DNA from: Octopus vulgaris
Lineage: Eukaryota
Length of the DNA: 64,000 bases
Assembly: GCA_951406725.2 (NCBI GenBank)
Contig: OX597841.1
Coordinates: 13,578,001-13,642,000 of the forward strand
Direction of reading: 5' to 3'
The stretch's first letter is position 1; every line of letters starts with the position of its first letter. This document shows, piece by piece, positions 1 through 64,000 of this stretch. Both the position numbers and the translations under genes were made by a program. The notes below the pieces were generated by a model, which was not told the DNA's origin, searched no databases, and was given only the letters and a program-made list of their open reading frames with translations.

Positions 1-511
1 TCAGTCAAAAATTTTGCTAAAAAAAAAGAAAACCCTCTTTTTTATTTTTTTTTTTGTCGTTGTGTTATGGTTTTAAGATGGACAGCCAAGAGTTTGGTCA
101 AACTTGTGGTCAAATTATAAAAGTCTTCATTGGAAATGCTAATACATGTACAACGAATAATAATTAGCGTCTCCAACATAATTAAATTCATTCACTAAAT
201 TACCTTTAGCAATCAGATTAATCTGTCAAATGCGATCCTTATTTCTTCAGATATTGTTTTGAATTAATCCTGGATTATCTCATAGCTTTGAGATTCCAGT
301 GATTTGATTGTTTATTGCTTACAATGACATTGTAGGGTAGGTGTGAGAGTCTGGATCTGTCTTAGTTGTATAATTTTGCAACCTTGACTATGTATGTATG
401 TGTGTGTGTATGTATGTTTAAATAATGAGGGTAAAAATTAATATTAATTAAATCAATATCAATTTAAATCAGTGGCCTAGCATATTTAAAAAGTCCAAAG
501 ATTCAGAAAAA

Positions 512-900
512 TTATATTACATACATATAAGAGGAATGACTGATAGGTGGATTCCTAATTTGCTAAAGGTAGACCCCATATGGTCTGACCATTAAGAAAA
601 ATTGTTCCCAAGAAATCTCGGCAAATGCCAGAACATAAATTGAGCAAGACAAATGAAAAGATACAAAGATTAGTGATAAGTCACATACCTAGGTTTCATT
701 GTTACCATTTACATTGTGTAAATGTCTGCAGATCATCAGTGTGACCGTCTTAGAAAATATAATTTGCAAAACTATACACAAGACATCCTCCAGAGAAAGA
801 ACTTCTAATTTTTCTTAATGGTCAGACCATATGGTGCCTACCTTTAGCATATGAACAATCCACCTAGTGGTCATTCCTGTTATATGTATGTATTATATAT
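512..900. repeat. Inverted repeat (about 90-bp arms)
   Basis: ggaatgac...ctaaaggtagaccccatatggtctgaccattaagaaaaatt pairs with aatttttcttaatggtcagaccatatggtgcctacctttagc...gtcattcc. Related sequence recurs inverted at about 6700-6960. Confidence 0.75.
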
Positions 901-1013
901 ACTTATATAGATCAAGTAGGTACTGTAAATTTAGAGTGAATACTTGATAAGTGTAAGCACCTGTATATGCCAAATAGTGGCAGAGGTGAGAGGGTATATG
1001 TATCAAATATAAA

Positions 1014-1198
1014 TTAAAAACAGAACATAAAGGATATCGCGGTACATGTGTTTCAAGCTTTATAAACACGTTTCAATGTTTGCGGCTGAAGAGAGCTTTA
1101 AACCATCTTTTATATCAATAATACACTGATGTAAGAACGAATTGTTTATAAAGCTTGAAACACGTGTACCGTGATACCCTTTGTGTTCTGTTTTTAAC
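1014..1198. repeat. Inverted repeat (about 55-bp arms), Penelope-like end
   Basis: ttaaaaacagaacataaaggatatcgcggtacatgtgtttcaagctttataaaca pairs with tgtttataaagcttgaaacacgtgtaccgtgataccctttgtgttctgtttttaa. Confidence 0.8.
1081..1173 (+). ncRNA. Type I hammerhead ribozyme motif (Penelope-like element type)
   Basis: Stem I TGCGG/CCGTG, core CTGAAGA (1086-1092), stem II GAGCTTTA/TAAAGCTT, GAAA (1157-1160), palindromic stem III ACACGTGT, cleavage triplet GTA (1166-1168). Confidence 0.6.
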
Positions 1199-1292
1199 AT
1201 ACATATATATATAGAGATATGTACACCTGCGTGAATGTTATATTTTGGATGTCCATCTCTCCAAACTTTACGGTGACCACCACTACAAACAG

Positions 1293-1307
1293 CAATGATT
1301 GTCAACA
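1293..1307 (+). CDS. Candidate 15-nt phase-1 talin microexon (xMIVNx)
   Basis: aaacAG|CA ATG ATT GTC AAC A|GTGAGT. Consensus donor and a long AG-free stretch upstream, but a weak pyrimidine tract. Confidence 0.35.
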
Positions 1308-2047
1308 GTGAGTGTTTGTTGTATTTCTTCATTAACCACGTTAATTACTGGTTTGTTAGCAACAATCAATGCACCAAATACCATAACAACGGCTTAAGAG
1401 GGTTTTTTTTTTTTTAGTTTTTTTCTACTGACATAATGAATTTGTTTGTTGTGTGTCGTTAAAATAATTATAATTAATTAATTAATTAATTTATGGATTC
1501 AATTTCTTTTCAGTTCTTTCAATACTTTATTCATTTCTTTTTAAAATCAGTCATTTTTTTTTCCCCTTTTTTTTTTCCCTTTTTTTTTTTCCATTTTTTT
1601 TTTCTGTGGTAAATATGTCTTGGGTCAGCTCTTTCGTTTGGTTGGGAGAAAATTTTACCAAAACTTATGTCCAAGGTGAAAGTTATTGCTCTGGGGGAGG
1701 GCATCACAATCACAGTGTGTGAGAGAGGGAGACACAAACAAACAAAAGGGCCAGACATCTGTACATGTCACAAAGGGACACCACATTTCATTGTTGTGCC
1801 CTTGTTGTCTCATGTGTCTTGTTATTAAGGGTTGTCCACATCCAGGACCAGTAGCCTCTGCATTTCTGAGCAACACCTTAGTGTAACTCATTTGAAGATG
1901 ACCGAGGGAGGACAATGTGAAGTAGTTTCTTGACCAAGGATACAAATGTGCTTCTTGATCAGAGGATTGAACTGACAAACTAATGCAAATTGAACTGGCA
2001 AACCTTGAAGGATGCCCTCAAGATGTCTCTGTTTATGGAGACAGTAG

Positions 2048-2098
<51 letters not shown>

Positions 2099-2194
2099 CG
2101 AATTTAGGTTGTGTTGTCCATAACTAGAAGGATGCTGCCTTCACTTCCTCGAATGCATTTCCTCACAGAACTGCATCCATCAGATTGTCACAAA

Positions 2195-2550
2195 AGCTGG
2201 CAGAAACATTAGCACACTGGGCGAAATTCTTAGTGGTATTTCGTCTGCCACTACGTTCTGAGTTCAAATTCCGCCGAGGACAACTTTGCCTTTCATCCTT
2301 GCAGGGTCAATAAATAAAGTACCAATTATGCACTGGGGTCGAGGTAATCGACTTAATCCATTTGTCTGTCCTTGTTTGTCCCCTCCGTGTTTAGCCCCTT
2401 GTGGGCAGTAAAGAAATAGGTATTTCATCTGTCTTTACGGTCTGTTAAAATTCCATCAAGGTCAACTTTGCTTTTCATTCTTTCAGGGTCAATAAATTAA
2501 GTACCAGTTGCATACTGGGATCGATATGATCGACTGGCTCCCTCCCCAAA
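2195..2550 (+). mobile_element. SINE family 2 (tRNA-like head, Meta-domain-like body), dimeric copy
   Basis: gctggcagaa...gagttcaaattcc (B box)...gcctttcatcct..gggtcaataaataaagtacca. Other copies lie near 11650, 13440, 14180, 15497, 20255, 31297, 37090(-), 42990(-), 43970(-), 53845(-) and 63540. Confidence 0.85.
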
Positions 2551-3345
2551 ATGTATGTGTTTATGAGCAAAACACCTAAGCTCCACGCGGTTCCGGCAGA
2601 AAGTAATGGCAAACTTCAACTGACTCTTTCGCCACAACTTTCTCTCATAAATGGTGGTACCCCAGCATGGCCACAGCTCGTGAGCTGAAACTAGATGAAA
2701 TAAAAATAATAAAAATAAATCACTGGGGGGGGGTACATGTGTTAAGACACTAGCCAATGTGATTCAGGAGGTGTTTGGTCATTTCTGGCAGTTTGTGTGA
2801 TTGTGTTGATTTCTTCGTAACGATGGTCTCTGAAAGGTAGGAGAGACAGTCTAAGACATATTTACCCCCCACTTATCCCCACCCCCTCCTTAAAAAACAA
2901 AAAAAAATGACTGAAAGACTACTTTTTGTGAAAGTATTGTAAGATTTGAAGTGGATGGACATACCAAGTTGTTGGAGACAAGAAAGATATATATATATAT
3001 ATACACACATGTATTTGTGTCTTTGTGTGTGTGTGTGTATATATGGGGTGTGGGACATTTTGGCATTGCTGTTTTGGCGCTGCCTCTTTGGTGTTGCTGA
3101 CTCAATGCTGGCATCAAGGCTGATATCAGATGTTTGAATGCTTCTTTCATCTTCTCCTCCTCCCCCGCTTATCCCTCTGTTCATGTGTGTAATTATATTT
3201 TGATTTGTGTGTCTGAAGAGAGGAAAAGTGTCTGTCAATTGTGTTCAAGTCTAACGTCTCTCTCTCTCTCTCCTTCTGTTTACGAGTGTGAACATCTAGT
3301 TATCTTTGTATGTATAATATCTCTCTCTCTCTCTCCCTTCCTCTC

Positions 3346-3433
<88 letters not shown>

Positions 3434-4991
3434 CTTATGAAGAGTGCGGAAGTGTTTGTCAATCATGTTCAGTTCATATATTGAATCTCTCTCTTTTTCT
3501 TTCTCTCTCTCTTTCTCTCTCTGTATATTTCTATTTGCATGTGTGTGAGAGTGTATTTGCCTCCAGTGCCAAAAAGTACCGGCATCAAAATAGCTCAATC
3601 TCCAGTCAGCCATGCCAAATCACCAGCAGCCAAACAGCAGTGCCCAATTGTCTCATTCCTACACTTTTACTTATATATATACACACACATACACATACTT
3701 TTATACATACATTGCTTCCTTTTATATTTATAAAAAAATTTTCTTGTTTGTCTTTGTGTGTTGCGTTTTCTCATTTCACCTTCTACCTGTCTGTTTGTAC
3801 TTACCCACCTCTCACCTCTTAATTAACTACCTGCCAAGCTATCTCCCTCTACATCTATCTGATTAATCATCCACCTGCCTATCCGGCTATCTAACTAACA
3901 ACCACTCTACCTACTTTTCCCTTTGCTCTTCCGCCTCTTTCTCTACCTGCCCAGGTAGATCTCTCTATCCACCCATTTATCCGTTTGCTCACCTGTTTGC
4001 CTACATATCTAACTACTTTTCTATTCGTCTGTTTCCCTTTCCCTCTACCTACCTACCAAACTACCCAGGTATGTATTTAGCTGTATACCTGCTCAACTAT
4101 CTTGGTACTCGCCCACCTGTCCAGGTACTCGCTCACCTGTCCAGGTACTTGCCCATCTGTCCAGATACCTGCTCATCTGCTTATCTATCTATCAATCCCT
4201 CCATCCACCCGGTCGGCCAACCATCCATCCACACTTCCACCCACTCCTCCACCCTTTTCTATGTCTCTTTCTCCTCCTCTTTGGCTGTCTGTCTGTCTGT
4301 CTCCTTCCCCGCTCTGTATTCCATCTACCCACCTGCTTATCTTTCTCTCTCTCCCTCTCTCTCCATTTTATCCTTTCATCTGTTTGTTTGTCTGTCTGTA
4401 TGTCCTCCCCTCTGATTGGCTGCTTTGAAAGGATGACAGTTCTATTAATAGCATCACAGCTTGGATGATGATGATGATGATGATGAAGTTTTATCATTTT
4501 TCTTTTCTTTTTAATCTGATGTATTTCTTAATAATAATAATAATAATATTACAATTAATTAATCTTTTGTTAAAATTTGTTAAAAATGACATCAATCTGT
4601 GAATTTTGAATATTAATATTTTAATTAATTTCTAATTTTGTTTTTGTCTGATTGAATTCGTTAATTTTTACTAACATTTGTTTATTAATTAAATTAAATT
4701 TTTCATTAATAATTGCATTTTAATCGTATTCTTTCACTTCTCTACATATATGTATAGTAAATATCGTAAATTCAATGTCATTTTGCATTTAAATTCTTCG
4801 TTTTTGCCTTGTTTTATTGATATTATGTGATTTTATTTTGTACTGTGTTTGACATGTTTTTTTTTATATGTGTTTCCCCTCCTCCTCTTCACCAGTTCAC
4901 CATCCTTGTTTGCCCTCTGCACATACGACAAGAAAATAGTTTAATCTAAAGCACAAATATATAACCATAAATGTAACAGCCTCATTTTTGT

Positions 4992-5222
4992 TTAACCCTT
5001 TCGATGCCAACCTGGCTGATACCACTTCTGGTTCTGTTGTACAAATGTCTTGTTTTCATAAGTTCTCAATTAAAATCTTCCACCAAACCTTAGTCACAAT
5101 TTATGTTCCTAACACTAGCTTAACGATAACGAAGTTATTTTACTAAATTCTTTCTTATATTTAAAATTAATTGAAAGAAACACAGAACATCTCAACAGAA
5201 ATATGGTAACAAAAGGGGTTAA
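4992..5222. mobile_element. piggyBac-type MITE (TTAA-CCCTTT...GGG-TTAA)
   Basis: TTAA flanks and short terminal inverted repeats. Near-identical copies at 5367-5596 and 12576-12805. Confidence 0.75.
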
Positions 5223-5366
5223 GAAGAAAAATAATCAGCAGAAGACATGAAACGAGGAGACCTCAATGTGGTCACTCTATATGCTAGAAATAATAGCCTA
5301 AATTTCCTTCAATCCTCACCCCTCCAACTGCTTCTAATGTGCATCTGCCCAAATGTAGAAGTGTGT

Positions 5367-5596
5367 TTAACCCTTTCGTTGCCAACCCGGCTGAAACTAC
5401 CTCTGGCCCTGTAGTACAAATGTCTTGTTTTCATAAGTTTTGAATTAAAATCTTCCACCAAACCTTAGTCACAATTTATGTTCCTAACACTAGCTTAATG
5501 ATAACCAAGTTATTTTACTAAATTCTTTGTTATATTTAAAATTAATTGAAAGAAACACAGAGCATCTCAAAATAAATACAGTAACGAAAGAGTTAA
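5367..5596. mobile_element. piggyBac-type MITE, second copy
   Basis: ttaaccctttcgtt...aacgaaagagttaa; similar to 4992-5222. Confidence 0.75.
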
Positions 5597-6439
5597 CAAA
5601 CACATTTTTATAAATCAATATCAAGGTTGATGTATCTAACCCAAAACATTGAATAATAATAATAATAATAATAATTGGTATTGTAAAGGATGGAAGCAAA
5701 TTATACGGTCATAGACTTTATGATCTGACACATAATAAGTTGGTACCAAAGTAACTGAGAAATATGAGGATCCAGCCAGAGAACTTAGAACTGTGGAGGA
5801 ACAAAAAACAACAATCTTGGCAGTTGGTTTCACACTAGTTATCAAACAGGATGTTCAGAACAGTACAGTTATGTAATACTGCATACTCGTCAGAGCTGGT
5901 AACGCAATCATGCTGTTATCTAACATCTAGTTTAATATCCAACACAAAACCAATTACCAAGATCATACAAATATACCAGTGCATGTTTTCTGCCTTGTGG
6001 ATTCATATACACCTATGTCTGTCTGTCTGTGTGTATGACGGACACCTGCACAGTTTTGGTCAACCAAATTCCTCTCATTAAGCATTGGTGAAGCTGAAAC
6101 TATAACAGAAGAGATGTCTAAGCCTTAGAGTTCAGTCCTCGGTAGCAGTATGAAATTCATTTAACCATTTGGACGCTTTGCATTAAAACACCTTTATGCG
6201 CAATATGCCTTGCAGAAGGAGTGAACCCAGAACCACACAGCTGCGAACTAAACTTCTTAACCACATGACCATGCTTGTGATTATAATCTAAACTTACTTC
6301 ATATTCGTTAAAACGTGACAAATTGAAGTACAAAGCATTTGTATGTGCGCGCGCTTAACACAGAAAATGTCTTAAGAGAAGGGTCTTTGGGATAAATATT
6401 ACACCTAATGCCTTTCCATTTATTTATATATATATATTT

Positions 6440-6530
6440 ACCAAGAAAAAAGCAACAAGAATGGATTAGTAGTTTAGTACAATTGTTTCATACTAAACTA
6501 CTAATCCATTCTTGTTGCTTTTTTCTTGGT
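6440..6530. repeat. Perfect 40-bp inverted repeat with an 11-nt loop
   Basis: accaagaaaaaagcaacaagaatggattagtagtttagta / tactaaactactaatccattcttgttgcttttttcttggt. Confidence 0.95.
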
Positions 6531-7743
6531 TATAATCACCCCACATTATTTTATGGTTAATACCACAAAGATTTCTGGTGCCTCTAAGTTAAGTACCGCA
6601 TTCATGTGAATTCACTGGAATTCACTTGAATATTAATTGTTTTTGCTGCAAGTATATATATATTTAAATATATATATAGAGACACACACACACATATTTA
6701 GGGATAACCACTAAGTGGACAACCAATATGCTAGAAGAAGATCACATACGATCTAACTACAAAGAGAAGAATGTTCTCCGGAGAGATTCAGCAAACACAA
6801 GACCATGTTCTAGCATATTGGATTTCCACTTAGTGACCATCCCGTCTCATAAGTAGATATTACAATTTTTCTGAATTTTCAGATTTTTCTATATGCTAGG
6901 CTTCTGGTTTTAAATTGATATTAATTAAATTAATATTCATTTTTCACCCTCGTTATTTAAATTTTATATATATATTTTATGCAAATATTACATCGTTATT
7001 TATTGAGGTTGGCTTTACCGTTCCTCCCTCCAAAGTTGATAAAACATAGCACCAGCCACACATTGGATTCAGTGTAATCGACTAAACCCCTCCCCTCAAA
7101 ACTGCTGCCCTTGTACCAATATTAGACTCATCGAATTCTTGCCGTTGTCATTTTGTGTTTCTTCGTAATTATTCTTTTGTTTTTGTGGGGTTTTTTTGTG
7201 TATTTTTTATATTTTTACCTTGTTTACTTTTCTGGCATAAAAAGTTGTACCCAGTTTTTATCTTTTTTATAAAAAAATTTCATTGATTTTGTTTTTAAAT
7301 TATTTTGTATCGAAAACTCCCCAGGAAGGCCCAATGTTTTCTTTACACATTAATATATTTATATATATATATATATAATATAATTTAAATATTTAATCTA
7401 CAATATAGATGATCATAAATATATATTTTATATATATGTATATATATATGATATGTAATTATGGATATATATATAGAGATATTTATATTTTTTAAAGTAA
7501 CATCTTTATATTCCTTTTGTTTAGTATGGACTTACTATTGTGTATATACATCATGTTACTATATATACATACATGTATGCAAAATGTGCTTTATACTGTA
7601 CATGTATGTATAGTGTGGTATATAATGCAATACAGACATGCATGTAGACTTACACTTATGCATTATTGTGTGGTTTACACTGCAATATATAAGTGTATAT
7701 ATTCAGTGTGTATATGCATTTATATATATATATATCTTTTTTT

Positions 7744-7779
<36 letters not shown>

Positions 7780-7951
7780 GTGTCATACATCTATATATAA
7801 TACAGCTCAGGTTGTGTATATACAATATGTACATACATATATGTATATACACTGTGAGTACATGTGTATATGTGTTGGTTATAATTGTATGTATATATGT
7901 ATGTATGTGTGTTTGTTCAAAGTGGATCATATATGTATGAATATACAGTGA

Positions 7952-8007
<56 letters not shown>

Positions 8008-8620
8008 TCACTGTATATTCATAGTGTGTGTGTGTGTGAACATCTGTCCATGTATGCTAGTGTATCTATACAGTCGTAATTGTATGTATAAACAATCATG
8101 AGTGTATAAAACAAAACTGGTTTGCCTTATATATATAGGTTTGTATATAACAGTTATTGCTGTTGAGTTTACGCACCCCAGTGCCCGTCCCCAGCGGAGA
8201 TATGCACTCGCCCTAAGGTCCCAGTTATAATACTGGGCTCACTTTTATCCTCACCTGGAAACCACCCCACCTCCACCCCCCATCCCAGACCCCTGCACAT
8301 TGCTGGACTTGTGCCAGACATATAAGGATTTTTCAAAACCGCTGCCGCCATCTTTGGTGGTGGCGGCGCCATCACGGTCATAGCTGTCATCACCACCACC
8401 ATCACCACTGTCATCATCATCATCACCACCATTATCATCATCATCACCGCCACCACCATCATCATCATCTCCCTCATAACCACTGCCACCACCACCACAC
8501 AACTATAACTGCATTGCTTAGTTTTTTGTGTTTCCGTCCATGCCCTCCCCCAACACTCTCTTTCCTCCCCGCCTTGTTGCTATCCGACTGCATTGCATTC
8601 TCCGCTGCACTCCGATACAG

Positions 8621-8635
8621 CAACACCTGAGCCAG
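8621..8635 (+). CDS. Candidate 15-nt phase-1 talin microexon (xTPEPx)
   Basis: Pyrimidine-rich, TGC-containing upstream region; gatacAG|CA ACA CCT GAG CCA G|GTGTTG. The donor is weak. Confidence 0.35.
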
Positions 8636-9995
8636 GTGTTGTTGTCCTTAATTACTACTGATTAAAATATTAATTATAAAAACTATTACTAATTGTAATG
8701 TTGATTAGTTGAATGTATTTTTAATGGCTGTTTTTACTAATTGAGCAGGGTTTCTCTTTTTTCTTTTTTTTTTTAGCAACACCCCCTCCCCCACTCCTTC
8801 CCTGATGTCTTCTCCTCTCTTCCCAAATACACACACACACTTACAAATATTCAGACACACACATTGTCAGCTACAACGATGAGTGTTTTACTTGATCTAA
8901 TCAATGAAACAGCCTGCTTGTGAAAGTGGCTGAGTACTCCACAGACGCTTGTACCCTTAATGTAGTCCCCAGGGGAGTTCTGTGTGGCACACAATGTGAA
9001 AAGGCTGGCCTTTAGGTGAGTGGACAGGAGCAACATGCAATCGAGTGTCTTGCTCAAGGACAGCATGTTACTGGGGGATTGAACTCTTGACCTTATGGTC
9101 TTGAGCCAAATGCCCTGACCACTAAGCCATGCACCTTATATATAACTGGCGCTCCATTGGTTACTCAGCCGAGTGGACACGCGCAGTGAAATCTTTCATT
9201 TAAGAGCGCAACATATTGCTTGGTCCAGGGATTGAAACTACAGCCTTGGATCAGGAATGCAACGCCTTAAACCACTAAATCACGTGCCTCCACAAATGCA
9301 CGCACACACACACACACACACGAGGGTTTTGGCAAATGAAATGAGGAGACAAATCTTTCAATTAACTGTGACCTTAAAAAAACTCCCTTTAGGGGACATT
9401 TGTTTAACCCTTTCGTATTCGGGTTACTTCGTCCCGTTTATTGCTTATTTCTCGAAACTTTGAAATTTTCATGATGTGATAGCTTATTCTTAGGATGACC
9501 TTGCAGAGTAGGTATGAGATGCCTGATCTGGCCAGTTTTGAACATAAAACAAGTAGAATATATTGGCCGGTTTATATGCTAAAAGGTTAAACAAAACAAA
9601 GAAGAAATGGAGACAACTCTGATAAGATCAAATGATTGAAATTTTTGAAAAATGGTGCTGGTGTTTTCTTCTCAGTGCAAGAGTTTAACTAGAAAAAGAC
9701 CCGTCTTCCTACGCACACACTCTCACCGTGCATCCCCCTCATACATCACATGCAAATATAGTGTGGTTCTAATGTAAGATTCTTAATTAAAACAAGTTCT
9801 GTCTCCTCATCACAGTGTAACCACAGTGAAGAAAATTTAACTGAAAACTAAATCGGCCCTACCTGCACTTCCTGTCCCCTTTCCTTGCCCCTCCTCAATG
9901 TTTGACAATATATTTTGCTGCTGCTGCCTGTCTTCTTTCACCAAAACATTCATGTCTCGCTCATTAAACATTTCATTCCGTTTTCTTCCATTTAG

Positions 9996-10007
9996 GTGTT
10001 GTAGAAG
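9996..10007 (+). CDS. Candidate 12-nt phase-1 talin microexon (xVVEx)
   Basis: ccgttttcttccatttAG|GT GTT GTA GAA G|GTATGT. Strong acceptor with a long AG-free pyrimidine region and a strong donor. Confidence 0.6.
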
Positions 10008-10131
10008 GTATGTTGTATAACTTCGCACCCTTAACTCGGCACCACCTCAGTCTATCATCGTCGTCGTTGTTGTCGTGTCGTTCGTCTGTCCTCCCACCAC
10101 CCACCGCCCTTCACATACTGACTTTATAATT

Positions 10132-10923
10132 CAGGGGTTCTCAACCAAGACCCATGTGACCATTGTGGGTCCATATAAAATTTTGTTGCTAAAATTTAAA
10201 TCTGATGAATTTGGCTGCATTTCTATAATACACAAAATATGTTAATTTCTTTAATGAATTCCTGATAATATTTAATTAATCATTATCGTTTAACGTCCGC
10301 TTTCCATGCTAGCATGGGTTGGACGATTTTGACTGAGGGCTGGCAAACCAGACGGCCGCACCAGGCTCCAATCTGATCTGGCAGAGTTTCTACAGCTGGA
10401 TGCCCTTCCTAACGCCAACCACTCCAAGAGTGTAGAGGGTGCTTTTTACGTGCCACCGGCACAAGGGCCAGTCAGGCGGTACTGGCAATGACCTCACTCA
10501 TATCTTTTTACACATGACACCGGCACAGGTGTCACTAAGGCAATGTTGGTAACAATCACGCTCGAATGGTGCCCTTTTACGTGCCACCAGCACGGAGCCA
10601 GTTGGCTGCTCTGGTACCGATCACACTCGGATGGTGCTCTTGGCACCCTACTAGCATGGGCACAAGTGCCAGTAAGGCGACGCTGATAACAATCACACTC
10701 GAATGGTGCCCTTTTAATTATAAAATATAATTACGAAAATTAATTATTGGAACCTGGTGCAGCTTACCAGTTTTTAGTCAAACCGTCCAATCCATGCCAG
10801 CATGGAAAACAGACACTAAATGATCCTGATGGTGAATAGGATTTTTTTTTTTTAATATCAAATGGCTAAGAGGACCCATCTGAATAAAGGGTTTCATACT
10901 CAAAATACGGTTGAGGACCACTG
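10132..10923. mobile_element. hAT-like MITE carrying a nested RTE 3' UTR insertion (about 10281-10715, - strand)
   Basis: Termini CAGGGGTTCTCAACC / GGTTGAGGACCACTG. Related degenerate copies near 15812, 20480-21143 and 42292-42840. Confidence 0.55.
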
Positions 10924-12575
10924 ATTTGATTGACCTGTTCCCTTACTGACCAATGTGTGTGTGTGTGTCTGTGTTACTGTGAGTTTTGCTAACAGTGTGT
11001 GGACATTTTTTTTTCTTACCTGCCTACCTATGGACCCACCTGTCTAACCATGTGTGAACACCTGTCCACTACTTACCTATCACTCACCTGCCTTTCCCAG
11101 TAGTTCACAGCACACTTGTAGTCAGTGTTATATATTTTTGCATGCTTTCACGTATAGATATATACATGTATATACACACACGTGTATATATGTATATATA
11201 TATATATACACACATATGTATGTATATATATATATACATCATTTATGTATTGTAGTATATTTATATATAATTGTATTATACATACATATGTATGTAGTAT
11301 TTTATATACATATTGTCATATAATTGTATTTTATTATATTTATATATTGTATATTTAAATACTATTGAGAGGATAGTTGCTGTATTTCCTTCCAGATCAT
11401 CTACCTCTGATGAGTGCAGGGTTACATAATCGGATTGTTACCCAACACTCCTTTTGAAGCCCCTGTGTGAAACTAATTGGTTAGATCGGCTATAATGGAT
11501 ATATATAATACTGAACACTTTGCCTAATATATTTTGATATATATATCTGCCATGGTCAAGTTTACCTTTGATTCTTGCAGGATTGTTAAATAAGTACCAG
11601 CTAATTGCTGGGGTCAGTGATACCAACTAAATTTGGTGTTATCATCACTAAGGCGAAAAGATGGCAGAATTGTTGCTGCGCCGGATGAAGGGCTCAACAG
11701 CATTTCATCCGTCTTTCGGTTCCCAGTTCAGATTCCACCGAGCTCAACTTTGCCTTTGACCCTTTTTGGTTCAGTAAAATAAGTACCAGTTGGATACTTG
11801 GGGTCAATGTAATTGACTAACCCCATTTCCCAAAATTGCTCATCTTGTGCCAAAACATTAAACCATTATTATTACTACTACTATTATTATCATTATTATT
11901 ATTATTATTATTATTTTACTATTGAAGTGATTTGGCAGAATATGAAAGCATTGGAAAAATGCCTTGTGACATGTATTTGACACTTTATGATTTGAGTTCA
12001 AATCCTCTCAGGATACCGGTCAAGAAGTAGGGTCAGTGGTTTCTGCTAAACCTTTCCCTTAAAAATGCTGGCCCTTGTCCCTAAATTAGAAATTATCAAT
12101 TAATTGATTTAGTTTCTTATTTCATGATATTATTTCTATATATAAAGTTGTTGGGGTTTATATATATAAATATATATATATATACACAAATTAACAAATG
12201 CTTTGATTTCAGTTTAGTGTATTTCTGCAGGCATGGCTGTGTGGTTAAGAAGTTCGCTTTGCTTTATAACTATGTGGTCTCGGGTTCAAACCCACTGCGC
12301 AGCACCTTAGGCAAGTGTCTTCTTCTCTAGCTTCAGATCATCAGAAAATCTTGAGGAAGTTTTGGTCGGCAGAAACTAGATGAGGATCAGCATTTCTGTT
12401 CTCAGGATTTAAGTTTAATTTCTTGTCTCCTTTAAGAAGAAAAATAATCAGCAGAAGACCTGAGAGGAGGAGACCTCAATGTGGTCACTCTATATGCTAG
12501 AAATAATAGCCTAAATTTCCTTCAATCCACACCCAACTGCTTCTAATGTGCATCTGCCCAAATGTAGAGGTGTGT

Positions 12576-12805
12576 TTAACCCTTTCGATGCCAACCTGGC
12601 TGATACCACTTCTGGCCCTGTTGTACAAATGTCTTGTTTTCATAAGTTCTGAATTCAAATCTTCCACCAAACCTTAGTCACAATTTATGTTCCTACCACT
12701 AGCTTAACGATAACGAAGTTATTTTACTAAATTCTTTGTTATATTTAAGATTAATTGAAAGAAACACAGAGCATCTCAACAGAAATATGGTAACAAAAGG
12801 GTTAA
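12576..12805. mobile_element. piggyBac-type MITE, third copy
   Basis: ttaaccctttcgatg...aacaaaagggttaa. Confidence 0.75.
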
Positions 12806-13400
12806 TATTCCTGGGTTGCATTTAGCGGACTTCAGTCTGTTATAAACCTTTAGGCCAGGTTCACTGTCTAAGGATAACCTCCACAAGTCACAGGGAGCTT
12901 GAACTGTGCCATAGCTGTGGCCCTTACTTCTGAACAGGATAATAGTCTGTCGCAGAGTGGACTGCAGCAAAGTGAAATGAAGGGTTTTGCTCAAGAACAC
13001 TGTGCTGCCTAGTCCGTAATTTGAACCCCTGATCTTACAGTCATGAGTGCAACACCCAAATCAGTAAGCCACATGCCTTCTAAATATGATCAGCTGTGAT
13101 ACCTTCTTGAACTTTGGCCCCTTGAAGAGGGAGACAGTGTCCTCAACAAATTCTAAACTCTTGCTTAATGATGGGTGTGGCTGAATGGGCCCTTAATCTC
13201 AACATGGACCTTTAAACCAGAGAACAAGGCTAGGAGAAGACACTTGCCTTTGATAGAATTGATGATCTGGAATCTGTGGGGTTTCTTCATTGACCCTTTG
13301 GGTTTAGACATGCGCTAACAGAACACTTCATTGTCCTTTCTGTATTGCTACAATTTTTCATGACTCCCCCCCCTCTAATTTTCACCTGCAAAGTCTCATC

Positions 13401-13437
<37 letters not shown>

Positions 13438-13663
13438 GAAAACAGCGAGGTGGCAGAATGGTTACCATGTTGGGCAAAGTGCTTAGCAGCATTTTGTCCA
13501 TCCTTGTGTTCTCGGTTCAAATTCCACTGAGGTCGACTTTGCCTTTCATCTTTTCGGGGTCGATAAATTAAATACCAGCTGAGCATTGGGGGGGGGGGTC
13601 AATGTAATTGACTAACACCTTTCTCCAGACTTGCTGGCCTTGTGCCAAAATTTGAAACCATCA

Positions 13664-13697
<34 letters not shown>

Positions 13698-13698
<1 letters not shown>

Positions 13699-13925
13699 TA
13701 ACCCTTTAGTGTTCAGATTACTCTGTTAAATGTAATATTTTTTTACTCAGATTGCTTTTAATTAATCCTGCATTATCTCATAGCTTTGAAGTTTCAATGA
13801 CGTGATTGTTCATCTTTAGAATGTCAATGTAGGTTAGGTGTGAGAGCCCTGATCTGGTCAGTTTAAACATAAAATAGGTAGAAAACTTCAGCCGGATATG
13901 GCCAGTTTAAACACTAAAGGGTTAA
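13698..13925. mobile_element. piggyBac-type MITE, second family
   Basis: ttaaccctttagtgtt...aacactaaagggttaa. Related copies at about 200-370 and 9404-9590. Confidence 0.75.
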
Positions 13926-14168
13926 GACGTCGCACAGTATACAACATTGTGAGGTTGTTGATTGAAGATATTGTGTCTCCAGGGGTTTGCACTGTTTGTC
14001 AAGACACAACAAGGACCTCAGACAGTTCCAAGTAATGCCAGCTTTTGCAATACATCTAGATTGAAGGGTATTTCTAAGGTTTTCAGATGGTTTTTCAGAT
14101 TGGGAGGTATTGAACCCAGTGCTCCGATGACCATAGGGATAACCTTTATGTTTGACTCTCGTAGCTGC
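13926..14168 (-). mobile_element. 3' fragment of an RLE-type non-LTR retrotransposon
   Basis: IKVIPMVIGALGSIPPNLKNHLKTLEIPFNLDVLQKLALLGTV resembles the VIPxVIGALG...LQKxAxLGT C-terminus of restriction-like endonuclease elements. Confidence 0.7.
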
Positions 14169-14413
14169 CACTTATTTTGGCAGCAAGCTGGTTGAAGCGT
14201 TAGCACATTGGACGAAATGCTTAGCGGCATTTCGTCTGTCTGTACATCGTGAGTTCAAATTCCACCCAGGTCAACTTTGCCCTTCATCCTCCTGGGGCAA
14301 TGGGTCAATGAAGTAATTTACTAGTTGAGCACAGGAGGTTGTTGTCCTCAACTAATTCCTCCACCAAAATATCAGGCCTTCTGCATATATCAGAAATAAT
14401 CATTATCGTTGTC

Positions 14414-14700
14414 ATTCTTTGCCATCAAATTTGAATTTTTCAATTGGTGCTCAAACCTTGAAAAAAACAAGAGAGTTAAACTGCATCAGCCATAAGGGAA
14501 TACATGTCTGTCTTATCTAACTCGTCCAGTAGAGGCCGCCAATTGATATCTGAAAAGTTCGATGAAATAACTCATGAACACTGCCATATTTACGTCTTTG
14601 ACCGGTCTGAACAAGGGGAGATAATAGAAAAAGAATCATTCGTTTATTTTTTTCAAGGCTTGAACACCAATGGAAAAATTCAAATTTGATGGCAAAGAAT
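14414..14700. repeat. Inverted repeat (about 55-bp arms)
   Basis: attctttgccatcaaatttgaatttttcaattggtgctcaaaccttgaaaaaaa / tttttttcaaggcttgaacaccaatggaaaaattcaaatttgatggcaaagaat. Confidence 0.85.
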
Positions 14701-14869
14701 CCAAATTAGATCGAAAACATCTAAATTATCATTATCATCCTTTTCATCATCATCATTATTATTATTATCATTATCATCATCATTATTAATATCCTGGCCC
14801 GAATTCCCAAAGAACTATTTTTTTCTCTTGTATTCCTCCGCCTCATGTCCAATGTGTTCTTTTCCACAG

Positions 14870-14911
14870 AAAAATATAAAACCGACCCTAGTGCATTACC
14901 ATCACCAGATG
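14870..14911 (+). CDS. Candidate 42-nt phase-1 talin cassette exon (xKYKTDPSALPSPDx)
   Basis: gttcttttccacAG|AA AAA TAT...CCA GAT G|GTAAAT. Frame-preserving, no stop, and in unique sequence between repeats. Confidence 0.65.
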
Positions 14912-15125
14912 GTAAATTAGGTTTGTCACCTTTCATATTTCTAACAACAAAAACCCTTTTTTTGTTTAATCATCGTTGTCTTCATTATCGTTATTATTAT
15001 TGTTATTATTACTGTTGTTATTTTTCGTATTTGCTGTTGTTACCATGTCGTTCTTGTTGTAGATAGAATTATTATTATTATTGTTATTATTATAATTATT
15101 ATTATTATTTATTATTATTATTATT

Positions 15126-15484
15126 GTTAGTTAGTTAGTTAATTTTTTGGCTCAAAAAGCAAAAAAAGCAAGGCCATGTAGGGGGACATGGAGTTATGTA
15201 CAGGGTGGTGTTCATGTAAAGAGTTCAGGCCATTTGTGGTCAAGGGAGACTTTGAACCGAGCGGTCGTCGGCATCTTCACCATCTCGTCCGGCAGCTTAT
15301 TCCAGGGATCCACAACCCTGACAGAGAAAGCCCCTCTCCTTCGATTGAGATGAAATCGTCGCAGATAGAGCTTTTTGGAATGACCCTGCAGCCGACGCTC
15401 TGGAGCAGGAGTGAAGAACAGCTCTTTCGAGAGGTTACACTTTCCGCTTATGATGTTGTGAGCAAGAATGAGACCACCACGGCG
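15126..15484 (-). mobile_element. 5'-truncated CR1-clade LINE (ORF2 C-terminus plus tail)
   Basis: The minus strand reads ...RLQGHSKKLYLRRFHLNRRRGAFSVRVVDPWNKLPDEMVKMPTTARFKVSLDHKW, a typical CR1 ending, with a (TAAC)n tail. Confidence 0.85.
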
Positions 15485-16669
15485 TTATTATTACTAAGGC
15501 AGTGAGCTGGCAGAATCGTTAGCACGCTGGGTGAAATGCTTAGCGATATTTCATCTGTCTTCTTGTTCTGAGTTCAAATTCTACTGAGGTCGATAAATTA
15601 AGTACCAGTTACGTACTGGAGTCAATCTAATCAACTGGCCCCTCCCCACCACAAATTCAGGCCTTGTGCCTTTAGTAGAAAGGATTATTATTAAATCTTT
15701 AGTAGAACTGAAATGATGGACAAGTTTAGAATACTTCAGTGGTAGGGCTTTGTATCGTGAGTTCAAACCTCACCAGGGTCAAAATTTTTTTCATCTTTTT
15801 GGGGTCTATACCAGAGGGTCTCAACCCTTTTTTACCTACGGGCCTCTTTGATTCTAATTTTAATCTACTGGACCCTATTTTTATTTTTTTAAAATCCCTT
15901 CATATTTTTATAACTAGGGATTATGAGGAATTGTGAAAAGATATTTTGTGTATTGGACCTAAAGTTTAACAACTAAATTTTAAGGGTCATGTGAACTCCT
16001 GTTGAGGACGGGGGGGGGGGCATTTTTTTTCAAACCACAATTTGTTTATCCAAAATTGACCTCTCAGGGAGTGGCAGAGGTGGTGGCCGTGGTGGAAGTA
16101 GGTAGTAAGATGAAGTACAATTGAAATGGAAGGGAAACCCTGAGATAGAATGTCTTGTGGTATTTGTTTTGAGTCTCTGCACCCTGAGTTCAAACTCCAC
16201 TGAGGTCAGCCTTTCCTTTTAATTCTTAGTGAAGGACAATTGGTGGGGGGGGTGACAATGTCCAAGGGCACTCTGTCGGTTACAATGACAAGGGTGGCAG
16301 CTGATTCAGTCAACAAAACAGCCTACTTGTGAAATTAATGTGCAAGTGGCCGAGTACTCCACAGTCATGCATACCCTTAATGCAGTTCTCGGGGAGATTC
16401 AGCAAGACAAGGTTGCTGAATCTGACATGGTTGGCCCGTTTTTAATTACTGGTACAGATCGTTTTTGCCAGCTGAGTGGACTGAAGTGATGTGGAATGGA
16501 GTGTCTTGCCCAAGAACACAATGTATCACCCAGTCTAAGAATAGAAACTGCGTTTGCCTATAAACAATGTGCCCAGTTGTTGTTTTACCGATTCCCTGGG
16601 CTGGTTGTAAGGGTGTGGTCACGATCTCTTGTTAGTTCAGAAGAATGGACAATGCCATTATTACTCTTC

Positions 16670-17068
16670 CTCTTTTACTTGTTTTAGTCATTTAACTGTG
16701 GCCATACTGGAGCACCACTGTTTAGTCGAGCAAATCAACTCCAGGACTTATTCTTTGTAAGCCTAGTACTTATTCTATCGGTCTCTTTTGCCGAACCGCT
16801 AAGTTATGGGGGCGTAAACAAACCAGCATCGGTTATCAAGCGATGTTGGGGGAGGACAAACACAGACAAACAAACATACACACACACATATATATACATA
16901 TATATATACGATGGGCTTCTTTCAGTTTTCTGTCTACCAAAACCACTCACAATGCTTTAGTCGGCCCGAGGCTATAGTAGAAGACACTTGCCCAAGGTGC
17001 CATGCAGTGGGACTGAACCCTGAACCATGTGGTTGGTAAGCAAGCTACTTACCACACAGCCGCTCCTA
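16670..17068 (-). mobile_element. SINE family 1 (tRNA head, CORE-like ccttgggcaagtg, internal TA/CA repeat, GAAACAAGTAAAAGAG tail)
   Basis: Full-length reverse copy. Other copies lie near 20585(+), 24940(-), 27950(+), 32268(+), 36245(+), 39310(+), 41190(-), 45539(+), 46693(+), 52497(-), 53232(-), 55018(+) and 56345(-). Confidence 0.9.
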
Positions 17069-18054
17069 ACCTTCATCTTGCATGGTACCACATCACCAAA
17101 GAACTGAAGAGAGACGGGTGACCGCTAAACATTTCACACCCTGACAACAAAAATTTTAACAACAAAATTGTAGATTTATGAACCCCTACTCTCTGCTCTC
17201 ATACATATTCCAGCCATTCTGGAGATTTTTTTTTTTCTTTAAATTAAAAAAAATTATTGATATCCTTACGACATTCTTTTCTGTTTTTGTTCTTGTGGCA
17301 TTCCTTTAGCATTTCTTGTGCCATTTTTTTTCTTCTTTTGTGGCATTCCTTATCTGTGTAACAGTCATCACAATTGTATATAGCCATGACTATTCCTGCA
17401 ACCATTGTGATATCTTTTAGCAGTCTTGTGAATCCCAGAAGTATTCTTGTGTTCCTTAGCATTCATTTAGCCTTCGTTACAATTAAATGTCATATTCCCT
17501 CCTCCGTGTCATGTTCCTCACCATTATTATTATTATTATTATCGCTGTCATCATTGCACTTACCTGGCATTCCTTAAAATTCTTTTGACATTCATTTAGC
17601 CTTCCTGTGGCATAACTATTATTTTGATGTTCATTACAATTCTGTTGCCATTCTTTACCGTTTCTCTTGTGTCTGTGGCATGCTTCGCAATTCGTGTAGT
17701 ATTCTTGTGATCTTCTTTGCGGCACTCGTTAGAATTACTGTAACAACACTTGGAATTCTCGTGGCAATCTTAAATGCTTGAGTCAAATTCCTCATCATTT
17801 TTGTAAGAATTCCTTAGCATTTCTGCAATACTCACTGCAGACATTTTTCTTCAGAACATTCTTCAGCTGCTAGAATTTTCTACCAAATCTCTCTCAGATC
17901 ACACACTTTTCCCTTAAAAGAGATCAGCACAATTTATTGGATGCAGCAGAAAATCCTCCCACATTTTACACAGCCATTCTCATGGCGCTAATTAAGTAAG
18001 ACAGGTGGAAATGGTGTCTTCCTGTCGCTAATATTCTACCATTTTGTTTTTCAG

Positions 18055-18117
18055 TTACCATTGTAGTTCGGACTGACATATGCTATGAGTTTGCTGTTGA
18101 AACATTTATCAAGAATG
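18055..18117 (+). CDS. Candidate 63-nt phase-1 talin cassette exon (xTIVVRTDICYEFAVETFIKNx)
   Basis: Branch-like GCTAAT near 18027; attttgtttttcAG|TT ACC ATT...AAG AAT G|GTGAAT. Frame-preserving, no stop. Confidence 0.55.
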
Positions 18118-18799
18118 GTGAATCCGAGGTTCTTTTTTTGCTGCACCCTGCATAATGTTATTTTAGATATTCTATGTGTGTCCTTGTTGTTTAGCCCCAG
18201 GTCAGTCCAGATCCAGCAAACCTATGATCAAAGGGGCTCCAGCTATAACCATCCCATTTATTATTCAGACATAGTGTATCTAGGAGTACATTATCTCGTA
18301 TGTCCTTCCTCGTCATTGTTGTGATTTAGCCCCCAGATCAGCTTTCTTCCAGCAGACCTATGATCAAAGATATTCCACCCATGACCATCCCATATTTTAT
18401 TCAGGACTACATTATCCAGTGCAGCCTCTTCCTAGTTATGACAGTAGATTTTAATTCCAGGAAGAACTAGCTACTACTTCTAGCAAATCTAGAAACCACA
18501 TAGACATCATTATTATCTCATAGAGGTGACCTGTGTTTAACCCCAGGTCAACCCTATGCAACCAGCCTTATGATCAATAACATCCTACTTGTGACCATTC
18601 CTATACATTTCCATATCTAATGCAATATTATGTCTTTTATGAGACAATCTGTGTGATTTGAGGGTGATTTTGGCTGTTATTTCTAGCATTGGGGCAACCT
18701 CATTGGCTGTCCTAGTTCGCTTATAGTTCACTCATTTAAAGTTCAGTGAATTATGTTACAGCAAACATTTAATATTCATAAGTTGTGTCTTATATTTCA

Positions 18800-20050
18800 T
18801 GGCCTTGCATACATTTCACAATCATCCACTGTATATTACTTTCAATGGTTCTGTGTAGTTTTTAGCACTCAGCCACTATATATTACATTCTTTAGTTCAA
18901 CATACATTTCATAGTTACTGTATCTCTGCATACATTTCACAGCACCTCAATGTGTATAAGTTTTGTTTCAACATACAGTGATACATTGTATAATGCACAT
19001 CATGAGCTTGCGTAAATTTCACATATGTATATTATTCTTCAGATTCTATATTTCACAATGATCTACAGTGTTTCTGCATACATTTCACAATGTTCTACAG
19101 TGTTTCTGCATACATTTCACAGTGACCTACTGTATATTACATGGTTTTTCTGCATATATTTTATTGTGCATATTTTACATAGCACTGTTTATTTCAATCA
19201 GTATACTTTTCACGGTAACTTTGTACATATTACAAGGTGTATTTTCATCCATATTTCAGTTATTGACTGTAGATTACACATTTTACAGTGATATTTTTCT
19301 GCATATATTTTATGGGGTTTCATTCAACAAAGCTTTGTATCTATGTTTATCTTTGTATATTTCAGTGTGATCCAACTGTTACCCACCTATATATTCTTGC
19401 TTAAATTTCATAATCTTCATCATATGTTTATGTACATTTCATATAACCTTCCTACAAGATCCTGCTTGCAGTTTACCAAGCCTTCATCACATTACATGCT
19501 TCTGCATACATTTCACCTAAGTGTGCAAACACTTCTATTACGTCTATTAACATAACACATGCTCAAGTCTATGTTTTAAAATAGTGATTAAATTTCTGCA
19601 CACATTTCATTGTGATGCAGCCATGTTTTTGCTACACAAATATTTGTTTCCATTATTACATTCCCCATTGAATTAATTAACTATACTTACATATTCCTGC
19701 ATACATTTCACAGTTACTCAACTACACACCTGATGCATGTTTAGTCCTTAAATTTCACAGGATGTTAACAGGTTGCACCTTTCTTTAATAAGTCTTACAC
19801 TTGTGCAAATATGTAATGTTCCTGCATAGATTTCACAGTGACTCAGTTATTTTCCTGTTTGTTTCTGCATAGATTTCACAGTGGACCCCAATACATTACA
19901 CACAAACATTAATACAGATGACGTAATTTTTTTAAAAATTTAATTTGTTGCAGTTAACTTACTGTGTTACATACTTGTGCATATATTTCATGATGATTGT
20001 ACGTAGATTAGATTCTTGTATATATTTCACATTTGCATATATTTCATGTA
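18800..20050. repeat. Degenerate tandem repeat (core tctgcatacatttcacagtg)
   Basis: The motif recurs many times with irregular spacing. Confidence 0.6.
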
Positions 20051-20748
20051 TTTCCAAGTACAAGAGATAATTCTTTAATAATTGTTTCTTTTTACATTTT
20101 AAAACTTATAATTGAATTTCGTTCCATTTAATTATATTTTGTTTCTTTCCATTGTTCACCTTCTCATACTTTTTTCCTTTAATATACAAAGCATTCCTGC
20201 CCTGTTGTTCATCGTCCACCCATTTCACTTGCAATAATCTTCAAGACCAGAGGCAGCATGCCGGGCAAAATGCTGAGCAGTATTTCGTCTGTCTTTATGA
20301 TCTGAGTTCAAATTCCACCAAGGTCGACTTGCCTTTCATCCTTTTGGGGTTGATAAATTAAGTACCAGTTACGTACTAGGGTCAATGTAAACAACTTAAT
20401 CCCTTCCCCCATAATTTGAAAACCACTGGGCAGTTTCCATCCCTAGAATTTATTATTTTGAACCAGTAGTAATAGAACCTGATAGTGCTGTGACTCTTAA
20501 CCAGGGTCCATCTGGCCCTCAGGGGCCCATCTGGCCCGCAGGGGTCCATATAAGATTTTGTTGTTAAAATTTATCTGCAATAAAGCACAGGAGTGGCTAT
20601 GTGGTAAAAAGCTTGCTTCCCAACCATATGGTTCTGGGTTCAGTCCCACTGCGTGGCACCTTGGGCAAGTGTCTTCTACTATAGCTTCAAGCCAACCAAA
20701 GCCTTGTGAATGGATTTGGTGGATGGAAACTGAAAGAAACCCGTCGTA

Positions 20749-20779
<31 letters not shown>

Positions 20780-22478
20780 TTTTGTGTCTGTCTCCCAGCC
20801 ATCGCTTGATAACTGATGCTGGTGTGTTTACATTCCCCGCAACTTAGCGATTTGGCAAAAGAGATGAATAGAATAAGTCCTAAGGTCGATTTATTCGACT
20901 AGAGGCAGTGCTCCAGCATGGCCGCAGTCAAACGACTGAAACAATTAAAAGAATAAATAGGTTGTACTTCTACAGTCCTCAAAATATTTTTTAAAAATTT
21001 TCTTAATACAATTCCTGACACAATTTAATTATAAGGATACATTAGGATTTTTTGAAACATTAAATTGGTATAAGGGTCCAGTGGAATAAAACCAGAATGA
21101 AAGGGGTCCATAGGTAAAAAAAAAAAAGGGATGAAGAAGCACTGATCCTGACAATACAGTGACACATTGGATTTAATTTAATTTAATTTGAATTTGTATC
21201 TTTTCAATTAATTGTGAATTTTAGAAATAACTTTTTTTTTTCCTTATCTAGAAACGTAACTATTTGCCCTGAATTTATTACAATTGTGTTAATTGTTAAT
21301 ATCCAGAGTAAAATTAGGGGATTAGCAATGCAGGTCCTGTGGCTCACAGCAGTCTGCTTTTGTGTTTGTGGCTATACAACTTAAAAGTTCTAACTGGGCC
21401 CCATTTACAAGCTCATGCACTGTTTATCTTGATGTGAGACTATCATGCACACATGGTTGTGATGTACCCCTGGTGTACTCTTATCAGGCAGTCACAATAG
21501 ATATATTGATATATTGGGCCAAGTGACCTCAGTGTCACTTGGCATGTACTGCTCTTTCACTCAGTAATAATAATAATAATTTGTGGCACTCCATCAGTTA
21601 CAACAATAAGGGTTCCAGTTGATCCAATCAATGGAACAGCCTGCTTGTGAAACTAACGTGCAAGTGGCTGAGTATTCCAAGGACACGTACTGTTAGCATA
21701 GTTCTTGGGGAGATTCAGCGTGACAAGGCCTGCCCTTTGAAATACAGGTACAACAGAAACAGGAAGAAAGAGAGAAAGTGGTGGTGAAAGAGTACAGCAG
21801 GGTTCGCCACCATCCCCTGCTGGAGCCCCGTGGAGCTTTAGGTGTTTTTTCTCAATAAACACAATGCCTGGTCTGGGAATTGAAACCACAATCCTACAAT
21901 TGCGAGTCTGCAGTCCTAACCACTGGGCCATTTGCGCCTCCACAATAATAATAGTTAATGAATAATAATCACTTTATTTAAGTATATTTAACCATTTTCT
22001 TTTATTTTTAAATTCATTGAAATAAATGCAAAAGAAAGCATTATTTTTTAAAAGTAATAATAATTCTCATAATTAAATTTTTAAGACATTTTAGGGGAAA
22101 CCTCGCATAGTGTCTGCAATGCTGGGAAATACAGTAATAATAAAAATAATAATATATTCAACTAATTACTAATTAATGACAATAAACTCTTCACTTTTTA
22201 TAGTATTGCTTTTTTTTTTTTTGCATGAATGATGCTAAACTATTTTATATTTTTCTTTGATGTTGTTGTTGTTAAAATCTATTTTTAAATTCATCAAATA
22301 GCTGCGAAAGACAGTATATAATTATCATGATTAATAATAATAATAATTAAGTCATTTTAATCATTTTTTTTTTTTATGGTTTTTGCAGCCATTGTTTTTG
22401 TGATTTTTTTTTTTTGTAAATAATTTTCGTTTCTTTTTTTTTTTTTTTTTCTTTTTAATTCATTACCGAAATTAACAG

Positions 22479-22603
22479 GGCCTAATTGGGTTGATTACGG
22501 TGACCCGACAGTTATTGCAGAAAATGAACTCCGTGGTGCAGCAAGCTCAATTGAAGCTGCTGCCAAAAAACTTGCCCAGCTGCAGCCCCGTCAAGCTGCG
22601 AAA
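22479..22603 (+). CDS. TLN: Talin exon (R12/R13 junction, start of I/LWEQ actin-binding region); phase 1 start
   Basis: ttaacAG|GG CCT AAT TGG...GCG AAA|GTAAGT. Translates (G)PNWVDYGDPTVIAENELRGAASSIEAAAKKLAQLQPRQAAK, matching vertebrate talin GTEWVDPEDPTVIAENELLGAAAAIEAAAKKL. Confidence 0.97.
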
Positions 22604-22959
22604 GTAAGTTGCTTTCCTTTGTACTTTGTACTTTATTGCCATTGGCCCAGGAACAACATTTGCTTAGCGGGTGTAAACCCAGGTCCATTTTTATATTTTT
22701 GTTCTTTGTGAAGAAAACTTCAAGCTGCCCTGTTCATGGGTCCATGGGTGTTGAGGCTCCCCAGAATGACATTAAAGAAAACAGGATTTATTAGGCTCAT
22801 GGTCCAGGAAAACTCAAAGAAGTTCTTAACATTTTGAGCGTTTGCTCTTAATGACAGCGAATTTTTTAAAAAATCTTTTTTTAGGACAACAATGATGTTG
22901 ATGGCGATGATGATGGTGGTGATGATGGATGCCTTGACCAGATATGTTTGATATTTTTT

Positions 22960-23700
22960 GGTGGTTCAATATCCTAAGTCCACCAAGTATCAATCATGTC
23001 CGTGTCGCGGTAGGCCACTGCAGCAAACACACATTCCCGCACTGGACCTACGTACAACCTTCAGCACAGCACTGCTTCCGGACATGGTTCCCGAGACGTG
23101 ACACAACTCCTGGACTTATGCCTTTCATAACACTACACAGTTAACCCACGTACAATCCTTGATGCAGCACTGCTCATAAGCATACACTACAATAACATGG
23201 CATCGGTCTCCGACACACACCCAATTAGTTTAGCACAATCGCAAAATATATGCCAAAGAAACCATGAAACCAGCCCCAGGCTCCTTACAAAGTTATGTGG
23301 ATGAGCCACACACATTACAGTTCTTTGACCTACACCTTATGACACAGCTCCCCAACATAGACACTAGGACTCGAAACAACTCACAGACACAGTGTCCAGA
23401 GGTACAACCCAAGAGAACAAAGCACATTTCCTGGACATCCATCCCTCCCTCCTAACATACACACATCTCTTGATATAACACATTCTTTACACTTTGGCAC
23501 CAACTGGTTGTCTGAATTCAATCTCTTCCTAACCGACCAACCTGTGTCTCACCTGATGAAGTTGCTAAGCAACCCTTGCAGTGCAAAGATGGAAGCAAGA
23601 TCTCTCCTCACCCTGCCACAATTGCTGTCTCCCAATCAACACAAAATTTATTATCTCCAAGATTGTTTGTATTATTCTGGTATTTTTTTCATTTTCATTT
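22960..23700 (+). mobile_element. Possible highly degenerate Penelope-like element remnant
   Basis: A CA-rich decayed coding-like stretch ending in CTGATGAAG plus a hairpin near 23553. No intact ORF. Confidence 0.3.
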
Positions 23701-23967
23701 TCATTGAGACATTGTTTTTTTTAAATTTCTCGTATTTCTTCTCATCCTCTCCTTTATCTTCTCTCGATTTCTTCCATCTTATGTTTTATATCGTCATCAT
23801 GTCCCCTGTCCCTTTCTCTCTTCTTGTGTCTCTCTCCATTTGTTACCTTCTGTCTACTATTACTGTCTCTCATCTGTCAAATATTTCAATCTATTCTCTC
23901 TTTCCTTCTGTCCCCTTGTATCTGTCCACTTTTGTCATTTCCCTTCATTTGTCTTCTATCTGCTTCT

Positions 23968-24282
23968 AGTGGCTTAGTGGTTAGGGCATTCAGCTCATGA
24001 TCGTAAGGTTCTGAGTTCAATTCCCGGCAACACACTATCTCCTTGAGCAAGACACTTTATTTCACGTTGCTCCAATCCACTCAGCTGGCAAAAATGATTA
24101 ATACCTGTATTTCAAAAGGGTCAGCCATGTCACACTCTGTATCACGCTGAATCTCCTTGCCAGCTACATTAAGGGTACACATGTCTGTGGAGTGCTCAGC
24201 CACTTGCATGTTAATTTCACAAGCAAGCTGTTCCGTTGATCATATCAGCTAGGACCCTCATCGTCGTAACCGATGGAGTGCT
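23968..24282 (+). mobile_element. SINE family 3 (tRNA head gtggcttagtgg...gagttcaattccc, ccttgagcaagacac body)
   Basis: A and B boxes are visible. Other copies lie near 8860(-), 12950(-), 16265(-), 21585(-), 39895(-), 42615(-) and 45990(+). Confidence 0.85.
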
Positions 24283-24496
24283 CCTTTTTTTTTTTTTGCT
24301 TCTACTACTTTCTCCTACCTTATGTCTGTCCCTCATTATCTCCTTTCACCTGTCTTCTTATGTCTGTCCTCTTTTGTCTCCAATTGTCATTTTTACTCAT
24401 TTGTTACATTCTGTCTACAATTTCTATCTCTATTTTCTCTTTCCTTCTGTCTGCTATCCCCTTCCGTCCATCTTCTAACCCTATTTCTACTTCCAG

Positions 24497-24622
24497 ACAG
24501 CTGACGAGAGCCTGGGTTTCGAAGAACAGATTCTGGAAGCAGCGAAATCGATTGCAACTGCAACAGCTGCCCTCGTAAAGTCAGCGTCAGCTGCACAGAA
24601 GGAACTAATACTCCAAGGAAAG
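24497..24622 (+). CDS. TLN: Talin exon (R13 / I/LWEQ domain)
   Basis: ttccAG|ACA GCT GAC...GGA AAG|GTAACA; 126 nt; TADESLGFEEQILEAAKSIATATAALVKSASAAQKELILQGK. Confidence 0.97.
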
Positions 24623-25292
24623 GTAACAGAAACCTACAGACATTCATTGACCAAATTAAAATAATTAGAAATAATCAAAGTAAATCATCTGAGATTAAGT
24701 CCAATCTAAGCCATATTCATAGCTAGGAATATAATATATGCTACATGCACACATTTGTTAACTTCTCTAATCCTCTGAGATTATGTCCAATCTGCAGGCA
24801 TATTCATAGCTAGGAAGGTTATAAGCTACTAAGGGTCTCACCTGAAGAATGCAGAGCCCTGCTGTAACAAAAACTGCTGCTCAAGGACCAGCTTTTGTCT
24901 TCTGTTTTAGGAAATATTCCATCCTACATAGTATTTATTTTTTTAAAGCTTGGTACTCTCATTTTATTGGTCTTTTTTGTCAAACTGCTAAGTTACATGG
25001 GCCTAAAGCAACCGACATCAGCTTTTAAGTAGTGAGGTGGGGCAACAAAGCACACACATATATATATGCATGTATATATGAGAGGCTTCTTTCAGTTTCC
25101 ATCTACCAAATCCACTTGCAAGACTTTGGTCAGCCCAAGGCTACAGTAGAAGACATTTGCCTAAGGTGCCATGCAGTGGGACTGAACCTGGGGTGATGTG
25201 GTTGGAAACAAACTTCTTACCACTCAGCCATACCTGCATCTAAATATATAAACACTACACTAAATATTGTCAGTATACTCTGGAGTTTGTAT

Positions 25293-25348
<56 letters not shown>

Positions 25349-25517
25349 ACACCCTAAATAATGTATGTATATACACTAAACCATTTTTTAATATTGATGC
25401 TCTCTGATTTGAGGAGGATTCCTTTTGGTTATTTCTAGCATGTTGTATGACCACAGAGTTATAATGAAACCTATTTGCTTATAAACTGATGTTGTGTCTT
25501 TCATTCTTCTTCCCCAG

Positions 25518-25586
25518 GTGTCCGCTTCATACTCAAAGTCTACCCTGGACGAAGATGGCCAGTGGTCTCAGGGCTTAATTTCTGCA
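25518..25586 (+). CDS. TLN: Talin exon (R13 / I/LWEQ domain)
   Basis: tccccAG|GTG...TCT GCA|GTAAGT; 69 nt; VSASYSKSTLDEDGQWSQGLISA contains the conserved DGQWSQGLISA motif. Confidence 0.97.
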
Positions 25587-25856
25587 GTAAGTACTCACTT
25601 TTTTTACCCTCATGTACTCTCATTTAATTCACCTGTACTGTTTGAACGCTCGTATGCTCCTTCAGAAAAATAGAAATTAAGATTAAACACCCTGCGATAG
25701 GTGAAAACCTGCAAAGTAGAAACATTACTGTATATAATTTTTTTTTATTTTTATAATTTGTTTATATTTTATTATGAATGCAAAACAACACCACAAAGGA
25801 ATTGATGTAAGTTTAAATTATAAACTGCAATATAGGGATTACTGTGTATGTATATA

Positions 25857-26254
25857 CTAGCAGTATTGCCCGGCGTTGCTCGGGTTTGTTTCGACCCTTT
25901 AGAATTGGAATTTTTGAAAAGTAAAAATTTTGCATTATGTAGCTTGTTATTCTCTTTAAGTGAACATTTTTCTGGTTGAAATACACCGGAAAAATGGCGA
26001 CACAGCAGTCAAAAAATCGTAAAAAATAGGGATTTTCATAGGAAAAAAAGCAGCTTTTTGATGTAAATAATTTTTGGTGTTAACATGGTCCAATTTGAAT
26101 TTTTTCTTCTACGGAAGGAAGAGCAAGCCTTCTTCTATCATACTCTCAATTTTGGTCAACTTGCGCCGCAGGGTCTCGGAGGAGATAGTGTTAATTGAAG
26201 GCTATACCAAACCTGACATACACACACAGACAACTTCAGCTTTATATATAAAGA
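25857..26254 (-). mobile_element. Non-autonomous Helitron in a talin intron
   Basis: The minus strand starts TCTTTATATATAAAG and ends with the hairpin CCCGAGCAACGCCGGG followed by CTAG. It is inserted between A and T with no TSD. Confidence 0.85.
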
Positions 26255-26553
26255 TATATATATATATGGTATGAAAATAAATTTTAAAAAAAGGCATAAG
26301 AATGACGTTAAAGAACAAACAGGGTTTATTAGGCTCATGGTCAGGAAAATTCAAAGAAGTTCTTAACATTTTGAGCGTTTGCTCTTAATGACAGATGAGG
26401 AGAGAGAGGAATAAGAACAGAGTACACACACATCGTAAAAAATTCATTGGTTATCAACCGTAAATTGCTGTATACATGTGTATTATATATATATTTTATT
26501 CTGGACATTAAATGGACAATGGTGATGATGTTTCACTCCCTTCTCCTTTTCAG

Positions 26554-26736
26554 GCTCGCCGTGTGGCAGCTGCAACACAAAGCCTGTGTGAGGCTGCTAA
26601 TGCAATGGTGCAGGGTCAGGCAAGTGAAGAAAAATTAATTGCATCAGCGAAGGAAGTTGCTGGTTCGACCGCTGCCCTCTTGGTGGCGTGCAAAGTGAAA
26701 GCTGACGTCGGTTCAATCTCAATGCACAGATTGCAG
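26554..26736 (+). CDS. TLN: Talin exon (R13 / I/LWEQ domain)
   Basis: ttttcAG|GCT...TTG CAG|GTTCGT; 183 nt; ARRVAAATQSLCEAANAMVQGQASEEKLIASAKEVAGSTAALLVACKVKADVGSISMHRLQ. Confidence 0.97.
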
Positions 26737-27357
26737 GTTCGTGGGACGATCTTTCCACTAATTTTTTTATTCGTTATTTTTTTTATTTTGTTTTACTGTG
26801 GCTGAATCGGTGAAGCAAAACATGGCTGTGTTTGTGATGTTTTTTAAGGGAGTTGAGGTGGAAGAGATGAGGGGGTTTGTGGCGGTGGTGATTTTGGCAT
26901 TCGGTGAATAATAAAGAGTGGTTGGAGATCATGTGGTCGTTTGCCTCAAATCGCCAGGTCTGGTCGGCGTTTGTGAGAGATGCAGCATTGAGGATGAATG
27001 AAACCAGCTCAACCCACCCCGGGTGAATGCTGTCTCAAGACAAGGAGACAAGGCATTCGGTGAATGAGTGAACGAATGAGCTGAGTGGATGAGTGAGTGA
27101 ATTAGTTGAGTGAGAGTGGATGGGTGATGGGGAAGTGGGGCAAAATGAGTAATTACATGTATTTCCAAGTATTGAGTGAGACTGGACAGTGAACGCAAGC
27201 TGGAGTGCAGATGTATGGACAAGCAGAGGCTGGAGTCGGTTTAATGATGATGGTGGTGGTGGTGAAAGGGAGGGGCGATTTTGCAGACTTTGATTGCTGG
27301 TGGGAAGTTGAGATTGGTGCATACTAAGTGCATGTGTTTCTTATTGTGCATTGACAG

Positions 27358-27483
27358 GCGGCAGGAAATGCAGTGAAGAAGGCGTCAGATGCATTAGTCC
27401 AAGCAGCACAGCAGTCACAGAGCTTCGAAGCTGATGAAGATGAGTTGACCATAAATAAACGAATGGTTGGAGGTATTGCACAG
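27358..27483 (+). CDS. TLN: Talin exon (end of R13, linker to dimerisation helix)
   Basis: ttgacAG|GCG...GCA CAG|GTGAGG; 126 nt; AAGNAVKKASDALVQAAQQSQSFEADEDELTINKRMVGGIAQ. Confidence 0.97.
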
Positions 27484-28358
27484 GTGAGGCCCCATGTTTT
27501 TCTGTTTTTATCAACAGCGCTCACTTAAATAGTTGTGTTTTAGGCAGATGGCAACCCTAGGTAAATTTCTTGTTCTTTGTGTAGCGATTACATCATAGCA
27601 AGGTCTATTAAATAACAGAAGAACCTGCTTCACTGAAGAGGTTTCATAAGACTGGAACCAGTCTGGAATTACCACCATACTTACCGAAGATTAACACTTT
27701 TATGTTACGTAACAGTATTTCTATTGAAATCTGTTTCAATTAATTTAGTTAATTAACTTGGTCGTTATTAAAATGGTTATTTCGAACATTTTAATGGAAG
27801 GTTTTAATTTGGCTCACTTTGTGGGCAGTAAAGAAATAAGAAGCTTGCTTACCAACAACATGGCTGGGTCTCTTTTGCTGAACTGCTAAGTTACAGGGAT
27901 GTAAATATACCAACACCAGTTTTCAAGCAGTGGTGGGGAGGAGAAGCGGAGAGGCTAGTGGCTGTGTGGTAAGTAGCTTGCTTCCCAACTACATGGTTCC
28001 AGGTTCAGTCCCACTGTATGGCACCTTGGGCAAGTGTCTTCTACTATAGCCTCAGGCCAACCAAAACCCTTGTGAGTGGATTTGGTAGATGGAAACTGAA
28101 AGAAGCCCATCATACATATTAATATATGTTTGTGTGTCTGTGTTTACATGCCCCGTAACTTAGCGGTTCGGCAAAAGACACCGAAAAAATAAGTACTAGG
28201 CTTACAAAGAATAAGTCCTGGGGCTCGATTTGATTGGCTAAAAGGCAGTGCTCCAGCATGGCCAGAGTCAAATGACTGAAACAAGTAAAAGAAAAATTTT
28301 TTTTTTTTAAATTCATTTTTTTTTATTAATTTATTTAATCTTTGTTTTTCTCTTTCAG

Positions 28359-28493
28359 GAAATTATGGCGCAGGAAGAAATTCTGCGAAAAGAGAAAGAG
28401 CTTGACTCAGCTCGGAAACGCTTGGCTGAGATTCGGAAAGCTCGCTACAAGGACAAACCTCCAGAGGATTACGACTCCTCCTCTTCATTTTAA
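28359..28493 (+). CDS. TLN: Talin last coding exon (dimerisation helix, stop codon)
   Basis: tctttcAG|GAA ATT ATG...TTT TAA; EIMAQEEILRKEKELDSARKRLAEIRKARYKDKPPEDYDSSSSF*, matching talin IIAAQEEMLRKERELEEARKKLAQIRQQQY. Confidence 0.97.
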   Translation, partial: EIMAQEEILRKEKELDSARKRLAEIRKARYKDKPPEDYDSSSSF

Positions 28494-30278
28494 ACTAATC
28501 AAAAAAAAACACTTAACGAACTTCAAAGAAAAAGAAAAAAAGAAAAAAAAAAACACTTCGTTTTCTTCCCACTCAATCCCTTTGCTCCCTTTCACTTTCT
28601 CCCCCACCCCCCTCTGGCCCTTTGCTCTCCCCCACTCCCCTCTCGCCCTTTGCTCTCCCCACCCCCCTCGCTCTCTATTTTAAACTCCTTTTCACACATA
28701 CATCTATTATATGTGTGCGAGATATATCTGTGTATATAAATATTATTATTATTATTAGATATGTGTCTATTGTGTGTATACGTATGTATATATATATATA
28801 TATATATATATGTTTGTGTATATAGATATATACATACACACACACGCGTGCACACAACACATTAAATAAACACTGCTGCTAAAATTTTCAACTCCATGAT
28901 GGTCCTAAATATTATTCCCCTTCTTACTTATTTCTTTCTGTTGGGGGTCGTTTTTTTCCCACCCCTTTTTTTTTTATGTTTTCTTGAATTTATTTTATAT
29001 TTTCCTCTTTTTAATTTTTAAAATAAATTTTTATAAGTTTATTTCATTATCAAACCCTTTCATCTATCTGTATGTATGTATGTATGTATATGTGTGTGTG
29101 TGTGTGTATATATATATACACATATATATATATATATACATTCACACAAGTACTCTATATTTATCGTAATACCAATTGCTATCAATATGCATATATATAT
29201 ATATATATATACACACATATTGATAGCAAATGGTATTACGGTAACTATAGAGTACTTGTGTGAATGTATATATATATATATATATACACCATTAATACCA
29301 AACAAGAACGAGTGCTTAACACTGCATTGGTGGATAAATATTCTGTAATTATGGGTTAACAAGGCTACCATTAGTTTCATGCTAAAGGCTTGAATATTGT
29401 TGAGATTTCTCCCAAGGCCCTGATTAATACAGGTATATATATATATATACACACACACACCTCTATGTATATATATATATATATATATACAAATAACTGA
29501 CAGATGTTGCAAGGTGGCTCAGGAGTTGAAAGTTTCGTGCATTGGCACCTATTATTGGCACTTTGGTAAGTGCGACTACACAAAACTCTCAGCACCTGAG
29601 TCACTTTGTAGCCCCCAACAAATAAATATATACACACACCTGCGCTTTGAGGTCCATTTTCCTGTTTGTATCAGCAAATCTATATATATATATATATATG
29701 TGCATGTGTGGACACACGCATGCATGCATACATACATATGTGAACATTTGTGTTTGATACATATACAAGATATAAAAAATTGTCACCAGGAAATAAGAAA
29801 AACAAAGGAAAAAGCTGAAAATTCTTTTGAAATAAAAGGAGACCATTGCGCTGCCCCCAGAACTGCCTCCATGTTGGAGGAGAGGGCAGAGACAGAAGAG
29901 GAAAAGAAAATAGAAAAGCCCTCCTGCTCGCCCCACATCACACACAAAATTTTCTGACAGCCCCATCTCCACCCCTCTCTTCATGGGTCACGGCCCTTTG
30001 TTCCTCCCCCACATCCCACTCCAGCCACCCCACCGCTCTTCTTTACACTGCTGCCAAAAGGAGAGAAAGAGAGAGAGTCAAAGGATGTTTTTGGACAACG
30101 TTGACCATACACAGTTGTTTGCATGTTACGTGCAGCCAGCAATGTGTGTGTGTGTATAATTTGCATGTGTGTGCACCAAGTGAGGAGGTGTTGTGATGAC
30201 AACTGATGATGATGGTGATGATGACAATGGCTAACTCTGTTATCGTCACCATCATCGTCTGTGAAAAAAAAAAGCAAA

Positions 30279-30324
<46 letters not shown>

Positions 30325-30557
30325 TTATAGATATTTATATATGTCTGTATGTATCTAACTATACATACACGTATACATATATATATGCACACATGTGTGG
30401 TAGTAAAGGGTGTATATGTACATACACAAGCACATAGATGTGTGTGTATATATATATATAGGTATGATATACATACATATATATATACATACACACACAT
30501 AGAGTGGTGTTATATACATATAAGTATATATAGTTGTGTGAATGTGTGTATATATAT

Positions 30558-30596
<39 letters not shown>

Positions 30597-31260
30597 CACA
30601 TATAGAGGTGTTATATACATATATATAAGTATATATAGTTGTGTGTGAACGTGTGTACATATATATACGTATATATAGCTGTGTATATATATATATATAT
30701 GTATATCTATAGCTGTATATACATATATAGCTATACACACACACACACACACACACACACATATGTATATACACTTTCCAGCTCATGTGATGCATCAATT
30801 TATCTTAAAAACTGTTTAAAATGAATACGAAGGATTTGTTGTCTTTATGTTCAGCTCATTTGTTATAACGATGATAATAATGATGATTAACGATATTAAT
30901 TATTGGTAAAAATAAAGGTACGTATAGTTGAAAAAAATATATACCGTTTCTCTCCCACCTTTCTGATTCTTCCCTATTGATCCAAACACACACACACAAA
31001 CGTCTGTGTGTAAATATACACATTTCAATATATATATATATAACTATATATATGTATATATATATATATACACACACACATACACGTCTATATATGTATA
31101 CATACAGATATACCCTTCATCGAAACTATTGTTGCTTCATTCTACACCCTGGTACATCTTATATACACAACCAGCAAACTATGTTGATAAATGACCGTAC
31201 AAACTGTTTTTGTTGTTGTTGTTGTTTTTTGAACTAGGAAAAGTAATTGTTGTTGTTATA

Positions 31261-31291
<31 letters not shown>

Positions 31292-31980
31292 AATTAAGGC
31301 GGCAAACTGGCCGAATCGTTAGTACGCCGGGTGAAATGCTTAGCGGCAATTCTGTTCCAATTGTTACATTTGGAGTTCAAATTCTGCTGAGGTCGACTTT
31401 GCCTTTCATCCTTTCAGGGGGTCAATAAATTAAGTACCAATCAAGTACTGGGGATCGATGTGGCTGGCCGACTATCCCTACTCCCCACAAATTCCAGGCC
31501 GCTTGGACCTGTTGTAGAAGGGGTTATTATCGTTATTTTAAGGCAGCAAGCTGGCAGAGTCGTTAGCGTCGTTAGCAAGCCAGACAAAAAAAATGCTTGG
31601 CAGTATTTTGCCCCTCTTTACATTCAGAGTTCAAATCCCACTGAGGTGGTCTCTCATCCCTTCGGGGTTGATGAAATAAGAACAGGGGTCAATTTAATCA
31701 ACTTTGCAAACTTCCCACCGCCCCCTCATAATGCTGGCTTTGTGCCAAAATTTGGAATCATTATTATTATTATCATTATTATTGTTGTTTGTTTGTTTGG
31801 AATTTGATTCATTTAAGGCAATCCAGCCCCCCAAAAAGACCCTTTTGAGATGAAGAGGTGCAAATGACGGCAAGGGGTGGGGGAAGAAAATACTACAAAA
31901 CGAAATGAATCTTGAACAATAATAATGATGACGATGACGGAAGCTGACAAAACACTTGAATAGTAAATAAAGAAATTATT
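28494..31980 (+). other. Probable talin 3' UTR region (end uncertain)
   Basis: Follows the stop codon. AATAAA occurs near 28865, 29022, 30911 and 31966, the last followed by a T-rich tract. Confidence 0.4.
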
Positions 31981-32947
31981 AATTATATATGTATTTATTT
32001 TTATTGTTTTTGTTTATGATTTCCTTTGAAGTGTGGGGGGGGGGGCAGGTCACAGCAATTGAAGACAACTCTTTTCTTCATGGACCTCTGAGACTGGAAA
32101 GAGAAGCTAAGTCACACCCAGATTGGAATGGTACTGAAGGACACCCACTACCCTTAATGGTAGATAGGGGCTTCTTTGGACTGTATTTTAATAGGGTGGC
32201 AAGCTGGCAGAATTATAAGCACACCAGGTGAAATACAAAACCACACCTACAATAATCATTAAATTCCAGGCGTAGGAGTGGCTGTGTGGTAAGTAGCTTG
32301 CTTACCAACCACATGGTTCCAGGTTCATTCCCACTGAGTGGCACCTTTGGGAAGTGTCTTCTACTTTAGATGATGATGAAAATGAAAGAAGCCATGTGTG
32401 TCCTGTTCCCCTCCACCGCTTTATGACTATTGTTGGTTCAACAAGAGACTGCAGTCAATCTTTGTCGAACCGACAAGGCATTGGTTGGCTCAGCCTTGTG
32501 AGTCGATTTGGTAGACGGAAACTGAAAGAGGCCCGTCGTGTATATATATAAATTAGAAAAACACCACCTTGTATCAATTCAATAATGAAAAATTACATAC
32601 TATAGAAAGATTAAACATAGGATAAGACATATAACGATGATTAAGTAATGTGCAAAATAAAACATATATGTTGGTTTACTCTGAAAACCCTTTTGGGATT
32701 TTGATGGAAACGCAATCACAAAGGTTCAGAAAGGTTTATTATTGCCTCAATTTGGATGAAACGCTTTTATTCTTTTTTTCTTTTGTTTTCACTTAAATTT
32801 AATCTTTCTATAAGAAGTAATTTTTCTAAATGGTATGATTTAATTTTTCATTATTGAGATGTATGTGTATGTATATAATATATATACATACATAAAGACA
32901 TATATATATATATATATATATATACATACATACATATATATACATAT

Positions 32948-33200
32948 CTCTTTTACTCTTTTACTTGTTTCAGCCATCCGGCTGAGGCCATGCTGGGGCA
33001 CCGCCCTTGTTGCTACCCTCTCTAAGTCCAGTTTGCCGTGGCTGGCCACTGATCTAAGAGAGAGTTTGTAGCTGCTGCCCTTAGGTTACCTTCGTCCTTG
33101 CAGTGGGTTCATCTGGGATCCCGGAAAGCAGCTTGTCTAGATGGTTTTTGAAAATGTCCACATCCGCATCATGTAGATCTCTTAGTTTTCTTGGCAGATA
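32948..33200 (-). mobile_element. 3' end of a CR1-group LINE, truncated by the assembly gap
   Basis: LPRKLRDLHDADVDIFKNHLDKLLSGIPDEPT...RAAATNSLLDQ, followed by the tail GGCGGTGCCCCAGCATGGCC...CTGAAACAAGTAAAAGAG. Confidence 0.8.
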
Positions 33201-33300
33201 NNNNNNNNNNNNNNNNNNNNNNNNNNNNNNNNNNNNNNNNNNNNNNNNNNNNNNNNNNNNNNNNNNNNNNNNNNNNNNNNNNNNNNNNNNNNNNNNNNNN
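33201..33300. other. Assembly gap (100 N)
   Basis: Run of N. Confidence 1.
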
Positions 33301-34348
33301 AGGTAGGCCCAGGAAAAACCTGGGTCGAGGTGGTGAAGCACGACCTTCAAACTTTAGTTCTCACCAAGGAAATGACCAGAGACCGAGACCTTTGGAAGTA
33401 TGCTGTGCGTGAGAAAACCCGGCAAGACCAGTGAGAACAATCAAAATCAAATCATATATCAGAAAGCCCTGTCTGGGTGTAAGTGGCACGTAAAGCACCA
33501 TCCGTTCGTGTCCGCGTTGCCAGCCTCGTCTGGCCCCGTGCCGGTGATACACAAAAGCACCATCCGTCGCTCATGGCCGTCGGTTGCCACCATCCGTTCT
33601 CTGCCTGGCCCCGTGTCGGTGGCACGTAAAAGCACCATCCGTTCGTGCCGTTTGCCAGCCTCGCCTGGCCCCGTGTCGGTGACACGTAAAAGCACCATCC
33701 GTTCGTGGCCGTTTGCCAGCTCTGTCTGGCCCCCATGTCGGTGACATGTTAAAGCACCATCCGTTCGTGGCCGTTTGCCAGCCCTGTCTGGCCCCCGTGT
33801 CGGTGGCATGTAAAAGCACCATCCGTTTGTGTCCGTTGCCAGCCTCGCCTGGCCCCCGTGCAGGTGATACGTAAAAGCACCATCCGTTCATGGCCGTTTG
33901 CCAGCTCTGTCTGGCCCCCGTGTCGGTGGCACGTAAAAGCACCATCCGTTCATGTCCGTTGCCAGCCTCGCCTGGCCCCCGTGCCGGTGACACGTAAAAG
34001 CTCCGTCCGTTCGTGGCCGTTTGCCAGCTCTGTCTGGCCCCATGTCAGTGGCACGTAAAAGCACCATCCGTCCGTGTCCGTTGCCAGCATCACCTGACCC
34101 GTGCTGGTGACCCGTAAAAGCACCATCCGTTCGTGGACGTTTGCCAGCTCTGTCTGGCACCTGTGCAGGTGGCACGTAAAAAACACCCACTACACTCGCG
34201 GAGTGGTTGGCGTTAGGAAGGGCATCCAGCCGTAGAAACACTGCCAGATCTGACTGGGCCTGACAAAGCCTACCAGCTTCACAGACCCCAGTTGACCCGT
34301 CCAACCCATGCTAGCATGGAAAGCAGACGCTAAATGATGATAATGATA
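33301..34348 (+). mobile_element. 3' end of an RTE-clade LINE with tandem repeats in the 3' UTR
   Basis: GRPRK/TWVEVVKHDLQTLVLTKEMTRDRDLWKYAV (one frameshift), then about 60-bp tandem units, then ggttggcgttaggaagggcatcc and a (GAT)n tail. Shorter copies lie at 35634(-), 36740, 37340, 51130, 51628 and 52240. Confidence 0.85.
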
Positions 34349-34447
34349 TATATATATATGTGTAGATATATGTGTGTATATATATATGTATGTATATATG
34401 TATGAGTATGTATGTGTATATATGTATATATATGTGTATATATATAA

Positions 34448-34505
<58 letters not shown>

Positions 34506-34627
34506 GTATGTATATATCTATATATATATATACACATGTATATATATATACGTACATATATGTATGTATATATATGTACATATATGTATGTATATATATA
34601 TATGGATGTATATATATATGTATGTAT

Positions 34628-34659
<32 letters not shown>

Positions 34660-34880
34660 ATATATATACATATATGTATGTGTATATATATACATATAAT
34701 GTATGTGTATATATATACAAGTATATATATACATATATGTATGTATATATGTGTGTATACATATATGTATATATATACATAAATGTATGTATATATATAT
34801 ATATTTAAGTGTATATATATATATGTATGTGTATATATATATATTTATGTATATATATGTATGTACGTATATGTATGTAT

Positions 34881-34945
<65 letters not shown>
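34346..34945. repeat. Compound (TA)/(TG) microsatellite
   Basis: Direct inspection. Confidence 0.95.
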
Positions 34946-34946
<1 letters not shown>

Positions 34947-37900
34947 GTCCCAACATCGCTTGACAACTGATGCTGGTGTTTTATGTCCCCATAACTTAGC
35001 GGTTCGGCAAAAGAAACCGATAGTATAAGTACTTGGCTTACAAAGAGTAAGTCCTGGGGTCGATTCGCTCGAATAAATGCGGTGCTCCAGCATGGCCGCA
35101 GTCAAAATGACTGAAAAGAATAAAAGAGTAAGTTTAATCCAAATTTCACATAAAACCTTTCTGAACCCTTTTTTATGATTTATTATGCAGGACTCATTGT
35201 GTTACCATCAAAATCTGAAAAGGGTCTTCAGAGTAAACCAATACATTGTGAATAACATCGGTGAAAATAATCTTCTGGGGTTTAGGCATCAGCAGAAATC
35301 CTCTTTTTGAAGATCTTCAGACGTTGGAAGCATGCATGCAGGCCGGGACGAGTGCAATTTGTTTCATGTGGATACCAAAATTGCAAACGTCACGACCTAA
35401 ACGGTTACTTGTTAAAGAACGGCGAACAGGGATGCTGCAAAGATGAAACGGGTGAAGCCGGATACGCTCAAAAGTCATATATTCATACACAGAGATATGC
35501 AATACATATATATATATATATATATATCTTTTATTAAACTTTTAATACTTTTGATATTTAAAAAAAAAAAATTAAATAAATAAATAAATTAATAAATAAA
35601 TAAAATAATATACAAATATAAAAATATACATACATCATCATCATCATCATCATCGTTTAACGTCCGTTCTCCATGCTAGCATGGGTTGGATGGTTCGACC
35701 GGGGATCTGGGAAGCCAGAAGGCTGCACCAGGCTCCAGTCTGATCTGGCAGTGTTTCTACAGCTGGATGCAATATATATATATAAAATTTATAAGCTTAA
35801 ATTATTTAAATAATTTTTTATTTTTAAATTAATTTTATGTATTGGCTGATGTTTTTCACTGTTTGATTTTTCCTAATAGTGGTTTTATCTCTAATTTAAT
35901 ATAATATATATATATATGTACATATATATACACACACAATCATTTTAGCATTATCATATCTCTATATACACACTAATAAACACATAAATACACACGCACA
36001 CTTCTCTAAATTTCATCTATATATTCTGCACTCTCATGGCCACCCCCACTTTATCCTCCTACTCTGTTGTTTGTTTCTTCTCAAGCCATGCCTGGCTCAT
36101 AAGGGCCGGTTTTCCGGTTTCCTTGGCGTATAGGTTCCCCACCTGGACAGGACGCCGGTCCGTCGCAGGCGAGCTGCAAGATGCAGGAGGAAAGGGGGAG
36201 AGAAAATTGTGGCAAAAGAGTCAGCAGAAGTCGCGCCATTACCTTCTGTTTGCTAACCAACCACATGGTTCTGGGTTCAGTCCCACTGTGTGGAATCTTG
36301 GGCAAGTGTCCTCTGCTATAGCCCCAGGCCGAACAATGCCTTGTGAGTGGATTTGGTAGACGGAAACTGAAAGAAGCCCATCGTATAAATGTATGTGTGT
36401 GTGTTTGTGTTTGTGTGTCTGTGTTTGTCCCCTAGCATTGCTTGACAACCGATGCTGGTGTGTTTAAGTCCCCGTCACTTAGCGGTTCGGCAAAAGAGAC
36501 CGATAGAACAAGTACTGGGCTTACAAAAAGAATAAGTCCCGGGGTCGATTTGCTCGATTAAAGGCGGTGCTCCAGCACGGCCGCAGTCAAATGACTGAAA
36601 AGAGTAAAAGAGTAGAGAGATTTACAGCTAAGTGGACTGAGGACATTTGACAATTCCCATTTCATCAGAAAAGAATTTCTGATTAAGCCAAAAGATCAAA
36701 GACTAAAGAATATTTGCAGATTTCATACATCACCATTTTAACAGCACCAGTCTGTAAGGTGGTTGGTGTTAGGGAGCACATGCAACCAGAGAACTGGATC
36801 CTTGTGCAGCTTGCCAGTTCTGGTCAAACCGTCCAACCCATGCCAGCATGGAAAACAGGTGTTAAATGACGATGACGATATGGATCCTTTAGTGCTTTTA
36901 CTGGCGATGAACCGTTTCCTAGCATTCTGGACAGACCTCTGTAAAAAGAGCAAAACAAAATAAAGGGTCAATTGATAAATGCAAACCAAATAAAGGGTCG
37001 ATTTGTTTTATAACATTTTATTACAATTAAAATTCTATCTTACAATCATACTGTATCAAATAGATATTGTAGTTGTGTAACCCGTACCTATTTCTTTATT
37101 ACCCACAAGGGGCTAAACACAGAGAGGACAAACAAGGACAGACAAACGGATTAAGTCGATTACATCGACCTCAGTGCGTAACTGGTACTTATTTAATCGA
37201 CCCCGAAAGGATGAAAGGCAAAGACAACCTTGGCGGAATTTGAACTCAGAACGTAGCGACAGACGAAATACTGCTAAGCACTTCGCCCGGCGTGCTAACG
37301 TTTCTGCCAGCTCGCCGCCTTGTGAAACCCGTACCGGTGGCACGTTGGGCCTCACGGAGGCAATGACGAAAGACTGAGACTTCAGAGATATGCTGTGACT
37401 GCGAAGACCCGACAAATGAAGTGAGTTCGTGAGTTCATGGCTTGCAGGACGGCCTGCTGTGCTAAGCTTGGATCGTAGAGTGATCTGCTGTGGGGGAGGA
37501 GACCTATTGAGTCAAGTACATAAACATCAAAATAAAAATCAAATGGAAATTGTAGTTGTGATACCTGTGCTGGTGACACATAAAAAGCACCCACTACACT
37601 CACGGAGTGGTTGGCATTAGGAAGGGCATCCAGCTGTAGAAACACTGCCAGATCAGACTGGAGCCTGGCGCAGCCTTCTGGCTTCCCAGACCCTGGTCGA
37701 ACCATCCAACCCATGCTAGCATGGAAAACGGACGTTAAACGATGATGATGACATCTTAAACAGACAACGACTAATCTCTCAGATGCTCAAAATGTCCGCC
37801 TTCAACATTGTAACATTCTTCAAACCTCTTCAGAACCCTCTAACTCCCATGTAGCAGTCATGGACGGAAAGGTTTTAATTTCAGCTTAATGCATCGGGCA

Positions 37901-38112
37901 TTGCAGTTCTTAATATGTTCTTAATATGGATCGTTCTAGAGAAGCACATTGTGTGGCCTTCGTTGGACTGTTCACAAATATCATCTCATTTTTTTCAGTC
38001 ACAATAGTCTCAGGGCCTCCAGATTTGAGGGGGGGGAGGCGACAATTATAAACTGAAAAGGGAGCTTGACAAAATTAACTAAATTAGCATAGAATAATGT
38101 GGAAAGTGTTTA

Positions 38113-38327
38113 TAAGCCATTTAAGAAACACACAAAAGCCATTCGATTCACTTCAACATTTAAGTTTAATTTGTCAAAATATTTTCGTCGCTAAAATCCG
38201 CGACCTGTTCACTGACAAAAATCCGTAGTGAACGGGTTGCGGATTTTAGCAACGAAAATATTTTGACAAATTAAACTTAAATGTTGAAGTGAATCGAATG
38301 GCTTTTGTGTGTTTCTTAAATGGCTTA
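38113..38327. repeat. Near-perfect inverted repeat (about 100-bp arms)
   Basis: taagccatttaagaaacacacaaaagccattcgattcacttc...gttcact pairs with agtgaac...gaagtgaatcgaatggcttttgtgtgtttcttaaatggctta. Confidence 0.95.
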
Positions 38328-38507
38328 CACTGCAATTGTATTCGTTCCAGCACACGATCTCAAATCAGGTCACTAGAATAATGATTTCATATTTATTTTA
38401 TAATTTAGACCTAAACTGTTAATTTATGAATGTGAAAGAGATATAATTGAATAGCTGTAAACCTACTTTTGAACCACCCAGTGTGTGTGTGTGTGTGTGT
38501 ATATATA

Positions 38508-38755
38508 TTGGGCTGGTGCATAATTATTGCGGATTTTTTTCAACAAATTTTATTCAACAAAAACAACAATAACATGTAACAAAAACATCTTTAAATGATT
38601 ATTCTGGAGCATAGTCACCATCTACTTCAATTACTGCTTCCCATTTGCTTGGCAGACAGTCAAAACCATCATTTAAAGATGTTTTTGTTAAATGTTCTTA
38701 TTGTTTTTGTTGAATAAAATTTGTTGAAAAAAAGCCGCAATAATTATGCCCCAAC

Positions 38756-38759
<4 letters not shown>
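38508..38759. mobile_element. mariner-derived MITE
   Basis: TA flanks; TIR ttgggctggtgcataattattgcgg / ccgcaataattatgccccaacccaa extending to about 90-bp arms. The internal minus strand reads LPSKWEAVIEVDGDY, like a mariner transposase C-terminus. Confidence 0.85.
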
Positions 38760-38797
<38 letters not shown>

Positions 38798-39460
38798 CAG
38801 AGAGAGAGAGAGAGACCAGAGACAAATAAATGTGACTTGTGCAGAGAAGAATTTTACCAGATTATGTTATCATAAATTCTAGGCAAGAACAATTTTTACA
38901 ATGCTTGCATATGAAAAAAATAAACCTTTAAACAATTATAAATAAGTTTCAAATAATCAAACAACCAAAATAAATAACATTAAATGAAATATTCTGAATT
39001 AAACAACTCTAGGAAGCAAATGATTCTCCAATCAATGCTTCGAATTCAAAACAGAGTTCACGTTTGCAGTAACGTCTAACACCACTTCATTCAACGCAAT
39101 ACTAAAATTAACTTAAAACTCTAACCAGTTCAATATGAAAGGAAACTAGAGGGAAGACCCTGAAGACCCTGAAGAAACTACACGGGTCCTGCAGCAAAGT
39201 TGGAAATGCAACAGCTACAAAATGATGTCGTGGAAACAGATGTAGGGCAATATTAAGCTGTATTTAGATCTAAAGTAAAATTCACAAAATGCTACTTCAG
39301 TATACTCATTGCTGTGTGGTAAGTAGCTTGCTAACCAACCACATGGTTCCGGGTTCGGTCCCACTGCGTGGCATCTTGGGCAAGTGTCTTCTGCTACAGC
39401 CCCGGGCCGACCAATGCCTTGTGAGTGGATTTGGTAGACAGAAACTGAAAGAAGCCTGTC

Positions 39461-39531
<71 letters not shown>

Positions 39532-40139
39532 TCTGTCCCCCTAGCATTGTTTGACAACCGATGCTGGTGTGTTTACGTCCCCGTCACTTAGCGGTTCGGC
39601 AAAAGAGACCAATAGAATAAGTACTGGGCTTACAAAAGAATAAGTTCCGGGGTCGAGTTGCTCGATTAAAGGCGGTGCTCCAGCATGGCCGCAGTCAAAT
39701 GACTGAAACAAGTAAAAGAGTATGTGTGTGTATATATATATATATATATATACACACACAGACACACACACACACACTCACACTCACACACACTTTATTG
39801 AAAAGCAGCAGAAATATCACAAAAGCTGATACTCAGAGTTTCACGTTCCCGTTTGGTGGACAGTTTTGTTTAGAAAACTGTCTCATTTTTGCCAGGTATG
39901 TGGACTGGAGCGATGTGAAATGAAGTGCCTTGCTCAAGGACATAAACGTGCTACTGGGGGGGGGGTTGAACTCATGACCCTAAGATCTTGAGCCAAATAC
40001 TCAATCCTCTGAGCCATGAGCCTTCACCAAACCATCCAAGCCATGCCCCCCCCCCCTCCCCGGGAAGAGAAGACATTCAACGATGAGGAGGAGGAGGATA
40101 CAGCCACATGTAAACATGCATACATACACTCATACATAT

Positions 40140-40360
40140 ACAAGGACATACACACACGTACAGGTACTTGCATACAAACACACACACATGTACAGGTACA
40201 CGCATACACACACACAGGTACTTGCATACACACACACACGTACAGGTACACAGACACACACACACACGTACAGGTACAGACACACACGTACAGGGACACA
40301 CAGACACGTACAGGTACATAGACACACACACGTACAGGTACACACAGACACACAAGTACA
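40140..40360. repeat. Minisatellite (cacacacgtacaggta variants)
   Basis: Direct inspection. Confidence 0.85.
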
Positions 40361-40720
40361 GAGATTAAAGAACTTCCTGAGAAAGATAACAATAATATTT
40401 GTTATATCAATGAGTGACTGAGAATGTGTGTGTGTGTGTAAGTGTGTGTGTGTAAGTGTGTGTGTGATGGGCTCTTTATTAAAAACAGGAAATGTAAAGG
40501 CTTTTTTAGAAATTTGCACATATTTGAAAAAGAAGGGCAGAGTGTGTGTGGATACACACACACAATGTGTGATATTGAGTCGAAAGGTGAGATCCTACTC
40601 TACATTTGTATGCATCACACACACAAGCATTTAACTTATGCTAGCAGGACGACAAATACATGAGTGTGTGTGTGAGTGTGCACACCTATGTGTATCTATA
40701 ATCACGTGTTTATTTATATA

Positions 40721-40757
<37 letters not shown>

Positions 40758-40834
40758 GGCGTAGGAGTGGCTGTGTGGTAAGTAGCTTGCTTACGAACCA
40801 CATGCTTGTGGCTTAGTGGTTTGTAAGGACATAT

Positions 40835-40899
<65 letters not shown>

Positions 40900-41393
40900 T
40901 ATATATACATACATATATATGCATGTATGCTCTTTGCTTGTGTGTGTCTGCATCACTGTGTCAAACGTGACAAGCTAGCAGAACAAATCTTTTCAAAACA
41001 ACCCAATTATTCAGCCGGAAGGCGGGGGGTGGGGACACACACAACACAGAAATGTGTGCACACACACACAGACACACACACACACAATAGAAACACAACA
41101 CACAAATACTTCTGTAATTTGAATGTGGGACAGCCTAAGCCTCCAGGAGCTATAGATATAAACATATACTGAGAGAAGCCTGTCGTATATTCTCTTTTAC
41201 TCTCTTTTACTTGTTTCAGTCATTTGACTGCGGCCATGCTGGAGCACTGCCTTTAATGGCGAAAAACCCGACCCCGGGACTTATTGTTTGTAAGCCCATT
41301 ACTTCTATCGGTCTCTTTTGCCGAACCGCTAAGTGACAGAGACATAAACACACCTGCATCGGTTGTCAAGCAATGTTGGTGGGACAAACACAG

Positions 41394-41436
<43 letters not shown>

Positions 41437-42078
41437 TACGACGAGCTTCTTTCAGTTTCCGTCTACCAAATCCACCCACAAGGCTTTGGTCGGCCCAAGG
41501 CTATAGTAGAAGAAACTTGCCCAAGGTGCAGCCAAATGGGACTGAACCCAGAACCATGTGGTTGGTAAGCAAGCTACTTACCACACAGCCACTCCTGCAC
41601 CTATATATATATATATATGTTTGTGTGTGTGTGTTTCTCCCCCCTCCCAACATCGCTTGACAACTGATGGTGCTGTGTTTACCTCCCCGTAACTTAGCGG
41701 TTCAGCAAAAGAGTCCGATATAATAAGTACTAGGCTCACAAAGATTAAGTCCTGGGGGTCAATTTGCTCGACTAAAAAGGCAGTGCTCCAGCATGGCCAC
41801 AGTCAAATGACTGAAACAAGTAAAAGAGTAAAAAAAAAAAAAAGGAGTAAGAGTGAATCCCGCAATCAAGGCGATGCTCCAGCCTGGCCGGTGTCTGATG
41901 ACTGAAATGAGCCGAAAGATAGAGACACAGAGACACACAGACACACGCAGACAATTGGAGCCACGAGAGAAATAGGAAAACAAGTACCACATACCTGACT
42001 GACAGAAATAATGAGAGGAGGAGGGGGAGGAGAAGGAAGAGAGGAGGAGGAGGAGGTGTGCCTAATTACATAGCAGAG

Positions 42079-42116
<38 letters not shown>

Positions 42117-45100
42117 AGCAGTGTCACAATGTTGCATAATTAGGTTATATGCTTCAATTACAGGGGGGAAAGGTGGTGTGTGTGGAGGGAGGTGCGGAGG
42201 GTGGCGAAGGAGAGCAGAGAAGGGGGCAGGGTGGGGCAGGAGGTGGATGAGGTAGGGAGAGGAATAATGTTTCAAGACCCTATCTTCTAGGCCAGTGATT
42301 CTCAGCCCGTTTTTTGTTTTTTTACCTGTGGATCCCCTTCGGGGTTCCTATCTTAGTCAGATGGGACCCACAGAGCCATTAGGAATTTATATATAAAAAA
42401 AAAAAATTGTTGAAATATTTTGAGTTTTGTAGAAATGGGAGACCCACTTCGGTCATGAATGACCATGGGATTGCACCTAGAAAGTTCCCTCCTGGGGTAC
42501 ATGTCCAGGCAAGGTTGTTTATGGAAGACCAACAGTCGCCCATGCATACCAGCCTTCCCCCTCTCCATGCCACTGATGTTATCCAAGGGAATGCCAAAGG
42601 GGCCAATACATTTCTACAGTTGAGTGAAGTGGAGCAACGTGAAATAAAGTATCTTGCTCAAGAACACAAGACAGCCTGGTCCAGGAATCGAACTCCCTAC
42701 CTCAGGATTGTGAGCCCAACGCTCTAACCACTGAGCCATGCGCCTTCGTTGTACAAGGGGAACCAATTTTTTATAGATAAACTTTAATGACAAAATTTTA
42801 CGTGAACCCCCAAGGGCCATATGAATCCTGGTTGAGGGCTGTGGGTAAAGCCCAAAGTAGATGATATTGTTGAGTATACTGACCAGCTGACGAACCAATG
42901 AGGGAGATCTTTAGGGATCATTGTTGTTAAATGCTTAAACGAATCTGTGAAACCACAACCCTCAGTAAAAATAATGGTAATGATGATAATCCTTTATACT
43001 AAAAGCATAAGGCCTAAAATTTGCAGAGATGGGTAAGTCAATTACATCAACCCCAGTGTTTCACTGGTACTTAATTTATTGACCCCAAAAGGATGAAAGG
43101 CAAAGTCAACCTTGGTGGAATTTGAACTCAGAACATAATGACAGACAAAATACCTATTTCTTTACTACCCACAAGGGGCTAAACACAGAGGGGACAAACA
43201 AGGACAGACAAAGGGATTAAGTCGATTACATCAACCCCAGTGCGTAACTGGTACTTAATTTATCGACCTCAGTAGAATTTGAACTCAGAACGTAACGGCA
43301 GACAATATACCACTAAGCATTTCACCCAGTGTGCTAGCATTTCTGCCAGCTCGCTGTCTTTAAAATGATTCTTTTATACTATAGGCACAAGGCCTGAAAT
43401 TTTGGGCAAAGGGTGTAGTCGAATAGAATGACCTCAGTATTTCACTGGTACTTAATTTATTGACCCCGGAAGGATGAAAGGTAAAGCTGACCTCGGCAGA
43501 ATTTGAACTCAGAATGTAACAGTAGATGAAATACCGCTAAGCATTTTGCCCGGTGTGCTAACGATTCTGCCAGCTCACTGCCCAAAGACACTATAGACAA
43601 TTGCCCCCTCTAGCCCTTGTTTAGAGCAGTGCCTTCCACTCTTGCCATTTTCACTCGTTTTGCTTAAATTTTGTAGCAAGTCATAAAAGGCGGCAATATG
43701 ACATAATGGTCGTTTGCGCAAACAAGCATAACTGTTGGTAATCCCATTGGTTAAAACCACTGCCCATATACGAATTCTAAACTTTCGTCAAAGAGAATTC
43801 TTTCACGAAATACGGTTTTTAGAATTTGGATATGAGCAGTTATAAAAAGCCTGATTTTGGGGGAAATTACTCAATGATCGTAGGATGTTACTAAATTCCA
43901 TGACACTCACTCTTTGAGATGTTGGCTATTTTTTTCATGTCATGTCTGTGACTTAGATCCAACAAGTAGGATGAAAGACTAAGTTGACCTTGGTGGAATT
44001 GGAACTCAGAAATGTACAGCTGAACTCAGAACATAGCGGCGGACAAAATACCTATTTCTTTACTACCCACAAGGGGCTAAACACAAAGGGGACAAACAAG
44101 GACAAACAGACAGATTAAGTCGATTACATCGACCCCAGTGCATAACTGGTACTTATTTAATCGACCCCGAAAGGATGAAAGGCAAAGTCGACCTCGGCGG
44201 AATTTGAACTCAGAACGTAACGGCAGACGAAACACGTATTTCTTTACTACCCACAAGGGGCTAAACATAGAGGGGACAAACAAGGACAGACAAATGGATT
44301 AAGTCAATTACATCGACCCCAGTGCGTAACTGGTACTTATTTAATCGACCCCAAAAGGAAGAAAGGCAAAGTCAACCTCAGAACGTAACGGCAGACGAAA
44401 TACGGGCGACGCATTTCGCCCAGCGTGCCAACGTTTCTGCCAGGTCACTGCCTTGATGATGATAATGATAATAGTAATAATAAATATCTGAGATAGGTAC
44501 AAGGCCAAAACTTTTCCATGGTAGCGAAGGAGGGGGGGGCAGGGTTGACAATTATATCAACACCAGCTCTTGACTGGCTGTTTCATTTTATTGACACCCT
44601 CCCTGCTGTCACTAGAAGGAGAGAGAAAGACAAGAAATTAACTCAAATCTGAGGCAGTAGCAGCAGCAGCAGCAGCAGAACATAATAATAATAATAATAA
44701 TAATAAAAATAATAATAATATATTGAATCTTTAAGTCAGTGTAACCTCCCCTTGAACAAACAAGCCTCTCTCTCTCTCTGTTCCTCCCCTTAAACAAACA
44801 CAAAACTCCTTTCATCTCCTTCTCTCTCCTTTGTCTCTCTCCCTCCCTCCCCATGTCTGTTTTCTGTCTGTGTGTCTGTCCCAGGATTCTTATTAAACAT
44901 TGTCCTTGTTTAAAGATTAGAAGCAACTGGTGGTGGTGGGGGGGGGAATAAAGGAAAAAGAAGGGAAGAAGATCAGTTGAAGCAATCTCCCCCACCCCAC
45001 CCACCGTGACCACCCGGGGTGAGGGGTGGGGGTGGGGGGAGCCTAACAACTTGCATTTGCAAACAACATTCTCCTTGCTCTTGTCAAATACACAAGAGGT

Positions 45101-45538
45101 TTTCTTAATTAGTTTTCTTAATTATTTTAATTTTAATTTTATCTTAAGGTGGCAGGGTAAGAAAGGGTGGGTGGGTGGGGGAAACAAATCTACAGGAATA
45201 GCATGGGGAGGGGGGAAGGGAACAAACGAGGCCTTGGGGGTTCTTAGTTCTAGTTTCCTTAACAGTTTTGTGTTCAAATTTGACCAAGGGCAACCTAGCT
45301 TTTTTTGCACATCCCATGGGACCCGATCCAGTAAAATAAAGTACCGGTTGTCATCCGGTGAAGCAAAATGCTACTCTCATCCAGTGATGTAAAGCACCTC
45401 TCGTCCTGGCAAAACAAAACACACTGAAGCCAATAAAATGAAGTACCACTTGGCTGATAAAATGAAGTACCATTCTGCCGACAGAATGAAGTACCACTCA
45501 GCTGATAAAATAAAATAAAGTAAATAAAATAAAATAAA

Positions 45539-45935
45539 GGCGCAGGAGTGGCTGTGTGGTAAGTAGCTTGTTTACCAACCACATGGTTCCGGGTTCAGTC
45601 CCACTGCGTGGCACCTTGGGCAAGTGTCTTCTACTATAGCCTCGGGACGACCGAAGCCTTGTGAGTAGATTTGGTGGACGGAAACTGAAAAGAAGCCCGT
45701 CGTATATATGTATATAAATATATATGCGTGTGTGTGTCTGTGTTTGTCCCCCCTAGCATTGCTTGACAACCGATGCTGGTGTGTTTATGTCCCCGTCACT
45801 TAGCGGTTCGGCAAAAGAGACCGATAGAATAAGTACTGGGCTTACAGTAGTCCCGGGGTTGAGTTGCTTGACTAAAGGCGGTGCTCCAGCAAGGCCGCAA
45901 TCAAATGACTGAAACAAGTAAAAGAGTAAAGAGTA
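45539..45935 (+). mobile_element. SINE family 1, full-length, inserted in a 24-bp minisatellite
   Basis: ggcgcaggagtggctgtgtggtaag...gaaacaagtaaaagagtaaagag. The aaatgaagtaccact units occur on both sides. Confidence 0.9.
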
Positions 45936-46269
45936 CCACTCTGCCGATGAAATAAAGTACCAGGCCTTGTGGGTGTTTATCGAGCAGTGGGTGGTGGCAA
46001 ACCCTGCTGTACTCTTTCACCACAACTTTCTCTCACTCTTTCTTCCTGCTCTTGTTGTACCTGTATTTGAAAGGGCCAGCCTTGTCACACTCTGTGTCAT
46101 GCTGAATCTCTCCGAGAACAACACTAAGGGTGCACATGTCTGTGGAATGCTCAGCCACTTGCACATTAATTTCACGAGCAGGCTATTCCATTGATTGGGG
46201 CAACTGGAAACCTCGTCATTGTAATTCATGGAGTGCCATAGTAATATATATATATATATATATCCTTAA

Positions 46270-46645
46270 ATACTTAAAATTGTTTCAGTCCGAAGGCCGC
46301 GGCCATGCTGGGGCACCACCTTTGAACGTGCTACACTAGTATGTGAAACCACCTCTGATACACGGCACTTGGTCAACAAGGGAGTTCGACGCCGCTGCCC
46401 GCATCTGTGTTTCCTGCTGAGAGGTAGGTTCATCTGGAACCCTTGATAAGAAGAGATCCAGTTTAGTTTTAAAGAAACCCACATCCACACCATGCAGGTC
46501 TCTCAGGCATTTAGGAAGGATATTGAAGAGCTTGGACCCCTGAAACCCAAGCTGTTGCAGTACCTGGTCCTGTATTTTGATGGTGACGTTGGGATCTTTG
46601 GCACCATGCAGTGGCTCCCCGTTCAGCTGTTGGGGTAACTTTCAA

Positions 46646-46647
<2 letters not shown>
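46270..46647 (-). mobile_element. 5'-truncated CR1-group LINE related to 32948-33200
   Basis: ...KLFNILPKCLRDLHGVDVGFFKTKLDLFLSRVPDEPTSQQETQMRAAASNSLVDQ, followed by GGTGGTGCCCCAGCATGGCCGC...CTGAAACAA. Confidence 0.85.
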
Positions 46648-46696
<49 letters not shown>

Positions 46697-47291
46697 TTCC
46701 GGGTTATGTGTGGCACCTTGGGCAAGTGTCTTCTACTATAGTCTTGGGCCAACCAAAGTCTTGTGAGTGGACTTGGTAGACAGAAATTGAAAGAAGCCCA
46801 TCGTATGTATGTGTGTGTGTGTCTAGCATTGCTTGACAACCGATGCTGGTGTGTTTACGTTCCCGTAACCTAGCGGTTCGGCAAAAGAGACCGATAGAAT
46901 AAGTACTGGGCTTACAAAGAATAAGTCCCGGGTTCGATTTGCTTGACTAAAGGCGGTGCTCCAGCATGGCTGCAGTCAAATAACTGAAACAAGTAAAAGA
47001 GTATACAGTAAATACCTCACTTTGTGGAGGACCTGCTTAACGAGACCCTGGTTTTACAAGCTTTATTTTATAATTAATACAAAAGATAAAACAGCCATTT
47101 TGTGTGTGTGGCCAACGTGGCAACACTGGTCTTGACATGTCTACACAATGACGGAGTAAAATGACGGAGTAAAATTCCATTGCTTCTATGAGAAGTTATT
47201 GCTCTGATTTATGGGTTTCCACTTTATGAGCAGCATCCGGGAAGATATTAACCTGTATATCAGAGCATTACTCTGTGTGTGTGTGTGTGTG

Positions 47292-47347
<56 letters not shown>

Positions 47348-48353
47348 GAAATATGTTACAAAAAGAAAATAGAAACTACACGTGGTAATGTAAGGGGAAA
47401 GTAAGAAAAATAGACGAAAATACACATTGGAAATAAAAAAAAAAGTAAAGGCTTTTTATGCAAAGTAACAAAAGATATATACAATTAGATGAACTGAGGT
47501 AGGAATAAAAGTAATAAAAGTCATTATTGTGAGATTATTAAAGAGATTCAAACATACCAGTGGTTTTGTAAGTTACTAATCATTGCTTTGAATGCACACC
47601 AATTAATGAATGTGTGTATATATATATTTATAACGGGAAGCTTTATGAAAATAGACAAAAGACGAAGGCAGGTTTACGGAAATAAACAAAAGACGAAGAC
47701 AGGTGGAATACAAACAAACAATTGTATTAGTATGGCGCTCAGGAAATATAAATAAAACAATTCTTTAACGTTTCGAGCCTACGCTCTTCAACAGAAAGAT
47801 ACACAGAGAGAAAAAAAACACAGAAAGAAGGAGAGAAAAAAAATATGCGTGCAGAAGCTAGCGAATCAACATGGCGATCTGATTTCGGCCAGAAGTCAAA
47901 GATCAAACATGAGACGCAAGAGCGAAATTAGGGGAGATAATAGGGTTGAATGACCTTACTCCAACATAAGAGTGTGTGTGTATGAGAGAGTGTTAGTCTG
48001 GACGTGTGTATGTATATATGATGTGATGTGTAAAGTCGTATGGTGTAGTGTAGAGAGAGGAGATGAGGGAAGAGGGGAGGTAAGGGGGGTGTAAGGGGGA
48101 GGGGGGGAGAAGAGATATATATATATATACACACACAATATATTCTACAAAATGCTTCATAGTAATTATTTCGGCCCCTCAGAGGCAATGACGAAAGACC
48201 AAGACCCCGTGATGGGAAGGACACAAGATGTTTTCACACATATTTACAAGATATCAGTACCTGGGCATCAGCTTCATGAAAACCACAAAATTTCAATTAG
48301 CAAAAAAAAAAAGCAATATGTGCAAGTGTGGTTGTATGGGAAAATGTTTGCTA

Positions 48354-50473
48354 GGGTCCCTCACTCCCAGGGTCCCTCACTCCCAGTGGTCCCTCACTCC
48401 CAGTGGTCCCTCACTCCCAGGGTCCCTCACTCCCAGGGTCCCTCACTCCCAGTGGTCCCTCACTCCCAGTGGTCCCTCACTCCCAGGGTCCCTCACTCCC
48501 AGTGGTCCCTCACTCCCAGGGTCCCTCACTCCCAGTGGTCCCTCACTCCCAGGGTCCCTCACTCCCAGTGGTCCCTCACTCCCAGGGTCCCTCACTCCCA
48601 GTGGTCCCTCACTCCCAGGGTCCCTCACTCCCAGTGGTCCCTCACTCCCAGGGTCCCTCACTCCCAGGGTCCCTCACTCCCAGGGTCCCTCACTCCCAGT
48701 GGTCCCTCACTCCCAGGGTCCCTCACTCCCAGTGGTCCCTCACTCCCAGGGTCCCTCACTCCCAGGGTCCCTCACTCCCAGGGTCCCTCACTCCCAGTGG
48801 TCCCTCACTCCCAGGGTCCCTCACTCCCAGGGTCCCTCACTCCCAGTGGTCCCTCACTCCCAGTGGTCCCTCACTCCCAGGGTCCCTCACTCCCAGGGTC
48901 CCTCACTCCCAGGGTCCCTCACTCCCAGGGTCCCTCACCCCACTCCCAGTGGTCCCTCACTCCCAGTGGTCCCTCACTCCCAGTGGTCCCTCACCCCAGG
49001 GTCCCTCACTCCCAGTGGTCCCTCACTCCCAGGGTCCCTCACTCCCAGTGGTCCCCTCACTCCCAGGGTCCCTCACTCCCAGTGGTCCCTCACTCCCAGT
49101 GGTCCCTCACTCCCAGGGTCCCTCACTCCCAGGGTCCCTCACTCCCAGGGTCCCTCACTCCCAGGGTCCCTCACTCCCAGTGGTCCCTCACTCCCAGGGT
49201 CCCTCACTCCCAGTGGTCCCTCACTCCCAGGGTCCCTCACTCCCAGGGTCCCTCACTCCCAGGGTCCCTCACTCCCAGTGGTCCCTCACTCCCAGGGTCC
49301 CTCACTCCCAGGGTCCCTCACTCCCAGGGTCCCTCACTCCCAGGGTCCCTCACTCCCAGTGGTCCCTCACTCCCAGGGTCCCTCACTCCCAGGGTCCCTC
49401 ACTCCCAGTGGTCCCTCACTCCCAGGGTCCCTCACTCCCAGGGTCCCTCACTCCCAGTGGTCCCTCACTCCCCAGGGTCCCTCACTCCCAGGGTCCCTCA
49501 CTCCCAGTGGTCCCTCACTCCCAGGGTCCCTCACTCCCAGGGTCCCTCACTCCCAGTGGTCCCTCACTCCCAGGGTCCCTCACTCCCAGTGGTCCCTCAC
49601 TCCCAGTGGTCCCTCACTCCCAGGGTCCCTCACTCCCAGGGTCCCTCACTCCCAGGGTCCCTCACTCCCAGGGTCCCTCACTCCCAGGGTCCCTCACTCC
49701 CAGTGGTCCCTCACTCCCAGTGGTCCCTCACTCCCAGGGTCCCTCACTCCCAGGGTCCCTCACTCCCAGGGTCCCTCACTCCCAGGGTCCCTCACTCCCA
49801 GTGGTCCCTCACTCCCAGGGTCCCTCACTCCCAGGGTCCCTCACTCCCAGTGGTCCCTCACTCCCAGGGTCCCTCACTCCCAGGGTCCCTCACTCCCAGG
49901 GTCCCTCACTCCCAGGGTCCCTTTCCCTCACTCCCAGGGTCCCTCACTCCCAGGGTCCCTCACTCCCAGGGTCCTCACTCCCAGGGTCCTCACTCCCAGG
50001 GTCCCTCACTCCCAGGGTCCCTCACTCCCAGGGTCCCTCACTCCCAGGGTCCCTCACTCCCAGTGGTCCCTCACTCCCAGGGTCCCTCACTCCCAGGGTC
50101 CCTCACTCCCAGGGTCCCTCACTCCCAGGGTCCCCTCACTCCCAGGGTCCCTCACTCCCAGGGTCCCTCACTCCCAGGGTCCCTCACTCCCAGTGGTCCC
50201 TCACTCCCAGGGTCCCTCACTCCCAGTGGTCCCTCACTCCCAGGGTCCCTCACTCCCAGGGTCCCTCACTCCCAGGGTCCCTCACTCCCAGGGTCCCTCA
50301 CTCCCAGGGTCCCTCACTCCCAGGGTCCCTCACTCCCAGGGTCCCTCACTCCCAGTGGTCCCTCACTCCCAGGGTCCCCACTCCCAGGGTCCCTCACTCC
50401 CAGTGGTCCCTCACTCCCAGGGTCCTCCACTCCCAGGGTCCCTCACTCCCAGGGTCCCTCACTCCCAGTGGTC
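48354..50473. repeat. 2.1-kb minisatellite of interspersed 16-bp (GGGTCCCTCACTCCCA) and 17-bp (GTGGTCCCTCACTCCCA) units
   Basis: Direct inspection; about 130 units estimated from length. Confidence 0.98.
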
Positions 50474-50827
50474 TTCCATCATCATGCCAGACATCAACCT
50501 GGAATTTCTGGGGGATCTCTGCTATTGCTGGATGGTCACAGAACCTTATTCTAGGTTCCTCCATCCTTTAGTCATCGACGACCCAACCATGCAACAGGGT
50601 GTCCTGAATTCCATGGCACCAGAAATACTCATGAGAAACCTCACAAGTGACCTGACAGTCTGTTGGTTAATTTACATCCCTGTAACTTAGCAGTTCAGCA
50701 AAAGTGACCGTTAAATAAGTACTAGACTTTAAAAAAAAAAGGATTTACATCAAACTGTTTGACAGTGCCCCAGCATGGCCACAACCTACTGACTGAAACA
50801 AATCAATGATAAAAGAATGTATCTTAC

Positions 50828-50909
50828 CTGTTCTGTGATGTTATCAACAGGTAGTGTTATCTACTCATAATCAACTTCGTTAGTCCAAGAAATTTGTTTC
50901 TCGCCTCCT
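50828..50909 (-). other. Candidate internal non-coding exon (82 nt) on the minus strand
   Basis: ttttttttccatctttctttAG|AGGAGG...AGAACAG|GTAAGA. Strong acceptor and donor in unique sequence. Confidence 0.55.
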
Positions 50910-51195
50910 CTAAAGAAAGATGGAAAAAAAAACTAGTAAAAATACATCAAAACAGATTTTCCCAATATTTTGTGGCAGGAAGTTTAGTTCCCATCCAAAA
51001 GATTCTGGGTTCCTCAGGAAAGCAACTTGTATAAGAGTCTTGTAGCATAGACCCAGGCCAACCAGTGCTTCGTCAGTGGATTTGGTAGACGGAAACTGAA
51101 AGAAGCCCCTCGTATACATATATAACCACCTCACCTGTGCCACGTAAAAAGCAGTAAGTCCAGTCTGCTGGGTGGTTGGTATTAGGAAGGGCATC

Positions 51196-51510
51196 TCTCA
51201 TGGAAGCGCCATCCAACCAAAATGCAAATATATGGGAAACTACCACCTGTGTCATCTCTTGTGAAAGGTAGGAGAGTCCAGTTTGCTGGACATTGTTGTT
51301 GAGCTGAAAAAGAACTAATTTCTACTCTTCTCCCCTGGAAGCCATCTACTCGCAATACCAGAGGGCGCACACTCTCCTACCCTGATGTAATCTCCAGGGA
51401 TACAGGCATCCAGCAACAGGACCTCCGTAATGCCATGATGGACCGTGAAGTCTGGCGCAACATGGTAAATTCCATTGTCTCGACCACGGTCGAACAATGA
51501 TGGTGATGAT
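51196..51510 (+). mobile_element. 5'-truncated RTE-like LINE (second family) with 7-bp TSD
   Basis: SWKRHPTKMQIYGKLPPVSSLVKGRRVQFAGHC...MMDREVWRNMV, a GAT tail, and GGGCATC on both sides. Confidence 0.8.
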
Positions 51511-52127
51511 GGGCATCCAGCTGCAAAAAACCCTGCCAAAACAGTCACAGAAGTCTGGGGCTGGCTGGCGCTCGTGAAACTGTCCCACCCATGCTAGCAT
51601 GGAACACGGATGTTAAATGATGACCATTGGTGGCACGTAAAAAGCACCCACTACACTCTGCTGAGTGGTTGGCGTTAGGAAGGGCATCCAGCTGTAGAAA
51701 CTCTGCCAGATCAAGATTGGAGCCTGGTGCAGCCATCTGGTTCGTCAAAATCGTCCAACCCATGCCAGCATGGAAAGCGGACGTTAAACGATGATGATGT
51801 ATACACATATTTTATATACATATCTCTCACACACACACACATATATACATCACAAGATGGTGATTTCAATTCCCAGATAGAGTGTTGCATTGTATTCTTG
51901 AGCAAGACACTCCATCCCTTGCTGCCCTGCAATCAATTTAACACCTGACGTGTGGTACACCTTGCACCTGTTCAAGGAATGTCAATTTGATGAAGAGAGT
52001 GAGCTAACCATCATCATCATCATCATCATCACCCAGTGTTTTAAAATCCGGCAGGTGTCTTCTGCTATGTTGGGGGGGTCAAACACAGACACACACATAT
52101 ATATGTATGTATGTATGTATGTGTGTA

Positions 52128-52172
<45 letters not shown>

Positions 52173-53530
52173 CCTGTCATCATTTCTCTGAACCACCCCT
52201 CCCCACTGGTGCTCCCCTATATTTCTGCACCCCCCCCCCACATAAAAAGCACCATCCGAACGTGGCCGATGCCAGACCCCTCTGGCACCTGTGCAAGTGG
52301 CACGTAAAAAACACCCACTACACTCACGGAGTGGTTGGCGTTAGGAAGGGCATCCAGCTGTAGAAACACTGCCAGACTAGACTGGAGCCTGGGGCAGTCC
52401 CGAGCTCCCCAGACCCCGGTCGAAACCGTCCAACCCGTGCTAGCGCGGAAAACGGACGTTAAACGATGATGATGATATATATATATATATATATATATAC
52501 GACAGGTTTCTTTCAGTTTCCGTCTACCAAATCCACTCAAAGAGCTTTGGTCGGCCCGAGGCTATAGTATTAGATACTTGCCCAAGGTGCCATGCAGTGG
52601 GACTGAACCCAGAATCATGTGGTTCATAAGCAAGCTACTTACCACACAGCCACACCTACGACTACATATACACTCCTACATATACATATATATATATATT
52701 TAACATTTGTGTGTCTGTGTTTGTCCCCTGCCATCGCTTGACAACTGATGTTGGCGTGTTTCCATCCCTCCATCCCTATAACTTAGCGGTTTGGCAAAAG
52801 AGACTGATAGAATAAATACTAAGCTTTACACAAAAAAAAAAGTCCTGGAGTCCAATTTATTCTACGAAATCCCTTTAAGACTGTGCTCCAGCATGGCCGC
52901 ATCCAAATGACTGAAACAAGTAAAACAAAATACACACACACACACACACACACTAATATACATACATGCACTATAACAATATGTTAGCTGACTCCACGTG
53001 GGTGGCCACTTCCAGCGTTGGCCTTCCTTCCTCGCCTCTCAAGACATTTATTGCTTTACAATCAGCTCCTTCTTCACTTTTATGACTCCCAAGATGTCAA
53101 CTCTCAAGATTTCTTTTTCTTTTCCTCATTATAAATCTTTTATACGATTTAATAAATTCACAGGTAGTTGCCATGACGTTTTATACTCCATCAAGGGGGG
53201 GCCCCAGGCCCTTGCCATACATGAAACGTACTCTTTACTCTTTTACTCGTTTCAGTCATTTGACTGCGCCCATGCTGGAGCATCGCCTTTTAGTCGAGCA
53301 AAGTGACCCTAGGACTTATTCTTTATAAGCCTAGTACTTATTCTATCAGTCTCTTTTGCCAAACTGCTAAGTTACGGGGACGTAAACACACCAGCATTGG
53401 TTGTCAAGTGATGTTGGGGGGACAAACACAGACACACACATACATATATGTATATATATATATATATACGACTGGCTTCTTTCAGTTTCCATCTACCAAA
53501 TCCACTCACAAGGCTGTGGTCGGCCCAAGG

Positions 53531-53836
53531 CCAGAGGCTGGTCTTAGCCAGCGAAAAATTGCGGAAAATCTTCAAATTCCTCCTGCTACTATTAATAGAA
53601 TTATAGTGCAATTCAAAAGCCAAGGGAAAGAATCAACAGATTCTTGTCCCAGCCGAACTGGGCTCTCAGAAGGGAAGCTTCACTGTCTGAAGAGAATTGT
53701 GGAAAACAAACCCTGTTCGAAGGCTTCTGACTTTAGAAGTTAGTCCAAGAACATGTGTTACATATCTGCATAAGCTTGGGTATTATGGACGAGCAGCTAG
53801 AAGAAAACCCTCTCCTTCAACCAATTAATATCAAAT
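53531..53836 (+). mobile_element. Tc1-like transposase N-terminal fragment (pseudogene)
   Basis: GLSQRKIAENLQIPPATINRIIVQFK...YLHKLGYYGRAARRKP matches the paired-like HTH and RxxRxKP motif of Tc1 transposases. The frame is disrupted. Confidence 0.75.
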
Positions 53837-54761
53837 AAAAGATTTCTTATTTCTTTATTGCCCACAAAACATAGAGGGGACAAACAAGGACAGACAGACG
53901 AATTAAGTCGATTACATCGACCTGAGTGCATAACTGGTACTTAATTTATTAACTCCGAAAAGATTAAAGGCAAAGTCGACCTCAGCGGAATTTGAACTCA
54001 GAACGGCAGACAAAATACCTATTTCTTTACTACCCATAAGGGACTAAACACAGAGAGGACAAACAGATTAAGTCGATTACATCGACCCCAGTGTGTAACT
54101 GGTACTTAATTTATCGACCCTGAAAGGATGAAAGGCAAAGTTAACCTTGGTGGAATTTGAACTCAGAACGCAAAGACAGACAAAATACCCCCAAAGCATT
54201 TTGCCCGGTGTGCTAACGTTTCTGCCAGCCCGCCGCCTTTTTTCAGTTTTTATCTACCAAATCCACTTACAAAACATTGGTCGACCCAGGGCTACAGCAG
54301 AAGACATTTGCCTGAGGTGACATGCAGTGGGACTGAACCTGGAACCATGTATTCGGGAATTAAATTCCTTGACACGCAGCCACAAGAGGCCGAAATAAAG
54401 TATGTCAGACAGGTGAAGGGGCAGAGAGAAGGATTAATTAAGTCACAATACATTTAAATACAATAAATATTAGATGAGGTAATTAAACAAATATCTTAAG
54501 TTGCACAATAATTAATAAACCTGGCTTCTACATAATGGCAACGCAATTTAATATAACGACCTTTTGTCTTTTACACGTTTCAGTTTGGACAGCGACCATA
54601 CTGGAGCGTTTAAGAAAGAATAAAGGTACAGTACCTGTTCTGTTTTGACTGTTTAGATGAAACACTAAGACTTAGTTACAGGGATGTAAACAGACCAACA
54701 CCAGGTGTCAAGCAGCGCATGAGAACACACACACACATAAATGTACATATATGGCGATATC

Positions 54762-54882
54762 GCTTATGGTCATAGCACTTTGAATGCCCCAGTTCTCGTC
54801 TGGTTACCGGAGTTAAGCAACATTCCCGCCTAGTAACGACTTAGATGGGTGACCGCTTGGGAAAAACCTAGGCGCTGTAAGC
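54762..54882 (+). pseudogene. Diverged 5S rRNA copy
   Basis: GCTTATGGTCATAGCAC...GTTCTCGTC...GAGTTAAGCAAC...ACTTAGATGGGTGACCGCTTGGGAA...GGCGCTGTAAGC. About 120 nt with box A, box C and the terminal stem; no oligo-T terminator. Confidence 0.85.
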
Positions 54883-55184
54883 GTCTCACTTAAGGTGATG
54901 CTCCAGCATGGCCTCAAATGAGTAAAATAAGTAAAAAAAAAAAATGAAATAGAATAAATGGTAAAGACCCCCTTCAGTGGGGTTGCACCGAGAAAATTCC
55001 CCTCCGAGGCACAAGTCCAGGAGTGGCTGTGTGGTAAGTAGCTTGCTTACGAACCACATGGTTCCGGGTTCAGTCCCACTGCATGGCACCTTGGGCAAGT
55101 GTCTTCTGCTATAGCCACGGGCCGACCAAAGCCTTGTGAGTGGATTTGGCAGACGGAAACTGAAAGAAGCCCGTCGTATATATG

Positions 55185-55225
<41 letters not shown>

Positions 55226-55993
55226 ATTTGTATGCCTGTGTTTGTCCCCGATGCTGGTGTGTTTACGTCCCCGTCACTTAGCGGTTCGGCAAAAAGAGAC
55301 CGATAGATTAAGTACTGGGCTTACAAAGGATAAGTCCCGGGGTTGATTTGCTTGTCTAAAGGTGGTGCTCCAGCATGGCCGCAGTCAAATGACAAACAAG
55401 TAAAAGAGTAAAGAGAGTCCCCCATGCATACCAGCTTCCCTACTCCACACCATTATATGTACATAGGGTAAAGGATAAAAAACCCCTTCAGTCATGATCC
55501 CTGCGAGGTGGGGATGGATATTGTAGCAAGTGTCATTTCCACAACAATGCCATCACGGTCATATCTGTAGAGCACGACTAAACACATTATTACTTGCCGT
55601 TTGCTCTGCGGTGTACTCATCCACTTTTTTCTTTTTGTTATTAAATTGGGAAATAAAAAAATTGAGGATACAAAATTATTATTGTTGTTGTTGTTGTTAT
55701 TTCAAATTCCGCTCAGGTCGACTTTGCTTTTCAGCTTTTCAGGAAATTTGGCTGCTATTTCTACCAGGTCTAGCTATCTTGTAGAGGTCTCCCTCATTGG
55801 ATCATACATATATACATAGATAAGACAGTAGGGTAATTTAAGGGAGATTTAGCTGCTATTTCTACTAGGTCTAGCTTCCATTTAGAAGTCTCTGTCATTG
55901 GCTCTTACATACATGATTCGAGGGAGATTTGGCTACTATGCATACCAGTTCTAACAACCATACAGGGTCTCCCTCATTAGCTTATACATACAT

Positions 55994-56345
55994 AGATTAC
56001 AAGTTCAAGTTTATACCTGTAATTATTGGGGCCCTGGGATATGGTAACACACTGCCTAAATACCAATCTTGAGAAATTAGGCTTCTCACAACCAGAAAGG
56101 AGAAAGCGAATTCGAAAACTACAGATCCGATCCATCAGTGGAACTGTAAAAATCTGTAAAACTTTCCAGAAGTTTAGCATTTAAATATATCTGAATATAT
56201 ATGTCTAGATATGTAGCTATATGCATGAGAAGACATACATAAAGCAAAGCATACAAATCTGCACACATACAAACAAACAAACAAAAATATCCAGTTATTG
56301 AAATTCCAATGAAGGAGCCTTGGATCTGGGTTAGAAACCAGTTAC
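55994..56345 (+). mobile_element. 3' fragment of an RLE-type non-LTR retrotransposon
   Basis: DYKFKFIPVIIGALGY/VTHCLNTNLEKLGFSQPERRKRIRKLQIRSISGTVKICKTF (one frameshift), followed by a short 3' UTR. Confidence 0.7.
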
Positions 56346-57781
56346 TCTCTTTTCTCTTTTTACTCTTTTACTTGTTTCAGACATTTGACTGCGGCCATGC
56401 TGGAGCACCGCCTTTAGTCAAGCAACTCGACCCCGAGACTTATTCTTTTTGTAAGCCCAGTACTTATTCTATCAGTCTCTTTTTGCCGAACCACTAAGTG
56501 ACAGGGTACATAAACACACCAGCATCGGTTGTCAAGCAATGCTAGGGGGACAAACACAGACACACAAACACACACATATATATATACATACACATACACA
56601 TATATATATACATATATACGATGGGCTTCTTTCAGTTTCCGTCTACCAAATCCACTCACAAGGCTTTGGTCGGCCCGGGGCTATAGCAGAAGACACTTGC
56701 CCAAGATGCCACGCAGTGGGACTGAACCCGGAACCATGTGGTTGGTTAGCAAGCTACTTACCACACAGCCACTCCTGCGCCTCTATTGGCAAGAAACCAT
56801 GAAATAAAACTGAATGACATACATAAAGGTGTGATTTGGGGGAGATTTGGCTGCTATTTCTAAGAAGCTAGTCTTTATTATATAGAGAACTTATGATCAC
56901 AGGCGTTCCAGTGGTGGACATTTCGTCAGTCAATTAGTCACAACTTCATAATTAAGACTATTAATATCGTCTTTTTGTGTCACAGAAGCAGCCAAGCGTA
57001 AATATTTGAGAAGCAGGAAACATACATAAATACGTGTGTGTGTGTGTGCACACGCACGTGGTAAGTAGCTTGCTCACCAGCCACATGGTTCCGGGTTTCG
57101 TCCCACTGCGTGGCACCTCGGGCAAGTGTCTCTTCTACTATAACCCCGGGTCGACCAAAGCATTGCAAGTGGATTTGGTAAAGGGAAACTGAAAGAAGCC
57201 CGTCGTTAATGTGTGTTTGTTCCCCCCCGACACCTTCGATGCTTGACAACCGATGCTGGTGTGTTTACGGGGACGTAAACACACCAGCATCGGTTGTCAA
57301 GCGAGGGGGGGGTGACAAACACACACAAACATTGACGGGCTTCTTTCAGTTTCCGTCTACCAAATCCACTCGCAAGGCTTTGGTCGACCTGAGGCTATAG
57401 AAGATATTTGCTCAAGGTGTCACATAAATGATTTGAACTTGACTTATTCCATATAATAAAAATCCTTTCCTACAGCACCCCATAAAGAGATTATATATAT
57501 ATATATATATATATAAAGGGATTTGTATGATTGTGTATAGAGGGATATATATTACTCAAAGTAATTCCAACTCTGCTTTTTATGAGTTTTATTTATATTC
57601 TTTATAATATTAATGTAGAATATAGAATATATTGTATAAATAATATATATATATAGTAAAAAAGAAATGAAGTATTGATTGTCTTATTGAATAGATGAAA
57701 TATCGAATATCAAATATTAAGGGACTAGTATACTTTCTTGCATTAAAGCAGTCTTCAAGGTCCCAGGTTGTGACAGGAGTG

Positions 57782-57826
<45 letters not shown>

Positions 57827-58325
57827 TAAAAGAAATAAAACATATGCATATATATAAACATATATGTACGTACCTACCTCTACATGTACATATACACGCA
57901 TATATGAGTACAGGACACCAAAAGAACGTCGAACACAATGAGAAACGAAAACATAGACACAAACCAAAGGAACTGGACATTTATTTAAAAACAACAAAAA
58001 ATGGAGTACAGGACAGTTAACACAACGAAAAAACCCCTTCTTCAGTCGCTAAGGTTTCATCTACTCTACGTTTCGAAGGATAAAAGCGAGACGTATCTTC
58101 GACAAGAAACTTTCCTTCCTGCGAAAAGCAAATCAATTAAAATTCTGAGATCTTTTCGCAGAGGGGTAAAAAATGGTTAAAAAAATGGTAAAAAAACGAG
58201 ACAGTAACGACAGTACAAAAATATAAACAGTAAAAAAATTATATATGTAAACAGTAAAAAAAATATATATAACAGTAAAAGACAGGACAGGGAGAACGAA
58301 AAAAGTATTGCAAACGCTAATTTTT

Positions 58326-58368
<43 letters not shown>

Positions 58369-58835
58369 ATTATATGTATAAAAATACAAACTGGGACAAG
58401 AACGTAAAACATTTAGAAGACGATACAAAAAACACGGACGGGACATTCGAAGCCTTCAATCTTCAGTAAAGAACCGGATCATCCTCGCAATTTCGACTGA
58501 CATATATATATGTAGCAACCACAGCTCGTTTCCACCCACGAGGGATCGATGCAGGATGTGTCCAAACGAGCCTTTGTGAGCAAATAAAGTTTCGCATGCA
58601 TTGGGTTCCTGTCTCTAGATGTGTGTGTGACACACACACACACACACACATATATATCTATATATATATATCTATGTGTGTGTGTGTGTATAGCAAAAGA
58701 AGAATGTAAAGATGGATAGATATAAAGTGAAAACTAACTGACGTAGTGAATAAAAAAAAAAAAGCACAGTTTTTATACAAATAGTTTTTCCCATCTACAG
58801 AAATATATATTAACTGTATACACGTATAGATAAAC

Positions 58836-58867
<32 letters not shown>

Positions 58868-59022
58868 TATATAATCATGCCAGTCCTAGGGATGTTTGCA
58901 TCCAAGTTCTCCAGTTTATACCAGAGTTTATATACCAGGTGCGAACCTGCATTAGCTCCGTTCAAAGAAAATTAAATGTTTTAGTTTTGCATTGATGTAT
59001 ATTAGTATTTAAATATGTATGA

Positions 59023-59058
<36 letters not shown>

Positions 59059-60254
59059 ATGTAGATTTATACATAATTCTCCTTATCTAACAGGTTATGT
59101 ATATACACAAACTTTATATAACTGCAGAAAGGGTATGTGTATATGTATGTATGTATATATATATATATATATACACACAGCAAGTATATTAATTATAAAA
59201 AGATTATATACCTGGATAGATTTTTTTCCTTCATCTAAAATTATAGATCTTTACTAATATAAACGAACCCTCTAAACCATTATACACACGCGAAGGTATG
59301 TTTAATACATAGAGTATATATATATATATAATAGTGTAATAAATAAAATATATGCATACATACAAACATATGTATGTACCTACATCTACATGTATATATA
59401 CATGCATATATAAATATATATACGTGTGTACAGGACACCATATATATATATGTGTGTGTGTGTGTGTGTATATATATACATATAAAGAATAAGATAGCTA
59501 GATATATTCTTTTCTCAATTAAAAATTTACAAAGACTATATATAACAGATATATTAATTATAAGACTTCGGAAGAAGACCAGATATATATAATTAATACA
59601 TACACAAAAGTTAACCCGTTAAAAATACACACACACGTACATATACACCCTTCATACATTTAGAAAAAAACAGGTGTATGTTTATAGAAAGAATAAGACC
59701 AGGTACTTAAATTATCCAAGATAGTTTTTGTAAGGTAACGAAAATTTTAAAAGTATGTATTATGTCTAAAAGTCAAAAATGTAGTAAAATACCTCGTTTT
59801 GCCCCACCCCCAGTATATAATATGGAACAAGTATATTGATTATATACAAAATAAGTCCAGGAAATTAGATATATATATTTTTTTTTTCTCAATTATTTAA
59901 CTCAGTTATAAGCTAATATATACACACACATCTCTAGGTAGGGTTTATATAACAAAAAACCGACATTGCTAATATATATACACACATGCAAATCCATTAT
60001 ATATACACTACACCCACAAACGTACACCTGTATAAACTTTACACACCTTTATATAGGGTATATACAATAGAAAACGACGATATATGAAGAATATAACGAG
60101 ACAGCAAATATCTGACATATACACACACATTTATATAAACTTTGTACATCCAGAGGATATATATATATATATATATATATATCTAAATAACGGTACTAGA
60201 ACCGTAAGATCGCCAAGCCAATTTCTATAATTCTTATTACCCTAATATTATTTA

Positions 60255-61868
60255 TTATATACACACACACATAAATATATATACACACACACATATATAT
60301 ACACACACACACACACATTTATATATATATACACACACACACATTTATATATATATACACACACACATTTATATATATATATATACACACACACATTTAT
60401 ATATATATATATACACACACACATATATATATATATACACACACACATATATACACATATATATACACACACACATATATACACATATATATATACACAC
60501 ACATATATATATACACACATATATATACACACATATATATATACACACATATATATATACACACACATATATATATACACACATATATATATATACACAT
60601 ATATATATATACACATATATATATACACACACATATATATATACACACATATATATATATACACACATATATATATATATACACACATATATATATATAT
60701 ACACATATATATATATACACACATATATATATATATACACACATATATATATATACACACATATATATATATATACACACATATATATATATATACACAC
60801 ATATATATATATATACACACATATATATATATATACACATATATATATATACACACATATATATATATACACATATATATATATATACACATATATATAT
60901 ATATACACATATATATATATACACATATATATATACACATATATATATACACATATATATATATACACATATATATATATACACATATATATATATACAC
61001 ATATATATATATACACATATATATATATACACATATATATATACACATATATATATACACATATATATATATACACATATATATATATACACATATATAT
61101 ATATACACATATATATATATATACACATATATATATATACACATATATATATATACACATATATATATATACACATATATATATATACACATATATATAT
61201 ACACATATATATACATATATATATATACACACATATATACACACATATATATATACACATATATATACACACATATATATATATATACACACATATATAT
61301 ATACACACACATATATATATACACACATATATATATACACACACATATATATACACACACATATATATACACACACATATATATACACACACACACATAT
61401 ATATATACACATATATATATATACACACATATATATATATACACACATATATATATACACACATATATATATATACACACATATATATATATACACACAT
61501 ATATATATATACACACATATATATATATACACACATATATATATACACACATATATATATACACACATATATATATACACACATATATATATATACACAC
61601 ACACATATATATATACACACACACATATATATATACATACACACATATATATATATACACACACATATATATATATACACACACATATATATATATACAC
61701 ACACATATATATATACACACACACATATATATATACACACACACATATATATATATACACACACACATATATATATACACACACACACACACATATATAT
61801 ATATACACACACATATATATATACACACACACACACATATATATATTATATACATATATATATATATA
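60255..61868. repeat. 1.6-kb compound (TA)n(CA)m array
   Basis: Direct inspection. Confidence 0.98.
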
Positions 61869-62183
61869 CTAGGAACCGGAGGCTGTACCTCATGAAACAC
61901 GTGTTGCTTAGTAATAAAACAGTAGGTATTTAAAATAAAAATTATTTTTATATGGTGAGACGAAGGGGCCTACTATCCCTAAATTAAAATATATTTCTTC
62001 ATTGAGAATAATTTGAACCCCTATTAAGCCAGAATTTTCTATTCCCTAACAAATAAAATTTATATATATATATATATATATAATATTAAACATACATTGA
62101 GTACATATATATGCGCACTTGCTAATTAATTATTTGTCTCAATTATAAACCAAACGGGCTCACAAATACTTATATATACTCAC

Positions 62184-62380
62184 CAGATCTTAAACCTGTC
62201 AACGTCTTGCGGCCCAAGCGACGAGGTGTGTGTGTGTCCTCGGTCGGGGAATCAAATAAGTTGAATCTTAAAGAAAGCAGGTTGCTCTCTTCTCCTCCGC
62301 GAGAAGACTTGTTCTTACTTGTTACCTGTTTGCGCGCACCTTGCTTCCTGCCTTGGCGACTGACTAATGAAACATACCAA
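62184..62380 (-). other. Candidate first exon of a minus-strand transcript
   Basis: Locally CpG-rich unique sequence ending on the minus strand in CTG|GTGAGT (donor at 62183). Confidence 0.45.
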
Positions 62381-62421
62381 CGCAGCAGCAATAATAATAA
62401 TAATAATAATAATAATGATAA

Positions 62422-62769
62422 TAATAGGCAATCTTTCGTCTCTAGTAGACCTTTCCGTCGATTTCCGTAAAAAAAATTTTTTTTATATATATAGGCTTGC
62501 GGGAACTTTTGAAGTAATGAGAGCGAAGGAGACTAAGAGAAAGCGATTGTATGACGAGGGAAGTTCTTTTGAAGTTACCGTATCGCCGCATGGGCAATCT
62601 TTCGTCTCTAGTAGACCTTTCCGCCGATTTCCGTAAAAAATTTTTTTTCTTTTTTTACATATGGGCTTGCGGGAACTTTTGAAGTAATGAGAGCGAAAGA
62701 GATTAAGAGAAAGCGATTGTATGACGAGGGAAGTTCTTTTGAAGTTACCGTGCATGTGAAGCATTGACG

Positions 62770-62811
<42 letters not shown>

Positions 62812-63100
62812 ATGGGGTGTGGGAGACAGGCAGTATGTTGTGTAAGTGAAGTGCTTCTGTTAGTGTGTGTGAAGAGACAGAGAGAGTAATGTGTGAAAGA
62901 GAGAGATAACTGAAATTTTTTACTCGGTGTATGTGTATATGTATGTATGTATGCATGTATGTGTGTGTATGTATCTATGTATGTGTGTATATGTATGTAT
63001 ATTACTTCAAAAGTTCCCGCAAGCCCATATGTAAAAAAAAAAAAATTTTTTTACGGAAATCGACGGAAAGGTCTACTAGAGACGAAAGATCGCCTAATAA
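62422..63100. repeat. Tandem (about 165 bp x2) plus inverted repeat cluster
   Basis: 62425-62590 is repeated at 62593-62750, and its first part is inverted at about 63001-63097. Confidence 0.85.
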
Positions 63101-64000
63101 TAATATTACTACTAATATGTATTTGGACTCAAACATATATTTCCATACATTCTTTTATTCCGTTCTATGCTTTTTTCTATATCCGGACTGCGGCCATGCC
63201 GGAGCACCGCGCTGAGAAAAAAGTTTTCGTCGAACGAACCGACCCCCAGTTTTATTTATTCATTTTATCATTTTATTTTATTTTTTTGTTATGTTTATCT
63301 AATTGATTTATTTTCTGAAACTTGGTAAGTTTTCTAACCGGTCTCTTGTGACTGGGACGTAAACAAACCACCACCGGTTCCAAGCGATAGAGAGGGAGAA
63401 AACACACACACGCGCGAGCTCGCATAGCTAGATACATACATACATTGGTTTAAAATTTTGGCACAAGGCCGGCAAGTTTTTTTGGGGGGGGGCTAGTTGA
63501 TTACATCGCCCCCAGTATTTAACTGGTATGTTTATTGTTATTGAGTTCAAATTCCGCTGAGGTTGACTTTGTCTTTCGTCCTTTCGGGGTCGATAAATCA
63601 AGTACCAGTTACGCACTGGGGTCGATGTAATCGACTTAATCCCTTTGTCTGTCCTTGTTTGTCCCTTCTGTGTTTAGCCCCTTGTGGGCAATAAAGAAAT
63701 AAAAAATGAAAAAAAAACTTTATTGTTATTGACCCCCGAAAGAGCGAAAGGCAAAACCGATCTCGGCGGAATTTGAACTCAGAACGTAGCGACGGGCGAA
63801 ATGCTGCCAACTATATAACATACACACGTTTTTTTATCTTTTACTTGAATTCAGTCATTTAACTGCGACCCTGCTGGAGCATCGCCTGGAAAGCTTTACC
63901 CAAAGACATCGAATCCAGTACTCATTATTTTCAAGTCTGGTACATATTGTATCGGTTTCTTATGCCGAACCACTAAGTTACGGGGATGTAAACACACCAA

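Follow-up and report, generated by a model that had tools for sequence, protein, structure and literature searches.

Introduction

Talin links cell-adhesion receptors to actin. It is described as varying hardly at all in length and in the order of its domains (PMC6032930). Among the closest described systems to the one presented here is exon 17b of human TLN1, an in-frame cassette of 51 nt reported to change talin mechanics (Gallego-Paez et al. 2023, PMC9997659). Tissue-specific splicing is also described for TLN2, a gene with long introns (PMC6032930). In Ciona, a single-talin invertebrate, splicing varies the C-terminal actin-binding end and gives talin-a and talin-b (Singiser and McCann 2006, PMC1702346).

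We analysed a window of 64,000 nt from Octopus vulgaris (contig OX597841.1, positions 13,578,001 to 13,642,000); coordinates below refer to this window, negative ones lying upstream of it. The octopus hinge between rod bundles R12 and R13 is a further variant of known talin cassette splicing. It shares with exon 17b the in-frame cassette, down to a length of 51 nt. However, exon 17b is single, sits at the other end of the rod, where it separates exons 17 and 18, and was described with R1-R3 constructs (PMC9997659), whereas the octopus has two or more stackable cassettes at R12/R13, in a patch that contacts the head. In Ciona, alternative C-terminal I/LWEQ modules are used (PMC1702346), whereas in octopus residues are inserted into the linker before R13. 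Automatic annotations already contain the octopus exons. The hinge as an insertion hotspot, and its structural position, were not found in print as far as our literature searches reach. Tissue-specific splicing in bilaterians is the subject of a 2026 preprint that does not mention talin in its main text; its supplements could list these exons.

The talin gene and its hinge intron

Fifty-three exact blocks of the protein P0361, from about residue 120 to its end, lie collinear between window positions -112 kb and 28490, and its cluster representative P0253 lists Pfam accessions for the talin head, the rod and I/LWEQ. A FERM head, rod bundles and a C-terminal I/LWEQ (R13-DD) module are found in one collinear gene, and the PDB matches agree with this assignment. 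Around the hinge, the gene is organized as follows.

G000:C28:13571902-13572007 (window -6098 to -5993), + strand: last R12 exon, from the exon chain; ends in phase 1
1-22478, + strand: in-window part of the hinge intron, a phase-1 intron of 28,471 nt from the last R12 to the first R13 exon
22479-22603, + strand: constitutive exon, the first of R13; encodes the W-V-D motif of the linker and helix 1 of the C-terminal actin-binding site
24497-28490, + strand: last five talin exons (starts 24497, 25518, 26554, 27358 and 28359), encoding R13 and the dimerisation helix

The exon at 22479 aligns to talin-1 from residue 2294 (phmmer, PDB 6r9t/2jsw) and starts in phase 1, as an initial annotation of this window had it. 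The intron before it extends 6 kb further upstream than was visible to that annotation. Between 28.5 and 64 kb of the window no further protein-coding genes are evident, and most of the long open frames in that part are tandem repeats.

Cassette exons A and E4

The initial annotation had proposed an array of five short exons in this intron, starting at 1293, 8621, 9996, 14870 and 18055 (here E1 to E5). One of the five, 14870, occurs in isoform models, with its donor 9 nt further on than proposed and a length of 51 instead of 42 nt. A second cassette, exon A, lies upstream of the window and hence was beyond the reach of the initial annotation.

G000:C28:13577883-13577906 (window -117 to -94; L003:9883-9906), + strand: cassette exon A, 24 nt, encoding the 8 aa AYYIQDNE
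14870-14920, + strand: cassette exon E4, 51 nt, encoding 17 proline- and charge-rich aa; from database isoform models

Both map to frame-preserving AG..GT segments in the flanking phase, and both are skipped in some isoform models and included in others, these being database gene models, not reads, of which the O. vulgaris ones probably describe this same assembly. Among 12 hinge-spanning octopod models, four carry neither cassette, one carries A alone, one E4 alone and six both, adding 0, 8, 17 or 25 residues. Exon A is present in 7/12 and missing in 5/12, is found in both Octopus species, and its splice score ranks seventh of 88 candidates. E4 is likewise present in 7/12, every time in its 51-nt form; the donor at the 42-nt end (14911), an unconfirmed alternative, scores 6.0 versus 1.7 for that at the 51-nt end (14920). 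The O. bimaculoides models P0252 and P0366 include both cassettes, with one of the 25 residues changed (P to T in E4). Only the skip form was seen in Argonauta (1/1) and in a cephalopod-like cluster (5/5). We infer that the A and E4 models reflect real spliced RNA. The general idea that short, frame-preserving cassettes vary in combination the length of a spacer at R12/R13 is borne out at the level of isoform models.

Remaining candidate exons in the hinge intron

All five proposed segments have AG and GT flanks, are multiples of three and are stop-free in phase 1. This bare pattern is worthless as evidence: 886 such segments of 6-63 nt occur in the hinge intron, in agreement with the caution, issued with the proposal, that short AG..GT matches arise by chance. 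When splice sites were scored with matrices derived from 51 introns in the octopus talin gene, seven phase-1 candidates in the hinge intron scored 12 or more, compared with 6.6 per equal length of the other introns, a background that includes some true alternative exons, and with one on the reverse strand. The peptide joined from all five segments is in no database isoform. The segments at 1293, 8621, 9996 and 18055 appear in 0/12 hinge-spanning octopod isoforms, a weak test for exons of 12-15 nt, and none of their peptides precedes the hinge in the best 150 of 391 representative matches.

1293-1307, + strand: candidate E1, 15 nt; AG..GT, phase 1; single copy
8621-8635, + strand: candidate E2, 15 nt; single copy
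9996-10007, + strand: candidate E3, 12 nt; single copy
17945-18150, + strand: dispersed repeat of about 200 bp, containing candidate E5 (18055-18117, 63 nt)

The segments had been described as lying in unique sequence. This holds for 1293, 8621, 9996 and 14870, with one match each in G000 (which does not by itself prove rarity), and fails for 18055, whose repeat gave 40 scored matches from 135 candidates at 69-79% identity, as a dispersed multicopy element does. Acceptor-like and donor-like signals of E5 are also present in three other aligned copies of the repeat, and a real exon is very unlikely here. The same low probability applies to E1, with an acceptor of -5.1, a donor of 7.9 and no UGC within 60 nt upstream. 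Both segments are probably chance matches or repeat-derived.

E3 has the highest splice score of the 88 candidates (10.0/9.8), but about one candidate as strong is expected per equal length of the gene's other introns. We tentatively consider it the best remaining microexon candidate, with somewhat less than an even chance of being real. Microexons of the eMIC program are 3-27 nt long; A (24 nt), E1 (15 nt), E2 (15 nt) and E3 (12 nt) fall within this range, E4 (51 nt) and E5 (63 nt) outside. Neural microexons targeted by SRRM3/4 (eMIC) are described as having a displaced pyrimidine tract and UGC before the AG (10.1101/2024.09.17.613571). E2 matches this layout, its tract ending 45 nt upstream and being followed by four UGC, and exon A matches in size, whereas A, E3 and E4 have no UGC between tract and AG. 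Two phase-1 segments with tract and UGC were found in the 28.5 kb of the hinge intron versus two in 104 kb of other introns, by a filter chosen and tuned after E2 had been seen. The sites of E2 are weak (3.9/2.2, rank 34 of 88), and a neural-type microexon at this position is possible, although doubtful. One or two true microexons, 9996 and 8621, may extend the cassette set.

The hinge in other molluscs

Insertions at the hinge, which the initial annotation suggested looking for in mollusc talin isoforms, were found in gastropods and bivalves. Their models have their own cassettes, of 2-22 residues, stacked at the identical junction. Insert lengths are 0, 8, 12, 13 or 20 aa in Haliotis, 0, 9, 12, 15 or 27 in Physella, 0, 2, 12 or 15 in Biomphalaria, 0, 2, 12 or 34 in Pomacea, 0 or 22 in Babylonia, and 0, 12 or 22 in pectinids. 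A 12-aa cassette of the "IRWS" type is common to snails, scallops and Mytilus. The octopus cassettes have no recognisable sequence likeness to those of snails and scallops, and no counterpart of the IRWS- or DCQPR-like snail cassettes was found in the octopus hinge intron.

In a census, a hinge insert was present in 65/118 mollusc versus 1/233 other sequences, a contrast to be read with the uneven sampling in mind, as isoform clusters were drawn mainly for molluscs. On grounds of similarity, the clusters of P0040 and P0051 were taken as molluscan, and the census left out proteins ending before the hinge or missed by the pattern (for example three from Owenia and one from Solemya). When the octopus hinge was compared with 50%-identity representatives, no cephalopod isoform fragment was among the best 150 of 391 matches. 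Of 144 of those representatives, 19 span the junction by pattern, 16 without an insert and three with what looks like intron read-through or noise.

Position of the inserts relative to the mammalian autoinhibitory lid

The insertion point corresponds to K2291|G2292 of talin-1, between E2288 and E2294/D2297/E2299/D2300. Charge reversal at these residues is reported to raise vinculin-head binding in mammalian talin-1 (PMC6856716). The proposed role of the hinge as a spacer stands as far as length is concerned, but the site is more than that: in mammalian talin-1 it is part of the acidic patch in contact with the F2 head domain. Since the inserts land inside the patch that forms the head-R12 autoinhibitory lid in mammalian talin-1, we lean towards the reading that the 8, 17 or 25 residues added by A, by E4 or by both would probably loosen this lid. 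Inclusion would shift talin to an open state, accessible to PIP2, vinculin and actin, and might be regulated by tissue. The inserts would also lengthen the tether to R13 helix 1, which comes directly after the insert site and is described as being released on actin binding (PMC11831117). The effect on the lid may be small, because octopus keeps only three of the five acidic positions (E2288, D2297 and D2300), and because the mammalian lid mutants are reported to have remained compact (PMC6856716).

An AlphaFold2 model of the snail isoform P0020 (pTM 0.47, no head) has pLDDT values below 50 at residues 298-314, covering insert and linker, with the flanking helices 266-301 and 316-339 formed. 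The insert is therefore predicted to be a loose loop, with both helix bundles staying folded. Across three mollusc classes, insertions of 2-34 residues recur within the lid patch and form a natural set of variants, with which the part played by lid and tether in talin activation and actin engagement could be tested. Perhaps they can also tell how tissue-specific adhesion is gained in animals that have few talin genes.

Alternative explanations

The cassettes could be real and nearly neutral, arising and turning over by drift, because the loop between the bundles is flexible and its phase-1 intron long, so that any short exon kept in frame would be tolerated. The unrelated sequences of octopus and snail or scallop inserts, the predicted disorder of the loop, the frequency of exon-like segments in talin introns and the repeat origin of candidate E5 all fit this explanation. 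Nevertheless, we consider it unlikely: A and E4 together differ so little between the two Octopus species (1/25), the IRWS cassette is kept in gastropods and bivalves, and non-molluscs have the same intron position, as seen from read-through fragments, yet 232/233 are without an annotated insert. That gene prediction created the annotated inserts by error, the skip form being the only one produced, is scarcely credible. P0365, the one assembled-read protein in the octopus cluster, is indeed the skip form, but the identical two exons recur, in four combinations, among models that come from different sources and represent two species, and at least six further mollusc isoform sets have cassettes at this junction.

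Short conserved motifs in disordered loops are typical of linear motifs. The inserts, being such motifs in a loop predicted to be disordered, could therefore mainly serve binding or phosphorylation, docking a partner beside the actin-binding site. In the octopus inserts, an S-P site is present and three tyrosines lie in an acidic context; those of snails and scallops have a conserved tryptophan motif. However, the motifs vary between lineages, and a feature search of the ESM atlas gave only talin/vinculin-type clusters or clusters without a name; this role is decidedly unlikely as the main one. Exons under about 15 nt are often overlooked by annotation pipelines. Since microexons are difficult to map, annotation might have missed an array in which all five segments are spliced and provide a large combinatorial code. 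The top score of E3 and the SRRM3/4-like layout of E2 would agree with such an array. It is still highly improbable, as E5, at 63 nt easily annotated, is in no isoform and inside a repeat, the acceptor of E1 is very weak, the density of candidates is at background, and the proposed peptides are absent before the hinge among the retrieved matches.

We thus prefer a weakening of the lid by A and E4. A wider version would have mollusc splicing tune talin autoinhibition, with independently included lid cassettes, another stack around residue 1499 and a different last exon that does away with R12-R13-DD setting the opening per tissue, and with the unannotated neural microexons 9996 and 8621 in the octopus stack. 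Taken as a whole, this version is improbable.

Other repeat-associated segments

The repeat around E5 may resemble the start of a transposase, and a DUF4817 (PF16087) remnant was considered. This assignment was rejected, as the 32-aa frame had no Pfam match and the repeat matched none of the 10 best PF16087 loci at the DNA level. Other high-scoring candidates in the intron are 18195 (6 nt) and 2305 (39 nt), which lie within sequence repeated nearby, and 3567, whose pyrimidine tract comes from a microsatellite.

A splicing hotspot at the R12/R13 junction of mollusc talin

The R12/R13 junction (hinge) of mollusc talin is a real splicing hotspot, lies at a regulatory surface and is already present in automatic annotation. 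It is apparently undescribed: among open-access papers and the main texts of preprints, we found none on R12/R13 cassettes or mollusc talin isoforms. Talin cassette splicing itself is known, as in TLN1 exon 17b (PMC9997659), Ciona talin-a/b (PMC1702346) and TLN2 variants (PMC6032930).

The window (contig positions 13578001-13642000), from a 2.8-Gb genome, carries the 3' end of a talin gene. P0361, a protein named Octopus vulgaris talin at its source, aligned letter for letter in 53 blocks over about 140 kb, which include a phase-1 hinge intron of 28,471 nt (negative positions lie upstream of the window).

Exons at the octopus hinge
-5993: end of the exon preceding 22479; last coding sequence ...AEAIK plus one base
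-117..-94: exon A, just outside the window; 24 nt, AG..GT ends; source of an 8-residue piece
14870-14920: cassette, source of a 17-residue piece
22479-22603: R13 exon, matching talin-1 from residue 2294

Among 13 octopod talin proteins retrieved, 12 span the hinge and one stops earlier. The 12 carry no insert (four), the 8-residue piece (one), the 17-residue piece (one) or both (six); two O. bimaculoides models have both pieces, with one substitution. The exons are small, occur in four combinations and recur in two species, from which we infer that these gene models rest on RNA; those named O. vulgaris probably describe this same assembly. Only the skip form was seen in Argonauta (1/1) and in a cephalopod-like cluster (5/5 hinge-spanning).

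Gastropod and scallop models have inserts at the identical K/G junction.

Inserts at the K/G junction in isoform models (aa), each with a skip form
Haliotis: 8, 12, 13, 20
Physella: 9, 12, 15, 27
Biomphalaria: 2, 12, 15
Pomacea: 2, 12, 34
Babylonia: 22
Scallop: 12, 22

In gastropods and scallops the long inserts are shorter ones combined. Gastropods, scallops and Mytilus share a 12-residue cassette whose core is IRWS-like; this cassette was not found in the octopus hinge intron. Among the collected proteins that span the hinge by pattern, 65/118 molluscan and 1/233 other sequences carry an insert, in an uneven census with whole isoform clusters for molluscs, Lingula, Owenia, Branchiostoma, Ptychodera, Centruroides and Nymphon, and cluster representatives only for vertebrates. 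The sole non-molluscan insert (P0025) is in a fragment that reads like intron read-through. Set beside this recurrence at one junction, an annotation artefact is an extremely improbable source of the inserts.

Candidate exons in the hinge intron

The initial annotation had proposed five segments (1293, 8621, 9996, 14870 and 18055) as a cassette array. All five are present; each is bounded by AG..GT and has an open phase-1 frame, features that are uninformative alone since the intron holds 886 such segments of 6-63 nt. One-fifth of the list is confirmed: the exon at 14870 occurs in the isoform models, as 51 nt ending at 14920, 9 nt beyond the proposed 42-nt form (0/12), and the other four are in none of the 12 hinge-spanning octopod models. 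That all five are real is very improbable.

Splice-site matrices were derived from 51 introns of this gene. Among the 88 hinge-intron candidates with an acceptor score of at least 3, 9996 ranked first, 14870 fifth, 18055 sixth and 8621 34th; 1293 fell below the threshold. Strong candidates (score at least 12) are not enriched, with 7 in the hinge intron versus 6.6 per 28.5 kb in the gene's other introns; its reverse strand has 1.

The candidate at 9996 has strong canonical sites, but background alone predicts about one that strong, and it is somewhat doubtful as a true exon. The 8621 segment, rather unlikely to be one, has weak sites; a pyrimidine tract lies 45 nt upstream of it, and four UGC come after the tract. 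This layout resembles the displaced tract and UGC described for targets of the neural microexon factors SRRM3/4 (10.1101/2024.09.17.613571); our tract/UGC filter was adjusted after 8621 had been noticed. The probability of a true exon is low at 1293, and equally so at 18055. All five had been placed in unique sequence; four are single-copy in searches, whereas 18055 lies within a dispersed repeat of ~200 bp (40 scored matches of 135 candidates). Three other copies have the same pyrimidine-AG and donor-like words, so the splice-like signals at 18055 arrived with the element. Its frame presumably resembles a transposase start; it had no Pfam match and none to the best PF16087 loci. PF16087 (DUF4817) has at least 150 scored matches of 1048 candidates in this genome, and its best copies carry pyrimidine-AG directly 5' of the start codon, a feature shared by the repeat around 18055.

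Possible effects on talin regulation

In an AlphaFold2 model of snail isoform P0020 (mean pLDDT 79.8, pTM 0.47; alignment of 55 rows), both helix bundles are formed, and the loop joining R12 helix 5 to R13 helix 1 (298-314), in which the insert sits, is of low confidence. The site corresponds to the K2291/G2292 junction of talin-1, between E2288 and E2294. According to Dedden et al. 2019 (PMC6856716), R12 is a lid on the PIP2-binding face of the F2 head domain, and charge reversal at E2288/E2294/D2297/E2299/D2300 raises vinculin-head binding while talin stays compact. Actin binding is reported to release R13 helix 1 (PMC11831117), which begins a few residues after the insert site. Given this position within the acidic patch and just before the helix, inclusion would probably split the lid patch and lengthen the tether, which together would favour open talin. 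Octopus retains only 3/5 of the acidic positions, which counts against a lid effect. Neutral turnover in a tolerant loop, which the low-confidence loop favours and the shared 12-residue cassette speaks against, is an unlikely account of the inserts, and extra docking or phosphorylation motifs are a quite unlikely one.

Other variation in the gene and its surroundings

A second cassette hotspot lies upstream of the window at talin residue ~1499 (about -62150; contig position about 13515850). There, octopus, gastropod and scallop models share a 10-aa exon whose core is of the YYASW type; gastropods stack cassettes of 4, 6, 7, 10 and 11 aa, and inserts occur in Branchiostoma and Owenia too. Another 24-nt cassette (-69590..-69567, residue ~1409) is in 4/13 octopod isoforms. 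Within a 21.7-kb intron (-30996..-9345), an alternative last exon at about -21648 follows ...DSAK and yields a 2157-aa talin without R12-R13-DD (P0363). Gastropods and bivalves have similar truncated models (2130-2205 aa), and in O. bimaculoides models the first 10 codons of this exon appear as an internal cassette. Branchiostoma models (P0297 and P0268 clusters) reach 3200-4050 aa versus the usual ~2550; those spanning the hinge have no insert there. Long open frames in the arrays downstream of the gene are repeat artefacts.

Features downstream of the talin gene (window positions)
33201-33300: 100-N gap
33483-34181: 61-62-bp tandem array
48353-50473: 16-bp satellite, about 130 copies
60256-61869: TA-rich array, 1.5 kb
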